Positions 1 to 64,000 of a stretch of DNA of 64,000 bases are shown piece after piece. The number at the start of each line of letters is the position of its first letter. Position 1 is the first letter of the stretch. The notes below the pieces were generated by a model. It saw only the letters and a list, made by a program, of their open reading frames with translations. It did no database searches and was not told the DNA's origin. A program made the translations under genes and the position numbers. The stretch is from Candidatus Thorarchaeota archaeon (GTDB lineage: Archaea; Asgardarchaeota; Thorarchaeia; Thorarchaeales; Thorarchaeaceae), in assembly GCA_019057475.1 (NCBI GenBank), contig DXJO01000010.1, positions 1 through 64,000 of the forward strand, given 5' to 3'.

Positions 1-146
1 CATGTGTTGTTGACCACGAGGTTATCGTGCGAATGTTCCACACTGATGCCATGGTTGTTGCTGATACATGTGTTGTTGACCACGAGGTTATCGTGCGAAT
101 GTTCCACACTGATGCCATGGTTGTTGCTGATACATGTGTTGTTGAC
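1..146. repeat. Exact 66-bp tandem repeat (2 full copies plus a partial third), encoding a 22-aa beta-helix coil
   Basis: 1-66 is identical to 67-132, and 133-146 repeats the start. Minus-strand unit: CISNNHGISVEHSHDNLVVNNT. Confidence 0.95.
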
Positions 147-2003
147 TACAATACTGTCGTGGGTAGTGAATACTTGTATGCCAATATCACTATCAGTGCA
201 GGTGTTATTGACAAAGATGATGTAACTCGAAGCGCCGCATAGAATAGCACGACTGATCATGTTAGTGCACGTATTGTTGGCCACGATAGCATAGCTTGTG
301 ATTAGGTAGATTCCATCCATGCTTCCACTGACAAAGTTGTTAGTAACATTATGGTTACTCCCGGTATACCGAATGAGGATGCCCCATTGTGTATTGCTAG
401 TAACTGTGTTGCCATCAACTACGTTGTCAACGCTTGCACCATCATATATGACGATGCCCCATCTGTTGCTGTGGCATGTATTATTGGCGATTGTGCCGGA
501 GTCGAACACGGGAGCGTAGATGCCATGCCTAGCGTTATAGCTGCAGTTATTGTGTGATATCACCATCGAGCTCGAGTCTTCACATATGATGCCCTCATTG
601 TTTGAAGTACATGTATTACTGTCAATGATGCTAGACCCAACGGTGTCCAGATGAATGCCATCTGCGAGATTGTTGCTGCAGTCATTTCTTGTGACGGTAT
701 GACCATCTGAATTATAGAGATATATTCCGTAGTCGTTGTTGTTGCAGATGTTGTTGGTGACAGAATGAGTATTTGAAGTCCCAATATATATGCCATAGTT
801 AGCATTATTGTTGCATGTGTTCTCAGTCACCGTTGTGCGACTGTCCCAATTTATGTAGATTCCATAGTTATTGTTGCTGCAGTCATTGTTGATTACGCTT
901 CCAGCCCATGATTCGAAGTTAATGTATATACCTCGATCGTTGTAGTTGCAAATGTTATCCCTCAGAGTGTTACTCTTGGACACAAAGAGATGCATGCCAT
1001 ATCGATCATTGCTGACACAGGTGTTGTTTGTGATAGTGTTATGATCTGCTACATATAGGTAGATTCCATCATATGTGTTGTCTACACACGTGTTGTTATG
1101 AACCGTGTTGTAGTCAGAATGGTCAAGATCGATGCCGCCGCCTGCATTTTCCTCACAAGTATTATTCGCAACAGTACATGAATCAGCATACTCCATAACA
1201 ATGCCGTAATTATTGAAGCTGCAAGTGTTGTTGTAAAGCCTGCTACCGTGAACCATGTAGACAATATAGATGCCATACCCGTTGCCTGTAAAAGTGCCAT
1301 CATACACCTTGGTTGATGCGGAGTCGTAGACATACAGACCATAAGAACTTCCAGTGCAGGTGTTGTTTGTCAATGTGTTGGAGTTTGAGGTGTAGATGCT
1401 AATACCGCGGTCGTTATCAGCACAGGTATTATGTGCGATATCGTTGGTCGTACTGGAGGAGAGGAGATTGATGCCTCGAACATTGCTCTTGCAGATATTA
1501 CGGTGGATGATATTGAGATCTGACTCCAGCAGGTATATTCCGTAGTAGTTGTCACTGCAGTTATTGTAAGTGATATTCCCAAAAATGACATACTCGAGGA
1601 AGATCCCTGCATAGTCTGTGTTGTTAGCACCCAACAGAGTGCATGACCTTATTGTGAAGTAGACGTTGGTATTGTGAATCTCAATGCAGTGACCAGCTGT
1701 GCCCGCGCGGTCAATGATGTAGTTCTCTATAATATATGGGTCATTTGAAGAACCACTACCAAACCAGCCCTCTGCCAAAGCTGTGTCACTGAAGTTCCCA
1801 TTCCCATTAATGTAAATCGGGTCGTGGGGGGTATCACTGGGAATATGAGCTCCAGTAGGTGTGATTGCATCCATTTTAACAATGGTATTCTCAGTCGAAG
1901 ACTGGTATACACTCATGTTTGTCAAAGACCCAGCAATTAGAAAGCCTATGACTACAACCAGTGCAGCTACAACAATTGTACCGATTCTCTTGTGACGCTC
2001 CAC
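1..2003 (-). CDS. Parallel beta-helix (NosD/PbH1) repeat surface protein, 3' end runs off the window
   Basis: Not in the ORF track because it has no stop in the window. Translated by hand from GTG at 2003: VERHKRIGTIVVAALVVVIGFLIAG (signal/TM), then GSGSSNDPYIIENYIID..GHCIEIHNTNVYF, then many NNTCxxNxxGI coils. The N-terminal motif is shared with the two neighbouring paralogs. Confidence 0.85.
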   Translation of the reverse strand, partial: MERHKRIGTIVVAALVVVIGFLIAGSLTNMSVYQSSTENTIVKMDAITPTGAHIPSDTPHDPIYINGNGNFSDTALAEGWFGSGSSNDPYIIENYIIDRAGTAGHCIEIHNTNVYFTIRSCTLLGANNTDYAGIFLEYVIFGNITYNNCSDNYYGIYLLESDLNIIHRNICKSNVRGINLLSSSTTNDIAHNTCADNDRGISIYTSNSNTLTNNTCTGSSYGLYVYDSASTKVYDGTFTGNGYGIYIVYMVHGSRLYNNTCSFNNYGIVMEYADSCTVANNTCEENAGGGIDLDHSDYNTVHNNTCVDNTYDGIYLYVADHNTITNNTCVSNDRYGMHLFVSKSNTLRDNICNYNDRGIYINFESWAGSVINNDCSNNNYGIYINWDSRTTVTENTCNNNANYGIYIGTSNTHSVTNNICNNNDYGIYLYNSDGHTVTRNDCSNNLADGIHLDTVGSSIIDSNTCTSNNEGIICEDSSSMVISHNNCSYNARHGIYAPVFDSGTIANNTCHSNRWGIVIYDGASVDNVVDGNTVTSNTQWGILIRYTGSNHNVTNNFVSGSMDGIYLITSYAIVANNTCTNMISRAILCGASSYIIFVNNTCTDSDIGIQVFTTHDSIVVNNTCISNNHGISVEHSHDNLVVNNTCISNNHGISVEHSHDNLVVNNT

Positions 2004-2046
2004 AATTGTAATTGACGACTTCTTCTCTGAATCGAATTCATTGCGA

Positions 2047-4527
2047 TTAGGCATTACTCTTACCCTCCCTTAATGATGAAATCATTTTGCGACCGCGTGG
2101 ATGCACAGCAAGAAATAGTATAATGACTGCACCCGCGACTCCTGTTCCGGCAAGAACAATTACCATAGCTGTGTTATCACCAGCAGTCACAGTGATAATA
2201 AGAAAAGCACTGGCATTGTTTCCATAGGGATCTTGAGCAATTACCTCCAGTACATACTTACCAGGTGCAAGTTGACCAATGTTGGATAGTTCTCCTGTGG
2301 AAGAGATATCGAAACGAACTGTGTCATTGACAATCCATTGAGCAATCCCCGAACGGTCTGTAGCTTGAAGTTCCTGAGAGATAGGTTCCCATTGTCGTAC
2401 CTCCATGTCCAGTGGTGAAGCAATCCAAACAGGTGGTGTAGTATCCTCCACAGTAACCTTCATAGTATAACTGAGAACATTTCCTTCAGTGTCACTTACA
2501 CTAATCTCCACGTAGTATTCGTCAACTTGAAGTGTGCCAACACTATTGAGGAAACCACTATCACTAATAGCAAAATGAGTAGTATCGTCTACCCACCAAT
2601 CATCAAGATCAGTAGGATCATCAGCATACAACTGATACCCAAGCTGTGCGCCGAACTCTATTGTTTGGTCATACGGACTCTCGGTCCAGGTTGGGGCACG
2701 AGTATCTTCAACAGTTATTGTACAGGCTGCACTCTGTGTATTTCCGGCTAAGTCATGAACTGTTATCTCCAATCCATAGATGCCGAGTTGAATGATTCCA
2801 ATGCTGAACACTCGGCCTATGCTAGTTATGGCAAAGTTTGTCGTATCATTGAGTGTCCAATGGCTGATTCCAGTATTGTCTATTGCAGAAAGCTGCATAT
2901 CGAGCGTTTCGCCGCACTCGAGAGTAGAATCAACCGGACCTTGAACTATTTCAGGAAGAATGCTATCAATAACCTCAATCGTGATAGTAGCAGTTCGAAC
3001 ATTGTCATATGTGTCATTTACTGAAACTTCCAAAATAAAATCATGACCGAATGGAAGTATAGTTGAGTTTGAAATCACACCGTTACTGTCAACCTGAAAA
3101 TTCAGTACGTCGTCCAACCACCATTTGTCGGTATTGGATATGTCCGAGGCATTGAGATCGTACCTAAACTGATATCCAAACTCCACGGTGCAATCCATTG
3201 GAGTTTCAATCCACACCGGACCAGTAGTGTCTGCAACATATACTGTAAAGACTGCAAACGCTGTATTGCCAACCGTATCGTTAACAGTTAGGTTAAGACC
3301 ATAAACACCCACGGGCACAAATGTCGTGTTTGTAATAATACCCGCACTATCGACTGCGAACTGCGCATCATTCAGAGTCCATGTGTCTATTCCTGAGGGG
3401 TCTGTCGCATCAATATCATATGAGAATTGAGTCCCCAACTCCCAGTACTGATCAACTGGTGCAATGCTCCATTCGGGCGGCTGATTATCCATAATTGTTA
3501 CATCAAAGGTTGCGGATATGCTGTTACTATACATATCATGAACTGTTACATGAAGGCCATAGACCCCAATCTCCACTGTTATCGTATTAATAATCAAACC
3601 CAAGGCATCAATCTGGAAATTCACGGTATCATTCAGAGTCCAATAGTCTATGCCGCCATATGCAACAACGTGCAACTGGTATTCGAATGCTTCACCATAT
3701 GGACAAGTTTGATCATAAGGTTGAGTTTCCCAGGAAATCGGAGGACGTCCAGGCGGAAATATCAACGGATAGTAGTCTTTGCTGCTCGCGGTTCCACTGA
3801 TGGAATAGGGTGTGTCGCCAATTCCAATCGGACCAACGACATCAACACCATCATAGTCAGACCAATAGTTGAGATGGAAGCTATCTCCTGTGCCTGGTGC
3901 ACTGTTCCAAGCATTGTCACCATTGTCCTCAAAGATATTCATTGAAACTGTTGTGTTTGCACTACTATCATCAAGATGCAAGCCCCACAAGTCATTGTCT
4001 GACAATGTGTTTTGGTAGATGGTTGTGTTATGGGTATTAAAACTGAGATCAACGCCAATTCCATTGTCATTACACCGGTTCTCTGTGAGTTCAATAAAGC
4101 TGGAACCACCAATCTGGATTCCTGCCTGATAGTTGTTGGAGCACGTGTTGTTAATCAACTGTCCATTGGTCACATTCCAGAGATGAATGCCAGAACCAGC
4201 GGCCGAACCAGTTATAGTGCAATTATGAATTTCGAAGTATGATGCTGTGTTACGAATGTCAATACAATGCCCATATGTTCCGCCATGGTCGATTACCGAA
4301 TTATTGAGAACATAGGGGTCGCCTAGGGTTCCAGCACCAAGAAAATCTGCAGCTAGCCAGAGAGCCGAATCATCTGTTTCAATGACAAATGGATCTGCAG
4401 AGAGCTGAAAGCGCCTTATTGGATCTTCCATGAACTCATTACTCTGGCTCGACGTCCAATTTGTATTGTATAAGCCATCGATGTAAAGGTAGAATAAAGA
4501 AATTGATAGTAAGAAACTTAGAAGCAA
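2047..4527 (-). CDS. Surface protein: beta-helix domain, about 6 cadherin/Ig-like repeats, C-terminal TM anchor
   Basis: Signal peptide; GAGTLGDPY..GHCIDIRNT; NNTCSNN coils; NYWSDYDGVD..GIGDTPY; repeated PxW..P.D..F.Y...D..GIDxW.LND..F.IDS.G.I units; hydrophobic C-terminus followed by a basic tail. Confidence 0.85.
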   Translation of the reverse strand: MLLSFLLSISLFYLYIDGLYNTNWTSSQSNEFMEDPIRRFQLSADPFVIETDDSALWLAADFLGAGTLGDPYVLNNSVIDHGGTYGHCIDIRNTASYFEIHNCTITGSAAGSGIHLWNVTNGQLINNTCSNNYQAGIQIGGSSFIELTENRCNDNGIGVDLSFNTHNTTIYQNTLSDNDLWGLHLDDSSANTTVSMNIFEDNGDNAWNSAPGTGDSFHLNYWSDYDGVDVVGPIGIGDTPYSISGTASSKDYYPLIFPPGRPPISWETQPYDQTCPYGEAFEYQLHVVAYGGIDYWTLNDTVNFQIDALGLIINTITVEIGVYGLHVTVHDMYSNSISATFDVTIMDNQPPEWSIAPVDQYWELGTQFSYDIDATDPSGIDTWTLNDAQFAVDSAGIITNTTFVPVGVYGLNLTVNDTVGNTAFAVFTVYVADTTGPVWIETPMDCTVEFGYQFRYDLNASDISNTDKWWLDDVLNFQVDSNGVISNSTILPFGHDFILEVSVNDTYDNVRTATITIEVIDSILPEIVQGPVDSTLECGETLDMQLSAIDNTGISHWTLNDTTNFAITSIGRVFSIGIIQLGIYGLEITVHDLAGNTQSAACTITVEDTRAPTWTESPYDQTIEFGAQLGYQLYADDPTDLDDWWVDDTTHFAISDSGFLNSVGTLQVDEYYVEISVSDTEGNVLSYTMKVTVEDTTPPVWIASPLDMEVRQWEPISQELQATDRSGIAQWIVNDTVRFDISSTGELSNIGQLAPGKYVLEVIAQDPYGNNASAFLIITVTAGDNTAMVIVLAGTGVAGAVIILFLAVHPRGRKMISSLREGKSNA

Positions 4528-5411
4528 GGTACCTGCGAGAAATGCATTACTTCTTCGATTGGGCTTCGATGTTGCATCCCTAGTTGGCTTAACACCACAC
4601 CTGCTGGAATATTGTCGTATTCCTTTTCCCTCCTAGCTAGGTCCTCCATCCTCTGCAATAGTGGTGTTTCCTCCCTCCAATTTAATGAAGTTAATGAGAG
4701 TCTATGTCTTTGGTTCATAAGGAATTCCTATGGAACTGGACCTTGAGTACTCTATTGTAAAATATTGTGCTAGCTGGCTTATTAATCTACGGAGATGCTT
4801 GCAAGGAGGAGATTTCGCTGTAAAGGGTCTTATGCGATCCAAGGCTCTGTGGAATAATCCCGTTAGTTCACTATCAGCACGATCAGAATCGACATTCGTT
4901 TTATCATGGAGTGTCTGAACCCTGCCATTACTGAGTGTGAATTCAGATGTTTTTCCTCCCGCCATTCGATTTATTCCACAGGGCCGCGATCCAACATTGA
5001 TAGCAGCAATTGCTTCCTCATTGTACGCTGGAGCCAACGAAATAAAAGACCCATTCTGGAGGAGCTCATCGAAACGGCTACCGCATATCTCTCTTAGTCG
5101 TTCTTACTGAACGGGCATTAATGCAGAATATACATCCGAGAACCTTGCGGCTCCAAGAACACCTCTTCGACCTAATCTTTTAAGGTGTTGCTCGAAGATA
5201 TCTTAAACACTCTTCGAGATTGCTTCAGGCTCCATGTTTGGCGAAGAAGCATATAACTCCGATAAATGTTAAGGATAATCCTCAAGAATCCATCCAGCGA
5301 GATATATCTGCGGGACTTTGTATAATCGTGTATTGTTTAATCGCACGGTCGGAATATTCAATACATTATGCATCCTCTTAATGCATATCGCACGTAAGGA
5401 GGCGATAATTC

Positions 5412-7781
5412 ATGCTCCACGTGAGGAGAGGAACAAGTAGTCTTCTCTTGTTCATGACACTACTATTTCTATTGTTCAGTACTCAAACTTTCATCAGTTT
5501 CAATTCAATGGGACCGCAGTCCATGAGAGATGTAGACACTCTTGCTGGCCATATAGTCCACAGTGTGATTGTCATCAACGGAGATGATGATTTTAGCAGT
5601 CAGGCTGGCTCAGAGATGTGGCCGGGTTCCGGTACACTTGGAGACCCCTATCGTATAGAGAACTATCTCATTGATGGAACAGCAAGTAATCACTGCATCT
5701 CAATCAGCAACACACAGGTATACTTTGAGATTCTCAACTGTACTCTCAGAAGTCTCTCTGGTTCTATCATGGCAGGAATCTATTTGGCCTATGTTGGGAA
5801 TGCGCATATCATAGACAATGTCGCATTTGATGGCAGCAGTGGACTTTCCCTCTATTACTCTGATAATAACACCGTGGACGGTAACAGCTTCTACAACAGT
5901 GACTACGGGATGTATCTGACTCATGCCGAGAACAATACAATCTACAATAATGATTGCTATTCCAATGAAGAATCTGGCATTGCCCTTTCAAGAGGAAGCA
6001 ACAATCGCATCATGGAGAACAACTGCACATGGAATAGAGGCTCCGATATCAGTGGATGGAGGTCTCTCAATAACAATATTACAGGAAATATCATTGGCAT
6101 GGGAGATTGGAAAGCAGGCATCGCATTGGATGAATGTGACGGTTGCAGAATAACAGATAATTCCGTCTACTGCTGTATTAACGGAATCTGGGTATACTGG
6201 AGCGATTATTGTGTCGTAAGAAATAACACTGTTTCAGGCTGCAACTCTGGAATTATCATAATAGCCTATGCATCCTCGTGTGAGACCAGCCATAACACTT
6301 GCTACAACAACACCTACGCCATAGGACTGCATGGCGTCTACTACAACGAGATCTTTGACAATAACTGCACCGACAACCATCATGGTATCACAGCGACTAA
6401 TGAAGCGAGATTCAATAGTATACATGATAATCACTGTGAGAACAATAGCGTGGGAATTAGCTTTTCCTGGAACAGCTATTGGAATAACGCAACTGAGAAT
6501 ACGTGCATAGAAAACGGCATTGGAATACAGGTGAAGGATGAAACCCACGATAACAGCGTCAAGATGAACCTCTGCTTGAATAACACATACGGAATCAGTC
6601 TAAATGGAACAGCTTCTAACAACAGCATAGAAGCTAACTTTGTTAAATTCAATGAATATGGTATTTCAATCATTCAGGATTGCAAGGACAATATTGTTTC
6701 ATGGAACAATTGCACCCTCAATACTTGGGGCGTTTTTGTTAGTGGCGTTTCAGACGACAGTGTGATAACAGACAATCACCTTAGAAGTAACGAGTTCGGA
6801 GTCCTTCTCAACTACTCTGCATTCGTGCGAGTTGAGGTCAACTACATCATCGATAACACAGTCTTTGGGATTCTTGTTTCGGAATACACAAACACTAGTG
6901 TGGTGCGACGGAACACGCTTGTCGATAATGGTGTAAACATTCATGACAATGGATCGTTTACTCTTGTAGATTTCAACTTCTGGTCGGACTATTTGGGAGT
7001 TGATGCCGATTCTGACGGATTTGGTGATACGCCTCATCCCATTCCAGGAGAGGCAGGAAATGAGGACCCACATCCAGTGGTCTATCATCCATCAAGGCCT
7101 ACATGGATAGAGCCATTGTCGAATCGATTACTCGAGGCCGGCTATGCATTCCAATATGACATCAATGCTACAGCTCCGGCTCCCTTTGCAGGATGGGGTA
7201 TCGATGACACAATCAACTTTGCAATAGATAGTGACGGGGTTGTCACTAATGCACAGTTTCTCAGAGTAGGAGATCACGAAGTGACTGTATGGGTGGAGAA
7301 TATCTACGGAGTGAATCTTACCGGAGTCTTTATGGTCCTTGTCAGGGATACTATCCCTCCGACAGTGAACAGTCCGGCTGATTTCTCGTTTCCATATGAA
7401 CCCTCAGACACCTCGGTTTGTCTAATCGAATGGACCCCAGTCGACATGACACAACTTGAGTATGACATCTACAGTGATGGCTATCATGATGATTGGGGAA
7501 CTTGGAACACAAGTGATGACCCCATCACAATCAATACCTGCTATATGGCTGAAGGAGTGCATAATATTACACTTGTCTTGACAGATGAAGGAGGGAATAC
7601 TGTGCGAGACACTGTGATGGTCACGATAACCGAGCACATTTCACCAACACCCACTGATACAACTCCTACTACTACTACGACTACTGAAGACACAGGCGCA
7701 ATCATGCAGATTGTCATGATCTATGCGGGAGTAGGTATTGCGATTGTCGTCATAGTAATCATTGTGAAACGGAAACGCTAG
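5412..7781 (+). CDS. Parallel beta-helix (NosD-like) surface protein with Ig-like domains, Thr-rich linker and C-terminal TM anchor
   Basis: Signal peptide, GSGTLGDPYRIENYLID, many N-rich coils, NFWSDYLGVDADSDGFGDTP, PTPTDTTPTTTTTT, TM followed by KRKR. Confidence 0.88.
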   Translation: MLHVRRGTSSLLLFMTLLFLLFSTQTFISFNSMGPQSMRDVDTLAGHIVHSVIVINGDDDFSSQAGSEMWPGSGTLGDPYRIENYLIDGTASNHCISISNTQVYFEILNCTLRSLSGSIMAGIYLAYVGNAHIIDNVAFDGSSGLSLYYSDNNTVDGNSFYNSDYGMYLTHAENNTIYNNDCYSNEESGIALSRGSNNRIMENNCTWNRGSDISGWRSLNNNITGNIIGMGDWKAGIALDECDGCRITDNSVYCCINGIWVYWSDYCVVRNNTVSGCNSGIIIIAYASSCETSHNTCYNNTYAIGLHGVYYNEIFDNNCTDNHHGITATNEARFNSIHDNHCENNSVGISFSWNSYWNNATENTCIENGIGIQVKDETHDNSVKMNLCLNNTYGISLNGTASNNSIEANFVKFNEYGISIIQDCKDNIVSWNNCTLNTWGVFVSGVSDDSVITDNHLRSNEFGVLLNYSAFVRVEVNYIIDNTVFGILVSEYTNTSVVRRNTLVDNGVNIHDNGSFTLVDFNFWSDYLGVDADSDGFGDTPHPIPGEAGNEDPHPVVYHPSRPTWIEPLSNRLLEAGYAFQYDINATAPAPFAGWGIDDTINFAIDSDGVVTNAQFLRVGDHEVTVWVENIYGVNLTGVFMVLVRDTIPPTVNSPADFSFPYEPSDTSVCLIEWTPVDMTQLEYDIYSDGYHDDWGTWNTSDDPITINTCYMAEGVHNITLVLTDEGGNTVRDTVMVTITEHISPTPTDTTPTTTTTTEDTGAIMQIVMIYAGVGIAIVVIVIIVKRKR

Positions 7782-7795
7782 TTTTTTGTGAGCAT

Positions 7796-7821
7796 GCCCC
7801 CGAAAGGGGGCTCTTTTTTTT
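7796..7821 (+). terminator. Hairpin plus poly-T terminator
   Basis: GCCCCC-GAAA-GGGGGC followed by a T run, just after the stop at 7781. Confidence 0.6.
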
Positions 7822-8084
7822 CTATCAGGCGAAATCGTAGTATTCCAAAGGGCTTTTCCATGCTTCTATGACCGTTTAGTCCATCACCTACGAACGGTCT
7901 TTCAATCGATGGTAGATTATCTGAGCCATAACTAGGATTACTGCTCCAGAAGCTGCAGCTATAATTCCAACCATCGTCATCGGTTCAATTTCTTGACATC
8001 TAAGTCCTCTGCCATTTTGATTCTACCCAAGTACATTCTCCCCTTTCACGATCGGGTCTTGTACTGGATCTGACGCAATAAGAT

Positions 8085-8439
8085 GGCCCTGGTGCAAAGA
8101 GTAGCCCCGATTTTGTTCCGCCTCTATCAGTCACCCAAAGGAGGCCTTGCGACATCGAACTATGCTTCCTACCCTACGCCTCCGGTCGACACTTCGACGA
8201 CGTATTCTTGGAATTGCTACCCGGTGATGGGTCGTTTCAACGGTGCCAAGCAGATCCTCAGCGGATTGATTTCGGCTCCGCATCATCGTCACATCCTGCT
8301 TGGACGTGTCGTTTCTGTTCCCAGAGCGAGGTTCTCACCTCCCTGCTTGTGCAGGACCGGCGTCGACATGTAGTCGGGAGCTTCCTCAGCTCTCACCCCG
8401 AAGGATGAGTACCGTCAGTCGCGCTTTCGCTCCAGGGCC
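8085..8439 (-). ncRNA. rnpB: RNase P RNA
   Basis: Minus strand shows P1 GGCCCTGG...CCAGGGCC, CR-I-like GAGGAAGCTCC, AACAGAAACG, GTTGAAACG and CR-V-like AACAAAATCGGGGCTACT. Length about 355 nt, directly downstream of cbf5. Confidence 0.9.
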
Positions 8440-8502
8440 GCTTATATGTTCAACTTTTGCGCATAAAGAGGTTCGCTCCCCAGCTTTTTCCCGTGAGAAT
8501 GA

Positions 8503-9519
8503 CTATGCAGTTCCTTGTGACGCCCTCTTCTTCCACATGGACGGATATCTGCCTCTCTCCATGAAGACGCGATCTATCACAGCCACTATTCCGCTGCGGG
8601 CTTTTGCTAGCCAATCACTCGTTCCAGAGCTCCTCGCAATGGCTATAGCCTCGCCTTTGAGGGTTTTTAGCAAGACGAGGTCTCCCTTCTTGATGCCGCT
8701 GGAAAAACTAACTACGCCACTTGCAGCTAGGTCCGCTCCGTGGCATATTGCATTCACCGCGCTGTCCCGCAAGACTAGAAACGGCAGATGGCTAAGTGCG
8801 AACTCAATCGGAAGGAGGTATTTCCTCAGCTCTGTTTCATCACCATCCTCTTTCCAGAAATGATAAGCATCCTTGAGGTCAAATAGGCTGCAGAGATGTT
8901 CGTCTTCTCTGAATGAGCCTACTCGTGTCCGTCTGAGTTCTCTCATATGGCCCCCCATGCTGAGTGCTTCGCCGATGTCAAAGCAGAGCTTTCTGATGTA
9001 GGTGCCTGCTTGACAGCCAACTCTGGACAAAATTAGACGACCCCTAATCTCGATAATTTCGTTGTAATAGACCTCTCTCACTCGGAGAACCCTCTTGACG
9101 GCGGACCTCAACGGCGGTCGTTGGTAGAGCTTTCCAGTGAACTCCTTGACCACACTGCGGATGGCGTCTTCTGAGGCTTCCTTGTGGAGTTCTAGAATGC
9201 AGATATACTCCTTTCCTGCAGGGAGCAGCGCCTGCATCACTTTCGTAGCATTGCCAATGCCCATAGGCAGAATTCCAGTAACTGCAGGGTCAAGTGTGCC
9301 TCCGTGGCCCACCTGGTCCGCATGCAGTATATTCCTCACCCAAGTTGCGATTTCATGACTCGTGGGTCCTGCTGGTTTGTCCAGATTGACTACACCGTTC
9401 TTCAGCAGATACTCCATCGGAAGTGTGTCGAGTGATTCGAATCCATAGTCTGGATTGGTAGTGGCACTCGCTTTTTGCAAAATTTCCCTGGGCTGATCCG
9501 CAGGAAGTCGTCCTGACAT
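8503..9519 (-). CDS. cbf5: H/ACA RNA-guided pseudouridine synthase Cbf5
   Basis: LDKPAGPTSHE, GHGGTLDP (catalytic Asp), GTYIRKLC, C-terminal PUA domain. Confidence 0.97.
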   Translation of the reverse strand: MSGRLPADQPREILQKASATTNPDYGFESLDTLPMEYLLKNGVVNLDKPAGPTSHEIATWVRNILHADQVGHGGTLDPAVTGILPMGIGNATKVMQALLPAGKEYICILELHKEASEDAIRSVVKEFTGKLYQRPPLRSAVKRVLRVREVYYNEIIEIRGRLILSRVGCQAGTYIRKLCFDIGEALSMGGHMRELRRTRVGSFREDEHLCSLFDLKDAYHFWKEDGDETELRKYLLPIEFALSHLPFLVLRDSAVNAICHGADLAASGVVSFSSGIKKGDLVLLKTLKGEAIAIARSSGTSDWLAKARSGIVAVIDRVFMERGRYPSMWKKRASQGTA

Positions 9520-9546
9520 TAACAGATCACTCTCTGCCTAGGTAAC

Positions 9547-9831
9547 CTAACTTGAGAGCCGAATCTTCTTACGGAATTTCTCTGTGAGTCCTGCGTCGGC
9601 AAGAGCTTTCTCAACTACTTCATCCTCAGCGCCTTTCTCAATCTGGATTGTAGTATCTATGGGCTCTAGATGACGGATGTTGCAGCTACGCCTACGCACT
9701 CCACTGATATTCTTGGGTCCAGTGATTAACACCTGGCTTCCCTCGAGCTGGTCTATTACTACGCAGTAACTTCCCGTTTCACGGCCCATTGTCTTTACAC
9801 ATATTCTGCCGGTTTCATATAGATTCGTCAT
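9547..9831 (-). CDS. rpl14e: 50S ribosomal protein eL14
   Basis: GRICVKTMGRETG..VLITGPK..SGVRRRSCNIRHLEP; position between cmk and cbf5. Confidence 0.95.
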   Translation of the reverse strand: MTNLYETGRICVKTMGRETGSYCVVIDQLEGSQVLITGPKNISGVRRRSCNIRHLEPIDTTIQIEKGAEDEVVEKALADAGLTEKFRKKIRLSS

Positions 9832-9955
9832 TGTCAGTACACCTCACCTTGTCTTGGGTCTGCCTCAAAGTCACCTCGGGGCTTCATCCCTGCGGACTGG
9901 GAGAACATGGTTTCCGACAAGCGATGGCAATATCAGCGTTGCGCTTTGAACGCAA

Positions 9956-10510
9956 TCACCCAGGTGTATCACCAGATTGCACCAAGAAGGTTTCAATGGC
10001 TGTTGTTAGAACCTTGATGACCCCCTGTAGGTTATACTTCTCCGTATTCAAGACCAAATCATAGATGGATTGGTCTGAGATGTCGACTCCGTAGAACTCC
10101 AAGTAACGTTCCTTTTCACTTGCTTCTCTGTTGAGAGTTTCAAGGCGCGCGTGTTCAAGACTTACTTCATCTCTCTCTGCTATTCGTTTCACTCTAGTTT
10201 CTATTGAAGCGGTTAGGAGTATTTTGAAGTCAGCGTAATCTCCCGCCATCCATCCCGCGAGTTGCCCGTCCAGCAATATGTTTCCCGTCATGGCCGCGGT
10301 CTTCAATGATGCGTCAAGCTCTCTGTCGATACTCTCATCATCCTCAGCAACTATGCTAAACTCTTCTAACGTGAGTCCTCTCTTCTTAGCGAGCTCTCGG
10401 AAGATCACACCTGCAGAAACCCGTCTGAGATCGAATCTTTTTGCTACAATATCTGCTACCGAGCTTTTCCCAGTGCCGTGTAGCCCGCCTATCGTGATGA
10501 CCGGTTTCAT
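9956..10510 (-). CDS. cmk: Cytidylate kinase (archaeal type)
   Basis: ITIGGLHGTGKS P-loop, SAGVIFRELA, YDLVLNT; operon position. Confidence 0.93.
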   Translation of the reverse strand: MKPVITIGGLHGTGKSSVADIVAKRFDLRRVSAGVIFRELAKKRGLTLEEFSIVAEDDESIDRELDASLKTAAMTGNILLDGQLAGWMAGDYADFKILLTASIETRVKRIAERDEVSLEHARLETLNREASEKERYLEFYGVDISDQSIYDLVLNTEKYNLQGVIKVLTTAIETFLVQSGDTPG

Positions 10511-10663
10511 AGTGTTCGCCCACAGAATATCTCAAGCTTGCATGGCCATGAATTAATCTCGCCTACGCTAGCTCGTGTTTAATAATCTACTCAATTAAGA
10601 ACACTGATTCATCGACGGACTACTTGATGAATGCCACTGGGGGCGAATAACAACACCAATGTT

Positions 10664-10933
10664 CTATGCTTCGCGGGTCTGCTTGATGATGCCGCGTCTG
10701 ACTGCCTTGGAAGCCACCTTGCCTCCATATGGACGATTGGGTCTCTTTGACGAACGGCTTGCCTTCCTGCTCAGACCATGCTTTGCTTCTCTTGGAAGCA
10801 TCATCCTCTTGCCAGTTATTGCACAGGTTCCCGGTGTCCGGTAGAATTTTTGACGATGGATAACGAGTCGTCCACCCGGAGTCTTCACTGCGCGATTTGC
10901 TCTTCCCCTTGTGAGTTGGCTAGGTCGAGGCAT
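10664..10933 (-). CDS. rpl34e: 50S ribosomal protein eL34
   Basis: KTPGGRLVIH and KRPNRPYGG motifs. Confidence 0.92.
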   Translation of the reverse strand: MPRPSQLTRGRANRAVKTPGGRLVIHRQKFYRTPGTCAITGKRMMLPREAKHGLSRKASRSSKRPNRPYGGKVASKAVRRGIIKQTREA

Positions 10934-11052
10934 GGATTATCACCTATACTTTAGGGTCTTCTTCCCGCACGCTTGTTCTTTACTTTTAAGCGAACCGGTT
11001 GGTTGAAGTGTATCGTATGGCTGGTGATGCCCAGCTTCAGGCAGCTAGGTTG

Positions 11053-11598
11053 TCATGTCATGATCTGTGTGCCCATGATTCTCTGAAGGATTGAGGACAA
11101 TCCAAGACCTACCAGCATATAGAAGGCCATGTATGTCATCCCAAAGCCGCCTGGTACAGACATGCCGGCGATACCTGTGAGGAAGAAAGCATCGAACGGG
11201 AGTATTGCCACAATCAAGTAATCCCCCGAAAAGAAGCCACTCAGGGTGTAAAAAATGGCCATGAATGGAATCGCGAATATCAATCCTGGCTTGCATCGCG
11301 CACTCATCATATCCCGTTGGATTCTATCCATGTAGGCCTTTCTGCGTCGGACCTTGCGCAGGAGCTTATCGTTTCCGCTCTTCTGTGCCTCCTGTTGCAT
11401 CTTCTGGTACTGCTTGATCTCCAGCTGGTGCCTCTTGAGTCGACGCATATCGGTGAAGCGTTTCATTCCTAGGTTGCTTATCGAAGAAACTATGACTGAA
11501 ACCACAGCAATCAGAATGCCGGACCATGGCGGCGTCCGAAACATCGAGAAATTCGTGGCTAGCCACAGCACGAAATCTGCTAAGATATCCTGCATCAC
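11053..11598 (-). CDS. DUF106 / EMC3-TMCO1 (Oxa1 superfamily) membrane protein
   Basis: TM, coiled coil, then two TMs; conserved position between adk and L34e. Confidence 0.85.
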   Translation of the reverse strand: MMQDILADFVLWLATNFSMFRTPPWSGILIAVVSVIVSSISNLGMKRFTDMRRLKRHQLEIKQYQKMQQEAQKSGNDKLLRKVRRRKAYMDRIQRDMMSARCKPGLIFAIPFMAIFYTLSGFFSGDYLIVAILPFDAFFLTGIAGMSVPGGFGMTYMAFYMLVGLGLSSILQRIMGTQIMT

Positions 11599-11602
11599 AG
11601 TC

Positions 11603-12193
11603 CTACTCCATTAAGGCACTTGCCAGCGCCTCTGCCGCCTCTTCAACCTTCCCTTCGCGATTCTTGATAATTTTGACTGTTGCACCAGTGATTGTTCCCA
11701 CAGCCACTGCGGCCGCTCTGCACATTTCTTGGTGTGTTTTGACCTCGTCAACTATCTGGACATCGCGCGTGCGAGTTTCATCAGAGCTTCGGCGGCTCGC
11801 GATATTCTCAGGGTCTGCTTCGACCAGAACCACGGTCTTTGGTTGAATCGCTCGAACAACCCATTCGGGCAGCCCAATGAGGTATCCATTGTTGGTCTGG
11901 ATTAGCGTATGCGTGTCAACGATCACTCGGACAGATTTGGCTTTCTGGGCGATTGACTCACCTGCTTTTCTCTGGACCTCTCTTTGGGTCGCTGTCGGTA
12001 GCTTCCGCAGCTCATCACGGGTCTTGACAGTACCCTGTGCTGATGCGACCTCAAACATCTCGGTGCCAAAGTTGAGAAGAAGCACATCTTCACCATGTTT
12101 CTCCTTGACCAATTCTATGGCCGAGTTGATAACAGTTGTCTTCCCGACGCCTGGGATTCCCGTTACGATTACTGTGTTCCTCGATTCACTCAT
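11603..12193 (-). CDS. adkA: Adenylate kinase (archaeal type)
   Basis: TGIPGVGKTTV, VDTH, GLPEWV, RR..D.TRTRD. Confidence 0.95.
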   Translation of the reverse strand: MSESRNTVIVTGIPGVGKTTVINSAIELVKEKHGEDVLLLNFGTEMFEVASAQGTVKTRDELRKLPTATQREVQRKAGESIAQKAKSVRVIVDTHTLIQTNNGYLIGLPEWVVRAIQPKTVVLVEADPENIASRRSSDETRTRDVQIVDEVKTHQEMCRAAAVAVGTITGATVKIIKNREGKVEEAAEALASALME

Positions 12194-12749
12194 GTTGCGG
12201 AAACTCCTGGCTTCTCAGAGAACTGGTCGGTGCTCACGCTGTCGGTTTTATATTTGCTTCTATGCAGGGCTCTATTGCATAAGTCGAGTAATACTCAGAT
12301 GCAAGGAGTGGGAGGCATGTGACTGCCATTGATGAATCATGACCCTGTCGTACGACTAGGCCTATGATATGGCAGTCATCCACCATTATGACTTTGTGCC
12401 CGCCCTCCTTACGAGCATTTGTAACATCCTTCCTCTTCAAGAGAGCCGCACTGGCCGTCCTTCAACTTGCCCACTCTCCTTACTGTTTCACTTGTTCTCT
12501 TTGTCCAATTGCTAAGATGAACGGAACTAACTGTACCTGCCTAGAAGGCACTTAGTGGGTTCAGGTCAGTTCGTTCTCATCGTCCTTGCATGGTCTGGAA
12601 AACGCTACAGAACGACATCTAGATGCAATTCACGCTAGGCAGACGGTGATTAAAACTAAACTAGACTATACATGGCGATTTTTGCAATATAATATCAACC
12701 ATCATTAAAAGAGTGGGGCAATTCAATAATTTAGCACCGTATTCTTGAG

Positions 12750-14105
12750 ATGCTGAATATGTCACGTTCAAGTAACAAAACCCTTAGCATCATTGCCATA
12801 ACAGCCATTCTGATCTTCAGCCCACTAGTGAGTGCTCCAGAAACTGCCTACGAGTCCAACCGAGGTGCAGAACTGGATGCTGAGTATTCAACAGTTAGTC
12901 AGGTGCATGTCATAACGAGGCGTCAGGCAATCATTGACTACGTCATGGCACTCTATTGTGAGGAGGATGGTGCCTTCTACGGGTACCTCGGGGCCACACC
13001 TACAGACTCGAGAATCGGGTCGTACCGCTCCATTTCAGATGTGAGCGATCCATACTTCATTCTCAAGAGATTGAATGCAACAGGAGTCTTGGACTGGAAC
13101 AAGTGTAGAGAGTTCCTCAAGAGTCTTGTCAATGTCGATTCACAGTCGCCCTACTACGGTCTCGTCAACTATTCACAGGGGGGTAGTCGCCCCGGTGTGT
13201 TCACATCTGAAACGGCAATTTCCATCTTCCTGGAGCTTAGTCTTGATGACTGGCTCTATACTGACCAGATAGCACAATACATCGCTGATAGGCAAGTGGT
13301 TGGTGGAGGTTTCACATTGTACCATAGTGATGACTTCATTTCACCAGACATGATCACCACGTGGTATGCGCTTAGAGCTTTAAGCGCACTGGGCCGACTC
13401 GACCTTGTTGACACGGATGCAGCACTTGACTTTGTCATGTCATGCTACAGTGACAATGGCGGTTTCTCGGATGAGCCAGCTTTTGAAGCCATTCCGAGCG
13501 TTGTGCCTCTTGGTCTCTTCACTCTACAGATCCTAGGACGAACGGACCTCATAAGGACCGAAAACACGACTGCATATCTTCTTCAGTACTGGGACAATAG
13601 CACTGGACATGTGCCTGAGGGTTCACTGTGGGATACAGAACGATTGGTCTGGTCGCTGTGCACACTCGGAACACTGGACAGGATTGACATAAACAAGACT
13701 CTCTCCTGGGTGCTAAAGGCGCAGGCCATTCGAAACGGTGCCTTTCTTCCCATTCCATATCATGGTATCCAAAGTGAGCGCCTACAGTGTGCCGAATCGG
13801 CCACGCACATACTAGAGCTGACTGACCAAATGGACCTTCTCGATGAGAACATCACTGTTATCGAGTATCCTGAGTACACTGTTCCCCAGTGGTACGTAGA
13901 CTATATCAATGAGCATTTCGGAACCACGACCTCGATAGATGTGGTCGGGATTCTGGTTGGCATTGCCCCAGTCCTGGCAATTGCTTTCCTGGTTGCACTT
14001 CTTGGAGTATACGTTGTCTGGTCCAAAAGAATGAGGAGCGAGAGTAGCGGCAGCTCCGTAAGCGTTGAAAGAAACGAAGGTCGTAATGGTCCATTTCTAT
14101 TCTAG
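12750..14105 (+). CDS. Secreted/membrane-anchored prenyltransferase/squalene-oxidase-repeat (alpha-alpha barrel) protein
   Basis: Signal peptide; repeats YIADRQVVGGGF, FVMSCYSDNGGFS, WVLKAQAIRNGAF, TWYALRALSALG; C-terminal TM. Confidence 0.75.
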   Translation: MLNMSRSSNKTLSIIAITAILIFSPLVSAPETAYESNRGAELDAEYSTVSQVHVITRRQAIIDYVMALYCEEDGAFYGYLGATPTDSRIGSYRSISDVSDPYFILKRLNATGVLDWNKCREFLKSLVNVDSQSPYYGLVNYSQGGSRPGVFTSETAISIFLELSLDDWLYTDQIAQYIADRQVVGGGFTLYHSDDFISPDMITTWYALRALSALGRLDLVDTDAALDFVMSCYSDNGGFSDEPAFEAIPSVVPLGLFTLQILGRTDLIRTENTTAYLLQYWDNSTGHVPEGSLWDTERLVWSLCTLGTLDRIDINKTLSWVLKAQAIRNGAFLPIPYHGIQSERLQCAESATHILELTDQMDLLDENITVIEYPEYTVPQWYVDYINEHFGTTTSIDVVGILVGIAPVLAIAFLVALLGVYVVWSKRMRSESSGSSVSVERNEGRNGPFLF

Positions 14106-14203
14106 AGGTACGTAAGCACTCCCTCCGCCACCACCACAGGATCTGCCACGTAAACCTCCACCACCTGAAATGACATCAATAGACGCTGAGTCGTGTCACA
14201 GAC

Positions 14204-15304
14204 TTACTTGTCACTTCGGATGCCATCAAGACGGTCAACTAGAGTAATGCCAGCTTCGTCTCGTGCCAGCTCAAAGAATATTCTGGAGATGTAAGCAGCT
14301 CTTCGTGCTTCCTCTTTCCTTCCCACAGCACCGAGGCGTCTCGCTTGTTCCAGTCTAGCAGCTCCCATCGCTTTGTAGACCGCGCAGGGGTACTTGAACG
14401 TGCTGGCCTCCGGTGCTGACACCGGCTTCAGCTGCGGTGTCGCCGCGGTCGCACGTCCCTTGGGGGGCGTTTCAGGGGCCAATTCCCAGACCAGCGGCAC
14501 TTTGGCTGCGGGTGGACTATCAGTTTGATGTTCCAGCATGAGTTCAGAAGGTGCCGTTTCATATCTTGACGAGCTGAAACTAGAAAATTGTCCGATTTGG
14601 TCTCCGGTTGATAATACCGTGTCTTCTGTTAGTGCAGGATTGGAAGGCGAATCTGTTCTGTTCGGTGTAACGTAAGTAGACAATGCTCCCAACATCTTCC
14701 TCTCAGCGGCTTCTCTCGCTGGAGTCAGGGTTTCTCCGGTCATAGCCTTCCGAGATACGAGTTCTCTGGTTCTCATTGCATCCATGTCAGGGGTCTCGCG
14801 ACTTGGCGTCCTTTTCCTTTCTCGAGCCTTTCTCATGAGTTCCGGTATCTCGCTGGCTCGCACCATGCGGGTCTCGACGATGCCTGCCATTTCCTTCCTG
14901 ATGCCCACGGCATCAGCTCTCGCAAATGCCCTGCGTGCCTTCTCAAGTTCTGATGCAACCCTTGTGTACTTCGTCACTATAATGCGATCACGTACTATCT
15001 GACTAGGGCGAACACACTCATCTTGACTCTCAATAGCACCGGAGTCTTCTGTCTTGAAACCTGAATGGAGTGCTTCAATGACAGAATAGTACCTCTCAGC
15101 AGCGACATTCAATTTCTTTGGAGCCAACATTAAGCGCTTTTTCTTTCTCTTGATTGCGTGGACAAGAAGCGAAGAACCGCATCCGATACAGAATTTGCGC
15201 GTCGGCAGGTTCGTCTTCTTGCATTTGGCGCACACTTGCAATAGAATCACCTTCGCGTACCGTTTCAGAACACCATAGAATCGTTTCCTGATATGTGTTC
15301 GCAA
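14204..15304 (-). CDS. Hypothetical protein with N-terminal zinc ribbon (true start probably downstream of 15304)
   Basis: CAKCKKTNLPTRKFCIGCGSSL followed by a low-complexity body. Confidence 0.6.
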   Translation of the reverse strand: MRTHIRKRFYGVLKRYAKVILLQVCAKCKKTNLPTRKFCIGCGSSLLVHAIKRKKKRLMLAPKKLNVAAERYYSVIEALHSGFKTEDSGAIESQDECVRPSQIVRDRIIVTKYTRVASELEKARRAFARADAVGIRKEMAGIVETRMVRASEIPELMRKARERKRTPSRETPDMDAMRTRELVSRKAMTGETLTPAREAAERKMLGALSTYVTPNRTDSPSNPALTEDTVLSTGDQIGQFSSFSSSRYETAPSELMLEHQTDSPPAAKVPLVWELAPETPPKGRATAATPQLKPVSAPEASTFKYPCAVYKAMGAARLEQARRLGAVGRKEEARRAAYISRIFFELARDEAGITLVDRLDGIRSDK

Positions 15305-15395
15305 TGGCAGCTAAGTGCCTATACCTAGTATACATTGTCTAATGTACAACACTCGGGGGGAAACGGGCCAGAAGGCGGCTCATCCTCACTCCAAT

Positions 15396-16907
15396 CTATA
15401 GAATTCCGAGTAGTCCTGCGACTCCTTCTCCGCCCATTCCTGCGAGCTGTTCCTTAGCTAGGGTTTCATAGTACTGTTTTATGATAGACACCATCAGCAA
15501 AATACCCGTCCCGCTCGCTAATGCGCCGAGGATGTCCGCAGTTGCAGCGAGTACCCCTATGAGGAACCCACCCAGACCTGCGACTACTGGGATATAGCGT
15601 TCGAGGAGACGCTCAAGAACCCTTTCGCTCCTCCTGAAGCCTGGGACTATGTAGCCTGACCCCAGGAGCTGCCTTGACACATCTCGCGGGGCAATTCCAC
15701 TGATATCCACCCAGATTTTCGAGAAGCCCCAACATAATAGAATCATAGCACCTGCATAGAACGCCACATGGAGCAATCCAAGATCCTCTTGCATGATCCC
15801 AAAAATCCCCTGTGGTGGAGTGATGTAGTAGGCGAGTCCCCCAGTCGCTATCATGCGGCTGGATCCCGGATCCTGTTTGAATGTACCAATGAGGTTAAGG
15901 AGCGGGTTCAATCCGTTTTGATTCCAGTTCGAGTAGATTATCTGGCCGAAAAACAGAACATTCGCGTATAACGCCTGCGCCAGAATTACAGGAATGTTTG
16001 ATGTATACAGCAGCTTGATTGGATACCGCGCCTTCATTCCTCTGTACTTGGCATATTGAAGCGGTATCTCGACTCGCACAGACTCTAACCAAATCACTGC
16101 TCCGAAGATTAGGAATGTGACGCCAAGTGTGAAGAGGCTCGGATTGAAGCCATTGCGGAACACAAGCCAGCTCGCATCGACTGCTGGAAATGTATCGCCA
16201 CCAACGCCTGCTACTCTCATAATATTCTGGATAACAGCAGCAATAATGCCCTTTGGCAAGTTGGAGTATTCCTGAGCATAACCTACCGGAGCATCCCCAA
16301 TTACAGTTTCGAACTCGGTAACGTTGAACATGTTGAATATGACTTGTCCAGCAACGTTCGTCATGATGAATAGTGAAACGCCTGAACCGAGTCCCCATCC
16401 CTTCTGAATCAACTCGTCCATCAGAATGACTATGACACCGGAAGCAAAGAGTTGAACGAACACTAACACCATTTCATTTGCTGTCAACACGCCATAGGCA
16501 TTACCCATGATGTATGCCATCGCTTGGAATGCTGTCATGAATAGTGCGAGAACTTTCTGTCCACCAGTGAACAGTGCTCTGTCCTCTGGGTCCCCGAAAT
16601 CAACATCGATAATCTTTGATCCCGAGAGAAGCTGCATCACCAGGCCTGCAGTTACAATAGGACCTATCCCTAGTTCCATCAGCGTTCCCCTAGTGCTTGC
16701 GAGGATGACTCGCATTGCCCACAGATAGTCAGTACCTTCCGTTGGGTTCACACCGTAGAGGGGCATATGTGACATTATTAGGAATATCAAAAGTATGACA
16801 ATCGTCCAGACAGCTTTCTCTTTGAAAGAGACTTCACGGTCTGGTGCCTTTACTTCAGGCATTACTCTTACAAATGGTGATAGGGCTTTTAGAAAGGTGC
16901 TAGGCAA
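15396..16907 (-). CDS. secY: Protein translocase SecY/Sec61alpha
   Basis: GTLMELGIGPIVTAG, KGWGLGSGVSLFI, YPIKLLYTSNIPVIL, SGTGILL. Confidence 0.98.
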   Translation of the reverse strand: MPSTFLKALSPFVRVMPEVKAPDREVSFKEKAVWTIVILLIFLIMSHMPLYGVNPTEGTDYLWAMRVILASTRGTLMELGIGPIVTAGLVMQLLSGSKIIDVDFGDPEDRALFTGGQKVLALFMTAFQAMAYIMGNAYGVLTANEMVLVFVQLFASGVIVILMDELIQKGWGLGSGVSLFIMTNVAGQVIFNMFNVTEFETVIGDAPVGYAQEYSNLPKGIIAAVIQNIMRVAGVGGDTFPAVDASWLVFRNGFNPSLFTLGVTFLIFGAVIWLESVRVEIPLQYAKYRGMKARYPIKLLYTSNIPVILAQALYANVLFFGQIIYSNWNQNGLNPLLNLIGTFKQDPGSSRMIATGGLAYYITPPQGIFGIMQEDLGLLHVAFYAGAMILLCWGFSKIWVDISGIAPRDVSRQLLGSGYIVPGFRRSERVLERLLERYIPVVAGLGGFLIGVLAATADILGALASGTGILLMVSIIKQYYETLAKEQLAGMGGEGVAGLLGIL

Positions 16908-17046
16908 CCTTACTTCTCCTGCAGGTTTCCTCGGCCAACAAATGGGCTGGACCTTTAAACATAGTGGTTTCCAAGGTCGTGTACAACAGCATCAAATCAG
17001 TAATGACCGTGCGCGATTTATGACCCAATCGCAACCGTGGGCTGTT

Positions 17047-17502
17047 TCACTTATCGACTGGCAGGTCAATGGTCCCGCCTTTGCCGGTTATTTTTTCTCG
17101 GGCTCTTGCGCTGATGGACTTGACGCCAGTCAGGTTTAGTTTACGCGTGATTTTTCCCGACCCCAGAATCTTGTCAATGCCAAGACGCGACACATCAATG
17201 GTGTATCTCCGCCCTGTCTTGGTGGCATGTCCCGATGCGACGAGCCTGTCAGCAGCCTCATCTAGGTCGCCAACATTTAGAACGGTTTCGCCCACAATCA
17301 TTTTGAGAGGTCTCTTGAATCCATGCTTCCCGAAGTAGTTGGGGTTCTCCGCCATGACTCTTTGATAGTGGTGCTTCTTAGACCCAGCCATGCCCTTGCC
17401 ACCCCGCTGTCCTGATGCACGATGACCCGCGCTGAAACCGTAACCAGCGGCCCTGCGGCCTCTCATCTTGTGGATCTTTTTCGATTTTCGCTTCTCCATC
17501 AC
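17047..17502 (-). CDS. rpl15: 50S ribosomal protein uL15
   Basis: HRASGQRGGKGMAG, YFGKHGF, KILGSG. Confidence 0.96.
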   Translation of the reverse strand: MMEKRKSKKIHKMRGRRAAGYGFSAGHRASGQRGGKGMAGSKKHHYQRVMAENPNYFGKHGFKRPLKMIVGETVLNVGDLDEAADRLVASGHATKTGRRYTIDVSRLGIDKILGSGKITRKLNLTGVKSISARAREKITGKGGTIDLPVDK

Positions 17503-17516
17503 TAGTTCCTCCGTTG

Positions 17517-18068
17517 CTATGCTTTCTTGAATCGCACCTCTAGGACTCCGTTTCGAATTGCCGACTTGGCCTGTTCTTTCTTCACCTTGCCAGGGAGTTC
17601 AATCTCCTTGTGGTATGGGCGAGATGGGTTTTCAACATGGATTGTAAGGGTAGTTCCCTTGATTCGGACCTTGATCTCATCTCTCTCTACGCCGGGCAGT
17701 TCTGCTACAACTATGATTTCATCATCCTCTTCGATGACGTCAACCAATGGCTCTAGCTGATGAGCCGTCTTGGCGCCTTCTACATCTGGACCGGTGTTAC
17801 CAAACCGCTGGATGAATGGCTTTCCATCTGGCCCGACACGCATCGAGAAGCCAAACACAAAGGGGTTCGTGCCCTCCGGGTTGCGCATGAACTTCTCCAT
17901 GGACTCTGGGTCAAGCATTCCTCCCTCGCTCAGATCTCGCATCATGCGGTCCATCATCTCATCGATTTGCTGGAATACTGACTCGGGGAGAAAATCGCCC
18001 AACCATTCGCGAATAGCTTTGCGTTGGTCATCATCAAATGGATCGTCGCCCCAAGACACCAAATTCAC
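17517..18068 (-). CDS. hsp20: Small heat shock protein Hsp20 (archaeal type)
   Basis: PFVFGFSMRVGPDGKP..FGN, EPLVDVIE..VVAELPGV, NGVLEV alpha-crystallin domain. Confidence 0.93.
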   Translation of the reverse strand: MNLVSWGDDPFDDDQRKAIREWLGDFLPESVFQQIDEMMDRMMRDLSEGGMLDPESMEKFMRNPEGTNPFVFGFSMRVGPDGKPFIQRFGNTGPDVEGAKTAHQLEPLVDVIEEDDEIIVVAELPGVERDEIKVRIKGTTLTIHVENPSRPYHKEIELPGKVKKEQAKSAIRNGVLEVRFKKA

Positions 18069-18069
18069 C

Positions 18070-18552
18070 TCAAATCATTCTCTGTGCAAGCTCGTTTATC
18101 CCAGCACCTCGATAGCCATTTACGCCGCCCATTCCAACGCCGAGGTTGCGCTTGCCACGAAAGCCCTTCTTCGGTGGGGTCAACCTAAAGACAGGTTTGA
18201 GTCCCTCAACGTCGTTCACGCTGGCTGTTCCTGCAACCAATCCCTTGGCGAGGGCCTTAATCGATGAATGGCTTGAATTCTTCTTCACATAGACATCAGT
18301 AAGGCGCCTGTTTCCTGAGAGGCGGCCACGCTTAGCTAGAATCCTGTACGCAGTGTCAGCGTCGATCTCACCCCATGTGATGTAATCCTTCGCCTTGGTA
18401 ATCATTCCCTGAAGACTAGGTGTAAGCTTGATGACCCTTGCCTGGTGAAGTCTGCCAAGACGCAACTTTTTCAATGTGTCTTCAATCTGAGGCCTAACAC
18501 TCACTTGTCCTCTGAGACGTATCGCCAGTATAACGGTTCCATTTTCACTCAT
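18070..18552 (-). CDS. rpl30: 50S ribosomal protein uL30
   Basis: AIRLRG, DYITWGE, FRLTPPKKGF, GYRGAGINEL. Confidence 0.96.
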   Translation of the reverse strand: MSENGTVILAIRLRGQVSVRPQIEDTLKKLRLGRLHQARVIKLTPSLQGMITKAKDYITWGEIDADTAYRILAKRGRLSGNRRLTDVYVKKNSSHSSIKALAKGLVAGTASVNDVEGLKPVFRLTPPKKGFRGKRNLGVGMGGVNGYRGAGINELAQRMI

Positions 18553-19235
18553 GACTCAGCCACTCCTGCTGTTGCCCATTCCTGAGGTGGCAGCATCTTG
18601 TATGTTTTTGAAAGCGCATCAACAAACGCTTTGGCGAAGTTCGAGGATGTCCTAGAACGGCCCTTTGTCATCGACCATACATCCTTCAGTCCTGCAATTC
18701 GAAGAACTATCTTGCCGACATCAGCCGTGACTAAACCAGTTCCTTTTGGAGCCGGCTTGAGTGTCACATGAACTGAGCCCGACGTTCCTTTCACTGCAAA
18801 CGGGACGCTGTGAGGATCGTGACATCGGCATTCCCAAGAACCACAGCCCCTGCGCAAGGGTGTGATGTTCATCTTAGCCCTAGCTTCAGCTGCTCTAATC
18901 GATGGGACAAACTCTGGAGCCTTCCCTATACCGATCCCGATGTTGCCCTGGCCATCACCGACGACGACAGTAATGCGGAAGCTCTTCTGTTGGCCGCTGT
19001 CTGATTGGCGTTGAACTAGGTTCACGTCTACAATCTCCTGCTGGAGTTCTGGAAACAGCATATCTACGATCTCGGATTCTCTTATGAGAAGGTTCTGCTG
19101 TAGAACCTCCTGCAGACTGTTGATGTGACCTTCCTTAACCAGCTCCCCCAGCCGCGTCTTAGGAACCCAGTCCTTAAGCGGGTCTACGTCCTGTCGGGGT
19201 TGTCGACGCCTTCCTTTGTTTCTTCTACTCATCAT
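18549..19235 (-). CDS. rps5: 30S ribosomal protein uS5
   Basis: WVPKTRLGELVK, RGCGSWEC, LKPAPKGTGL; start reassigned to MMSRRNK, after the L18 stop. Confidence 0.97.
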   Translation of the reverse strand: MMSRRNKGRRRQPRQDVDPLKDWVPKTRLGELVKEGHINSLQEVLQQNLLIRESEIVDMLFPELQQEIVDVNLVQRQSDSGQQKSFRITVVVGDGQGNIGIGIGKAPEFVPSIRAAEARAKMNITPLRRGCGSWECRCHDPHSVPFAVKGTSGSVHVTLKPAPKGTGLVTADVGKIVLRIAGLKDVWSMTKGRSRTSSNFAKAFVDALSKTYKMLPPQEWATAGVAES

Positions 19236-19245
19236 GTACCATCCC

Positions 19246-19995
19246 CTATTTTTTCTTACCTCTACGCGCAAGGAGTTTCTTGGGTTTCGGTTTTCTGGGC
19301 ACTGCACGAGGTGCTTTCTCTGCGGGTTTCTCTGCAGCCTTTTTAACGGGCTTCTTGGCGGCAGCCTTCTTTGCAGGTGTCGCCTTTCTCTTCTTTTTCT
19401 TCTTGAGCTCTGCCTTCGGTATCTCCAAGAGAGCTTTCTTCACCTTCTTGAACTGTCTTGGAATGCTTGTAACGGTTGTCTTCTTCTTTCCCACCTTTGA
19501 AAACATCAGTGAGTCGCCTGCGTTTTCAGCAAAGTGATTGTACGCCGCCACGATATGTTCGCCAGAAAGTCTGGCTTCATCTGGCAGAACATCTGGATTG
19601 TGTGAGATGTTAAGGCCTGCATCTAGCGCTCCAGCAAGTGCTGCGTAGATTTTCGAGCCCTTCACTGGAGGATTAAGTCCAATGTCAAGTACTGCTTTCT
19701 CTATGCCTCTACTCTTAGCTCTTAGACCAGCTAGCAGGCCGGTAAGATAGGCGGCAGGCATGTTTCCACCACTAACAGTCCAACCATGATCGGAAATCTC
19801 TGGTGAAACTGCGGATGCCACAGTCATGTCACCAGCCACTCTTGCATTTACAACTTGGACTACCATTCCTGTATTGGTCTTCCTGACCACAAGGCGCGGG
19901 AGTCTGGAGAGCAGTAGCCGACGGCGACGATAGTAGTTCGTCTTGCCCTCTCGTCTGCGTCTAAACTTGACTTTGTATGTCGGTCCATGAGCCAT
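19246..19995 (-). CDS. rpl18: 50S ribosomal protein uL18 with Lys/Ala-rich C-terminal extension
   Basis: FRRRREGKTNY, AAYLTGLL, LDIGL, GALDAGL. Confidence 0.96.
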   Translation of the reverse strand: MAHGPTYKVKFRRRREGKTNYYRRRRLLLSRLPRLVVRKTNTGMVVQVVNARVAGDMTVASAVSPEISDHGWTVSGGNMPAAYLTGLLAGLRAKSRGIEKAVLDIGLNPPVKGSKIYAALAGALDAGLNISHNPDVLPDEARLSGEHIVAAYNHFAENAGDSLMFSKVGKKKTTVTSIPRQFKKVKKALLEIPKAELKKKKKRKATPAKKAAAKKPVKKAAEKPAEKAPRAVPRKPKPKKLLARRGKKK

Positions 19996-20447
19996 TATTT
20001 CACTTTCCCTAACTTGTGCTCTTTGATGTAAGTTCTCATGTGCGCAGTGTTCCTGAACGCGTTGCCTTTTGCCTTCAAGTATAGCTCGCGATATACCCCC
20101 CGCGTGATCTTGCTCTCGCTTCTGAGTCGCTTCAGCTCACGACGCATTGGGCGTATCTTCATCATCCATCGCTCCTTGCCTGAAAGTCGGGCAGTGGCTT
20201 TACCTTTCATCTTGCCAGGTCCTTTTCTCTGACCTTTCCGCTTCTGACGCATATTGTGACGCGCCCGACCTCTGCTCACACCTTTCTTGGGTCGTTTCTG
20301 GATTACGCCCTCGTCAACAAGACGGCGGATATCTTCTTTAGTGATTGCGAGACTGGTTTCATCTTCGAATTCGGGATCTATCCAAACACGCGACTTCCCT
20401 ACTTTCATCACTTGGGCAGCGAGTCGTTTTTGGGATGTAAGCCTCAT
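19995..20447 (-). CDS. rpl19e: 50S ribosomal protein eL19
   Basis: QKRLAAQVMKVGKSRVWIDP, YRELYLKAKGN. Confidence 0.97.
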   Translation of the reverse strand: MRLTSQKRLAAQVMKVGKSRVWIDPEFEDETSLAITKEDIRRLVDEGVIQKRPKKGVSRGRARHNMRQKRKGQRKGPGKMKGKATARLSGKERWMMKIRPMRRELKRLRSESKITRGVYRELYLKAKGNAFRNTAHMRTYIKEHKLGKVK

Positions 20448-20449
20448 CT

Positions 20450-21229
20450 CTAGTCAACCTCCACGTCGAGCTCCGAGAAGAGGTCCTCTTCTGAGATGCT
20501 CTCCGGAGCGCCAGGATTCAGAACTCTTAGGGACATTGCGTCGGCTTTCTTGAGAATCGCTTGGCGTTTCCTCATTCCGACGGTTGCTCCAATCCTGATG
20601 GCATGAACCTCGGGATTCAGTTCTTCGAAGTCAGCTGGCCTGTGAACAAGCACTTCAATGAATCTTGACGGATGCATACCTCTCACAGCCTTTGGCTTTC
20701 TGTATCCCGGAGACACCATAGCTATGCGGCCCTTGCGTTTCTCTCGTGTAGCGTTATCTATTCCGCGTAGCTTTCTCCAGGAATCGCTTACGCGCGTCCA
20801 GCGATGTGCTTGTTCATGGCGGAACCGAGGTTGCTTCCTTCTCATCTCTTTTGAAATCCTGAGAAGTCTTTGATCAATAAGCTTGTCCCTGGCGTGTATC
20901 TCCTTCTCTTTCTTCTTAGCCTTCTTCTTTGCAGGTGTCTTCTTGATCCTAGCCTTCGGCTCAACCTTCTTCTTGGCTGGCGCCTTTTTGGGCTTCTCCT
21001 TCTTCGGTGCAGCTTTCTTGGCTTTCGGAGCCTCTGGCACAATCCTCTTGGCAGATGAAATGATTTCAGCTGCTCTGCTCTCGCTGAGGCCATCTACCTT
21101 GGTTGCAAGCTTTGCAGGGTCGCTCTTCGACACCTTCGCCACGGTCTTGAACCCGGCTGCGACAAGCTTTTCCTCTAGCTTTGGCCCGACTCCATAGACA
21201 TCTGTCAGTTTTGGCTTTTTTGACATCAT
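20450..21229 (-). CDS. rpl32e: 50S ribosomal protein eL32 with N-terminal helix-hairpin-helix domain and Lys-rich linker
   Basis: C-terminal half: PRFRH..WRKLRGID..GYRKPKAVRGMHPS..RVLNP. N-terminus: LTDVYGVGPK..VDGLSESRA. Confidence 0.93.
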   Translation of the reverse strand: MMSKKPKLTDVYGVGPKLEEKLVAAGFKTVAKVSKSDPAKLATKVDGLSESRAAEIISSAKRIVPEAPKAKKAAPKKEKPKKAPAKKKVEPKARIKKTPAKKKAKKKEKEIHARDKLIDQRLLRISKEMRRKQPRFRHEQAHRWTRVSDSWRKLRGIDNATREKRKGRIAMVSPGYRKPKAVRGMHPSRFIEVLVHRPADFEELNPEVHAIRIGATVGMRKRQAILKKADAMSLRVLNPGAPESISEEDLFSELDVEVD

Positions 21230-21237
21230 CTCGCCTC

Positions 21238-21801
21238 CTATACTATCGACTTGACCGCTTCACCTTTCCTCTTCGTGAGGACGTAGATGCCGTCAAGGAA
21301 AACACGCCTGTCCTTGTGACGGATCTTTGTGGCGAGCTGTATGTTCGCGGCAGTCTGCGACACATGCTCAATATTGATGCCGCTGATGATTACATCATCC
21401 TCTCCGGTCTTTATCTCAACGTCACCTATGACGTGTGCCTTACGAACGCCACGTTCTCCGATGAAGTTCTTGATCATGACCTCCTTGCCCTTCACCTCAA
21501 CAGTGATTGGGAAGTGACTGTACACGATTTTCATCTTGTATTCATAGCCATGCTGTACACCTGTGAACATGTTACGCACGTGGGCAATAGCAGTACCAAC
21601 CAGAGCTCGGGTGCTCTTGCGCGACCTTTTGGTGGATACTACCACTTCATTGCCCTCTATGACGATGCTCGTCTGAGGTTCCGGAAATGTCCGTTCAAGC
21701 GTTCCGAGAGGTCCCGTCACCGTGACTGTCTTGCCCTCTAGATTGACCTGACAATCACTGGGGATTTCGATACGCTGCCCGTAGCTTGGTTTGCCTAACA
21801 T
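21238..21801 (-). CDS. rpl6: 50S ribosomal protein uL6
   Basis: YSHFPI, NFIGER, KDRRVFLDGIY. Confidence 0.97.
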   Translation of the reverse strand: MLGKPSYGQRIEIPSDCQVNLEGKTVTVTGPLGTLERTFPEPQTSIVIEGNEVVVSTKRSRKSTRALVGTAIAHVRNMFTGVQHGYEYKMKIVYSHFPITVEVKGKEVMIKNFIGERGVRKAHVIGDVEIKTGEDDVIISGINIEHVSQTAANIQLATKIRHKDRRVFLDGIYVLTKRKGEAVKSIV

Positions 21802-21813
21802 CTTCGTTTCACC

Positions 21814-22206
21814 TCAGTATACGTATGCAAGCAATCGTCCGCCAATTCCTTCCTTCTTGGCGTCCTCATGAGTCATGACCCCGTTAGGCGTGGTCACAAT
21901 CAGTATTCCATAGTTGAATGCTGGCAGGAAGCGTTTCTCATATTTCTCAAAGCCGTCGCGCTTCACAGGATATCGCGGCTTGATTACTCCGCACTTATTG
22001 GTTCGGCCCATGAGCTGTATTCTGAATCTGCCAGCCTTGCCATCATCTATGCGCTCGAATTCGCCGACGTAACCCCTTGATTGCATGACCTGCAATACCC
22101 TTTCTATCAGGCTGGAAGCTGGTGCAACAACGACCTCCGGTTTCCCGACTAGCTCGCTGTTGTATATGCTTGACATCGCATCAGCCAGTGGATCTAGTAG
22201 TGTCAT
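21814..22206 (-). CDS. rps8: 30S ribosomal protein uS8
   Basis: [29 protein letters not shown]. Confidence 0.97.
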
Positions 22207-22221
22207 TTCTTCACGGACCTC

Positions 22222-22395
22222 CTAACTATACTTGCGGAATCCCAGCTTGATAGCTGTTTCCCTGAAACAGCGTCGGCACATATTCAAACCGTACGAGCGG
22301 ATTACGGCCCTGTGAGTACCACATCGGTGACAAGTCCGGCTTCCTTTGCCCATCTTCTTTCGCTGTCTTCCTTGATTTTTCTTCGTACTCATCAT
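22222..22395 (-). CDS. rps14: 30S ribosomal protein uS14 (zinc-binding)
   Basis: Translated by hand, 57 aa (below the track cut-off): [33 protein letters not shown]. Confidence 0.96.
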
Positions 22396-22403
22396 GCTTC
22401 ACC

Positions 22404-22979
22404 TCAGAATAGATAGGTCCTCTCACGCAGCTTTTCGAGTATTTCGACTCCAAACTTGTTCTTGACGAAGACCATACTCTCTTCCGGTGTTAGCCTATGT
22501 CTGTACGGAATTTTGTTTCTCCGCCTACGTCTTCGCTTCACTCTAAAGCCAGGACGTTCGACGCAGATAGTGATGTTCATACCTTGAATGCCCAGCTGAG
22601 GGTCGTACTTCACTCCCGGTATGTCTATGTGCTCACCGATTCCAAAGGCAAAATTACCATCCAAGTCCCAGTTCTTGATTAGGAGTACATTCTCCTTGGC
22701 CTTGAGCGCCTTAATCAGGAACTCCTCTGCTCTCTTGTGTCTCAGAGTGACTCTTACGGCAATCGCTTCATTCTTCCTGATACCAAACTCTCTAACCGTC
22801 TGGCGGGCTTTTGATCGGACTGGAGTTTGATCAGTCAACTGCTCCAGTATCGTGGATGCCTTGCTCATCTCCTCTCCGCCTCCGGCACAGATGTCCACTA
22901 CGACTTTCGAGATAAGCGGCTCACGCATCGGGTATGCCTTCCACTCTTCAACATAGAGATGTTCATTTGGAGTGCTCAT
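22404..22979 (-). CDS. rpl5: 50S ribosomal protein uL5
   Basis: FGIRKNEAIAVRVTLR, GNFAFGIGEHID.PGVKYDP. Confidence 0.97.
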   Translation of the reverse strand: MSTPNEHLYVEEWKAYPMREPLISKVVVDICAGGGEEMSKASTILEQLTDQTPVRSKARQTVREFGIRKNEAIAVRVTLRHKRAEEFLIKALKAKENVLLIKNWDLDGNFAFGIGEHIDIPGVKYDPQLGIQGMNITICVERPGFRVKRRRRRRNKIPYRHRLTPEESMVFVKNKFGVEILEKLRERTYLF

Positions 22980-23731
22980 TATTCAGACCCTCCGGCGGAA
23001 CTAAGGCTGATTTCTGGTTTCTTGGTACCCACAACGAACACGTATTCCAGAGCTGTCTGGACTCTGTTCCCATCTGGATCCTCTAGTGTTACTGTACTTG
23101 CGTGAGTACCTAACCGCCTTTCAATCTCAACAATTCTACCCTCAATCCCGATGTTCTTTCCCCGGGTGACTATGCTGTAGACACCATTGTCGAGGGGTAT
23201 GGAAGATATGATCTTCTGGTCCGGGATGGATATCTTCAGTGTATCCAACGATTTGTAATCTGATGGCTTTGCCCCTTCTGGGAGCAAAATATTACGGCCA
23301 TCATGCAGTGCTATTTGGAGTTTTCCACCAGGAATCATCCTCTTACTCTCAACCCTGCAGAGTTTGATGCTTGTTTCCTTCTTGGGAATCTCTACAAGGC
23401 GGAATCCACCTCGTCGCTTGGGGAGGAGTCTGAAGCGTTCACCTGATGACTTAATCTCGACGACATCCATCAGACCGATTGGATACCCTGGGTCTTTCCG
23501 TACTCGACCATCAACCAACACTTGGCCATCGGAGAGTATCATCTTCACCTCGCGCATGTTCTCTGCATGGCCCAGCATCTCTCGTAGTAGAATTGCCAAT
23601 GTTAGGCACTGATCCTTGGGGTGTGGACCTGCGGTTGGCTTGGTCGTGAACTTTGCTACCTTCCTCTCTATGGGCCAATGTCTTGGTGCAGGTAAGCGTT
23701 TCAAGTGCTTCTTCTGGCCTCTTCTTGTCAT
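22979..23731 (-). CDS. rps4e: 30S ribosomal protein eS4
   Basis: KHLKRLPAP.HW, GPH, VDGRVRKD..PIGLMDV, LHDGRNIL. Confidence 0.97.
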   Translation of the reverse strand: MTRRGQKKHLKRLPAPRHWPIERKVAKFTTKPTAGPHPKDQCLTLAILLREMLGHAENMREVKMILSDGQVLVDGRVRKDPGYPIGLMDVVEIKSSGERFRLLPKRRGGFRLVEIPKKETSIKLCRVESKRMIPGGKLQIALHDGRNILLPEGAKPSDYKSLDTLKISIPDQKIISSIPLDNGVYSIVTRGKNIGIEGRIVEIERRLGTHASTVTLEDPDGNRVQTALEYVFVVGTKKPEISLSSAGGSE

Positions 23732-24118
23732 CTATTCACTCTCCGCGATATTGACTACTTTGCGCTCGATGAGTTTTTTCCTTTCATCATCAAGCTCAAG
23801 TTGTGTTATCTTAAGGTTGGATGGATGGAGTGGAATCTGTACTTCCTTGCCATCTGCCTTTGTGGTTGTTCCACTCTCTACATAGACTCGTACGTTGCTG
23901 TAGTCAACCTTAACGACCTTTCCTTCAGTGTCTCGAAACTGTCCCCTCATTATTCGAACGAGGTCTCCCTTCTTTACAACTAGTGAGCGAAGACCGTAAT
24001 CTTCCCTGAGGAACTCGTCTAGCTGGCATTTCAACAATCGTTTGCGGGTATGCAAGGGTGACTTGTAGATGCGCCTCCGTTGCTTGCGTGGGGACTTGGA
24101 ACTCGGCTTCTTTGTCAT
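23732..24118 (-). CDS. rpl24: 50S ribosomal protein uL24
   Basis: PRKQRR, KGDLVRIMRG, HPSNL.I..L.L.D..R. Confidence 0.96.
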   Translation of the reverse strand: MTKKPSSKSPRKQRRRIYKSPLHTRKRLLKCQLDEFLREDYGLRSLVVKKGDLVRIMRGQFRDTEGKVVKVDYSNVRVYVESGTTTKADGKEVQIPLHPSNLKITQLELDDERKKLIERKVVNIAESE

Positions 24119-24129
24119 CAGTTTCTACC

Positions 24130-24552
24130 TCACACTATCTTCGAAGCGATGGCAGCAACTCTGGGCCACTTCAGAGTGACCTCTCTCGCCATTGGTCCTC
24201 GGAGTTCTGAACCCTGAGGTTCGCCTCCCGGTTTGATGAGAACTGCTGCATTGTCCTCAAACTGCATCCACGTGCCATCCGGTCTGCGGAACGGTTTTCG
24301 TTGACGCACAATGATTGCTTGGATGACTTGCTTTCGCAACTCCTGTTTCCCTTTTGTCACAGATACATTCACCCGGTCCGCAATACCGGCCTTTCCCAGT
24401 TTCCGGAGCTTTCCCTTGTATCCAAAGACTGTAATTATCTGAAGTTCTTTGGCACCAGAATTGTCTGCACACAGAATCTTGGCCCCAATGGGCAGCCCTC
24501 GTGCAATCCTGGGAATGAATTTCCTGATGCCTCTACCGATTTTCCTTGACAT
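24130..24552 (-). CDS. rpl14: 50S ribosomal protein uL14
   Basis: CADNSGAK, RQRKPFRR.DG..FEDNAAV. Confidence 0.97.
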   Translation of the reverse strand: MSRKIGRGIRKFIPRIARGLPIGAKILCADNSGAKELQIITVFGYKGKLRKLGKAGIADRVNVSVTKGKQELRKQVIQAIIVRQRKPFRRPDGTWMQFEDNAAVLIKPGGEPQGSELRGPMAREVTLKWPRVAAIASKIV

Positions 24553-24555
24553 GGA

Positions 24556-24930
24556 CTATTCCTCCTCTTCAGTTCGTTGCGACTTCGTTTCTATTACTAC
24601 GAAGGATACAGTCTTGCTAAGGGGACGACATTCGGCTACTCTGACTGTATCGCCTACCTTGGCGTCAATGCACGGTGGAAGATGAGCATGCTTCTTTGAC
24701 CTGCGCCTTTCATATCGAGAGTACTTTTTGACAAGGCGCAAATAGTCCGTTTGGAACGTAATCGACTTGTGCATCTTCACGCTGGTGACGACGCCCTCTA
24801 TTATGCGTCCTCTGACTGGGAGACTGCCGTGGAATGGGCAGTTCGGATCGTCACACACATTCTCAGGTGGCTCTACATTTGGAATCCCAATATCACGGAC
24901 TTTTACTTTCGAATCAACCATCTTCACCAT
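24556..24930 (-). CDS. rps17: 30S ribosomal protein uS17
   Basis: CDDPNCPFHG.L.VRG, AECRPLSKTVSF. Confidence 0.97.
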   Translation of the reverse strand: MVKMVDSKVKVRDIGIPNVEPPENVCDDPNCPFHGSLPVRGRIIEGVVTSVKMHKSITFQTDYLRLVKKYSRYERRRSKKHAHLPPCIDAKVGDTVRVAECRPLSKTVSFVVIETKSQRTEEEE

Positions 24931-25208
24931 CTCCTGCTGAGGCGCTTCTTCAGCCTGTCTTCAGGTCTTCCTTTCAATACATGTCCGTCCACGCGGACGA
25001 TAGTTCCATCTGGAAGACTCATGTCGAACACGCAGTTGCTCTTTGGCAATTGGATTACACCTGCGCTTGTGTCGAGGTGAATCATCTCTCTGGACTCGGC
25101 AATTATTGTGCCAGATCTACACACCTGTCTAGGATCCCTAGATGCGACCACGTGTGTCTTCAAGCCAACCAGCTCGTGCTGGATGAGGTTCATTGGAGTC
25201 ACAGTCAT
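24924..25208 (-). CDS. rnp1: RNase P protein subunit Rpp29
   Basis: NLIQHELVGL, G.L.GRPEDRL; operon position. Confidence 0.92.
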   Translation of the reverse strand: MTVTPMNLIQHELVGLKTHVVASRDPRQVCRSGTIIAESREMIHLDTSAGVIQLPKSNCVFDMSLPDGTIVRVDGHVLKGRPEDRLKKRLSRRW

Positions 25209-25417
25209 TGTTCTAGCTTCAACTCCTCTTCTCTCTGAATCGTTAGAATCCTGGCAATAGTTCTCTTGATTGCCCTTGTCTGGTAGGGGTTATCAGAACC
25301 GCCCCCAGTGGCAATCTGGATTCTGACACTGGTGAGCTCATTGAACAGCTCATCCATCTTCTTCTGGCGTTCTGCCGGATTGAGTTTGCGGATGTCCTTT
25401 GCTGTAAGTCGAGCCAT
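25205..25417 (-). CDS. rpl29: 50S ribosomal protein uL29
   Basis: DIRKL..ER..EL..EL, IKRTIARILTI. Confidence 0.94.
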   Translation of the reverse strand: MARLTAKDIRKLNPAERQKKMDELFNELTSVRIQIATGGGSDNPYQTRAIKRTIARILTIQREEELKLEQ

Positions 25418-25420
25418 CTT

Positions 25421-26341
25421 TTAATCGCCTCCTTCATTGGGCGTGTCAAGTTCGTCCAATTCCTTCAGTTCTTCCAGAGTGCTCTTTTCGTCAGGCAACG
25501 ACTCGCTTTCTATTTCAGGCGGCTTCTCTTCAGGTTCAGCGGACTCTGCTTTGTCTGGAGCCTTCTTCTCTTCGGTGGTCTCAACATCTTCCACAAGCTC
25601 AAGTCCATCGAGTTCTTCTAGTTCTCTTAGCTCCTCTAAGTCCGTTATTCCCTCAAGGCGCTCTTCGACATCTGCGGTTTCAGAAACCACATCACCCTCC
25701 TCTTCCGCTGGTTTGAGCAGCTCTAGCTCTGCAGGTTTCTTTGGCTTCGGTTTCTTGACAACTATCACTCCAGGTAGTTTGGCATCGGGTTGCATTATTC
25801 TGACCTTGATACCTATTGCACCTGGCTTTAGGATGGCAGTATCATCTGCCTCATCAACATACAGCTCGGCTGGTGCGCCCGTTTTGGCAACCGTGGCTTG
25901 CTTGAACTTCTGGTAGCGTCCTCTCCTGCTTGACAATTTGCCCTTGACGATTATCTCGCATCCTAGTGCCCCGGCACGCATTACACGACGAAGGATCCAA
26001 TATGCCATTCTTCGGAAACGGACGCCTCGCTCCAGCTGTCTTGCAAGTCTGGAAGCCATTGCCTGAGCACAAAGCCAAGGATTTTCTATCTCGCTCACTT
26101 CGACCTGCACGTTCTCAATACCAAAATCGGTTTCAAGGATGTCTGACAATTCTCGTATCTTGGACCCTCGACGTCCAATAACCACGCCTGGCCTAGAGGC
26201 ATGAATGATGACTTCTGTACGCATGGGCATCTTCCGGATTTCCACACCGCCGTATCCGGCTGCGTTGAGTTCTCGCCCCAAGAACTCGTCAATCTTAAGC
26301 TTGCGAGTGTTTTGCTCTATGAAGTACTTCACTGCCGACAC
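25421..26341 (-). CDS. rps3: 30S ribosomal protein uS3 with acidic C-terminal extension
   Basis: RPGVVIGRRG, GALGCEIIVKGKL, GAIGIKVRIM. Confidence 0.97.
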   Translation of the reverse strand: MSAVKYFIEQNTRKLKIDEFLGRELNAAGYGGVEIRKMPMRTEVIIHASRPGVVIGRRGSKIRELSDILETDFGIENVQVEVSEIENPWLCAQAMASRLARQLERGVRFRRMAYWILRRVMRAGALGCEIIVKGKLSSRRGRYQKFKQATVAKTGAPAELYVDEADDTAILKPGAIGIKVRIMQPDAKLPGVIVVKKPKPKKPAELELLKPAEEEGDVVSETADVEERLEGITDLEELRELEELDGLELVEDVETTEEKKAPDKAESAEPEEKPPEIESESLPDEKSTLEELKELDELDTPNEGGD

Positions 26342-26806
26342 TTAACCCACCTCTTCCAACACAATCTCGATGTGTGTAGTGTTCTCGAAGTACGGCGAAC
26401 TCTTGCCAAAAGCTCTCTCAATGTACTTCTTGTATGTTCTACCGCGCTGTGCGGCTGAATGGACTATCCTAAGCCTATCAATGTCCAGACCCTTGCTGTC
26501 CGCATTGGCTTCAGCGTTTCTCAGAATCTTCAAGATACCCTTGGATGCTTTCACCGGATGACCGCCTGGAGCCCACTTCTTCATACCTGCGTGGTGGCCG
26601 CGCTTCTTCTTGTGGCGTCTGTAAGGTATCCATACCTTCTCTTCAATTACGCTTTCAAGAAGATCAATGGCCTTGTCGAGCATCATTCCGCGAATTTCGT
26701 TACAGACTTCTCTGGACTGTTTGGGAGAGCAGCGCAGATTTCTGCCACTAGCTACGGCTGTTCGGTCTGGGTCCATGCCTATGATTGAATATCCATATGT
26801 CGGCAT
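26342..26806 (-). CDS. rpl22: 50S ribosomal protein uL22
   Basis: SPKQSREVC, NAEANA..KGLD, RAFG..P..THIEIVLEE. Confidence 0.96.
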   Translation of the reverse strand: MPTYGYSIIGMDPDRTAVASGRNLRCSPKQSREVCNEIRGMMLDKAIDLLESVIEEKVWIPYRRHKKKRGHHAGMKKWAPGGHPVKASKGILKILRNAEANADSKGLDIDRLRIVHSAAQRGRTYKKYIERAFGKSSPYFENTTHIEIVLEEVG

Positions 26807-27112
26807 TGTGCCTCACTTCCGGTATAGCGATCTGGCCGGTGTAACCCAGTTATACCACTGTGTCCAACCAGACACTATGACACCCTCAACGACTACTTCA
26901 GACCCTACCGGCACACGTATACAGACTGTTCTCGCGAGCAGAACTAGGCGCCTGCACTGCATCCATCGGTTCTCAAGCAATCGCTTCCAGAGAGCGACTG
27001 GCCAGTTTCGGAAATGTTTAGCATTTAAACCTATGGACTTGCAGGTCTTAAGACGCCTGGATTCCTGAGTTCTCCACGTCTACTGGCATTCTCTCGTCAG
27101 TAAGGGGGGATT

Positions 27113-27511
27113 TTAGGGATTATTGCCGAACTCCGCAATGACCCGCCTTAGTAACGGTGAATTTATGGACTCTCGCACCAGATCAACGCCAGCATTGGTG
27201 AGAGTGCACTTCACGAAGTGTCGACCAGCTGATCGTACAAAGACAAGTCTCTTGCTTTTCAACCGTTCCAAGCTTCCCAATACAATCTGAGTGAGTTCCT
27301 CATCGGTGAGCTCGATGCCCTTCCCCGGTGTTTGCAGGATTTCACACATCTTCAGAACGGTTCGAATTGAGCTGAGTTGACGTTTTTTACTATCATACGG
27401 ATTTGAGTACAGCCACAGCAATACTATGAGATCAACAACGCTGAGACCTAGGTCTGGGTTGTTCTTAATCGTCTTCTTGGCAATCAACTCGACTATAGGC
27501 ATCGCAGTCAT
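27113..27511 (-). CDS. Hypothetical protein, possibly winged helix
   Basis: SLERLKSKRLV...LTNAG resembles a wHTH wing; family not recognised. Confidence 0.55.
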   Translation of the reverse strand: MTAMPIVELIAKKTIKNNPDLGLSVVDLIVLLWLYSNPYDSKKRQLSSIRTVLKMCEILQTPGKGIELTDEELTQIVLGSLERLKSKRLVFVRSAGRHFVKCTLTNAGVDLVRESINSPLLRRVIAEFGNNP

Positions 27512-27551
27512 TCTCTCAGAGTGTTATCATCATTTGAATCAATCGAGGTAT

Positions 27552-28268
27552 CTATGCTCGGCCTACAACTCCAGGTTTCGGTTCGAAGATATCCCCTCTT
27601 CTCATCAGTCGCTCCAGTGAGGCTATCACAGAAGCTTGAGAAACCCCTCCTTGTTGAATGTGTGCGATTATCTCATCGACTCGTAGGTGTTCCCCTCTGT
27701 CCTTGAGTAGCACGAGAATTGCATCTGAAACGTCCGTTCTGTCTGAGGACGTTTTTGCTTTCTCCACTCTGGAATTGACCAGCTGAATCGACCAAGGATG
27801 TGGAAAAATCAGAGTGCCATGATTGGCAAGACTTGTTATCTGGTCTTCCACCCATGTCCAAACCAGTTGATACGCTTCACAAAGACTCTCTATTCTGCCA
27901 AGCGTACATGGGGCATCTGTGGCCTCTCTCTCAAGGAGGAGCATAAGCCTCTTTCTCTTCCCCGAGGGAATAGATGCATCCATCCGTTCTGAGATGTCCT
28001 CAGCACGCAATCGCTTCTCAGGAACCAGAGCGCGCACTCTCTCTTGTGATCTTTCCACAGCCTTTTCAAACGCATCACCGCCCCGCGCGGCGTTGAACTC
28101 CTTGACTGCGGTTGTGGCAGCTTCGGGATTATCGAACAGTGCACGGGCTGCCTTGGCGATGTCGATGATCTTACCGCAGTAGCTGCACCGTCTTCGCTTT
28201 TGACCGACAGGAGCATTCGTGAAGTTCCTGCATTTGGGGCACATGAAGACAAAAAATGACTTCACCAA
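27552..28268 (-). CDS. Zinc-ribbon (DUF1922-like) protein with C-terminal winged-helix-like domains
   Basis: CPKC..RRCSYCG at the N-terminus; LERLMRRGDIFEPKPG at the C-terminus. Confidence 0.65.
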   Translation of the reverse strand: MVKSFFVFMCPKCRNFTNAPVGQKRRRCSYCGKIIDIAKAARALFDNPEAATTAVKEFNAARGGDAFEKAVERSQERVRALVPEKRLRAEDISERMDASIPSGKRKRLMLLLEREATDAPCTLGRIESLCEAYQLVWTWVEDQITSLANHGTLIFPHPWSIQLVNSRVEKAKTSSDRTDVSDAILVLLKDRGEHLRVDEIIAHIQQGGVSQASVIASLERLMRRGDIFEPKPGVVGRA

Positions 28269-28386
28269 TCAAACACCAGCATCACCTGTGTCTTCCAGTT
28301 CCTAGCTATATAACGGTCCCTCTCTGCTACTAGACAAATAGTGTTATATTCTATCAAAGGCCCGGCCGCGCCTGAGGACCCCATTA

Positions 28387-28602
28387 ATGGCAAAGAAACC
28401 CAAGCAGATTATTGTGGATACAAAGCTCTGCAAGGGTTGTCTTATCTGCATTTCAGTATGTCCGCATGGCGTTCTCAAGAAGGCTGATGAGGTCGACAAT
28501 CGAGGCTTCTTCCTTCCAGTTGTCGTGGACTTAGAAGCGTGCAAGGTCTGTAGACTATGTGAGATGGAATGCCCAGATTTTGCCATTTGTGTCGTAGAGT
28601 AG
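28387..28602 (+). CDS. 2[4Fe-4S] ferredoxin (2-oxoacid oxidoreductase delta-subunit-like)
   Basis: CKGCLICISVCP and CKVCRLCEMECP. Confidence 0.92.
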   Translation: MAKKPKQIIVDTKLCKGCLICISVCPHGVLKKADEVDNRGFFLPVVVDLEACKVCRLCEMECPDFAICVVE

Positions 28603-28774
28603 CAACCTGGGTAATGACTTGGCATCTAGAGCGATGGAATTCTTACAGCCCTCTAGTAATCTGGAACACAGAGATGTAAGAAATATGTAAATTTTCTACG
28701 ATACGCGGGAGTCATCCACATGTGCCTGCATCGCCATGACTCCCACTCAGTCCATCTCATTCCTGATATCTTCC

Positions 28775-31700
28775 CTAGGATACCCGGATACTCCTGTCCC
28801 GCAGGGCTTGGACACAGCTCCTGATTATATCCCTCAGCATTGACTCATCAAGCTTCAGTTCGCCAAGGTCACTCCTCACCATCTCTGATACCTCATCACG
28901 GCTCAGGCGGCCCCACTCCTGCATTTTGTGAATCCATGACAAGACCGGGTACTCGTACTCATCTCCATGCGTGGAGTTCAAGACAACGTGCAACTGCTCA
29001 CCTCCGAAAGAAGCCCTGCTTACAGTCACTCTCTCAAATGTCAGGTCAGCTCTCTCTTCACTCACTCTAGCACCCTCAAGGGCGTCCTCAATCTTGCCTC
29101 GAATCGCCGCCGTCAACTTCCTGTCTGGTGTCATACTGTACCGTTTCAGGAGCCGTTCCATCCCTTTCCTCATGAACTCACGGGCATCATCTGGATCACC
29201 CAGTGCAAGCCCTCTCTTTTTCAGTTTCAGTGTCCGCTCCTCGCCGACACCTCTCAGACAGAGTCCTATCGTGACCTTGTTCGGTTCAATCATGAACGAT
29301 GGGTCCCAGTTGTCCGCAGCATCCAAGTAGGTTCCGGGGATAATCAACTTCTTGTCACCATGCAGCAGCTTCCTGAGATGCCACGACTCTTGGAGTTCTG
29401 CATACATCTCTTTCTTGAGGATGAGGTCAAAGGAGTGAGTCACCCATGATTCTCTCTCCTCTGACCAGTAGACAAGCTCGCGTGCGTTTGCCAGGGACAT
29501 CGCCAGAGAGTCAGTCATTCTGAACTCCCGTAGTTCTAGCACTTCAGGGGGCATGGGCTGGCGGCTATAGATCCTGAATCTCCAACAGGACCCGTGACTC
29601 ATGCCAGACTCGTTGGCCAGACGTTCCGGCTGACCAAGGGGAGGTTCGAACCTGAACAAGTAGTCAGAGTCCACATGGCTGCCCCTCTTACGTTCTCTTC
29701 TTATGTCTTCCAATGAGATGTATCTCAGGGGACAGGTCCAGGGGTCATGATACACCTCCAACTCGAGGTCCATATCACGTTCTGCCAACATGAGATCATC
29801 AGCAGTTTGTGGTAGAGCAAAGGCAAGCTGTCCAAATGGGTTCTTTCTCTCCACCCATGGCCTGATAACTGCGACATCGCTTGTATACTCGATATCTCTG
29901 AATCTGTTCCAGATGAGCCGCTCACTCTCCACCACTGCAGGCTCGCATTCGTAGTCAGGTCTTCGGAGCAGCTCCAACAGGTCTGCGGTCCTGTTCACCA
30001 GTAGCCGCAGAGGCTTCTGCTCATCTTCCACGGGTCGATTGTCCGAATCAGCAAAGACGATAGAGTACATGCTCTCGTCATGGTCCAGTGATACATGGCA
30101 TTTGACTGACCTACAGCCCTCAAGACCCCTGTCTACAATGAGCATTGCCACATCGATGGGGTCGTTGAGGTATGAGGGAAGCCGTCTCACATCGTGAGTT
30201 GGGATTGCCTCAAGCAGTGGTTCCTCTCGCATAGTGATTGTTCTGACTAGAGTCACATCCTCGATTCGACGGGTTGTATAGTCAACCCTCCCCACCGGGG
30301 ACCAGATACCTCTCTCGCCATCGAGTATCCATATGGCCTGCAGGTTTCTGTGTCTGGCTATCATGATTGGTGTCCCGGTCGTCCTTCGTGCGATGGCGGC
30401 ATGCTTGCTGAGCCTGCTGATGTCGCTCTCGCTCCAATACGTCTTCTCGGACACCAGTGCCTTGAGAAGAGCGGGTGGGGGTAATGTCGAATCCACGCCC
30501 CTAGACGTTAGCAGGGCGGCATTCATCTCCTGGCCACCGGGTCTACGCTGGAACACCAGCCATAACATGTCAGAGCTGGCATCACCAGATGTGGTCGGCA
30601 CAATGAGCTGTCCGAACCGCACATCACTCACAGAGTTCATTGTTTCAAGCGTTGCATTGAGCTGGGACACCCTTTGCCGCAGTCGTGGCAGGAGCTTCTG
30701 CCGGTCCAGTACGGAACTTCCTGTCGTGTGGCCCTTGGGATAGCTTGCTCTGAAACCGAGTCCCATCAGATGCCATGGTATGACATACTTCCACAGTGAC
30801 TCAAGGGAGTCTGTAAGTATCACCGACTGTCCACCTCCCAAGGCCGCAAGAATCAACAGGAAGAGATGATTTCCGGTAATCAGCAATAGATCCGGGTGTT
30901 TCATCTTAATCCTCTCGATGTGTCCTCGCTGGTTTGAGTCTAGCGACTTAGGCCCCTTGGATCGAACTGGCCAAAGTCGTTTCCATAGCGTCTTGCTGAG
31001 GTCGCTGGTTTCCAGCGTTTGACGGACTAATCTAAGCCTGTTCATCAGTTCATCACTGCTGACTGTTGAAACCTTTTCTTCCTCAATCTCCAGTGCATCT
31101 CCCATCCTCTGCAAGAGATCCTCCCAATCATCAGAACCCTTCTGAGTTCCTTGGAGAAATTCAATCGTGTTACTTAGTGCTCTCAGTTCCATCCAAGCTA
31201 TAGAGCGATTGCTCACAGTCCTGATTGAGAGGAGTGCTTCTGACGGGGGTTTCGTGGTCCTCTCTGGCGGCCTGACGCCGAGCTTCATTGTCCTGTATTC
31301 GCGTCTTTGGTCAATCTTCTCCATGGGCAGGAGCCGCTTGATTCTTCCATCCGAGTCGATTCTGTCCTTGTACTGATAGAACTTGAACCGAAGTCTATCA
31401 GGCAGTTCCGAGTCCTCTACAGGCACATCATCCAGATGTACTGACTCTATCTCGTAGCTTGCGTCAACCCTTTCCTTCTCAGGCAATTGCTGTGACCAGA
31501 AGTGTGGGACCAGTGTTATCGCGTCTCTTATGTCGCCATCCGTGTATGTTCCGGCATATTTCACTGAAGAAACCGTAGTACCAATTGAGTAGGTCTCTCT
31601 TTGCTGTCGTCGCCCTCCAGACCTGAAGTCTTCACCCCAATCCTTGAGAACTTCCACATTGATTAACTCAGTCTTCGAAGTTGTCTCGTCGTGACGCTCT

Positions 31701-34195
31701 ACAACCAAGACTCTGGTGTCATAGTCTGCAGAGGCTAGAGCGCCGAGTCTGCGGGGCGGCATTGGCAGATTCCATACTATCTCATCCACATACCTCTCCC
31801 AGTGAGTATTCCTGTAGAAGGGAGCGACGCATCGTGTCTCGTATAGAGCGTTGTTCTGCGCTAGCGGGACCGGGTGAGCGAACCAGACCACTTTGCATCC
31901 AACCGGGGTTTCTGAGATGAGTAACCTTGCAAACTCGTTGAGTGCCCCGAGGAGAGGATCAGGAGTCCCACGCCGCAGGAAATCCCAACCGGTGACTACA
32001 ATGATCGGTTTCCTGCTGTCTTTCAGTACAGGTTCTACCTTGGCCTTGAGTTCCTTCAGTGTGGCTCCTTCATGGAGATAGGCTCTGACCACCGAGGAAA
32101 GGTCTATCATCTGCACTCTCCTCCTGTAGAATCGTTTCACTGAAGCGCTGTGTCGGGAGAGTCTAAGGCGTTGCCGCGCAAGTACAGAATCTCCATATTC
32201 ACCCGTAAGGTCGAACCAGATCACGTCTCTGGCTCGGTTTCGTGCAAGGCTGTGAATGTACTGTAGTCCGTGCCACCGTGAAGCAATGACTGAGGCAGAC
32301 TGGGATGGTGACCCTCTTCCGCTCACCGAGAGGTAAAGGATGAACTCCTTCTCATCGTCCACGCGATTCTTGAACGGGTCAAATTGCTCCACATAATTAA
32401 TCGGCCGTACTTCAGATGCTGAGATAGTGCTAGACAGAACTTTCAGGACCATTCTCAGAGGTCGACCGCTTTCACTAGGTCGGAGAACATCTCCCATGGT
32501 AAGATCATTGTTCGAAGCTCTTTGATAGGCCTCAAGAATAAGGGGCGAAATTGCCTTCCTCATTTCTCCCCAGTCCTCCTTAGAGTCTACAACAATTACA
32601 GCCTTGAGAAGGTCTGTTGGTGCTAGAGTGTCCTTCCGCATTACGCTGCTATACTCAGATAGAATGGCATCACTGTAGGCTTGAAGTTGTGCCCTGTTAG
32701 CCTCTGAAACAGGACTCGCAATGACTCTGTCCCAGTTGTCCTCGGTCATCCTCCTTCGCTCAAGTACGAACTCATTGACGGTGTTCTCTTCGCTCTTGGA
32801 TTTGGTCTCGACACCGTAGATATCGACATCGAATGAACTCCTAGTCTTCAAATCGACGACCATGCAGGGTTCGTATACAATTACGACAGGACTATTATCA
32901 GCTCGGGAGAGAAACTTTCTTCGCATCAAAACTAGGTCTGCACGTCCTCTTCCACCAGCCACGTACAATTCTGAGGTCAGCAACATACCCGATGTATCAT
33001 ATGTCATCTCATCTCCGTGATAGACCACTGCACTGAGCTTGAACGGGCTTGGGAAGTACTTGGAAATGAAACGATGAAATCTGACACCGACTCGCCTGCT
33101 CTCCTCAGTGGCCTTCCTAAGCAGCTCTCTTGCATCATCCTCCGTGAGTTTTCCATTCATTATCAGACTCTTGACCTGCTCAATGGAGTCACCCCACTCG
33201 ATGATACCCTCCTTCTTGGAGCGCGCTATCATTCGATCGAAGAGGTTCTTGAGCTGGTCTTCAGCAGCAGTTTCAGATTCATCGACTAGAGCGCTGAATG
33301 AATAATGGAGATCATCCGATGGAACCCACTCTTCCGCGGCCTCCTCAATTTCTTCAGGCTCATCGAGAGAGATCTCATTCTTCGACGTATGCTTCTCCAA
33401 GGATTCCGCAATTTCAGAAGTTATGGACTGAGGCCGACCGTTTCTCGTTCCAAACTGAGCACGTATTCGGTCCACGACCGCTCTCAGTTCTTGAATCCCA
33501 CCTCGAATGAAGTTTGAACGACCAGTGTTTCTCTCAGTGTACACGTAGTCCATGAAGGGCAACAGCCTGTCGACGAGTTCATCAACGTACTTCATGGTCT
33601 TCCTCCGCGGGACACCGTATTTCAGACACTGTCTAACTAGTTCAACGAGATGAGAGCGAATCATGTCTCCAAAGTCCAGCTCAGGCAGATGATTATGTCT
33701 CAAAGGATAGATTGGTGTCTTTGCAGAACCCGGATAGCCAACTCCAAGTTTCCCATTGCCCAGGGTAATCACCCCCGGTCTAGGGAACTCGAAGCGTTCC
33801 TTCATGACATCTCTGATTCTACTCCCCGAATAGTCCCATAACTGGTTCAGGTACTCTTGGTTCCCCTCACTGCGTTTCGTACGCTTGGTTTCCCTGTTGC
33901 CGTACTTGACTGATGTCTTCAACATGATTCGGGAGAAGCTTCTTCGTATATCCTTCTCGACCTTGAGGAGCTTCCACGCATCAGGAGCACCATTCGTCAC
34001 CGTTTCTTTATACTCTTCTTTCGCTTCTCTCCAAATCTTTGCCATGCCTTTGATGCGATTACCCTGACCATGGTACAACGGATGTGCCTCCCCAGTGGCT
34101 CTGTCTTTGGCCAAGGCAAGAGTTGCTGACATTGCCATCTGAAAGGCTGTGGTAAGGACTTTTGCAGGATTCCGTGGATATGAAGGATTGCGCAT
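28775..34195 (-). CDS. Very large (1806 aa) protein with a RecB-family PD-(D/E)XK nuclease domain
   Basis: Long intact ORF. Motifs GVRFH, ELYV..GRGRADLV, VVDLKT and AQLQAY in RecB/Cas4-like order; the rest is not recognised. Confidence 0.75.
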   Translation of the reverse strand: MRNPSYPRNPAKVLTTAFQMAMSATLALAKDRATGEAHPLYHGQGNRIKGMAKIWREAKEEYKETVTNGAPDAWKLLKVEKDIRRSFSRIMLKTSVKYGNRETKRTKRSEGNQEYLNQLWDYSGSRIRDVMKERFEFPRPGVITLGNGKLGVGYPGSAKTPIYPLRHNHLPELDFGDMIRSHLVELVRQCLKYGVPRRKTMKYVDELVDRLLPFMDYVYTERNTGRSNFIRGGIQELRAVVDRIRAQFGTRNGRPQSITSEIAESLEKHTSKNEISLDEPEEIEEAAEEWVPSDDLHYSFSALVDESETAAEDQLKNLFDRMIARSKKEGIIEWGDSIEQVKSLIMNGKLTEDDARELLRKATEESRRVGVRFHRFISKYFPSPFKLSAVVYHGDEMTYDTSGMLLTSELYVAGGRGRADLVLMRRKFLSRADNSPVVIVYEPCMVVDLKTRSSFDVDIYGVETKSKSEENTVNEFVLERRRMTEDNWDRVIASPVSEANRAQLQAYSDAILSEYSSVMRKDTLAPTDLLKAVIVVDSKEDWGEMRKAISPLILEAYQRASNNDLTMGDVLRPSESGRPLRMVLKVLSSTISASEVRPINYVEQFDPFKNRVDDEKEFILYLSVSGRGSPSQSASVIASRWHGLQYIHSLARNRARDVIWFDLTGEYGDSVLARQRLRLSRHSASVKRFYRRRVQMIDLSSVVRAYLHEGATLKELKAKVEPVLKDSRKPIIVVTGWDFLRRGTPDPLLGALNEFARLLISETPVGCKVVWFAHPVPLAQNNALYETRCVAPFYRNTHWERYVDEIVWNLPMPPRRLGALASADYDTRVLVVERHDETTSKTELINVEVLKDWGEDFRSGGRRQQRETYSIGTTVSSVKYAGTYTDGDIRDAITLVPHFWSQQLPEKERVDASYEIESVHLDDVPVEDSELPDRLRFKFYQYKDRIDSDGRIKRLLPMEKIDQRREYRTMKLGVRPPERTTKPPSEALLSIRTVSNRSIAWMELRALSNTIEFLQGTQKGSDDWEDLLQRMGDALEIEEEKVSTVSSDELMNRLRLVRQTLETSDLSKTLWKRLWPVRSKGPKSLDSNQRGHIERIKMKHPDLLLITGNHLFLLILAALGGGQSVILTDSLESLWKYVIPWHLMGLGFRASYPKGHTTGSSVLDRQKLLPRLRQRVSQLNATLETMNSVSDVRFGQLIVPTTSGDASSDMLWLVFQRRPGGQEMNAALLTSRGVDSTLPPPALLKALVSEKTYWSESDISRLSKHAAIARRTTGTPIMIARHRNLQAIWILDGERGIWSPVGRVDYTTRRIEDVTLVRTITMREEPLLEAIPTHDVRRLPSYLNDPIDVAMLIVDRGLEGCRSVKCHVSLDHDESMYSIVFADSDNRPVEDEQKPLRLLVNRTADLLELLRRPDYECEPAVVESERLIWNRFRDIEYTSDVAVIRPWVERKNPFGQLAFALPQTADDLMLAERDMDLELEVYHDPWTCPLRYISLEDIRRERKRGSHVDSDYLFRFEPPLGQPERLANESGMSHGSCWRFRIYSRQPMPPEVLELREFRMTDSLAMSLANARELVYWSEERESWVTHSFDLILKKEMYAELQESWHLRKLLHGDKKLIIPGTYLDAADNWDPSFMIEPNKVTIGLCLRGVGEERTLKLKKRGLALGDPDDAREFMRKGMERLLKRYSMTPDRKLTAAIRGKIEDALEGARVSEERADLTFERVTVSRASFGGEQLHVVLNSTHGDEYEYPVLSWIHKMQEWGRLSRDEVSEMVRSDLGELKLDESMLRDIIRSCVQALRDRSIRVS

Positions 34196-34446
34196 TGAGA
34201 TGAATCATTGTACTAAATATATAAGAATTGTTACGGCTAAAGTGACCTATGCAATACTCAATTTAACCCAAACATTCAGAGGCTAAACGCGGTTTTGTTA
34301 ATATGACGGAAAGCAGTCTTAATAACCTTATATAGGTTCATTCTGTAAAAGAATACGAGTTCAAAACCCCTGTTCAATACAGGGATGGGAGTGAACTCAA
34401 CTGACCGAAACAGGTCAGAACTTTATATAGGAGAAGACGAAAGGCG

Positions 34447-36123
34447 ATGGCTCAGTCTAAAGGTGTCACAATCTCTGTCAAGGTACCCATCAAATGGGAT
34501 GCGATGACAGAGAGAACACAACAGCGGCTCAGGCAAATTGTGGGCCGGGACACCAGAGCAGTCCGTGCTTTCCTTGGTATTATTGAACAACACGAAGACA
34601 AATTGTTGACAGGTCGTAACAATGGTAGGATACGTGATGGTGAGCTCGACAAGCTCACGATGACCGCAATCAAGGTCAAAGCAGGATTCCTTCAGAGATT
34701 GACAGTCCCGCATGACCTCAAGGCTCAGTTTTCTAGAATGTCGCAGAACGAGCTGACAGAGTGTCGGCAGACTGCAGTTGCACTCTATGAGAGCTACCTC
34801 AAACTTCGCAGGAAGAAAGGAATGAAAGCCTCCCGTCCCTGCAAGATCAACTCGACTCAGAGGATTCCTAGGTGGGTGTTCAATCAGAGGTTCAAGCTCT
34901 TTGAGAAACGCACGACTGTTGCTAGATGGTGGTTGGACTTACGTGATTCTCTTGACTCTGTGCCGGAGGGAAGGAGAGTCCACGACAGGCTCTTGATCCC
35001 CCTGAAGATGTCACCCTTTCATCTCAACCAGATTGATAGAGGGGAAGTTAAGGCACTACAGGTTCTCATTGATCGAAATGGGAAGTGGTGGGTGACCTTT
35101 GCAGTTCGAGTTGACACACCAGAGCCACCAACTGACAGTCTACCTCTGGCTGTGCTTGGAATGGACCTTGGTATCGAAAAGTCTGCATGCACGACCCTTG
35201 TCACTCCCACGAAGGTCAGGGAGACCAGATACTTCGTTCAGAGGGACAAGGTGAAGGTGATCAAGAAGTATGACAGACAGGTGGCAGACCTTCAACATGA
35301 GATGGCATCGAGAAGAAATGACGGACTGCCTTACGACAAGGTTGCAGAGAAACTCAGAAGGCTCCGAACAAAGCGAGAGAACGTTGCACGAGAGTATGAC
35401 CGCGTTCTGGTACGACAGCTTGTGGACTACATCACCGAGCTCTCTGAGAGATACACCCTGTATGTTGCCATTGGTAGACTCAAGAACATCAGGGTCACTG
35501 CACGCAGAGGTAACTTCAGGGGTCGCAGGTTCAGGGGGATGATCCATTCCTGGGCTTTTGCGAGAATCACTGACAACCTCCAGCATGCATTGGCACAGCT
35601 CGGATGGTCTGTTAGTGGAAAGGATTCTCGTTTCCGAGTAGTTCCTGAGAACTGGACCTCTATCATGTGCTGGAAGTGCGGTCGCAAGGGAAGACGCCCC
35701 AGGCAGAACTACTTTGTGTGTCCAACCTGTGGAAACAGGTGCAACGCCGACAAGAACGGAGCCATCAACATCGCCGGACGCCTCATTACGCTCACGGGAT
35801 CACTTCATTCTGTGAGAGGACTAGGCAAGTGGGCTAATGCTGTTTCACGCAGCCAACGCTCACTCCCGAAAACCCGAGGGAAGGTCTCTTCTCAAGGGAG
35901 GTCCTTACTCTCCATGAAGAGTGGTGTATCGCACTCTGGAGAGTCCGCGGCTGTTCACCATGCTCAGACGAGTCTTCTCAGTTTCAGCGATGAATCTGGG
36001 ATGGGTGATAATGACCCCGCCGTGGTAGGAACTGTGAAGACCCTCTCTGTCGCCGGGAGTGATACCCCAGCATCAAGACAGGAGAAGGAAGCCAGGTCTG
36101 TAGGAGGGATACCATCCCGATGA
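34447..36123 (+). CDS. tnpB: TnpB/Cas12f-like RNA-guided RuvC nuclease with rearranged RuvC-II
   Basis: RuvC-I GMDLG (D240); canonical RuvC-II position AIGRL has G343; alternative Glu in VPENWTS (E401); Zn finger CWKC..CPTC; RuvC-III NADKNGAINI (D435). Confidence 0.88.
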   Translation: MAQSKGVTISVKVPIKWDAMTERTQQRLRQIVGRDTRAVRAFLGIIEQHEDKLLTGRNNGRIRDGELDKLTMTAIKVKAGFLQRLTVPHDLKAQFSRMSQNELTECRQTAVALYESYLKLRRKKGMKASRPCKINSTQRIPRWVFNQRFKLFEKRTTVARWWLDLRDSLDSVPEGRRVHDRLLIPLKMSPFHLNQIDRGEVKALQVLIDRNGKWWVTFAVRVDTPEPPTDSLPLAVLGMDLGIEKSACTTLVTPTKVRETRYFVQRDKVKVIKKYDRQVADLQHEMASRRNDGLPYDKVAEKLRRLRTKRENVAREYDRVLVRQLVDYITELSERYTLYVAIGRLKNIRVTARRGNFRGRRFRGMIHSWAFARITDNLQHALAQLGWSVSGKDSRFRVVPENWTSIMCWKCGRKGRRPRQNYFVCPTCGNRCNADKNGAINIAGRLITLTGSLHSVRGLGKWANAVSRSQRSLPKTRGKVSSQGRSLLSMKSGVSHSGESAAVHHAQTSLLSFSDESGMGDNDPAVVGTVKTLSVAGSDTPASRQEKEARSVGGIPSR

Positions 36124-36129
36124 TGATAG

Positions 36130-36250
36130 ACAAAGCCCCTGCTGACTCCAGACTCCGCCGGAGTGTGGAGGATGGCGACATCTGGCAGGGGAAGGGTGGA
36201 ACACAGGAGTCTCTTACAGTTGAGTGTCACTCACATGAAATGTAAGAAAC
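36130..36250 (+). ncRNA. Candidate omegaRNA scaffold / element right end of the TnpB locus
   Basis: Nested hairpin CCCCTGC..CTCCA..ACTCC/GGAGT..TGGAG..GCAGGGG, then a TCTTACA/TGTAAGA stem enclosing GAGTG-T-CACTC and a TCAC motif; directly 3' of tnpB, where omegaRNAs usually lie. Confidence 0.5.
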
Positions 36251-36324
36251 GGGTAATAATACAATGAGTGATATAATCGTGGGTCAATCTGTTCACCGAT
36301 TTGGCCAACGCAATGGTGTAGATA

Positions 36325-36897
36325 TTGGATAATCCGCAGATACGTGCTCTTCTTGAGATTAGAAAGGACTTGGAGGACCAACTGGAAGAGTTCAGAAGAA
36401 GAGTTGGAAAGATTGAGGAGATGATTGATGAGCTCGATTCAGTCATTGGCATGGGTAGCTTCTCCTCAGCCGACGCAGTTCTTGGAGAGAAAGACACCGC
36501 GGCCAAAGACGCGACCGAGGCTGCGGCTGATGACGTGCCTGAGGAGCCAAATACAATCGTAGTGTTGAACAAAGCTCGCGATCTCGAATTGGGTACGATG
36601 GAAATCATTGGTCCAGATGTTACGATTCTTCCGGCAGAGCACGCGCTGTACGATATCAAGCGGGGCGCCTTCGCTCGATTTTTTGTTGAGCGGATTCTGG
36701 GACAGTTTCAGAGAGAAGATAGACAGAAAGTCGAGAATGGCGAGCTCGAGTGGAGCGAGACATTTGAGTTCGAAGTTCACGCTGAGGATGGCATCCTTCT
36801 TCAGCTGGTCATAAAGAACTTCGGTTCAAGCAGTAGGCTTGAGGAGATACAGCGAACTCTTCGATGGGCTCTTGAGAAAACCTATCGTGCTAGATGA
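36325..36897 (+). CDS. Hypothetical protein with N-terminal coiled coil
   Basis: 190-aa ORF with protein-like composition; no family recognised. Confidence 0.7.
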   Translation: MDNPQIRALLEIRKDLEDQLEEFRRRVGKIEEMIDELDSVIGMGSFSSADAVLGEKDTAAKDATEAAADDVPEEPNTIVVLNKARDLELGTMEIIGPDVTILPAEHALYDIKRGAFARFFVERILGQFQREDRQKVENGELEWSETFEFEVHAEDGILLQLVIKNFGSSSRLEEIQRTLRWALEKTYRAR

Positions 36898-37004
36898 GGA
36901 TAAGGAAATCGCGCGAAAGCAACTCACCTCTGCTTCTTTAGCAAAAGAATATAACCCAACTCAATACTCATTTTCTCTACGGTCCAATTGAGCTTCTTCA
37001 CGGA

Positions 37005-37640
37005 GTGCACGAAACAGTGTCCCGCAGCGATGACGTAAGCCTCGTGGTCAATCCACAGATTGTTGTGAACCTTGTAATGGATGCACACGAATTCTTCTCA
37101 GAACACAAGGTTGACGAGCGATACGAATCAATGGCACTTGATCTTGTAAGGCGATATGTTTCCCAAGAGGGTATGCCGCGTGAGGTTGGTCCCTTCTTTG
37201 GGGCTGCTCTTTTCTTGGTGACACGTCATCCCTGGAGTCATCCCAACCCGCTGACTAAGACGGAGTTTTCAGCGAAGCTCCGGATGAAGGAGTCAAGCCT
37301 TGATTGGTACACTGAGAGCATAATCGAGAAGTTAGGTTTCGCCATTCTATACGACAAGAGTCAGCTTCCATTCTACGTCGATTCTCAGGGGACCATTGCA
37401 AGTGTCGTTAACTCTGTCGTAAGAACCACTGTGGGTGAGGAGGTCGTGCGCAGCATTGTTAGAGGCAGTGTTGTTTCTCCCAATGCGCTAGCTGAGCGAA
37501 TCGTTGACAGCCTCTGCAGTGTTGTGAAGATTATACCCGCCGCGTTCGAACAGGAATTACATAATCTTGTTCAACGGAAGATTGAGGATGAGAGCAAGCG
37601 ACTGCTCACCGAACTGGGCGGCCGATCAGCCAACACCTAG
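37005..37640 (+). CDS. Hypothetical protein with a TFIIB/cyclin-fold-like segment
   Basis: GAALFLVTRH..LTKTEFSAKLRMKESSLDWYTESIIEKL parallels the TFB repeat AAAIYVA..RTQREIAEVARVTEVTVRNRYKEIVAKL. Confidence 0.55.
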   Translation: MHETVSRSDDVSLVVNPQIVVNLVMDAHEFFSEHKVDERYESMALDLVRRYVSQEGMPREVGPFFGAALFLVTRHPWSHPNPLTKTEFSAKLRMKESSLDWYTESIIEKLGFAILYDKSQLPFYVDSQGTIASVVNSVVRTTVGEEVVRSIVRGSVVSPNALAERIVDSLCSVVKIIPAAFEQELHNLVQRKIEDESKRLLTELGGRSANT

Positions 37641-37939
37641 GTATTCTCTGGTTGCAGTGCCACTTCCTCAACAAACCGTTTGCCTGCCACTACTTGGTCG
37701 ATGGAGTGAATGACTGCACCTGCCTGCTCCAATATCTCCTTGATCACATCAAAACGGAGGTCGTCCCCCTCGATAGTGATTGCAATCGACTCGGTGCTCT
37801 GGTCAACTTCCTTCAACGATATATTCACACCCAAGACAGATTCGTCGCTAGCGACCATTATGGCCAAGTCTGTTAGTCTAGGTGTATGTGGTTTCAAAAC
37901 GTCAAGAACAATTCTTCTAATTCCAAATGCATGAGGCAA
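37637..37939 (-). CDS. DUF211 family protein
   Basis: IRRIVLDVLKPH.P and GAVIHSIDQV.AG motifs. Confidence 0.88.
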   Translation of the reverse strand: MPHAFGIRRIVLDVLKPHTPRLTDLAIMVASDESVLGVNISLKEVDQSTESIAITIEGDDLRFDVIKEILEQAGAVIHSIDQVVAGKRFVEEVALQPENT

Positions 37940-38181
37940 TTAGTTTTCTACCCCGCTAATGACCCTCGGGTCATGATTGTATGTCAAGCCGTTGCTAAGG
38001 AGTTGTTAAACCTTGCGAAGTCGGTCAATGTGTCATTTGTCTGAACACGTACATCGAGAAAAGCGCTAAATGGGGTTCGAGGGTGATGAACGCCCGAATG
38101 CTTATAATGCAGATGAGAGAATAAACATATGAGCCTCATCCAAGGCTTACGCCGGGAACCCTTTCAGGAAGGGACATTGAT

Positions 38182-38496
38182 TTGAAACAGGTCCGACTCA
38201 CAGATACAGCAGGAGACAAGGTGAAGAGTAAGAAGACCTCTGCAGCCCGTGCGGGTTCTGTTGAGCCGACACGTCTTCTTGATTTCGACCTAACAGGCAT
38301 AACGAACGAGTCGCTCTGGCCTATCCTTGTTGAAACTGCAAGAAGAAGTCCATTGTACGCAAACCTATCTGGCTATATACGGGAAGAAGTTCTGCCAAAA
38401 GAACCCGAGGTTAGCGTTAGGGAGCTCGCAAGCAGGCTCTCCATCTCAGTGGGCGAAGCACTTGTTATTCTATATGACATTCATAAGCGAGCCTAG
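38182..38496 (+). CDS. Hypothetical protein with C-terminal HTH-like segment
   Basis: VSVRELASRLSISVGEALVIL. Confidence 0.6.
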   Translation: MKQVRLTDTAGDKVKSKKTSAARAGSVEPTRLLDFDLTGITNESLWPILVETARRSPLYANLSGYIREEVLPKEPEVSVRELASRLSISVGEALVILYDIHKRA

Positions 38497-38575
38497 TTGG
38501 TTCCTTTGGTCTTTTATCCGGTAGCATCTTTCTTTTATCCGACTTCATTGCCACCTGTCAATGGACTGACATCAG

Positions 38576-39655
38576 ATGTTCAACCAGAATGAGTTCCGCA
38601 ATGCCAAGTACGCAAAGGTCTTGTCAAATGAAATTTGTCGTCTCAACGACGGCAGGCAGACAAGAATAGTCCACGTTTGTGGGACCCACGAGCATACAAT
38701 CAGTCATAGCGGGATCAGGTCGCTCTTGCCCCGGGAGATTGACCTCGTAGCTGGCCCTGGCTGTCCCGTGTGTGTCAGTGCGGCAGAGGACATTGACATG
38801 GCCATTGAACTGGTCCGCAAAGGTCACATCATCGTTTCGTTTGGAGATATGATTCGCGTTCCTTCAACCTCATCATCTCTTGGTAAGGAGCGCGTGAGGG
38901 GCGGCGATATACGTGTGGTCTATGGCCCAAACGAAGCCATAGAGGTCGCAAGAAAGAATCCCGATAAAGAGATAGTGTTCGTAGGTGTGGGCTTTGAAAC
39001 TACCGCTCCAGCAATGGCCGTAGAACTGTTGAAAGGACCGCCGGAGAACTTCTCCATCCTCACATCATTGAAGCTAGTTCCTCCTGCCATGGAAATTCTG
39101 ATGAATCAGGATGGGTTTAGTGTGGATGGCTTCATCACGCCGGGTCACGTTTCAGTGATAATTGGCACGAACGCCTACGGATCGATAGCAGAGAAGTACA
39201 AAGTGCCGTGTGTCGCAGCTGGCTTCGAGCCGCTCGATGTTCTGGAGTCTATCAGAATGATACTCCTACAGATTGAGGAAGGTCGTGCCGAATCAGAGAA
39301 TGAATACACACGCGTGGTTCGTCCTGAGGGTAATCTTGCTGCTCAGAAGGTGTTGGAGGATACTTTCAGAATTGATGCCGCCCCATGGAGGGGTCTTGGT
39401 GTCATAGCGCACTCTGGCTATTTTCCACGTGCTGAACTTGCTGCTCATGATGCTCGCGAAAAGTTCGAATTTCCACCCCTCGATTCAGTGGACATACTCC
39501 CGGGATGTATCTGTCATAAAGTCGTGATTGGGATTGCAGATCCCATGGAGTGCCCGCTGTTCGGGAAACGATGCGTACCCGAGAATCCATATGGTCCTTG
39601 TATGGTTGGTTATGAGGGCACTTGCAGAATTAGGCATGAAAGCAAATTCGACTAA
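38576..39655 (+). CDS. hypD: Hydrogenase maturation protein HypD
   Basis: HVCGTHEH, GPGCPVCV, GFETTAP, PGHVS, GPCMV..EGTC. Confidence 0.97.
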   Translation: MFNQNEFRNAKYAKVLSNEICRLNDGRQTRIVHVCGTHEHTISHSGIRSLLPREIDLVAGPGCPVCVSAAEDIDMAIELVRKGHIIVSFGDMIRVPSTSSSLGKERVRGGDIRVVYGPNEAIEVARKNPDKEIVFVGVGFETTAPAMAVELLKGPPENFSILTSLKLVPPAMEILMNQDGFSVDGFITPGHVSVIIGTNAYGSIAEKYKVPCVAAGFEPLDVLESIRMILLQIEEGRAESENEYTRVVRPEGNLAAQKVLEDTFRIDAAPWRGLGVIAHSGYFPRAELAAHDAREKFEFPPLDSVDILPGCICHKVVIGIADPMECPLFGKRCVPENPYGPCMVGYEGTCRIRHESKFD

Positions 39656-40290
39656 GTTCTACGTGCATGTTCCCTTTCGAGCTTTCTGAGGTCTTGCTCG
39701 GAGTTGATGTTGACGAAAGTATCCAAGTTAGGGTCAAACATCTTCAACACCTCGGTGGAGATATGCATTACATTATGCAGTGAGTTGAGTAGGTCACTCA
39801 TCCTGTGCTTTTGTTTAGCAATTACTTCGAGTCCGCGACCGTAGGCGTGCTCTGCGAGATACGTAGCATGCAGGGGCTCTATGTAGCCTGAAGGCCATGA
39901 TGGAACGACTGCGCCATATCCTGAACCAAGGTCAGCGATTGATCGAAGCAGAGGAATGCTTGCCAGAGGTGTGTCGACTGGTAAGAGCATTACGTACTCG
40001 GTAGTAGAATACTCGAATGCGGTCACTGCTCCCGTGAGAGCGCATCTAACACTGTCCTCTGGGTCAACGACAATGTTTTCTCCTGTAACCACTGCGCCTA
40101 TGGCTTCTTTCTGTATTTCGTTGGAAACAACAATATGGATTTCTGAGGACAGATGCTTAGCAACCTCAATCATATGAGTCACAAGAGGGCGATCACGGAA
40201 CTTGGCCAATGCTTTCTCTGACCCAAACCGCCCTGAGGTTCCTCCCGCGAGTATCGCAACAGTTAGAATCTTCTCACTCATGATTGTCAT
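39652..40290 (-). CDS. mobA: Molybdenum cofactor guanylyltransferase
   Basis: ILAGGTSGRFGSEKAL, PVDTP, EPLHA.Y, FVNINS..DL. Confidence 0.9.
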   Translation of the reverse strand: MTIMSEKILTVAILAGGTSGRFGSEKALAKFRDRPLVTHMIEVAKHLSSEIHIVVSNEIQKEAIGAVVTGENIVVDPEDSVRCALTGAVTAFEYSTTEYVMLLPVDTPLASIPLLRSIADLGSGYGAVVPSWPSGYIEPLHATYLAEHAYGRGLEVIAKQKHRMSDLLNSLHNVMHISTEVLKMFDPNLDTFVNINSEQDLRKLEREHARRT

Positions 40291-40332
40291 GCCCTCTGAT
40301 AGATGCCAGCTGGCCTGTTCTGCTTCTTGAGG

Positions 40333-42297
40333 TCACTCGTGAGCAGAGAGATACTCCTCGATCATTGCCGAAATCTGCCCATCTGTGTAGTGCTGTGAAG
40401 TTATCGCACCGCTAGGACAGGTGGACGTACAGGTTCCGCACCCCTTGCACAGGGCAGCGTTGATCTCTGCACGGTCACGGTCATTCATTGTAATGGCATT
40501 GTATGGGCAAATGGAAATGCATACTGAGCAACCAGAACATTTGTCCTCATCTACAACGGAGTAGTAAGGCTCGATAGTGATCTTGCCCTTGCCCATAAGT
40601 CCCATTGCACCAGACGCGGCGGCTTTCGCCTGAGCCACTGCATCTGGGATGTCCTTTGGACCCTGAGCCATTCCCGCCACGAAAATACCGTCATTGAACG
40701 AATCCACGGGCCTGAGCTTGGGGTGTGCTTCCATCAGAAAACCATCTGGTGACTGGCTCAAGCCAAGAACACGTATGATATCTTTTGATCCACGGGGGGC
40801 TACCACTCCAGTTGATAGCACAACAAGGTCCACATAACTAATCTTGATTGGCTTGCCCAGAAGCGTGTCTTCTCCTCTTACGGTGAGGAGGTGCGTTTCA
40901 CTGTCCTCCAGAAGCTCGCCCACTCGACCTCTGATGAACGAAACTCCAGCAGTAGCGGTGGACTCGTAAAATTCTTCGTAGCCCTTCCCGAACGTCCTGA
41001 GGTCAATGTAGAATATGTAGATATCAGCACCTGTCTTGTCTCTAATCATTCTAGCCTGTTTGATAGCTGTCATGCAGCATATGCGCGAGCAGTACTTGTT
41101 CGTGCGCTCATCTCGGCTTCCCACGCACTGGATGTACACGATTCTCTTTGCTTCCTTCAAATCGTGCGGTCGCACCACATGACCCTGGGTTGGGCCCGCT
41201 GAGCTCAGCATTCTTTCAACCTCACCGAGATTAACGACATTCGGGAAAATGCTGTAGCCATATTCTTCCTTCTGGGTTGCATCGAATATCTCAAAACCGG
41301 TAGCGACGATGATTGTGCCGACCTCAATATTGATTATCTTCTCTTGGTCATCGTAATCGATTGCGCCAGCCTCGCATGCCAATTTGCATTTGCCGCAACG
41401 CACAGCGTCGACACCTAAGCAGTTCTCCATGTCAAGAAGGTATGCTGATGGCACTGCTTGAGCGAACGGGACATAGATTGCTTTCCGGAATGAGAGATTA
41501 GCCTCGAACTCAGCTGGAACGTCCACTGGACAGACGAGTGAACAGTCACCACAAGACGTACAGGTTTCCAAGTCAACAAACCGCGGCCTCTGTCGAATCG
41601 TCACCTTGAAATTACCAACGAAGCCGTCGACTTTATCGACCTCGGCCATGGTTATCAATTCAATATTCGGATGCGCTCCCACCTCAGCCATTCGCGGTGT
41701 GAGAATGCACGAGGAACAATCTAAGGTTGGAAAGGTCTTGTCCCACTGAGCCATGTGCCCGCCGATGGTAGGTTTCTTCTCAACCATATAGACCTTGAAG
41801 CCTGCATCCCCGAGGTCCAGAGCTGCGGATATGCCTGCTATTCCTGCACCGACGATGAGTGTAGCTTTCAGGATCGGCACCTCAGATTCCTCCAGAGGCT
41901 CGAGGAGCTTTGCTCGTGCAACAGACATTCGTACCAGGTCTATTGCCTTCTCCGTAGCAGCTTCGTGGTCGTCCGAGTGAATCCAGCTACAATGTTCACG
42001 AATGTTAGCCTGTTCGAAAACATACGGTGATAGGCCCGCATCGCGCATGGCATTCCTGAAAGTGGTTTCGTGCATCCTTGGTGAGCAAGCTGCAATGACA
42101 ATTCCATCAAGACGGAGTTCCTTTATCTTATCCTTGAGTATCTGTTGTCCTGGTTTGGAGCAGACATACTTGTAGTCTTCTACGTGTGCCACTCCATCGA
42201 GACCTTTGACAGCTTCCATGACGCGGTCAATATCCACTACACCAGCGATATTTGATCCACAATGACAGATGAATACGCCAATCCTTCTCTCGGGCAT
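40333..42297 (-). CDS. hdrA: Heterodisulfide reductase subunit A
   Basis: GVFICHCGSNIAG, AACSP, NIREHCSW, GAGIAG, KTFPTLDC, CVGSRD, HPKLRPV, GPKDIP, ferredoxin motifs. Confidence 0.97.
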   Translation of the reverse strand: MPERRIGVFICHCGSNIAGVVDIDRVMEAVKGLDGVAHVEDYKYVCSKPGQQILKDKIKELRLDGIVIAACSPRMHETTFRNAMRDAGLSPYVFEQANIREHCSWIHSDDHEAATEKAIDLVRMSVARAKLLEPLEESEVPILKATLIVGAGIAGISAALDLGDAGFKVYMVEKKPTIGGHMAQWDKTFPTLDCSSCILTPRMAEVGAHPNIELITMAEVDKVDGFVGNFKVTIRQRPRFVDLETCTSCGDCSLVCPVDVPAEFEANLSFRKAIYVPFAQAVPSAYLLDMENCLGVDAVRCGKCKLACEAGAIDYDDQEKIINIEVGTIIVATGFEIFDATQKEEYGYSIFPNVVNLGEVERMLSSAGPTQGHVVRPHDLKEAKRIVYIQCVGSRDERTNKYCSRICCMTAIKQARMIRDKTGADIYIFYIDLRTFGKGYEEFYESTATAGVSFIRGRVGELLEDSETHLLTVRGEDTLLGKPIKISYVDLVVLSTGVVAPRGSKDIIRVLGLSQSPDGFLMEAHPKLRPVDSFNDGIFVAGMAQGPKDIPDAVAQAKAAASGAMGLMGKGKITIEPYYSVVDEDKCSGCSVCISICPYNAITMNDRDRAEINAALCKGCGTCTSTCPSGAITSQHYTDGQISAMIEEYLSAHE

Positions 42298-42454
42298 TCT
42301 TTTCTCCTCGTGCGCCGCGCTTTGTCTTGGGGGCTGTGAGACTGGGCTCTCTCCAGCGTTTTCGAAAGGCCTAATAAAGGATTGCGGGTTGCGGAATGCA
42401 ACCCCAGCTTGCGATTCCCAAAATCAAATATGCACTCTTGTCCTGTTTCAAAGA

Positions 42455-43087
42455 ATGCTGGACTTCGAAATTGCGGGGCCTATTGTAGGTGTGCTGGTCG
42501 TAGTCGATGTGGCATTGTATATCTACATGGATGTGAAGAAGATTCAGGGGAGAGGACTCTCCGCCATGAGGGAGTCCGACGCCGTTTTGCCCAAGTCTGC
42601 TATGGTGGCACTCGCAGCTTCAACTCTGCTGGCCTTTGCTTTGGTTTTACTGATTCCAATTGCTTGGCTCACCTCGCAAGGGCCAGTCCTTGTTCAGTCG
42701 GTGTTCCCTATTGCTGATAGTCCGGTTCTTCTCTGGTCAGGAGGATTAGTGATTCTGGGTGGGGGTGTGATACTCCACGGTTGGTCAAGAAAGGTTCAAC
42801 AGTCACACGCATCTTCATGGGCGATGGCTGAAACGCACAAGCTTATCATGAAAGGGCCCTATTCTCGAATCCGTCATCCATCCTACCTGTCCTATGTCCT
42901 ATCTTTCATCGGACTTGTGCTCATGATGCCCTCTGTGCTAACAGTCATGCTTCTTGTTGGTATTCCTGGGTACTACACGGCAGCAGTGCGAGAGGAACAA
43001 CTCCTAATTTCCCACTTCGGCAATGGCTACCGGAACTACATAATGAAAACCGGCCGGTTCATACCCAAACTGAGGAAGCATAACTAG
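42455..43087 (+). CDS. Isoprenylcysteine carboxyl methyltransferase (ICMT/PEMT) family membrane protein
   Basis: HKLIMKGPYSRIRHPSY, REEQLL..HFG..Y..Y...TGRFIP; start reassigned to the ATG at 42455. Confidence 0.85.
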   Translation: MLDFEIAGPIVGVLVVVDVALYIYMDVKKIQGRGLSAMRESDAVLPKSAMVALAASTLLAFALVLLIPIAWLTSQGPVLVQSVFPIADSPVLLWSGGLVILGGGVILHGWSRKVQQSHASSWAMAETHKLIMKGPYSRIRHPSYLSYVLSFIGLVLMMPSVLTVMLLVGIPGYYTAAVREEQLLISHFGNGYRNYIMKTGRFIPKLRKHN

Positions 43088-43184
43088 CTCTGGGATTATG
43101 TGGTCACGACATAGTCGGTCGTATTCACCAAAACGGTAAAAAGTGATGCTCGACGCCAACCGCTTACCTCTTGGAGGAATCGAA

Positions 43185-43958
43185 ATGACTGGTAAGGTTT
43201 GGAGCTATATCACAGACAAACTCGAGAGCGAAGGTGCATTGCACATGTCCTTGCTGGATCCTGATCCTCTCAAGATGACGACCGAAACAGTCGTAAAAAT
43301 GGCAAAGCTTGCTGAAACAGCCGGTTCGGATGCTATCATGATAGGTGGCAGCACTGCATTTGGCATCATCGACGAATCTGTGAAAGCAATCACGGAGGCT
43401 GTGGACATACCCACGATACTCTTCCCAGGTAACCTTACCGGCGTATCAAAACACGCTGACGCGATGTACTTCATGAGCCTTCTGAATAGCACCAACCCAT
43501 ACTGGATTATCGGGGCGCAAGCATTGGCTGCAGCTAACGTGAAACTCATCGGGATTGAAGTAATTCCAATGGCATATCTCTTGGTAGCACCAGGGAAGAC
43601 TGCTGCATGGGTTGGAGATGCCAAGGTGTTTCCGCGGGAGAAGCCAAAGATTGCCCTGATGTATGCACTGGCAGCTGAGCTTCTCGGCTTCAAGTTGGTC
43701 TATCTTGAAGCTGGCAGCGGCGCCGAGGGCAATGGAGTTCCCCCAGAGATGATCACTACTGTTTCTCAGTATGTTGACATTCCTCTGATTGTTGGTGGGG
43801 GGTTCAACGATGCCAAGTCTGTTACTAATGCCGTTGAGGCTGGTGCGTCAATTGTCGTTCAGGGCACCTATCTCGAAAAGAACATCTTGGAAGACAAGGG
43901 TGCAGGTCTCAAGAATATCGTGAAGGCACTGAAAAAGGCTGGCGCGAAGCGGGTCTGA
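43185..43958 (+). CDS. Geranylgeranylglyceryl phosphate synthase
   Basis: HMSLLDPD, AIMIGGS, ILFPG, MSLLNS.NPYWI.GAQ, YLEAGSGA, VGGG. Confidence 0.93.
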   Translation: MTGKVWSYITDKLESEGALHMSLLDPDPLKMTTETVVKMAKLAETAGSDAIMIGGSTAFGIIDESVKAITEAVDIPTILFPGNLTGVSKHADAMYFMSLLNSTNPYWIIGAQALAAANVKLIGIEVIPMAYLLVAPGKTAAWVGDAKVFPREKPKIALMYALAAELLGFKLVYLEAGSGAEGNGVPPEMITTVSQYVDIPLIVGGGFNDAKSVTNAVEAGASIVVQGTYLEKNILEDKGAGLKNIVKALKKAGAKRV

Positions 43959-44046
43959 GGTGCGGCGCGCGGCATTTGTGCTGGTCATGTTTAAATAGTT
44001 GTCATGGTTTCAGGAACCGAAGCACGTCCACGGAGGATGAATATCA

Positions 44047-44439
44047 TTGTCCAGCAAGACTGAGTTGTTGAATGCAATGCTGCTAGACCTCAGTCGTGCT
44101 TCTCAAGACAACGTGCAAGCAAGCATCATAATTTCAAGGGCACAGGGTCTCACAATCTGTTCTTACTTTCCTGAAAGCATAGACTCTGGTGTTGTTCCTG
44201 ACGAGGATATCATTGCCGGGCGGTCCATGCAGATCCAGATGGGGACCAGGAAAGTCTTCAAACAACTGAAGCGCGGTCCATTCGTCAGGATGCTCGTAGA
44301 AGGCGAGAGTGGGTACATAATCATCTGCGATGCCGGTGAGAATGCCATACTTGCGGTTCTGACTAACAAGCGGGCCAATATAGGATACATGTTTTTCATG
44401 ATGACCAGAATAGCCAGGCGCATCGAGCAAATCCTGTAG
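44047..44439 (+). CDS. Roadblock/LC7 domain protein
   Basis: GLTICS, MLVEGESGYIII..AGENAILAVLT...ANIG..F. Confidence 0.85.
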   Translation: MSSKTELLNAMLLDLSRASQDNVQASIIISRAQGLTICSYFPESIDSGVVPDEDIIAGRSMQIQMGTRKVFKQLKRGPFVRMLVEGESGYIIICDAGENAILAVLTNKRANIGYMFFMMTRIARRIEQIL

Positions 44440-44497
44440 AATCGCTGTTCCAGCAATTTTTTATGGCTCTCGATTTTTCCTCAAACTGTAATCAAGC

Positions 44498-45442
44498 ATG
44501 GTGAATAAGGTGTCAGATGAAAAGTCAGATGCAACGAAGGATAGCGACCAGACTGAAGATGAATGGGCGAAATGGCGACAGGCAGGTGTCATAGCCAAAG
44601 CGGCGCTCGATATTGCTCGTCCTATGGTGAAGCCAGGAACCAAAGTAATCGATATAGTTGAATCTGTCGAGAAACACATCCTTGAGAATGCATCCGGCAT
44701 TGCCTTTCCGTGCAATGTATCACTCAACAGTATTGCTGCACACTACACGTCTCCCCTTAATGACGAAACTGTGATTGAGGATGGTGACCTTGTGACAGTT
44801 GACTGTGGAGCCCACATAGACGGCTGCATTTCAGATACTGCATTCACCATCGCGTTGAATCCCGCGCATGAGAGCTTGGTGAAGGCCTCGGTGGATGCCA
44901 CGAATGTTGCCATCAGGATGATGCGGCCAGGGGCCAAACTGAACACTATCGGGGCCCTCATCGAAGACACAATCAAAAGCGCTGGCTTTGAGCCCATTAA
45001 ACAGCTCACCGGTCATCAGCTGCAGGAGTACGAGCTACATTCAGAGAAGCAGGTGCCATGTGTTTCGGGCAAGTCTGAAGTGAAGGTGGAAGAAGGTGAG
45101 ATCTACGCCGTTGAAACATTCGCTAGTACGGGTTCGGGTAATGTAACTGATCTCCCCAACCCTCTGATCTATCAGCTATTGCCAATCAGAGTCCCTGTTC
45201 GATTTAAGGGGACGAAACAGTTTCTCTCAATTGCCAGAAGGGAGTACAAGGAGTTTCCATTTGCCGAACGCTGGCTAGCTGAGAAGATGAAACATGCTAC
45301 GCTCAAAATGGCCATTCGAGAGCTTACGCAGAAAAGCGCCCTTATTCCGCACCACATACTTACTGAGGAGAAGGGCGAGCTAGTTTCCCAGCATGAACAC
45401 ACGGTGATAATCACAGAAAATGGACATGAGCGGACGACCTAG
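44498..45442 (+). CDS. map: Methionine aminopeptidase, type II
   Basis: AFPCN.S.N..AAHYT, DCGAHIDG.ISDTAFT, LTGH, AVETFA, VSQHEHT. Confidence 0.96.
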   Translation: MVNKVSDEKSDATKDSDQTEDEWAKWRQAGVIAKAALDIARPMVKPGTKVIDIVESVEKHILENASGIAFPCNVSLNSIAAHYTSPLNDETVIEDGDLVTVDCGAHIDGCISDTAFTIALNPAHESLVKASVDATNVAIRMMRPGAKLNTIGALIEDTIKSAGFEPIKQLTGHQLQEYELHSEKQVPCVSGKSEVKVEEGEIYAVETFASTGSGNVTDLPNPLIYQLLPIRVPVRFKGTKQFLSIARREYKEFPFAERWLAEKMKHATLKMAIRELTQKSALIPHHILTEEKGELVSQHEHTVIITENGHERTT

Positions 45443-45635
45443 TGTTTCTTGCGTCATGATTCGCCTTCTAGGCGCTTCAGTGTCTACAATGTGTGAAATC
45501 CGTGCCGGGCTAAAACATTAAAAGACCCTTTGGCTATGTGTACTTTGGGTCAGGGAGACTGTCGCGACAACATAAACATGTCCAGTGATATCTGGCACGT
45601 CTTTTCCCCCTCGCTAATTCAGTGGAGGCTTTGAA

Positions 45636-46604
45636 TTGGAGAACTCGCGTGGAGCTATCTCAGGCAATGGCAAATCAGCACGCAGTGATGGTGAGAGTCA
45701 TGCATGTCCTGAGTGCGGGTTCAGCGCAGTCGTTGAGGATATCGCGCGAGGGGAACGCGTCTGTGGAGGATGCGGTCTTGTCCTCTCAGATCATCGTATC
45801 GATACCGGCGCTGAATGGAGAGCATTCAGCTCTGAGGAAGGTGATGCGCGTAGTCGTGTTGGTGCCCCTATGAGATATACCGTCCATGACAAAGGGCTAT
45901 CTACAGTCATTGACTGGCGGGATAGAGACCTTTCTGGGCGCAAGCTTACCCCCTCACGAAGATCCGAGATATACCGCCTTAGGAAGTGGCAGATTCGGTC
46001 TCGTGTTCACAGTTCGATGGACCGCAATCTTGCGCAAGCTATGTCGGAGCTGGAACGGCTATCATCCCAGCTTGGGCTTCCTAAACCAATCAGAGAACTT
46101 GCAGCACTCCTTTATCGCAAGTCAATCTTGAAGAAATTGGTACGCGGTAGATCGATTGAGGCTATGGTAGCAGCTTGTCTTTATGCAGCATGCAGGATTC
46201 GGATTAAACCTCGTCCACTGGATGAAGTCGCGGATGCATCCCGTGTTAACAAAAAGAAGCTTGGTCAATGCTACAGGTTACTTCTTCGCAGTCTGAATCT
46301 AAGAATCCCACTGAGCAGTCCTGTACACTATATATCTCGCTTCGCTTCTGAGCTAAAGCTTTCAAGCCCTGTTCAATTGAGAACTGTCGAGATTCTGAAT
46401 CAAAGCCGAGCCATAGGTCTCACGATTGGACGTGACCCGCTGGGTCTGGCGGCAGCTGCAATCTACGTTGCGTCAATAATGCTTGACGATCGTCGAACGC
46501 AGCGTGAGATCGCTGAGGTTGCTCGTGTCACAGAGGTTACGGTTCGCAATAGATACAAGGAGATTGTAGCGAAGCTCAAAATTGACACTCTCAACTCTGT
46601 GTGA
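45636..46604 (+). CDS. tfb: Transcription initiation factor TFB
   Basis: CPECG..CGGCG Zn ribbon, EWRAF, HDKGLST.I, LRKWQ, two cyclin repeats. Confidence 0.97.
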   Translation: MENSRGAISGNGKSARSDGESHACPECGFSAVVEDIARGERVCGGCGLVLSDHRIDTGAEWRAFSSEEGDARSRVGAPMRYTVHDKGLSTVIDWRDRDLSGRKLTPSRRSEIYRLRKWQIRSRVHSSMDRNLAQAMSELERLSSQLGLPKPIRELAALLYRKSILKKLVRGRSIEAMVAACLYAACRIRIKPRPLDEVADASRVNKKKLGQCYRLLLRSLNLRIPLSSPVHYISRFASELKLSSPVQLRTVEILNQSRAIGLTIGRDPLGLAAAAIYVASIMLDDRRTQREIAEVARVTEVTVRNRYKEIVAKLKIDTLNSV

Positions 46605-46691
46605 TTGCGCTCATACAAGATGGGATGGTTCTCCCTGATTGAGATTACATCTGGCTATTAACCCGCAAGCAATCATTAGTCGCTGCTAGGC

Positions 46692-47033
46692 CTACCTCCG
46701 GCCTCTCCTCTGGTAAGTCCAATCGACAATAACCATCTCTTCGGGGAAGCCAAGCTTTCCCAATACTCCAGTTATAACCCCCCGATGATCACCCTGAAGT
46801 TCGACATGACCACGCTTGGCAGCTCCTCCGCACGCCAGTTTACTCTTCAGTTTGGTTGCCATGTCACCAACGTCAATGGTCTTATCAAAGCCAGATACTA
46901 CGGTGGTAAGTCTTCCCCACTTGCGACGCTCGATGGTCACAGTGATTCTTGCTTCTTCCTGTGCTATCGTTTCACAAACGCACAAGTCGGTGGGAAGTCC
47001 ACAGTTCGGACAAATGCCTCCTTCATCGCTCAC
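46692..47033 (-). CDS. sui1: Translation initiation factor SUI1/aIF1
   Basis: CPNCGLP.DLCVCE, LKSKLACGG, VELQGDHR. Confidence 0.95.
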   Translation of the reverse strand: MSDEGGICPNCGLPTDLCVCETIAQEEARITVTIERRKWGRLTTVVSGFDKTIDVGDMATKLKSKLACGGAAKRGHVELQGDHRGVITGVLGKLGFPEEMVIVDWTYQRRGRR

Positions 47034-47183
47034 TAAATCAGTTACTCCTAATTCATTGCTGTAGCTTTATGCAGAGCTCCTTAGGTCAAGTCTGACATAT
47101 AAGTGCTTTCGGATGTATGAATCATGAACCGCTTTCTCTAAGCGGAAAAGAGTAAAGAACACAGTCACAATGCTTTCGTACTC

Positions 47184-48764
47184 ATGTCTGGGCAAGTCTT
47201 GATAGTTGATGCGTTGAGTGTTGGGTCCGGTCGTCGTGGAAGTTCGCGCGACTCAATTGGATGTGGCCCGCGCACAGTAGCTGGCGTAATGGAAACTCAT
47301 GCGGTTCCCTGCAGAATCAAGAGAGCTGAGGCTGTTCTGTTTGCAAAAGGTCGAACTCGGGGGTTTGAGCATCTAGCTATTAGCGCGATGACGATGGACT
47401 TGCCAGCTACTCGGAGCATTGTCGCACAGTGGCGTTGGGCACACCCCCGTGGGAGAATCATCGTCGGGGGACCAATTGCATCGAGGCCTCATGATGTTCT
47501 AAAGGAGGTCCGGCCTGATGTACTCGTGATAGGAGAGGGCGAGGCAACCCTTAATGAGCTGCTCCTTGCTGGTTTTCTTGAGGAACGCATTGACCTAGCT
47601 CCGATTGCCGGGATTGGTTACATGAATGGCTCTTATCCAGTCGTTACAGAACCCCGCAATCTTCTTTCCGCCGCTGATATCTCCACACAGTATCAACCGT
47701 CTCGTGTTAGGATTGTAGACTACCCAGCCTACCAAGCCAGCAGGGTTTACGTAGAAGCAATTCGCGGGTGTTCGAACTTCAGGAGGACATCTCTCACTCT
47801 GCCGGACGGTCGAAAGTGTTCCGACTGCAATAACTGTGACTCCGCTGACCCGCACGAACGACTGGATTGTCCTGAGAACATTCCCCCTGGTTGTGGTTTC
47901 TGCAGCGTACCTGCAGTGTGGGGTTCTCCAAGAAGTCGGTTTCAGCAGTCCATTGTCAACGAGGTAAGAGAGCTCCTAGACTTGGGAGTTCACAGAGTTG
48001 TACTGGAGGCTCCTGGCTTCCTAGATTACATGCGAGGGAGCGAACCACTCACTGATCCATGTCACCCTCCCGCCAATCTCGAAGCATTAACCAAGCTGCT
48101 AAAGGAACTCAAATCACTTCCTCAACTTTCCGAGGGAACGGCTCATCTATCCATTGAGAATCTAAAGGCGTGTTTGTTTACGGATGAAGTTGCAGACGTT
48201 TTCGCAAAGCACCTTGGTGACACAGCACCCAATATTGGCATTGAAACTGGCTCCGAACAACATATGCGCCAAATCGGTAAGTGTGGTAGTCCTGAAGATG
48301 TTGTGAGAGCTGTTAGAATCGCAAAAGCACATGGAATGCTTCCCTACGTTTACTTCATCTACGGCCTTCCTGGGGAGAGCTTTGTCACTGTGGAAGAGTC
48401 GGTCAAACTAATGCGCCAACTAGACGAGGCAGGCGCCGCTCGAATCATAATGTATGGGTTCCGTGCCCTGCCGGGGTCAGCCTTTGAAGAGTTCCAAGAA
48501 CCTGACATGCGTGACCCTGGAGGCGAGCGACTACGAAATGTAGCAAACCACATTAATCGTCGCAAGAAAGAAACCTATGTTGGTAGAGTGATACGGGGGA
48601 TTGCTGCAGAACCGTCATGGAGCCGCCACGGTTACACCATGGTCTACCCTCTGGGCGATGGACCACTCATGACAGTTCACGGTGGATATTCTGCCGGAGC
48701 CATTGTAGATGTCAAAGTGACAGAGGTGTTGAGTGCCGGTCTACTTGGCGGAGTAGCCGTTTAG
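47184..48764 (+). CDS. B12-binding radical SAM protein with C-terminal TRAM-like domain
   Basis: IIVGGP, VIGEGE, RGCSNF..GCGFC, GIETGS, YFIYGLPGE. Confidence 0.85.
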   Translation: MSGQVLIVDALSVGSGRRGSSRDSIGCGPRTVAGVMETHAVPCRIKRAEAVLFAKGRTRGFEHLAISAMTMDLPATRSIVAQWRWAHPRGRIIVGGPIASRPHDVLKEVRPDVLVIGEGEATLNELLLAGFLEERIDLAPIAGIGYMNGSYPVVTEPRNLLSAADISTQYQPSRVRIVDYPAYQASRVYVEAIRGCSNFRRTSLTLPDGRKCSDCNNCDSADPHERLDCPENIPPGCGFCSVPAVWGSPRSRFQQSIVNEVRELLDLGVHRVVLEAPGFLDYMRGSEPLTDPCHPPANLEALTKLLKELKSLPQLSEGTAHLSIENLKACLFTDEVADVFAKHLGDTAPNIGIETGSEQHMRQIGKCGSPEDVVRAVRIAKAHGMLPYVYFIYGLPGESFVTVEESVKLMRQLDEAGAARIIMYGFRALPGSAFEEFQEPDMRDPGGERLRNVANHINRRKKETYVGRVIRGIAAEPSWSRHGYTMVYPLGDGPLMTVHGGYSAGAIVDVKVTEVLSAGLLGGVAV

Positions 48765-48838
48765 GGCTGCGACTTGCTCGTTGTCTAAGGCAAAACTTCT
48801 TATTGCTAACTTCAAGTGACTCCGGCTGGTGCTCTAGT

Positions 48839-48982
48839 ATGGTCTACACTTGCTTTTCCTGTAAGCATGAAGTTACGCCCGAAGGACTAAAGACCTTGCC
48901 CGGCGTAAAGTGCCCCTACTGTGGTGGACGAATTCTGTACAAGGTTCGCCCTCCTGTTGTTAAGCGAGTTAAGGGCGTCTAG
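48839..48982 (+). CDS. rpoP: RNA polymerase subunit Rpo12 (RpoP)
   Basis: MVYTCFSC..VKCPYCGGRILYKVRPPVVKRV; 47 aa, the C-terminal part of track ORF 48617..48982. Confidence 0.93.
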   Translation: MVYTCFSCKHEVTPEGLKTLPGVKCPYCGGRILYKVRPPVVKRVKGV

Positions 48983-49112
48983 TTTGTTCCCTTTTTTGTT
49001 TCACAATGTTCTATGGCTTGTATACTAGAAACGCAGCTACTACGATTGAAGCCAAGAATAGCATCACAAAAAGGACAGACAAAATCTTTCTCTTTAGAGC
49101 GTATCTCAATAC

Positions 49113-50075
49113 CTACTCCTCCGTTTCACCTATGAGAATTTTCCCTAGCTTTTCTAGACCCTCAATCCCTCTTATTTCCCCCTCAAAGAGCGGAACCACC
49201 GTCAGGCTCAGGTCAGAGTACAGGTCTCTGATATCCTTGAGGTTTGTCTGCTGCATTTGCCGTCGTGTAGCGCAAAACTTGCACGTTGGATTTGGTGGCA
49301 CAAGATGATTCACCACAATACTACTGACAGGTATTTTCCATTTGTCCAAGCTATGCATAAGCCGTTGGGTTTCAAAGACGGCCATCGCTTCAGGTATTAG
49401 GACTACCACAAACTGCGTCAGCTCAGGGTCGGACAGCTGGATTCGTGCAGATCGTATCTTGTCCTTCATCATCTGCATCATCTGCCAAGAATTATCTTCT
49501 TGTTCAGCTCCTCCGAACATACCCTTGAGACCCGCAATCATTGAGCTCATTCTTTCTCGCATTGTAAGTAGCTTTCCCATCCAGCTGTCAAGAAGGTCTG
49601 GCAGCTCTAGCAGCTTCAGAGTATGCCCGGTGGGGGCAGTGTCGAATATGACCCGGTCGTAGGAACTGTCTTCCAGGTATTCTAGCATCTTCCCAAAAGC
49701 CATAGCTTCGTCAGAGCCAGGCGGAGACATTCCACCCATATCACCCATTAACTGTGCGGCCATGGCTCCTTCGGATCCCATCGCGCCTGATCCCATTGCA
49801 TTCTGGAATTCAGCCATTCCCTTCTCGGTGTTGATCTCCAGTCCCCAGAGATTACCCACACCTTCTATTGACACTTCATTGCCGCCACTCAGGTTCTGAT
49901 CAAAACTATCACTAAGACTGTGGGCTGGGTCGGTTGAGAGAACTAGAGTTCTGTAGCCGTGCTTGGCTGATAGAATCGCCATTGCACCGGCGCAGCTGGT
50001 CTTTCCAACGCCACCCTTCCCGCCAGAGAGTATGAACTTGATATTACCGTTGTAGACTATATCCTTGATACCCAT
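49113..50075 (-). CDS. ArsA/Get3 (TRC40)-family ATPase
   Basis: GGKGGVGKTS, STDPAHSLSD, PGSDEA, FDTAPTGHTL, Met-rich insert, CKFC. Confidence 0.92.
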   Translation of the reverse strand: MGIKDIVYNGNIKFILSGGKGGVGKTSCAGAMAILSAKHGYRTLVLSTDPAHSLSDSFDQNLSGGNEVSIEGVGNLWGLEINTEKGMAEFQNAMGSGAMGSEGAMAAQLMGDMGGMSPPGSDEAMAFGKMLEYLEDSSYDRVIFDTAPTGHTLKLLELPDLLDSWMGKLLTMRERMSSMIAGLKGMFGGAEQEDNSWQMMQMMKDKIRSARIQLSDPELTQFVVVLIPEAMAVFETQRLMHSLDKWKIPVSSIVVNHLVPPNPTCKFCATRRQMQQTNLKDIRDLYSDLSLTVVPLFEGEIRGIEGLEKLGKILIGETEE

Positions 50076-50322
50076 GGACTTCGACTCGTGATGTTTCGCA
50101 CCACGATACATAATGAGGCTTTTGGAATGAGCTCCGTATTAATGCAGTAACAGGTTTAAGCGGAAATATGTTGGCTCACTCACACTGATACGATAACTCT
50201 ATCAATGATGTCACTGGAGCACACTGGAGGTTCTCACAATCTCGTTTCCACAAGTTCGAACCACTGCTGAACAATTCCCATCCACGATTCTGCGGCTACT
50301 TCGTCTTGAGGTTCCTCCAGGC

Positions 50323-50973
50323 ATGCCCCCCGCTAATGAGGAGATTGTGAAACTATTCAACCCGAAATCTATCGTCATGGTGATGATTGACAACTTCGGT
50401 CTGTTCGAGGCGGTTGTCTACAAACCCGAAGCACTAATCAAGAACTTGGAGGTACTCGCACTTATTGAAACAGACGACCCCTATGCAGTATCACTAATCA
50501 ACTCAATACTCCGTGGGCCCCTCGACCAGCAGTTCCACCTGATGCAATATGTGAAGAGTCATGGCAAGTTTACGCATGTTATCTGCCGCGAAGACGACAT
50601 GAGCGCTTTTGGTTTTGATTCCGCTTACGCCGTGAACCCGCGTGACGACATGGCAACCTATGTCGAGTCGACAAAAAAGGTCTTCCGCAGCGAATTACTA
50701 TTCATGCACTTCTTGGACTTTGAGAGCCTCTATGCCCAGTATGGGCATCGAACGCCCCCGAAGACACTACTCGAGAAGATAGTTCGACGCACAGACAACT
50801 GGATCAAGGTCCTGTATCGTCAAGCAAGGGAGGACACGCTGTTCATGATAATAGGCAATCACGGACGTAATCCGATTCCTCTGAACTATGAGGGCAAGCT
50901 TGCAGAATGGAGAAAGGCAAATTCTCCAATTGCAATCGTACTGCAGAAGCGTGCGAACAAACTAGCTGAATAG
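50323..50973 (+). CDS. Alkaline-phosphatase-superfamily-like hypothetical protein (true start may be upstream)
   Basis: VMVMIDNFG, FMHFLDFE, FMIIGNHG resemble degenerate AP-core motifs. Confidence 0.6.
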   Translation: MPPANEEIVKLFNPKSIVMVMIDNFGLFEAVVYKPEALIKNLEVLALIETDDPYAVSLINSILRGPLDQQFHLMQYVKSHGKFTHVICREDDMSAFGFDSAYAVNPRDDMATYVESTKKVFRSELLFMHFLDFESLYAQYGHRTPPKTLLEKIVRRTDNWIKVLYRQAREDTLFMIIGNHGRNPIPLNYEGKLAEWRKANSPIAIVLQKRANKLAE

Positions 50974-51753
50974 CGTTGGAATCCCGAATAGAATCGCGAC
51001 TACGCCCAGAACCAAACAGAGCACCCAAAATCTGACTCGCCCCGCAAGGCGTAGAAGAAACTCCATCGATAGAAGCCCGGTCACAAACACAATCACTTCA
51101 ATCAGAAACAGGTCTATGATACTCACAGGCAATGACGATCCGCCTATCAATACGTCCAGTACGAAGATACCCACAACAGCAGGGACGCTCATAAGGAAAC
51201 TGAACTTCATCGCTGCTTCCTTGTCAACACGCTGCATGAGCAGGGATGAAACAGTCACTCCTGACCTACTCAGTCCGGGCAGTACTGCAAGACCTTGGAG
51301 CAATCCCGAAATCAACGCTTCCTTGTCATCGATTTCGCGGCCTACTTCTTCCGATGCGCTATCTCTTCTGGTAGGCATGTACAGGACAATTGCTGTGACC
51401 ACTAGAAGGACGCCAATCACAATATTCAGCATTTCACCATTGATTGTGGAGAAACTGCTCTTGAGCACAAAGTACAATGGAACCGCAGTCATCGCTGTGC
51501 CCACCGTGGCGATGAGAAGGCGTCTGAACATCAGCTTGTCTTTCATAGTCAGCAATCCCACGATATCTCGCGGATAGCGAGCAATCACTGCCAAAGTAGT
51601 TCCGATGTGCAACCAAATCACAAGTGTGAGGAGGCTTTCGCTTGGTACCGCGCCCATGCTGTAGACAAAGAGCACTGCCTGCCCCTCGCTGCTGATTGGC
51701 AGCCACTCCACAAGACCTTGAATCAGAGCTACTACTACTTGCCACAGTTCCAT
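50962..51753 (-). CDS. uppP: Undecaprenyl-diphosphate phosphatase (BacA/UppP family)
   Basis: QGLVEWLPISSEGQ, HIGT, QGLAVLPGLSRSG.T, FSFLMSVP. Confidence 0.92.
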   Translation of the reverse strand: MELWQVVVALIQGLVEWLPISSEGQAVLFVYSMGAVPSESLLTLVIWLHIGTTLAVIARYPRDIVGLLTMKDKLMFRRLLIATVGTAMTAVPLYFVLKSSFSTINGEMLNIVIGVLLVVTAIVLYMPTRRDSASEEVGREIDDKEALISGLLQGLAVLPGLSRSGVTVSSLLMQRVDKEAAMKFSFLMSVPAVVGIFVLDVLIGGSSLPVSIIDLFLIEVIVFVTGLLSMEFLLRLAGRVRFWVLCLVLGVVAILFGIPTLFS

Positions 51754-51838
51754 TTGATGGCCTTCTCACTGCCCCGGAAGTACCGAAGATTTAAAAGCTC
51801 GCCTCAATGGCACTGCTTCTTGGAGCGTAGTACACAAG

Positions 51839-52501
51839 ATGGTTCTCGATAATGGAAGGTTCCTGACACAAGAACTGGCAAACGTTACCCAGATGCTAGA
51901 GGAACACTTCCGTGTGGTATTATCAGCAAACAAGATAGCTGCAAACATACTCACTGATTGGCTTGATGAACACAAGACGGTGAGCAAAAAGGACTTGGCC
52001 AAGGTAACCTCTCTGGAAGAGAAGGGCGATGAACTCAAGCGTATCTTGATGAAGAAACTTGCTGATGCAAACTCTCTGATGCAGCGAGAGGACCTACTAC
52101 GTCTCGTGCATTACAACGATAAGCTTGTGGACGGGGCTGAAATTGCCTGCTATCATCTCGCCGCCGTTATGGACAGCTGGGTTCCTAAAGGCGTACTGAA
52201 GAGGAAGTTGCACGAACTTGGCGGCCTAGTATTGTCGATAGTTACTGAGCAGAGGGAGGCAGTCAGATTCCTCTCGATCAACATGGAAACCTCCATGAAG
52301 AAAGCGGACGAGATTTGCAGGATTGAAAAACAGATTGACATCCTACAACGAGACATACTTCAACCACTCTACACGTCCGAAATCGGTCTGGCAAAGATTC
52401 TCCGACTGAGAGACTTTGTGAATGTGATGGAGGAGATTGCTAACCTCAGCGAAGATGCGGCAATCACAATCCGTTCGTTGTCACTAAATCTGCATACATA
52501 G
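51839..52501 (+). CDS. DUF47 / PhoU-like helical protein
   Basis: LEEKGDELKR, REDLLRL..D, IEKQID, EEIANLSEDAA. Confidence 0.85.
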   Translation: MVLDNGRFLTQELANVTQMLEEHFRVVLSANKIAANILTDWLDEHKTVSKKDLAKVTSLEEKGDELKRILMKKLADANSLMQREDLLRLVHYNDKLVDGAEIACYHLAAVMDSWVPKGVLKRKLHELGGLVLSIVTEQREAVRFLSINMETSMKKADEICRIEKQIDILQRDILQPLYTSEIGLAKILRLRDFVNVMEEIANLSEDAAITIRSLSLNLHT

Positions 52502-52509
52502 TCTGGCCG

Positions 52510-53085
52510 GTGCCTTGTTTGTCTAAGAAGATCGATGAGGTTGCTGTGGCTGACTTAGTCGGCGACAGGGCCATTGTTTGGGATTCCAAGCATGGAATGC
52601 AACTGTATGGTAATGGCTATTTCGGGCAACCAGTAGGAATAAGGAAGCCAAAGAGTGCGGAGTTTGAAACACCCCTCGAGCTGTCACTTCTAGAAGCGGC
52701 ATACCTGACTAAAATCGGTATTCTTAGGGTCAATGTCGCAACCAAGAAGCGACCACTGACGACGGATGAGATTGTTGAAATTGGCAGTACCTTTGCTAAC
52801 GATTTTCTTGATCGTTTCTTGGTGTACTCTCACCTTCGTGAACAGGGCTATATCATACGCCCCGGTTTGAAGTTTGGTACTGATTTCGCTGTCTATAGGA
52901 AAGGTCCTGGGAAGGATCACGCCCCCTTCATGGTTCACGTAATTTCGAGCAGCAAAGGATTGATCCCTCTTGATATTGTCAGAGCAGGACGTCTGGCGAC
53001 AAGCGTCAAGAAGAAATTCATAATCGCAACAATCAAAGAGAATGCAACAATCGCCTACTACTCCTTCGTTTGGCACCGTCCGTGA
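52510..53085 (+). CDS. endA: tRNA-intron endonuclease, catalytic subunit
   Basis: LSLLEAAYL, VYSHLRE.GY, GLKFGTDFAVY..GPG.DHA, RLATSVKK (Y/H/K triad). Confidence 0.95.
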   Translation: MPCLSKKIDEVAVADLVGDRAIVWDSKHGMQLYGNGYFGQPVGIRKPKSAEFETPLELSLLEAAYLTKIGILRVNVATKKRPLTTDEIVEIGSTFANDFLDRFLVYSHLREQGYIIRPGLKFGTDFAVYRKGPGKDHAPFMVHVISSSKGLIPLDIVRAGRLATSVKKKFIIATIKENATIAYYSFVWHRP

Positions 53086-53199
53086 GCAAGCTGGAGCACT
53101 CGTGCCCAACCCTCGCTCCTCATACCTTCCCGTCCAAATGAGGAACACAAATAAGCACTGTCTGACACAATCTCATCTGACCCGCGAGGGAGAATCCTG

Positions 53200-53517
53200 A
53201 TGGCAGACAAAGCTGAAAACGCGAAAGCCTTTGGCTTGCTTTTAGCTCAGGCGTGGGAGAATATACCCTCCTTCATCTGCAGCAACGATGATTACATGTA
53301 TGTATTGTATCCCGTTGACGACACCATGGAGAAGTGGATTGAGGCGTCGATTACTTTTCCCGATGGCACTTTTGATCAACAAGAAATACCTCCAATTAGG
53401 GCTATCGCCCTTCTAGTCGAGGAGCTCAAGGTGTTGTCCAGCTACGGTGTTGAGTCATTGGTTTCATCAAAGGGCAAACTTGACGCGGCAGCAGGACGAC
53501 TAGGAACCCTCACATGA
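53200..53517 (+). CDS. Hypothetical protein
   Basis: 105-aa ORF with a purine-rich RBS-like upstream sequence; no family recognised. Confidence 0.7.
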   Translation: MADKAENAKAFGLLLAQAWENIPSFICSNDDYMYVLYPVDDTMEKWIEASITFPDGTFDQQEIPPIRAIALLVEELKVLSSYGVESLVSSKGKLDAAAGRLGTLT

Positions 53518-53590
53518 CATAGAGGTTTCTGCATCCGAACTGGGCTCTATGCTCTTGGTCCCAATTTCTGAACAAGGACGGTCAAGTCAA

Positions 53591-54379
53591 ATGTCAGACA
53601 CACTTGTTGTATGTTCTTCTTGCGGGGAAGAAGTGCCTGAAGGCAGGTTCTGCAAATCATGTGGCAGGCCACTTCATGAACATTCAGATTTGATTGATTT
53701 CGATGATGAAAAAGACGCTCCTCCTTTGATTGTTCCCATCTCCGATGAGCCTCTTAGGCTGCCTGAGTTTGGTGTTATAGTCAAGGGGATGGATGAGAAA
53801 GCATTGTGCAGTCTTCTGGCTCGGACTGAGATTTCCGTATTGGATATCGAGTTGGATAACCTAATAGAGGAGGTTCAGGCGACAAGACAAGCGTTACGTC
53901 TGGAACATGCAGACAAGGGCGCCCTCGCAGCCAGAGCGGAACACTTGCGCGAAACCCTAGAGAGAGCGAAGAAGCGCAGGAATGCGTTATTGGAAGTCAG
54001 GTGGAATCTGAAGATTGAGCAGATCATTGAGGAACTAGACAGTCTAGAGTCCAAAATATCAAAGCTCAAAGGGATGCGGTCTTCTGTGGACAAGGAAGTC
54101 TACCAAGAGCAGGGCGAACGCATCACCAAGAAGATCAAGGTTTTAAAGAAGGAGTTCGGTCCCGCAAAAAAAGAAGCACGTGGTTGGTTCAAGCGAATGA
54201 CAAAGGCGCAGAAGGAACTCCTGCGTGAGGGCAATCGGCTGGATGCGAAGCATAAGATTGGGGACCTCTCTGATCGTATCTACAGAGAATCCAGGTCAAA
54301 GGTTGATAGATCCCTTGTGATTCTTGAGGGTGGTTTAGAGATACTGGACGGAATAATGAAAACTGCCGAGAAAATGTAA
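53591..54379 (+). CDS. Zinc-ribbon plus long coiled-coil protein
   Basis: CSSCGEEVPEGRFCKSCG followed by heptad-rich helices. Confidence 0.7.
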   Translation: MSDTLVVCSSCGEEVPEGRFCKSCGRPLHEHSDLIDFDDEKDAPPLIVPISDEPLRLPEFGVIVKGMDEKALCSLLARTEISVLDIELDNLIEEVQATRQALRLEHADKGALAARAEHLRETLERAKKRRNALLEVRWNLKIEQIIEELDSLESKISKLKGMRSSVDKEVYQEQGERITKKIKVLKKEFGPAKKEARGWFKRMTKAQKELLREGNRLDAKHKIGDLSDRIYRESRSKVDRSLVILEGGLEILDGIMKTAEKM

Positions 54380-54383
54380 TTGG

Positions 54384-54719
54384 GTGATTCATATGACACA
54401 AGCAATTCTTCCGGATTGCACACCTTACTGCAAGAGTTTTAGATGCGGCCGGGACCCCCCAGCGATAGAGATATCGGTGAAGGAGGGCCGCAAGGTAGTG
54501 TGGTGTACATGGGTAAACGATGACTGTGATGGACCTTGGTGCAAGTTTGGCGCATGTGCAGAACGTAAGATGACGAGTAGTGGCAAGTGTAGCCGGGTGA
54601 AGAAGGAAGCCGCCAAAGCGAAGCCTGGCCATTTTGAAACGCCGGTGGATCCCGAGAGGGTACTAGACGAGAAATCTTACAAGCTCTTCAAGAAGACGCG
54701 CGGCACGGGTAATACATAA
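54384..54719 (+). CDS. Small Cys-rich hypothetical protein
   Basis: CTPYCKSFRC..WCTWVNDDCDGPWCKFGAC..GKC. Confidence 0.7.
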   Translation: MIHMTQAILPDCTPYCKSFRCGRDPPAIEISVKEGRKVVWCTWVNDDCDGPWCKFGACAERKMTSSGKCSRVKKEAAKAKPGHFETPVDPERVLDEKSYKLFKKTRGTGNT

Positions 54720-54797
54720 CACCCATCCCATAGGTCTGCCCCACAATGTCTATAAGTGACACGAGAAGGTCAGCACTGTCAGGCACGGTGTACAGAA

Positions 54798-54923
54798 ATG
54801 TTTGAAGAAATCAGACCCGAGATGAGAGCGCTGATCTACTTCATGATTGGGATGTCGCTCTTAGGAATCGGAATTCTTTTGGAACAAGCTGCTTTTGCAC
54901 TAGGCTTCTTGGGTCCACCTTAG
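54798..54923 (+). CDS. Small (41 aa) single-pass membrane protein
   Basis: Translated by hand: MFEEIRPEMRALIYFMIGMSLLGIGILLEQAAFALGFLGPP; TATA-like TATAAG upstream; fills the intergenic gap. Confidence 0.55.
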   Translation: MFEEIRPEMRALIYFMIGMSLLGIGILLEQAAFALGFLGPP

Positions 54924-54947
54924 TTACCACCCAGGCGACCAGTAGAG

Positions 54948-55940
54948 TTGTTTTCATTGATGAATCTTGAAGAACTCGTTCGCTTCCTACTTAACTTCGA
55001 AGGGATATCACGGAAGTTCGTCCTCCCCAGTATCATTAACAAGCTCAGGCGGGACTCGTATGGCGGCGACATCTCTCACTCTCTGGGCGAGGATTCCGCT
55101 GCCATTGGGACCGACTGCGATGACTTTATTCTTCTAACAACAGATGCAATCGTTGAGGATCTCTGCATAAACAACCCTCATGCGGCTGGGTTCAACGTTG
55201 TGTTGGCAAATGTCATGGACATATACGCAGCAGGTGGGATCCCTAACTCCTTTGCTGTCGCACTCTCATACTCTGATTCTCACATTGGTGAAATGATGCT
55301 CCAAGGCTTGATAGATGCCTCACACTCATTCAGAGTCCCGATAGTAAGAGGGCATACGAATCCTGCTTCAACGTCAACCTATGTGGTTGGGTCCTCTACT
55401 GGGAGCGTTCTGAAGGAGGAACTGCTCACGGCAGGAGGTGCACTTCCTGGCGATTCGCTTATCCTCCTCTTTGACAAGGTCGGCAATAGAGGGCGTGCAT
55501 ATGAATTGGGTTGGGACTCGGTTACCGGTTGTGAGTCTTCAGTTATTGTAGAGCGACTATCTGTGATGAATGATTTAGCTCATAAACAGCTTCTCAACGC
55601 GTCGAAGGATGTTTCCGTCGCTGGGCTTGTCGGAACTGCCGGTATGCTTGTCGAATATTCCGGAATGGGTGGAGTGATTGACATTGATGCAGTAGAAACC
55701 TCGCGACCTAAGTCAATTCCGCTCACTGACTGGTTGCGGATGTACATCTCACTTGGCTTTCTTGTATCAGTTTCACATGCCAACATCAGTGCTGTGAGGA
55801 AAGTCGCAGAAGATCACGGGATGACGATGACTGAGGTTGGCGTGGTTGATAACTCAACATCTTTGAGATTGAGAAGAGGTTCGGAGGAAGTGATTATGTT
55901 CGACTTCTCAAAGGGACCGATTCTTACGCCTCGTGGTTAG
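54948..55940 (+). CDS. AIR-synthase (PurM/ThiL/HypE/SelD superfamily) related protein, methanogenesis-marker-2/sll0787-like
   Basis: FEGISRK, GEDSAAI, TTDAI, ANVMDIYAAGG.P, GHT, KDVS.AGL.GT. Confidence 0.8.
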   Translation: MFSLMNLEELVRFLLNFEGISRKFVLPSIINKLRRDSYGGDISHSLGEDSAAIGTDCDDFILLTTDAIVEDLCINNPHAAGFNVVLANVMDIYAAGGIPNSFAVALSYSDSHIGEMMLQGLIDASHSFRVPIVRGHTNPASTSTYVVGSSTGSVLKEELLTAGGALPGDSLILLFDKVGNRGRAYELGWDSVTGCESSVIVERLSVMNDLAHKQLLNASKDVSVAGLVGTAGMLVEYSGMGGVIDIDAVETSRPKSIPLTDWLRMYISLGFLVSVSHANISAVRKVAEDHGMTMTEVGVVDNSTSLRLRRGSEEVIMFDFSKGPILTPRG

Positions 55941-55998
55941 CGTGTTGACTACGTTGCCGTCATAGTTATAATGGTGCCAGACTGGTTCATCAATTGAA

Positions 55999-56229
55999 GT
56001 GACAGCCTTGGATAAATCGGGTAAGAAGACCTGCAGCATAGTGGGATGCAATAAGGATTCAAAGAGGGCATTCGCTACTACTCGGATTGCTGAGAGCGTC
56101 GCGAGCACGGGTCTAAAAGTGAAAGACACGCGGTCCCGGAAGACTTACCTGTGTCAGGACCACTGGAAGATAGTAAAGAAGGCTTTCAAGAAGGATACCA
56201 AGGCTGAACGCATGCGTTGGGGGCATTAA
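55999..56229 (+). CDS. Small putative zinc-binding protein
   Basis: CSIVGC...YLCQDHWK..KK. Confidence 0.7.
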   Translation: MTALDKSGKKTCSIVGCNKDSKRAFATTRIAESVASTGLKVKDTRSRKTYLCQDHWKIVKKAFKKDTKAERMRWGH

Positions 56230-56285
56230 AGCAAATAGACCCCTCTCGATTTCGCTACACCCTTGGGAACTCTTGAGATGGGAGG

Positions 56286-56642
56286 ATGGGCCGGGTGGAC
56301 AAAGATGCTGGCAGGGTTGAGAACCTAAAGCCAAATTACAAGCTGTGGCTTGAACAGGATGGCCAGTATGTGTTTGGACTGGGCGCCTATAACATTTTGA
56401 AGAGCATCCACGAAGCGGGAACCATCACTGAGGGGGCCAAGGCTTTGAGTATGTCTTATCGATATGCTTGGGGTGTGATCAAGAAAATCGAAATCACACT
56501 TGGTGTCAAATTGCTTGAAACTTACAAGGGGGGCAACGTTGGCGGTGGGGGCGCTAGAGTCACCGAACATGGGTTGAAGCTCATGAAGATGTTCGATGGT
56601 GCTAGGACTGCTGTAGACAAAGCATTCAGGAAAAGCCCCTAG
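56286..56642 (+). CDS. ModE-like winged-helix transcriptional regulator
   Basis: KLWLE..FGLG..IL..I.EAGTI..GAKALSMSYRYAW..GG..GGGA.VT. Confidence 0.85.
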   Translation: MGRVDKDAGRVENLKPNYKLWLEQDGQYVFGLGAYNILKSIHEAGTITEGAKALSMSYRYAWGVIKKIEITLGVKLLETYKGGNVGGGGARVTEHGLKLMKMFDGARTAVDKAFRKSP

Positions 56643-56648
56643 GAATAT

Positions 56649-57716
56649 CTACGCGAATCTGAACACGATGGCATTGTTCGGACAGTGGCTCTTGCACTCA
56701 AGACACATTATGCAGTCTGCAGAATGCATGTGCTGATATGGGAATTTCCGTATTCGGATATTCATCGGGCAAACAACTTCACACACATTGCAAGTGTCCG
56801 GTGTGCATAACGCAGGATTCCTACCGATTCCTATCAATGCGTCTCGCGAGAATATACCATAGAACCAACCTGCCGGGCAGAGCCATCTGCAGAACCATCT
56901 TGGGAACCAGATTGCCACAATCGCGACAAGAACTGCGAATATGAGTTGCAACCAGAACACAAGACCCCAAGTCTGTAGAATCCACAAGCTGTCAAATCCT
57001 GTAGGCCATATCTGCTCCGAAGCAAGTACAAAGATAATGTATGCGGGGTTAAAGGGATCAAAGGGCGCAATGGCAAGAGGACCCAGTAATTCAACGAGAG
57101 CATCTGCTGTGCCCAACGCACGACTTATGCCCACCCACAAAGCCAGAAACACCACAAAGAAGAAGACATACGCCTTCAACTTGCGCAGTTCGCTTTCTGT
57201 TCCAGGAGCGGGACGAATCTTGCTTCTGTTTGGAAGGGTAGCAAAATCTTGGATTGTACCAATGGGACAAATCCATCCGCATGCAGACCTGCCCAGAATC
57301 ACTAGGATAATGAGCATCGCACCCAGCGTGAAGAATGGAAATGATGCACTAGTGAACTCCCTTAGCATTGTGTCGAAGGATCCAGCCATCACAGCAAAAG
57401 GCGCCTCCAAGGGCGCGATGATTGGCAATGTTGGAAGGTACTCCGCCACGGAAGTCCAAAAGTCGGTAAGCCAGTCTAGACCCCACCAAGCGGCGAAGAT
57501 GTAGCCATTGATGGCAACAAAGAACAGTATCTGAACTACTCGGCGTAGCATTCTCACATTGAATATCAGTCCAAGCGGATTCGACAGAGTTGACCTTTTG
57601 AATCTCGAAGGCGCTTCGCTCTTCTCTTCTTTAGTAGCGATGTCTTCTGGTTCGGCCTCTTCTTCTACTTCATTTGCGTCTTCAGGCCTTTTGACATCCT
57701 CTGCCATAGAATTCAA
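56649..57716 (-). CDS. Membrane-bound 4Fe-4S protein (NapH/MauN/FixG-like)
   Basis: GRSACGWICPIG.IQD, RWFCRWLCPAG, CNVCEVVCP, CIMCLECKSHCP; several TMs. Confidence 0.85.
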   Translation of the reverse strand: MNSMAEDVKRPEDANEVEEEAEPEDIATKEEKSEAPSRFKRSTLSNPLGLIFNVRMLRRVVQILFFVAINGYIFAAWWGLDWLTDFWTSVAEYLPTLPIIAPLEAPFAVMAGSFDTMLREFTSASFPFFTLGAMLIILVILGRSACGWICPIGTIQDFATLPNRSKIRPAPGTESELRKLKAYVFFFVVFLALWVGISRALGTADALVELLGPLAIAPFDPFNPAYIIFVLASEQIWPTGFDSLWILQTWGLVFWLQLIFAVLVAIVAIWFPRWFCRWLCPAGWFYGIFSRDALIGIGRNPALCTPDTCNVCEVVCPMNIRIRKFPYQHMHSADCIMCLECKSHCPNNAIVFRFA

Positions 57717-57806
57717 TCCTTGCCCTTGGCGTCGTGGCCGCGAAGACCTTGACCAACATTAAAAACGTTGCGTTGAGCCGGGGGCCTTCATTCGGTGAGG
57801 TGGCTC

Positions 57807-58211
57807 CTACAACTCGGTAAAAATCAACTCGATGATGCCTGCAACCATTGCAATGTGCATCAGATGTGGTCCTGATCTACTGGGAGATTGCAAGGAGATT
57901 GGATGGCTGTAGCCCTCTTCCCACGTAGTAATCAGTCCCCCTGAGCTTTGAAATGATACAGTGAGAGTTGACCCCTCTGCAGAAACAGTCACACCGGTGG
58001 GGATATTGATCTCAATGATAGTGTTGTTTGCTCCCGTGTCCACAAGCTGGGTCTCGTTATGAACTCGTTCTGAGAAATTCTGTGCTAACTCGAGCTGGGT
58101 GGCGTTTCCCAACGTGTCGACTGCGAACAGCAGAATCGGGATTCCAACAAGCACAACTGTCGTGAGGCCGATGGCAATCAACATCAGCTTCTCTAGAGAC
58201 CGTGACACCAT
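57807..58211 (-). CDS. Hypothetical protein with N-terminal TM, archaeal pilin-like
   Basis: SLEKLMLIAIGLTTVVLV resembles a class III signal/pilin N-terminus; beta-rich C-terminus. Confidence 0.5.
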   Translation of the reverse strand: MVSRSLEKLMLIAIGLTTVVLVGIPILLFAVDTLGNATQLELAQNFSERVHNETQLVDTGANNTIIEINIPTGVTVSAEGSTLTVSFQSSGGLITTWEEGYSHPISLQSPSRSGPHLMHIAMVAGIIELIFTEL

Positions 58212-58310
58212 AACTAGTTGTTATGCGGGCCTCCCAATAAACTGCTCTAAGCTGAATAGTCATGACCAAGGTTTTAACACCGCTCACGCACATTGCTTGG
58301 ATGAATAGAA

Positions 58311-59708
58311 ATGGAGCAGCTGATTCCTGTCCATGTAGGCCTGCTTGGTCACATCGACCATGGCAAGACTGAGCTAGCTAGAGCTTTGAGCGAAAAGGTC
58401 TCCACAGCTGGCTTGGACGGCCATCCGCAGGCCAAGAGCCGAGGCATTACGATAGATCTTGGCTTCTCAATGTTCGTGTTGGACAATTATCTTGTTACGC
58501 TCGTTGACGCTCCCGGTCATGCAGATCTCATTAGGAGCGTTGTATCCGGGACGAACATAATTGACGCTGCAATCCTGACAGTCGCTGCCAACGAAGGACC
58601 CATGGTGCAAACAGGAGAGCACATTGTGGTTCTCCAGTCCATGGGAATTGACACTGTAATTGTTGCGATAACCAAGGTCGACTTGGTCGATAGCGAAGTG
58701 CTCGCCAAGGTCATTGAGAGGACAAAAAGTGCATTGAGCGATTCAGGAGTGTCGACTGACTATTTCATCCCGATTTCCGCTACTACTGGCTTAGGCATTG
58801 AACAGCTCAAGGATGCACTGGCTGCAATCCTAGAGCCTCGACAGCGTGACGTGAAAGGTTCCTTACTGATGCCGATAGACCATGCGTTTCCAATCAAGGG
58901 CCATGGCACAGTTCTTACTGGCACGATTCTACGTGGTCAGGTTTCAGTTGGAGACACTATACAGGTGATGCCTCAAGGTTCAATGGCTAAAATCAGATCC
59001 CTGCAAACATACGGCGACGAGCGTAGAACTGCGAAGGCAGGCGACAGAGTGGGCGCCAATATCCCCGACTTGGATGACAAGATGATTAGTCGCGGTGATT
59101 ATGTGTGCACTCCAGGCTCCATGACAAAGACAACAGGGATCATTGCCCGTATTCGTATCAACCCGCTGTATCGTGGCAGAGTGACAAGCAGAATGGTGCT
59201 TAACGCCACGGTGGGTATGCCGAATGTGATATCAGAGATTATTCCATTTGAGACCGAGAATGATATCCGCATCGCCGTTTCAGACATTGGAAATGATGAG
59301 TTTGACGCGGCCATTTTGTTCAAGAGGATAATTGGCACAGAACTTGGACTCCGGCTTCTTCTAATGCGCACTGATCTGCCTCCTACAGTCATGCGGATAA
59401 TCGGCGCAGGCGAAGTCACGGATATTCCTACGGAAATTCGCTTGTTTAAGAAGAAGGTCCGGGTTGGCAGGGTGTCCCGAATTCGTGAGGCCGACGTGCT
59501 GGTCGAGGGGCTTGCCTCCAAGAAGGAGATTGCTGACTCACTCAAGGGTGTTTTTATCAAGACACGGAATGATGTGAAAGGAGTGATTGAACAGCCCTTT
59601 GGCACACGTGGAGTAGTGTCAGCTACATTTGATAACCCCGTGGAAGAAGGTGAAGATATCATCTATGAGCGGCTGGGTAAAGAGGAGGTATATCGATTTG
59701 GACAATGA
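58311..59708 (+). CDS. selB: Selenocysteine-specific elongation factor (archaeal SelB)
   Basis: GHIDHGKT, RGITIDLGFS, DAPGHADL, QTGEH, IDHAFPIKGHGTV.TGT, PFGTRG (archaeal domain IV); Sec gene context. Confidence 0.93.
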   Translation: MEQLIPVHVGLLGHIDHGKTELARALSEKVSTAGLDGHPQAKSRGITIDLGFSMFVLDNYLVTLVDAPGHADLIRSVVSGTNIIDAAILTVAANEGPMVQTGEHIVVLQSMGIDTVIVAITKVDLVDSEVLAKVIERTKSALSDSGVSTDYFIPISATTGLGIEQLKDALAAILEPRQRDVKGSLLMPIDHAFPIKGHGTVLTGTILRGQVSVGDTIQVMPQGSMAKIRSLQTYGDERRTAKAGDRVGANIPDLDDKMISRGDYVCTPGSMTKTTGIIARIRINPLYRGRVTSRMVLNATVGMPNVISEIIPFETENDIRIAVSDIGNDEFDAAILFKRIIGTELGLRLLLMRTDLPPTVMRIIGAGEVTDIPTEIRLFKKKVRVGRVSRIREADVLVEGLASKKEIADSLKGVFIKTRNDVKGVIEQPFGTRGVVSATFDNPVEEGEDIIYERLGKEEVYRFGQ

Positions 59709-61014
59709 TATCGAAAAACGGTTGACTGACCTTATACCTGAAAACATGGCCCGTCGCGGCCGCATCACGATTGACGCATTATTGGCTCCAGTGAAGGACA
59801 TTCTAAACAGACAGAGATTCCCTGACAGGCCTCTCACGGAACGTCAGGTGGAGCTGATGTTTACACTCCTCTCTTCAATGGATACCGATAAGGATCCCGC
59901 AGCTGCCCGGGTTGGCGAAAGAGAAGGTCGAACTATCTCGCCTCTTCTTGATCGTCTATCTGCTGGTTTCAACCACGGAATTGGCCGAAGCGGCCACCTC
60001 ATGGCGCCGCAACCAAAGGCTGCAGGTGCCTCTCTGATGCAGCAGGTGACAAATCATGTTGCCCTTGATGCTATTCGACGGTTAGGCCTTGAGAACGTCC
60101 GGGCAGGATTAGTTACCCCCTTGTCAACTGGAATGAGCATTGCTCTGATACTTGGCGCATTGCGTCGCACCTTGGGCATCAAAGAAGTTCTCTATCCGCG
60201 TATTGATCATGCATCTCCTCGTCGGGCGATTTCATTCGCTGGTCTTCAGGAAATTCGCGTTTCCACGATTCTTGAAGGAGATGCAGTGCGGGTTGATCTT
60301 GCAGAGCTTGAAAGCCGTCTGTCAAAGAGAAATGAAGCAGCTGTACTTGCCACAACCACGTTCTTTCCCCCTCGCGAGTCGGACCCGGTGAAAGATATCG
60401 CCAAGCTGTGCGCTGAGAGTGGTGCTCCCTTAGTAATCAATAACGCCTATGGGGTTCAATCGGAAGCCATCATGCATAGTATTCGATCTGCAATAGATGC
60501 GGGACGAGTTGATGCAGTGGTTCAGAGCAGCGACAAGAATTTTCTCACTCCTGTCGGAGGATCCATTATTGTTTCACCAGACAAGGAGATTATCGATAGT
60601 ACTGCTGAAACATATGCAGGCAGAGCCACTGCAGCGCCGGTTGTTCAGACCCTTGCAGCATTGTTACTGACTGGCCACGAGGAGTATACACGACTTCAAG
60701 CTGAGCAGATTGAAAACCTCACTTACTTGAGGGAACAACTGAGCTCCGTTGCTGACTCAATAGGACAAAGACTGTTGGAGGTCGAGAACCACGTGGCATG
60801 TGCTATGACTCTGAATGGTCTGAATGCAAGAGAGATAGGTGCTCGGCTCTACAACTTGAGAGTGACAGGGCCGCGCGTTGTGGAAAAGGGAGAAGAGGGG
60901 TCTTCCGTTGATAACTATCCCCACGACTACATCGTGATGAACGCAGCGATAGGAGCGAAGAGAGAACATATAGAGCAAGCTGCAGTGAAGCTTCATAAGG
61001 CGGCCAGTAAGTAG
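59698..61014 (+). CDS. spcS: O-phosphoseryl-tRNA(Sec) selenium transferase (SepSecS)
   Basis: LSSMDTD, GEREGR, HGIGRSG.L..PQPKAAG, INNAYGVQ, VQSSDKNF (PLP Lys); TTG start after GGAGGT, overlapping the selB end. Confidence 0.95.
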   Translation: MDNDIEKRLTDLIPENMARRGRITIDALLAPVKDILNRQRFPDRPLTERQVELMFTLLSSMDTDKDPAAARVGEREGRTISPLLDRLSAGFNHGIGRSGHLMAPQPKAAGASLMQQVTNHVALDAIRRLGLENVRAGLVTPLSTGMSIALILGALRRTLGIKEVLYPRIDHASPRRAISFAGLQEIRVSTILEGDAVRVDLAELESRLSKRNEAAVLATTTFFPPRESDPVKDIAKLCAESGAPLVINNAYGVQSEAIMHSIRSAIDAGRVDAVVQSSDKNFLTPVGGSIIVSPDKEIIDSTAETYAGRATAAPVVQTLAALLLTGHEEYTRLQAEQIENLTYLREQLSSVADSIGQRLLEVENHVACAMTLNGLNAREIGARLYNLRVTGPRVVEKGEEGSSVDNYPHDYIVMNAAIGAKREHIEQAAVKLHKAASK

Positions 61015-61044
61015 TCCAGACAGCTTGAACGGAGGGCCAAAAGC

Positions 61045-61695
61045 TTGAATGAGCTTGAAGGCAATGTGAAGGTTTCACGCACACACGAATACGAGAAGAC
61101 TGACCCGGTCACAGTTTTCAAACTTGCATGGTATGCAATAGCATCAAAGCCAGGTGTCTTGCTGGCTGATCACAGCGAGGCCGAGAGTCAATCATTCAAA
61201 GGTGAAGCAATGTTCACCGCGAAGATTGACCAGAAGCCCATCAAAATAAAGGTCGATGTCGACGAGGAACAAGGTTCTGTTGAGATGACTGGATGGGGCG
61301 AAGATGAAGTTGCCCTCGGCACCTATCTGGATGGTGCAATGGATGCCCTGAAAAAGTCCAGCGACAAGTATCTCAGTCTTGCAGATGAAGAAAAACAAAA
61401 GATCCGAAGAGCACTCATTGCAAAGACGTGCTGGGATCGGATTATCCACAAGATACTCAACAAGGCTCCACTCAGCGACATCTATTTCCAGCTGGCACAT
61501 GGCAGAGAGATGATGATCAAGGCGACTGAAGGTGATGAACTCAACCCAATCACACTCACCACGAGTGGATGGTTATCACGGATAGAGCCACTGCCTAAGG
61601 ACGAGGCACCTCCTGCGGGTCTTGCTACGGAACTGGCAAAGAAATGCATCGAGTGGAAGAGGGGCACACAGGAAGTCATTCAGAACTTTCTCTAA
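61045..61695 (+). CDS. Hypothetical protein directly downstream of SepSecS
   Basis: 216-aa ORF starting about 30 bp after the SepSecS stop; no family recognised. Confidence 0.7.
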   Translation: MNELEGNVKVSRTHEYEKTDPVTVFKLAWYAIASKPGVLLADHSEAESQSFKGEAMFTAKIDQKPIKIKVDVDEEQGSVEMTGWGEDEVALGTYLDGAMDALKKSSDKYLSLADEEKQKIRRALIAKTCWDRIIHKILNKAPLSDIYFQLAHGREMMIKATEGDELNPITLTTSGWLSRIEPLPKDEAPPAGLATELAKKCIEWKRGTQEVIQNFL

Positions 61696-61862
61696 ATGCA
61701 GTGTCGATTACGTACGTCGGATTGATTTTAACATACACAATGCATTATCAACTGCAGTAACAACATCCGCACTCTACGCAATCATTCGATGTAGACTCAA
61801 AGTGAAATTGGCATTAGTCCCGAAAGGTTTCAGTGATATGGGCCTTCGTGAAGAACGCGGGC

Positions 61863-62246
61863 CTAGCTGTGCTTCTTATGTAACGTGATAGATCCCCCTG
61901 CGTGGGGGAATGCTTCAACCTCAATAAGGAATGGGTTCCGCGATTCACCGACCTTTGTCCACATGACCTGATCGCGACGATAGTATCTGTAATCTGCGCC
62001 ATTATGTCGAATCTCAATCATTGATGTGGGAGGAAGATCGCTAAGGGATGCAATCTCCAACTTTTCTCCGGCTCTGGTCTGCTTGGGCTGAGAAAGGAAG
62101 ACTGGAAAGATTTCATCATTGATAGGTACAAGCAATGCCACATGCGGACGGTCTACGCAGTCCCAGAGTTTCGGAACTGGGGGTGTCCTGCACGAGAATG
62201 CTCCATATGATGAGCTTAGAGCTTGGAAGATACCTGCATCAATCAC
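61863..62246 (-). CDS. Hypothetical protein
   Basis: 127-aa ORF with GTG start; AT-rich promoter-like region upstream. Confidence 0.45.
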   Translation of the reverse strand: MIDAGIFQALSSSYGAFSCRTPPVPKLWDCVDRPHVALLVPINDEIFPVFLSQPKQTRAGEKLEIASLSDLPPTSMIEIRHNGADYRYYRRDQVMWTKVGESRNPFLIEVEAFPHAGGSITLHKKHS

Positions 62247-62503
62247 GTGACTCTGGTCTCCATCGAGTTCCTTGCATGACCCATTCCTAGAGTAAGGAAT
62301 TACTGTGATATATTAATAATAGATAGCATATAACTATTTATAGTAATTGGTTTGTCATCTCCACGCAATGGCACACACCTTGGATGCCCATGAACTCCCT
62401 TTCCCCGCACGATATCTCTGAGAAATAAGAACCAGGCACATACAACTTCGCATCACAGTATGCTACCCTCAGATTTAAGTCGCAATCACGATATTCTGCA
62501 TTT

Positions 62504-62594
62504 GGCCCCCTACAGAGCTGGTGGTCTGGTTCCGTGGGCTTCAAACCCATGATCGTGCAAGCGATAAGAGTTCGATTCTCTTAGGAGGCCGCCA
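62504..62594 (+). tRNA. selC: tRNA-Sec (anticodon UCA), 9/4 fold, CCA encoded
   Basis: 9-bp acceptor stem GGCCCCCTA/TAGGAGGCC (one C-A mismatch); 7-bp D-stem GAGCTGG/CTGGTTC; anticodon loop CTTCAAA (TCA at 62541-62543); long variable arm ATCGT-GCAA-GCGAT; 4-bp T-stem AGAG-TTCGATT-CTCT; G discriminator then CCA. Confidence 0.95.
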
Positions 62595-62622
62595 TAGCCG
62601 TTTTCCACAAATCTCTCTCTTC

Positions 62623-63387
62623 TCATAGCAGAGCTTGCAGTTCCTTCAGAATAACATCTCTCGCCATCTTGGGACTAATCTTATCGTAGGCTGCACGTTT
62701 GAGAACTCTTAGTCGGATGATGGATACTTCTCGGTTTCCACGTAACTCGGGGTGATTCTGAAGAAATCCTGATACCGTGTTTCTAGTGGCAAGGTCCAGC
62801 TTTTCGAATTCATTATCACCTGCAAGAGTTGACTTCGGTTGCCTGATGACTTCGAGTGAGCGAATGGTATTCACAATTTCGCTGACAGTAGAATCAAGAT
62901 CAGGAGTGGACATATCCACTTCAGCAAGGGGGCAATCCCACAGGTATCGAGCCCCGGGTCTGTCGAATCTTTCACTGATTCGTTGGATGACATGATCCGG
63001 AATCCTTGTGCCGGGTCTCTCTCTATTCCACTTGAGTGCCTCTTCAAGGGGCGTTGTCACATGGATTATCCCAAATGCACACTTCGCGTCAATAGCGATC
63101 TCTAGAAGCTCATGCCGCATGCTATTGTAGTAATTTGTATCGTCGTGAATCACACTCTTTCCTTTGCTAACGAGCGTTTCCACTCTTGCTAATGCAGCCT
63201 GACGTACCTCACCCTCCTTCTCCGGCACGAAATCTGAGTAGTAGGTATCATCTCGCCATTCATCAGTTCTGACAACCTCAACTTCAGGCCCTTTCGAATG
63301 AACTGCTAATCTAATTGCATCTGCCAGAGATGATTTTCCAGATGCTGGTAGCCCACAAAGGGCTAGTATGAACTGATTCATTGGCAA
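62623..63387 (-). CDS. pstK: L-seryl-tRNA(Sec) kinase (PSTK)
   Basis: CGLPASGKS, DDTNYYNSMRHEL, N.ER, FDRPG..Y.WD.P; adjacent to tRNA-Sec. Confidence 0.9.
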   Translation of the reverse strand: MPMNQFILALCGLPASGKSSLADAIRLAVHSKGPEVEVVRTDEWRDDTYYSDFVPEKEGEVRQAALARVETLVSKGKSVIHDDTNYYNSMRHELLEIAIDAKCAFGIIHVTTPLEEALKWNRERPGTRIPDHVIQRISERFDRPGARYLWDCPLAEVDMSTPDLDSTVSEIVNTIRSLEVIRQPKSTLAGDNEFEKLDLATRNTVSGFLQNHPELRGNREVSIIRLRVLKRAAYDKISPKMARDVILKELQALL

Positions 63388-63468
63388 TCTGCCACGTCAA
63401 GAAATCGCTTTCAAATGAACTTAGCGAAATACAAAGAAATGAAGAGTGATTGGGGAATTTCCCAACCA

Positions 63469-64000
63469 CTATGGTTTGATTGTGATTTGGAGGTTAATAG
63501 CGAGATCCTTGTAGCGGTTTCTCACCGTGACTTCTGTCACGTTGGATGCCTCTGCAATCTCACGCTGCGTGCGTCTGTCATTCTCGATGATACCAGCAAT
63601 GTACAACGCTGCAGCCGCCAGACCACCCGGATCCTTGCCTGCGGTGAGGCCTCTAGCCCTCGCATTGTTGATTATACCTATTGCAGTCTGGACTGTCTTG
63701 CCCTCCAATGCTAGGTCTGAGGATATTCTAGGCATTAGGTCGTTTGCAGATGCTAGGGGAACCTTCAATTTGACGTTGCGTAGGATAAGCCTTACGCACT
63801 GGCCAAGCTCCTTCCTGTTGATTCTCGCCTCAGTCACTACCTCATCCAACTGGCGCGGAATCTTGTGAATTCTGCACGAGAGGTAAATCGATGCCGCAAC
63901 CATTCCCTCAATGCTCCTACCTCTGACCAACCGTGTGTTCAGGGCTTTCCGGTAAACGAGGGCCGCTGTTTCCTTGGTTTCATGAGGAACGCCCAGTTGG
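63469..64000 (-). CDS. tfb: Second TFB paralog, 5' part outside the window
   Basis: QLGVPHETKETAALVYRKA..LVRGRSIE..GKDPGGLAAAALYIA..TQREIAE..VTEVTVRNRYK. Confidence 0.95.
   Translation of the reverse strand, partial: QLGVPHETKETAALVYRKALNTRLVRGRSIEGMVAASIYLSCRIHKIPRQLDEVVTEARINRKELGQCVRLILRNVKLKVPLASANDLMPRISSDLALEGKTVQTAIGIINNARARGLTAGKDPGGLAAAALYIAGIIENDRRTQREIAEASNVTEVTVRNRYKDLAINLQITIKP

Follow-up and report, generated by a model that had tools for sequence, protein, structure and literature searches.

The 64,000-nucleotide stretch of thorarchaeotal DNA analysed here (hereafter 'the window') contains a mobile element of about 7.63 kb at positions 28625–36257, which comprises, from left to right, a left end (LE), the aCas1 gene, a divergent promoter region, tnpB and a right end (RE), and which lies between a ribosomal-protein/SecY operon on one side and hypD on the other, outside any defence island. 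As originally predicted, the aCas1 gene (P0001; 28775–34195, minus strand) is one uninterrupted open reading frame of 1806 codons plus stop; it is real and intact, and comparison with an 89.5%-identical copy (L096) yields a dN/dS of 0.19, indicating purifying selection in every domain, with a value of 0.13 for the Cas1 domain. The suggestion that the encoded protein is an orphan is contradicted by 57 close relatives that are homologous over the full length, by relatives forming 181 clusters at 50% identity (both sets nearly all from Thorarchaeota), and by five paralogs in the source genome itself. A profile search of 1.8 billion proteins retrieved family members exclusively among the 150 matches listed. 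Searches against reference collections yielded (i) no Pfam match at E ≤ 1 for any domain of the protein and 30 relatives, (ii) no PADLOC defence family at E ≤ 0.01, and (iii) no useful match in PDB profile searches with alignments of the whole protein, its N-terminal part or its nuclease region.

We identify the protein as 'aCas1', a giant representative of the Cas1 family that is specific to Asgard archaea and in which a Cas1 catalytic domain is fused to a nuclease of RecB/Cas4-like type, a pseudo-ATPase resembling RecA/KaiC and a large C-terminal half; aCas1 was reportedly described by Makarova et al. in 2020 (CRISPR J). The most informative domain, which the original prediction had overlooked, is located at the N-terminus (residues 1–270; 33386–34195, minus strand), where structure comparison of the model reveals the C-terminal α-helical catalytic fold of Cas1 (PF01867). 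The residues E80, H167, D174 and D177, along with R105, N117 and R180, are unchanged in 30 aCas1 sequences, and alignment with hhalign against 19 Asgard Cas1 proteins places the invariant residues on the Cas1 motifs 'iEG', 'RRRPP..N', 'fLH' and 'LDlxExFR', with an E-value (0.14) that is not significant on its own; neither Pfam nor PDB profiles provided a significant sequence-profile link to Cas1 either. Structural matches begin at Cas1 residues 81–113 and at model residues 1–4, that is, the N-terminal β-sandwich domain which mediates dimerisation of Cas1 is absent. A canonical Cas1 was not found in the source genome, and neither Cas2 nor a CRISPR array accompanies aCas1 in this two-gene element.

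The Cas1 domain is followed by a region (residues 346–540; 32576–33160, minus strand) with the RecB-type motifs that had been recognised earlier at residues ∼370–510 and that prove to be nearly invariant across 30 relatives. G370/H374, E409, G417/D420, (D/E)448-x-K450 and Q503-x3-Y507 are retained at identities down to 23%, with an exchange of Asp and Glu at position 448 and otherwise invariant E409, D420, K450, Q503 and Y507. The order of secondary structure elements in the model (mc459d662ada8), helix-strand-strand-strand...helix, fits a PD-(D/E)xK fold, and Atlas features, which provide a language-model lead, score 0.90 to PD-(D/E)XK clusters. Together, the motifs, the strand and helix order of the model and this lead suggest a putative PD-(D/E)xK nuclease. 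Profile searches of this region against Pfam, PDB and Cas4 gave no match, and hhalign against 12 Asgard Cas4 proteins likewise returned nothing; in the fold comparison, larger domains filled the match lists. The reported lack of Fe-S cysteines holds as well: residues 345–560 contain no conserved Cys and hence no four-cysteine Fe-S cluster as in Cas4.

Structure comparison further identifies a RecA-like core (residues 613–851; 31643–32359, minus strand) resembling RecA, KaiC and RAD51 paralogs, in which the P-loop is degenerate (G-R-G-S-P-x-Q-S, lacking the Lys in 30 of 30 sequences) and the acidic residue of Walker B is missing in most members, the 'IIVVSGW' strand being devoid of Asp or Glu in 28 of the 30. 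The likeness of the ATPase-like domain noted earlier is to RecA/KaiC and not specifically to HerA. The C-terminal half (residues 881–1806; 28775–31555, minus strand) consists of about 930 conserved residues with unrecognised fold, including a candidate zinc site formed by the nearly invariant H1483, C1488, H1534 and C1537. This domain composition supports the view of aCas1 as a multi-domain DNA-processing enzyme.

The tnpB gene (34447–36123, plus strand) encodes a protein of 558 residues that matches PF07282 (E = 2.6e-11), PF01385 (3.5e-6) and the PADLOC models of Cas12f/Cas12u (down to 4e-19), and is arranged head to head with the aCas1 gene across a spacer of 251 bp, in agreement with the ∼250 bp noted before. 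Inspection of this divergent control region (34196–34446) and alignment of 14 loci reveal a TATA-like box that precedes the aCas1 start by ∼25 nt, two TATA boxes that co-vary and, ahead of tnpB, a structured segment that is conserved. The stretch upstream of tnpB is variable in sequence, and in the 14 loci its stem is preserved by paired changes, which points to a structured RNA rather than to spacers. A divergent TnpB gene is located upstream of aCas1 in five of five paralogs of the source genome and in 35 of 38 assessable loci elsewhere, with gaps of 190–360 bp; a survey in which the window TnpB alone served as query recovered 24 of about 36 pairings, which is an under-count because partners of the type found on contigs C53 and C54 are oversized, divergent TnpBs. 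The coupling to an RNA-guided nuclease, raised as a possibility in the original prediction, thus turns out to be nearly obligatory, and the neighbourhoods of the homologs show that the adjacency is not incidental: the homologs are clearly not single-copy core genes that are never linked to tnpB. The tnpB segment also occurs alone (C54:73634–75511, 70% identical to window positions 34354–36233), and similarities among TnpBs are discordant with those among aCas1 proteins when different loci are compared, so that the two genes do not constitute a strictly co-inherited pair.

Comparison of copies shows that aCas1 and tnpB are part of one mobile unit. The alignment with L096, which is found in a different genomic context, spans exactly 28625–36257 and stops at both ends; the congener G182 exhibits an empty site in which the window sequence up to 28630 is joined to that from 36255 onwards; two other congeners (G075 and G204) carry internal deletions of the element at the same site; and miniature copies of about 600 bp, in which 28625–28733 is joined to 35801–36257, are present in all six congeners. 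A search for a clean empty site corresponding to the miniature copy on contig C21 found none. According to the alignment of five own-genome copies, direct repeat D9 and the table of junctions, the LE (28625–28774, plus strand) begins with TCTAGA, an insertion motif of the TCNNGA type, followed by GCGATGGAATTC, and its motifs TCTTACAG, GGAACACAG and ATGTAAGAAA recur in the RE in the same orientation. The segment retained on the other side in miniature copies (35801–36257, plus strand) comprises the 3' end of tnpB and the RE, terminates with ATGTAAGAAACGGGTAAT, occurs in many copies of 81–92% identity in the source genome and all six congeners, and presumably contains the ωRNA scaffold region.

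The ends of the element exhibit no terminal inverted repeats, only weak hairpins (z-scores of −1.4 to −2.1) and, when compared with the empty site of G182, no target duplication at the window copy. At most the 6-bp TCTAGA (TC-TA-GA) flanks L096 on both sides; the window copy has it on the left side only, older copies are inconsistent, and the form TC-NN-G is found at the right junction in four of seven own-genome copies. As an insertion motif, TCNNGA forms a near-palindrome about its central dinucleotide.

Altae-Tran et al. (2023; PMC10691335) describe aCas1-associated TnpBs in Asgard archaea (branches Cas1H-Asgard-1 and -2), with aCas1 as the likely transposase, in loci that are flanked by repeats and in which a CRISPR-repeat-like GTTCACTCA motif adjoins a hypervariable stretch on the downstream side of tnpB. 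We conclude, at a probability of roughly 0.9, that the window element is such an aCas1-TnpB locus; it is thus not the new system that the original prediction had envisaged, since these loci are known computationally from that paper.

Which enzyme moves the element is a separate question. We tentatively propose, at slightly less than even odds, that aCas1 itself is the transposase. No recombinase is encoded within 28625–36257; a search for Y1 TnpA (PF01797) was negative in the 96%-complete source genome and positive in control genomes; and a serine recombinase is present in cis in just two of 42 surveyed aCas1 loci. The low dN/dS of the Cas1 domain (0.13) points in the same direction. Moreover, of the 17 genomes that carry aCas1 and have a completeness of 90% or more, nine yielded no resolvase-domain gene, a count which incomplete assemblies weaken. 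Among these nine are G182, which carries miniature copies, and G037 (99% complete), in which copies of the end of its element, including a mini-element, are 96–100% identical. As the element's own DNA-joining enzyme, aCas1 would recognise the two asymmetric ends and insert the element at TCNNGA-type sites in a reaction that departs from canonical Cas1 integration in making no duplication of 14–15 bp. End processing would fall to the RecB-like nuclease, and a scaffold for oligomerisation or DNA binding would be provided by the RecA-like domain. TnpB, guided by an RNA that is read from the RE into the flank, would cleave sites that are empty or from which the element has been excised, with TCNNGA serving as the target-adjacent motif, and the element might then be copied back into the site cut by TnpB. 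Such copying back after cutting has been shown for other TnpB transposons.

Several observations speak against this reading. First, casposases and CRISPR integrases leave duplications of 14 bp or more, and the junctions of the element are unlike Cas1 chemistry; as they instead resemble serine-recombinase or IS605-type insertion, aCas1 either uses a new chemistry or is not the transposase. Second, the dimerisation domain at the N-terminus of Cas1 is missing. The lack of a significant sequence match to Cas1, the discordance between TnpB and aCas1 similarities, the IS607-like character of the ends and the relatives that carry a serine recombinase count against it as well.

A possible, on balance doubtful, alternative views the element as an IS607-type transposon from which TnpA has been lost. 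A TnpA acting in trans (from C53 or C19, the contigs with the two serine recombinases of the source genome) would cross over within the TC-NN-GA core, and aCas1, rather than being the transposase, would serve as a conserved accessory or cargo protein that cooperates with TnpB, perhaps by processing the sites cut by the latter ahead of copy-back repair. This would explain ends that lack inverted repeats and target duplications and share short direct motifs, as well as the near-palindromic TCNNGA with its intact form on both sides of L096 and its TC-NN-G form at right junctions of the source genome. It also accommodates the paralogous element on C53, in which an IS607-type serine recombinase (742–1275; PF00239, E = 4.5e-14, and HTH_17/MerR) is located beside the 3' end of aCas1; this three-gene form of serine recombinase, aCas1 and oversized TnpB is found, apart from C53, in at least five other genomes (L014, G069:C7, G179:C18, G173:C21 and G152:C3). 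However, the window element has no recombinase of its own, and the scarcity of recombinases in cis and the genomes lacking a detected resolvase-domain gene, with the above reservation on assembly completeness, count against this explanation. Furthermore, the ends of the C53 element exhibit no similarity to those of the window element, so that cross-recognition by TnpA would be needed, and a protein of 1806 residues that retains an intact integrase site and has five paralogs in each genome would be left with no defined job.

We consider it improbable that aCas1 is instead an adaptation-like module for TnpB that captures DNA through its Cas1 domain and Cas4-like nuclease and renews a guide segment of the TnpB RNA, the pair representing a proto-CRISPR system that preceded type V. 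Cas1 and a Cas4-like nuclease are indeed the pairing known from CRISPR adaptation, a hypervariable stretch is described beside the GTTCACTCA motif in PMC10691335, and related motifs are present in the window (GTCACTCA at 36224–36231 and, on the minus strand, GTTCACTCC at 34388–34396). However, the 81–92% identical RE copies contain no internal hypervariable segment and start to diverge only at the element boundary, the stretch upstream of tnpB maintains its stem, Cas2 and an array are lacking, no canonical Cas1 was found in the source genome, and the whole unit is directly shown to be mobile. An equally low probability is assigned to the related proposal that aCas1 and TnpB constitute an evolutionary intermediate linking transposons that encode TnpB with type V CRISPR-Cas. 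Either the DNA that determines the TnpB guide would be inserted or renewed by the Cas1 domain together with the Cas4-like nuclease, or the element would be inserted in an RNA-guided manner at TnpB-cut sites by a duplication-free Cas1 reaction; if true, such a coupling of Cas1 chemistry to a transposon-encoded RNA-guided nuclease would be the first in a natural system. Least probable of all is a stand-alone host defence or DNA-repair effector, a reading close to that suggested for the gene, next to which tnpB is an incidental or site-preferring IS insertion: the presence of a nuclease and an ATPase-like domain, as is typical of proteins acting in defence, the solo tnpB segment and the discordant similarities would fit, but no PADLOC model matches aCas1, 35 of 38 loci show constant spacing and orientation, the empty-site, deletion and miniature copies place the outer ends beyond the 3' ends of both genes, and the locus is part of a mobile element and not of a defence island.

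Both the formation of CRISPR memory and the transposition of casposons depend on Cas1 as integrase, and Cas12 descends from TnpB. By tying a Cas1 homolog to TnpB, aCas1-TnpB elements bear directly on how CRISPR-Cas systems were assembled from mobile elements, and they could give rise to new insertion tools. The family is known from computation alone, and the present locus supplies handles in the form of exact ends, an empty site, natural deletion derivatives, miniature substrates of about 600 bp, the TCNNGA motif and candidate catalytic residues. Relative to PMC10691335, what is new for this copy is the domain map beyond Cas1, the exact ends, the empty site, the deletion and miniature derivatives, the TCNNGA insertion without a Cas1-type duplication, and the paralog bearing a serine recombinase in the same genome.

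When compared with casposons (e.g., PDB 6opm), the window element, having just two open reading frames, lacks the family B polymerase, the terminal inverted repeats and the 14–15-bp target duplication, and aCas1 differs from a casposase in being five times larger, devoid of the Cas1 N-terminal domain and paired with TnpB. Cas4-Cas1 fusions likewise unite Cas1 with a nuclease of the RecB family in a single protein; in aCas1, however, the order is reversed, with Cas1 first, about 1250 extra residues are present, and the Fe-S cluster, Cas2 and the array are absent. With the IS200/IS605 family the element shares asymmetric ends, the lack of a duplication, insertion beside a short specific motif, and TnpB plus an RNA at the right end, but no Y1 HUH TnpA was found in the source genome and the hairpins at the ends are weak. 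Elements of the IS607 family are distinguished by short direct motifs in both ends and by the lack of inverted repeats or duplications (PMC6188088, Chen et al. 2018). The window element conforms to this, likewise carries TnpB at the right end, and has relatives, including that on C53, with an IS607-type TnpA; it differs in that TnpA is absent, an inverted 5.4-kb aCas1 gene occupies the position expected for tnpA, and the motif is TCNNGA instead of GG. The Asgard aCas1-TnpB loci, finally, share with it the thorarchaeotal host, a highly diverged Cas1 homolog adjoining TnpB, repeated bounding motifs and a GT(T)CACTCA-like motif near tnpB. Set against the flanks described for Cas1H-Asgard, the window element has direct motifs common to both ends, GTCACTCA within the RE and GTTCACTCC upstream of tnpB on the opposite strand, with no hypervariable stretch in the RE copies compared. 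We assign it to these loci, from which it does not differ in any essential respect.

The aCas1 gene and the tnpB gene lying head to head with it constitute a single mobile element (28625-36257). A copy on another contig (locus L096, from ENA) matches the window from 36257 down to exactly 28625 with 89.5% identity over 7640 bp and is unrelated outside, its context differing from that of the window: L096 has Band_7/methyltransferase genes to one side and a metallo-beta-lactamase-fold gene to the other, and the window element lies between the ribosomal-protein/SecY operon and hypD. The congener G182 has an empty site, where ...TTGGTCTTGA|AATAATACAAC... corresponds to ...TTGGCATCTAGA[element]AATAATACAATG... 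of the window, and two further congeners carry internal deletion derivatives at this same site, lacking 29233-35974 (G075) and 29190-35780 (G204), respectively. Moreover, the source genome contains miniature copies of ~600-800 bp (C21:110963-111773, C34:68514-69107, C18:123095-123724 and C21:177590-178216) in which 28625-28733/28888, that is, 105-265 bases beyond and including the aCas1 3' end, is joined to 35801-36257, comprising the tnpB 3' end plus 135 bases; miniature copies were likewise found in 6 of 6 congeners.

Further pieces elsewhere in the source genome represent the right end only, several of them at contig ends. Several contigs start or stop inside this right-end repeat (contig ends and repeats at C2:1-150, C37:1-132, C18:123293-123724 and C21:177784-178216); the assembly is therefore interrupted by the repeat, and the copy numbers given here are minimum values. 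Directly to the left of the element, 15396-27000 holds an archaeal ribosomal-protein/SecY operon (S3, S4e, L32e with an HhH domain, SecY), so that the element is inserted beside core genes. The far left of the window (1-8000) has a G+C content of 0.43-0.44, compared with ~0.50 in the remainder, and holds genes for three large proteins of the NosD/right-handed beta-helix type (3-2054, 2047-4527 and 5412-7781).

The tnpB gene (34447-36123, plus strand) encodes a 558-residue protein that is recognized by PF07282 (2.6e-11) and PF01385 (3.5e-6) and also matches Cas12f/Cas12u models down to 4e-19, and is separated from aCas1 by a spacer of 251 bp. With this TnpB as sole query, a divergent tnpB was detected at 24 of ~36 aCas1 loci, and the aCas1 paralogs on contigs C53 and C54 seemed to have none; their head-to-head partners belong to the TnpB family and are oversized (763 and 715 residues; PF07282 1e-13 and 1e-11). 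When all five TnpB types served as queries, a TnpB gene was found divergent from aCas1 at 35/38 assessable Thorarchaeota loci, the gap being 190-360 bp apart from two exceptions of ~1.2 kb. Hence, the original prediction of a protein with a nuclease domain that is possibly coupled to the RNA-guided TnpB stands; its proposal of a defence effector does not, since the empty site, the deletion derivatives and the copy elsewhere identify a mobile element.

By sequence comparison, aCas1 and tnpB do not have a common history. The window TnpB is 65-73% identical to TnpBs adjoining aCas1s just 25-29% identical to that of the window (L023, L026, L029, L033, L036, L040, L045), and in the reverse case aCas1s at 43-49% identity adjoin TnpBs at 46-48% (L010, L019, L021); such discordance implies exchange of modules between elements. 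Two TnpB genes in the source genome have no adjoining aCas1, an oversized one at C42:185753-187885 and one at C54:73634-75511 that is 67% identical to the window TnpB. The latter has the window promoter region in common from 34354 onward, and the tnpB segment is thus able to exist alone. At the C54 paralog (C54:171720-174024), the stop codon of the 715-residue TnpB lies 81 bp from an opposite-strand tRNA-Lys(CTT); no tRNA was found beside seven other elements checked.

Upstream of tnpB, 34320-34446 contains two TATA-like boxes, and within each locus the bases around them co-vary (in the window, for example, AACCTTATATAGG and AACTTTATATAGG). The conserved segment between them consists of TACGAGTTCAAAA, ~20 variable but stem-keeping bases, and then GGGAGTGAACTCAACTGACC-loop-GGTCAG, and the arrangement resembles a small structured RNA with its own promoter ahead of tnpB.

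The aCas1 gene, for which Makarova et al. 2020 is reportedly the source, is one uninterrupted frame of 1806 codons (34195 to 28775, minus strand). It had been called an orphan, a label that falls with 57 full-length homologs of 1500-1950 residues in a word-indexed search (all named ones from Candidatus Thorarchaeota), 181 clusters of relatives when 1.8 billion representatives were searched exhaustively by profile, and five paralogs at 28-42% identity in the source genome (3.34 Mb, 96% complete). A survey of 200 genomes from the phylum found aCas1 in 29 of the 43 that belong to one family and in a single genome besides. An aCas1-TnpB fragment on a 2.5-kb contig (JAAOYH010000074.1) was placed in a Woesearchaeota bin, probably by a binning error, and a more diverged locus (JAOUKW010000231.1) in a Heimdallarchaeota bin. 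Relative to the 89%-identical copy, dN/dS is 0.19 for the whole protein and differs by region (Cas1 0.13, nuclease 0.17, RecA-like 0.15, C-terminal half 0.20-0.21, linker 0.39), so that every domain is under selective maintenance.

In AlphaFold2 models built from the family alignment (pLDDT 81 for residues 1-880 and 79 for 881-1806), residues 1-235 overlay the alpha-helical catalytic domain of Cas1 proteins of solved structure; the structural matches start only at Cas1 residue 81-113, and the Cas1 N-terminal beta domain is thus missing. A disordered, little conserved linker (273-311) precedes a RecB-family motif set (~346-540), modelled as a helix, three strands, a beta hairpin and then the QxxxY helix. 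The motifs read originally from the sequence are indeed present: in an alignment of 30 relatives extending down to 23% identity, G370, H374, E409, G417, D420, K450, Q503 and Y507 are invariant and residue 448 is Asp or Glu throughout, and the predicted lack of Fe-S cysteines agrees with there being no cysteine conserved in this region among the aligned relatives. Language-model features place the region nearest to PD-(D/E)XK clusters (score 0.90, a lead only), an assignment that no profile method confirms; together, motifs, helix/strand order and this lead make it a candidate RecB-family nuclease. The C-terminal half (881-1806) is well modelled and conserved, and no recognisable fold was found in it. 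Its H1483, C1488, H1534 and C1537, nearly invariant in the alignment, may form a zinc site.

The element ends have no inverted repeats, and share TCTTACAG, GGAACACAG and ATGTAAGAAA in the same orientation. All left junctions read TCNNGA followed by GCGA (TCTAGA, TCATGA, TCAAGA, TCTTGA, TCAGGA, TCCGGA and two TT variants). TCTTGA lies precisely at the junction in the empty site of G182, comparison with which shows that the window copy lacks a target duplication; TCTAGA flanks L096 on both sides, and the right junction is TC-NN-G in 4 of 7 own-genome copies. Cas1-family integrases, in casposons and in CRISPR adaptation alike, produce duplications of at least 14 bp, in contrast to the junctions observed here. 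At locus L011, the aCas1-TnpB pair has direct repeats beyond each of its ends (13 and 22 nt; TTTAATAGAAAAT and GCCCCTGTAGTGTAGTCCGGTC; 7876-7929 and 15538-15595); the second is similar to the 5' portion of a tRNA, but ARAGORN calls no tRNA at that place.

The Cas1 ancestry of aCas1 and the junction structure of the element are thus clearly at odds. We favour, with a probability of roughly 0.45, aCas1 as the enzyme that mobilizes the element, by a non-canonical chemistry. A search of the source genome (96% complete) found no Y1 transposase. That a serine recombinase moves the element, with aCas1 as an accessory, appears less likely. The junctions do fit the IS607 family, described as having neither inverted repeats nor a duplication, with short direct motifs and with exchange across a 2-bp core (PMC6188088). 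The source genome encodes two IS607-type serine recombinases, one of them directly past the aCas1 paralog of C53 on its 3' side, in a three-gene element (C53:671-9301; recombinase 742-1275, plus strand; aCas1 1344-6812, minus strand; 763-residue TnpB 6995-9286, plus strand), and the same arrangement is present in L014, G069, G179, G173 and G152. However, the recombinase is in cis at only 2 of 42 aCas1 loci, the C53 ends exhibit no similarity to the window element ends, and no resolvase-domain gene was found in 9 of 17 aCas1-bearing genomes at least 90% complete, including G037 (99% complete), which has 96-100% identical copies of its own element end and a mini-element. The C53 element carries the 13-mer GGTTCCGTAACTG at 671-683 and 9289-9301, with the near-palindrome TTCAATGAAC just inside each copy; this 13-mer may represent either an attachment core or a target duplication of 13 bp. 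An adaptation-like role of aCas1 is very improbable, and the residual probability is divided among other readings.

Movement by aCas1 itself is in line with the literature, in which TnpBs of two Asgard-linked branches are associated with 'Asgard Cas1s (aCas1s)', aCas1 is termed a likely transposase because its loci are flanked by repeats, and a GTTCACTCA motif is mentioned for these loci (Altae-Tran et al. 2023, PMC10691335); Koonin and Makarova (2022) summarise aCas1s as Cas1 homologs 'possibly associated with novel MGE'. The window locus has the defining features of the loci of PMC10691335 and is thus an aCas1-TnpB element, a type catalogued computationally, and the window copy is an unusually complete source of material on it, with ends, an empty site, mini-substrates of natural origin and candidate catalytic residues.

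Follow-up and report, generated by a model that had tools for sequence, protein, structure and literature searches.

In the 64,000-nt stretch of Thorarchaeota DNA analysed here (the window), a mobile element was identified whose omegaRNA probably acts as a tracr-like scaffold for a second, self-targeting guide carried in the leader of tnpB; with this guide the intact TnpB would bind its own TATA box and repress it. The reading was derived from comparison of homologous sequences. The preliminary description of the locus had noted two mutually complementary segments on either side of tnpB, and had proposed either a guide split into two RNAs, the upstream one tracr-like, or an element with terminal inverted repeats (TIRs). 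Of the two-RNA model, the pairing is retained, since it is conserved, covarying, tolerant of G.U pairs and strand-asymmetric. The roles assigned to the two RNAs appear to be reversed: the upstream RNA would provide a scaffold end and a spacer (crRNA-like), and the downstream omegaRNA the anti-repeat and the pseudoknot site (tracr-like). Against the model as first drawn, the omegaRNA has retained a 3′ end and a flank guide of its own, and may therefore not need the upstream RNA. The positions of all features are presented in Table 1.

Table 1. Features of the aCas1-TnpB element of the window, in order of position.
Feature	Position	Strand	Remarks
Left end of the mobile element	28629-28760	+	begins at ~GAGCGATGG; hairpin resembling the right-end hairpin; exact base uncertain by ~3 nt
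aCas1 gene, 1806 aa	28775-34195	-	probable integrase/transposase; Cas1 fold in residues 1-235, then PD-(D/E)xK-like domain
TAM-like motif TTAAT 5′ of self-target	34319-34323	+	putative TAM; part may be promoter constraint
Self-target (protospacer) over the TATA box of the leader/tnpB promoter	34324-34336	+	12/13 match to spacer 34419-34431
Leader RNA scaffold (crRNA-like)	34355-34418	+	~64 nt; start predicted from a conserved motif 30-31 nt after target start
Leader 5′ sequestering arm	34357-34363	+	inner hairpin after it
Leader pairing arm	34385-34403	+	
Leader pseudoknot strand GGTCA	34413-34417	+	
Leader spacer (putative self-targeting guide, ~12-15 nt)	34419-34433	+	formerly read as second TATA box
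tnpB, 558 aa	34447-36123	+	rearranged RuvC (D240, E401, D435; G343 at canonical RuvC-II site), C4 zinc finger
omegaRNA scaffold, ~450 nt	35806-36257	+	short copies start at the equivalent of 35806; 5′ end predicted
omegaRNA pseudoknot site ATGACC	36011-36016	+	complementary to leader end strand
omegaRNA terminal hairpin	36212-36247	+	loop 36217-36236 pairs with leader
omegaRNA own 3′ end GGGTAAT	36251-36257	+	conservation ends at 36257
Flank-derived (cis) guide of the omegaRNA	36258-36277	+	host DNA at insertion site; matches G001 empty site from here; variable among copies

The ends of the element were defined by means of an empty site, as the preliminary description had envisaged. In a genome of the same genus (G001, locus L077), the ferredoxin gene (28387-28602 in the window) directly abuts the gene of a 190-aa protein (36325), and the segment from ~28629 to 36257 of the window is therefore an insertion, 7.6 kb in size. 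The left junction, supported by this empty site, is common to short copies found on contigs C18, C21 and C34 and in genome G004. The short copies, which consist of the left end and the last ~450 nt, are dispersed in the genome of the window (G000, 96% complete) and in G004. They do not contain the upstream 20-mer, which lies 5.7 kb inside the element, and this arm is therefore unnecessary for dispersal. Since the arm is internal and neither 20-mer is accompanied by a target site duplication (TSD), whose absence had already been noted, the TIR reading, modelled on the carriers of Fanzors, fails; no terminal inverted repeats with TSD were found, conservation continues past both 20-mers, and the short derivatives occupy many sites.

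The element is a member of the published Thorarchaeota aCas1-TnpB family (PMC10691335). It occurs in multiple copies per genome, with empty alleles, a giant Cas1-fold gene adjoins tnpB, and a GTTCACTCA-type motif (GTGTCACTCA in the window) lies downstream, its CACTC core being present in 81/81 scored loci. Nearly all related loci with a named host come from Thorarchaeota. The preliminary description had noted no tnpA; no Y1 tnpA is present in G000, and no linked Y1 or serine TnpA of the IS200/IS605 or IS607 type accompanies the window locus. Of two serine recombinase genes on other contigs of G000, one adjoins a second-group element on C53 at its left end. To speak of an element with no transposase would nevertheless be misleading, because the divergent 1806-aa Cas1-fold gene belongs to it. 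A simple scan of G000 confirmed the lack of exact-repeat CRISPR arrays.

The 1806-aa protein was aligned (VIA-align) with Cas1 over residues 2-224 (Z 13.1, rmsd 3.8, 179 aligned residues), and its top 12 matches are all Cas1/casposase-type chains; the Cas1 matches obtained with Foldseek were weak, and Pfam, NCBIfam and the ESM Atlas provided no family. The gene is missing from the empty site; among the first 71 loci, ~29 have a homologue upstream of tnpB in divergent orientation. It is probable that aCas1 is the integrase/transposase of the element (cf. PMC10691335).

The tnpB product matched the profiles PF07282, PF01385 and NF040570, the last with a score of 85.9 bits, below the cut-off of 100. 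Its score with NF049972, a profile of the Cas12f/TranC type V side, was 62 bits vs a cut-off of 450, and the predicted fold matches the structures of Cas12f and TnpB. Residues D240, E401 and D435 and the four Cys are invariant in 88/88 intact homologues, which carry Gly at the canonical RuvC-II position. A rearranged RuvC of this Gly-for-Glu type has been described, and such proteins were predicted to be active (PMC10691335). As in OMEGA nucleases, the RuvC domain and the C4 zinc finger are accompanied by the catalytic residues; the invariant triad differs from the inactivated RuvC of TldR proteins.

The last ~105 codons of tnpB overlap the omegaRNA. The flat codon-position variability over residues 455-556, together with the end of conservation after RGGTYAK at 36257, points to an omegaRNA of ~450 nt with a flank guide starting at 36258, i.e. 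a structured 3′ RNA of the OMEGA type, which overlaps the ORF, ends at the element boundary and takes its guide from the flank. Its predicted fold has a z-score of -2.3, and no Rfam family matched it up to E 5. The terminal hairpin is as previously described (TCTTACA at 36212-36218 and TGTAAGA at 36241-36247, then GAAAC). No convincing second target of the flank guide was found in G000; a 13/16 resemblance to the start region of the aCas1 gene was treated as chance.

Inspection of the leader confirmed that 18 of 20 aligned positions (one mismatch, one gap) are complementary between 34385-34403 and 36217-36236, a value equalled by 3 of 5000 dinucleotide shuffles of both flanks. The upstream hairpins were also recovered: the leader has a predicted fold of -27.2 kcal/mol (z -4.7), and this architecture is kept in ~100 unique leaders. 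Stand-alone leaders away from tnpB were not found in G000. Alignment of the homologous loci, which had been suggested as a check, revealed that the complementarity is conserved. The GAGTG/CACTC core of the leader-omegaRNA duplex is invariant (81/81 unique loci), with compensatory and G.U changes around it. Positions 1-9 of the duplex comprise, in these 81 loci, 648 Watson-Crick pairs, 49 G.U pairs (45 of which stem from one column), 6 A.C and 26 other combinations, and one distal pair is A-U in 20 cases, G.U in 17, G-C in 3 and A.C in none. In paralogues with 45-67% protein identity both sides of the duplex change together. The sense strands pair better than the antisense strands in 31/32 loci, and in independent pairs the own partner was better than a swapped one 17 times and worse 5 times, with 16 ties (p=0.017). 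Judged by these substitutions, the complementarity is that of a conserved and covarying RNA duplex; at the sequence level, the covariation would fit a repeat:anti-repeat duplex between two RNAs, of the kind used by Cas12f or TranC.

The leader pairing often reaches into the 5′ arm of the terminal stem of the omegaRNA, and the leader would therefore displace the omegaRNA's own 3′ arm. The calculated gain of the two-RNA duplex for naked RNA is small (~-1 kcal/mol at the window; mean -2.7 vs -2.1 for swapped partners), since the hairpin of the leader itself makes the exchange almost neutral in energy. This weakens a simple equilibrium argument, and suggests that the switch is set by folding order or by the protein. 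The end of the leader (GAAAC-RGGTCAG) mirrors the 3′ end of the omegaRNA, and contains the strand complementary to ATGACC at 36011-36016. A variable pair between the leader end and the omegaRNA body, 1.6 kb away, is A-U in 52 cases, G-C in 11 and U-A in 3. The leader-omegaRNA pseudoknot pair is matched at a frequency of 0.97 vs 0.76 across loci, also in leaders without a 5′ arm of their own. We read this as a putative omegaRNA pseudoknot that could be completed by either RNA, the pseudoknot itself being assigned by analogy with TnpB RNAs of solved structure.

Both TATA-like boxes mentioned in the preliminary description (34327-34334 and 34422-34429) are present. The second had been taken for the promoter of a nearly leaderless tnpB mRNA, which is disfavoured by its geometry: the spacer start is 21-30 nt from the start codon, vs 30-31 nt from target start to the presumed start motif, and transcription would begin at or after the start codon of tnpB. 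This box copies the first promoter locus by locus and is better read as a spacer. A match of at least 10/12 to the promoter, at a fixed distance of 93-99 nt, was found in 73/89 leaders and in 53/56 loci still joined to aCas1. The exact prefix shared by a spacer and its own promoter averages 12.2 nt, vs 2.4 nt across loci. There are 60 distinct spacer 13-mers in the 73 loci, and the match is at background by position 16, the per-position rates being conditional on the filter of at least 10/12. A ribosome-binding-like motif lies where the match drops after position 15, so that the drop need not reflect avoidance of cutting. In 35 phylogenetically independent pairs from the TnpB tree, 136 changed sites comprise 115 identical spacer-promoter co-changes, 7 other double changes and 14 one-sided ones; at the control positions 17-20, co-changes amount to 3/103. 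Of the 20 seed mismatches, 13 become rG.dT or rU.dG wobbles when the downstream copy is considered as RNA, and none has the opposite polarity; the single mismatch of the window's own spacer is an rU.dG wobble at position 4.

The self-target (34324-34336) is the only near-match to the spacer in G000 that has a TAM-like flank. Across the loci this flank contains T at -1 and at -4 in 73/73 and A at -2 in 67/73. As YTTMAT stands before the target, and GGTCAG before the DNA of the spacer itself, only the promoter would be engaged. For flank guides, most empty sites have AAT or AGT at their end instead of TTAAT; what they share with the self-targets is chiefly the T at -1 and, in part, the A at -2, and no clean TAM is derivable from them. 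The arrangement is that of known crRNA-like autoregulators, whose short spacers match a promoter of the system itself, next to a PAM or TAM. It recurs in a second group of aCas1-TnpB elements (~710-770 aa, canonical Glu) with other sequences, a self-match of 11.8/13 vs 5.7, and the flank YTGDT; a group-specific flank motif fits a TAM read by the protein. Every spacer differs within a genome, and within-genome divergence is not clearly above that between genomes; the notion of spacer "incompatibility groups" is thus speculative.

From these patterns we infer the following mechanism. One promoter (TATA box at 34327-34334) would produce a transcript composed of a ~90-nt leader, the tnpB ORF and the omegaRNA, from which the leader RNA might be processed, and the leader would pair with the omegaRNA either in cis on one transcript or in trans. 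Two states are envisaged: (i) the omegaRNA's own 3′ end closes the terminal hairpin and the pseudoknot and presents the flank guide, which, from known TnpB biology, would lead to ordinary cutting of empty sites, or (ii) the leader pairs with the loop and 5′ arm of the terminal hairpin, supplies its own pseudoknot strand and, in a two-RNA RNP, presents a 12-15-nt spacer matching the element's promoter beside the TAM-like motif. Leader-loaded TnpB would occupy the TATA box through a duplex whose shortness prevents efficient cutting, and would thereby shut down its own transcription in a negative-feedback loop. The share of each state would depend on the internal hairpin of the leader, which has almost the same energy as the two-RNA duplex. 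Short guides do allow an active TnpB to bind without cutting, indels falling from 14 nt and being gone at 10 nt (PMC13507860), and tracr-L represses cas9 via an 11-bp duplex (as summarised in 10.1101/2023.03.03.530964).

The leader guide might instead direct cutting or nicking of the promoter, as a self-inactivation, addiction or gene-conversion device, which would also explain the tight co-change of spacer and promoter and the few one-sided intermediates. The triad is intact in all 88 homologues, ISDra2 TnpB uses only ~12 nt of its guide (PMC10278001), so that a 12-15-nt leader spacer could still cut, and the promoter is often missing from loci without aCas1 (23/31). The match is kept, however, in nearly all intact elements (53/56) with no sign of seed escape, and an element that frequently broke both strands of its promoter would be purged; we consider promoter cutting quite improbable. 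It is somewhat less improbable, though still unlikely, that the leader works as a mini-guide by itself, or binds to the omegaRNA by the pseudoknot strand alone, with the promoter still repressed and the 20-nt complementarity serving mainly another use, e.g. antisense inhibition of the omegaRNA by the mRNA leader. The leader does fold stably alone, sequestering most of its pairing arm, the duplex gain is small, and mRNA-borne inhibition of TnpB cleavage has been reported for AmaTnpB (PMC10278001). Nevertheless, at 64 nt it is far shorter than the ~450-nt conserved scaffold, and it has in register the duplex, the stem extension and the pseudoknot strand needed to replace the omegaRNA's own 3′ arm.

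The original form of the split model, with the upstream RNA as an obligatory tracr-like partner for the flank-guide activity of the downstream RNA, accommodates the invariant core pairing and the position of the paired segment near the flank guide, as in Cas12f repeat:anti-repeat duplexes. It conflicts with the structured body being downstream and not upstream, with the spacer carried by the leader itself, and with the omegaRNA's own closing stem and pseudoknot strand, which compete with those of the leader for the same sites, and we find it about as improbable as promoter cutting. An explanation at the DNA level, in which the 20-mers are inverted aCas1 binding sites or TIR-like ends, and the second TATA-like box is a tandem promoter whose likeness to the first is maintained through duplication or conversion, seems very improbable. 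An invariant GAGTG/CACTC core could indeed be a protein-binding site and both boxes are TATA-like, but the internal position of the upstream arm with no adjacent TSD, the dispersed derivatives that lack it, and the second box placing a transcription start at or after the start codon all speak against this, as do the bias for G.U over A.C, the strand asymmetry and the wobble polarity.

Asgard aCas1-TnpB elements were reportedly the subject of earlier work by Makarova et al. in 2020. The elements Cas1H-Asgard-1 and -2 were described by Altae-Tran et al. in 2023 (PMC10691335, main text), and the window resembles them in the giant Cas1-fold gene beside tnpB in Thorarchaeota, in the downstream GTTCACTCA motif and in the occurrence of two TnpB groups. 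In the main text of that paper, a term search found no leader RNA or self-targeting, and the hypervariable stretch upstream of GTTCACTCA was proposed as the spacer. In our analysis, by contrast, the GTTCACTCA motif would be the pairing site of the leader and the guide would start after RGGTYAK. The published guess on the guide position in aCas1-TnpB is thereby revised.

The scaRNA borrows the tracrRNA as its scaffold. The predicted leader guide resembles tracr-L/scaRNA, CreA of Cascade and mini-array regulators, in which, as summarised in 10.1101/2023.03.03.530964, a short guide with a partial match brings an active effector to its own promoter, which is thereby repressed; unlike in these CRISPR autoregulators, the effector here is a transposon TnpB, there is no array, and the scaffold would be an omegaRNA with its own cis guide. 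With TranC (Jin et al. 2025, as summarised in PMC13639567) it shares the division of the omegaRNA function between a scaffold and a separate guide-bearing RNA. TranC leads with a tracrRNA and crRNA toward type V CRISPR, whereas the window has one spacer, no array, a self target and a persisting unsplit omegaRNA. RNA-guided repression by a TnpB-family protein is known from TldR (10.1101/2023.11.30.569447), and repression of a tnpB promoter from the action of Arc on IS605 (10.64898/2026.09.24.754181). The TnpB of the window differs in being mobile and in having retained the catalytic residues; guided by RNA, it would repress its own expression without the help of a dedicated repressor protein.

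The element family, the rearranged RuvC, CRISPR RNA-guided autorepression and the splitting of the reRNA in TranC have each been published separately. Our literature search, which mostly covered papers outside subscription journals, found no report of a TnpB transposon in which a second natural guide uses the omegaRNA and targets the element itself. We tentatively propose, as a possibility that goes further than the mechanism itself, that in both aCas1-TnpB groups, beside a Cas1-fold integrase, a mobile TnpB system without an array might natively use one omegaRNA both as a single guide (homing) and as the tracrRNA of a separate crRNA-like leader (autorepression), that guide splitting for self-regulation might precede any CRISPR array, and that rapidly diverging spacer-promoter pairs might keep co-resident elements independent. 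The known restraints on the DNA-cutting TnpB of transposons are a protein repressor (Arc) and inhibition by mRNA; for this locus, feedback by an active nuclease under RNA guidance is predicted. Such a brake resembles those described for CRISPR systems, and our literature search found none for a transposon TnpB. It would provide a concrete route for the split of omegaRNA into tracrRNA and crRNA behind type V CRISPR, without an array and beside a Cas1-fold protein, and suggests a natural two-part TnpB guide with a swappable ~65-nt module.

Elements of the second group were localized in G000 (C53, 6986-9286; C54, 171708-173867; C42, 185750-187888) and at L243-L272. Their spacer lies inside the 5′ end of the open frame, after a ACAATGGAYGRY motif that mirrors their own 3′ end. 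At L184, just upstream of tnpB (match from near 1118), the complete omegaRNA end of one element runs straight into a TATA-like spacer and the next tnpB; this tandem recombinant resembles a fused single guide against a promoter. A tandem duplication of the scaffold end and guide downstream of the omegaRNA end, similar to a two-unit mini-array, was observed at L027, L064, L125 and L158. The omegaRNA end of the window's element (36251-36257) terminates in TAAT, as does the flank of the self-target, and would form the predicted pseudoknot with an A.G mismatch; the leader strand, unlike this end, shows perfect predicted pseudoknot pairing over five bases.

A hairpin and a GGAACACAG motif similar to the terminal hairpin of the omegaRNA are found at the left end of the element (28636-28680), where they may represent a recognition site or what is left of an earlier right end. 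At the site orthologous to 28629-36270 of the window, G004 (L076) carries the left end and omegaRNA only, and in G005 (L075) the contig begins inside the omegaRNA; both have a 12-nt deletion where the flank guide starts. In two cases (28629/36258 of the window vs L077, and G000:C34 vs L202), 27-28 nt of the empty allele are absent from the filled site, and a third filled/empty pair (G000:C21/C2 vs L203-L207) has an apparent 5-bp duplication if C21 and C2 are assumed to join. The 3′ part of a 16S rRNA gene apparently harbours or adjoins a divergent aCas1-TnpB element (G000:C9, to 22990; L111). Its rRNA-like flank guide was also found in other genomes (L215, L218 and L222), which suggests a fixed rRNA target. 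Other right ends abut tRNA genes or tRNA-like sequences (G000:C21 ~106220 and C54 ~99365; L030, L042, L061 and L069).
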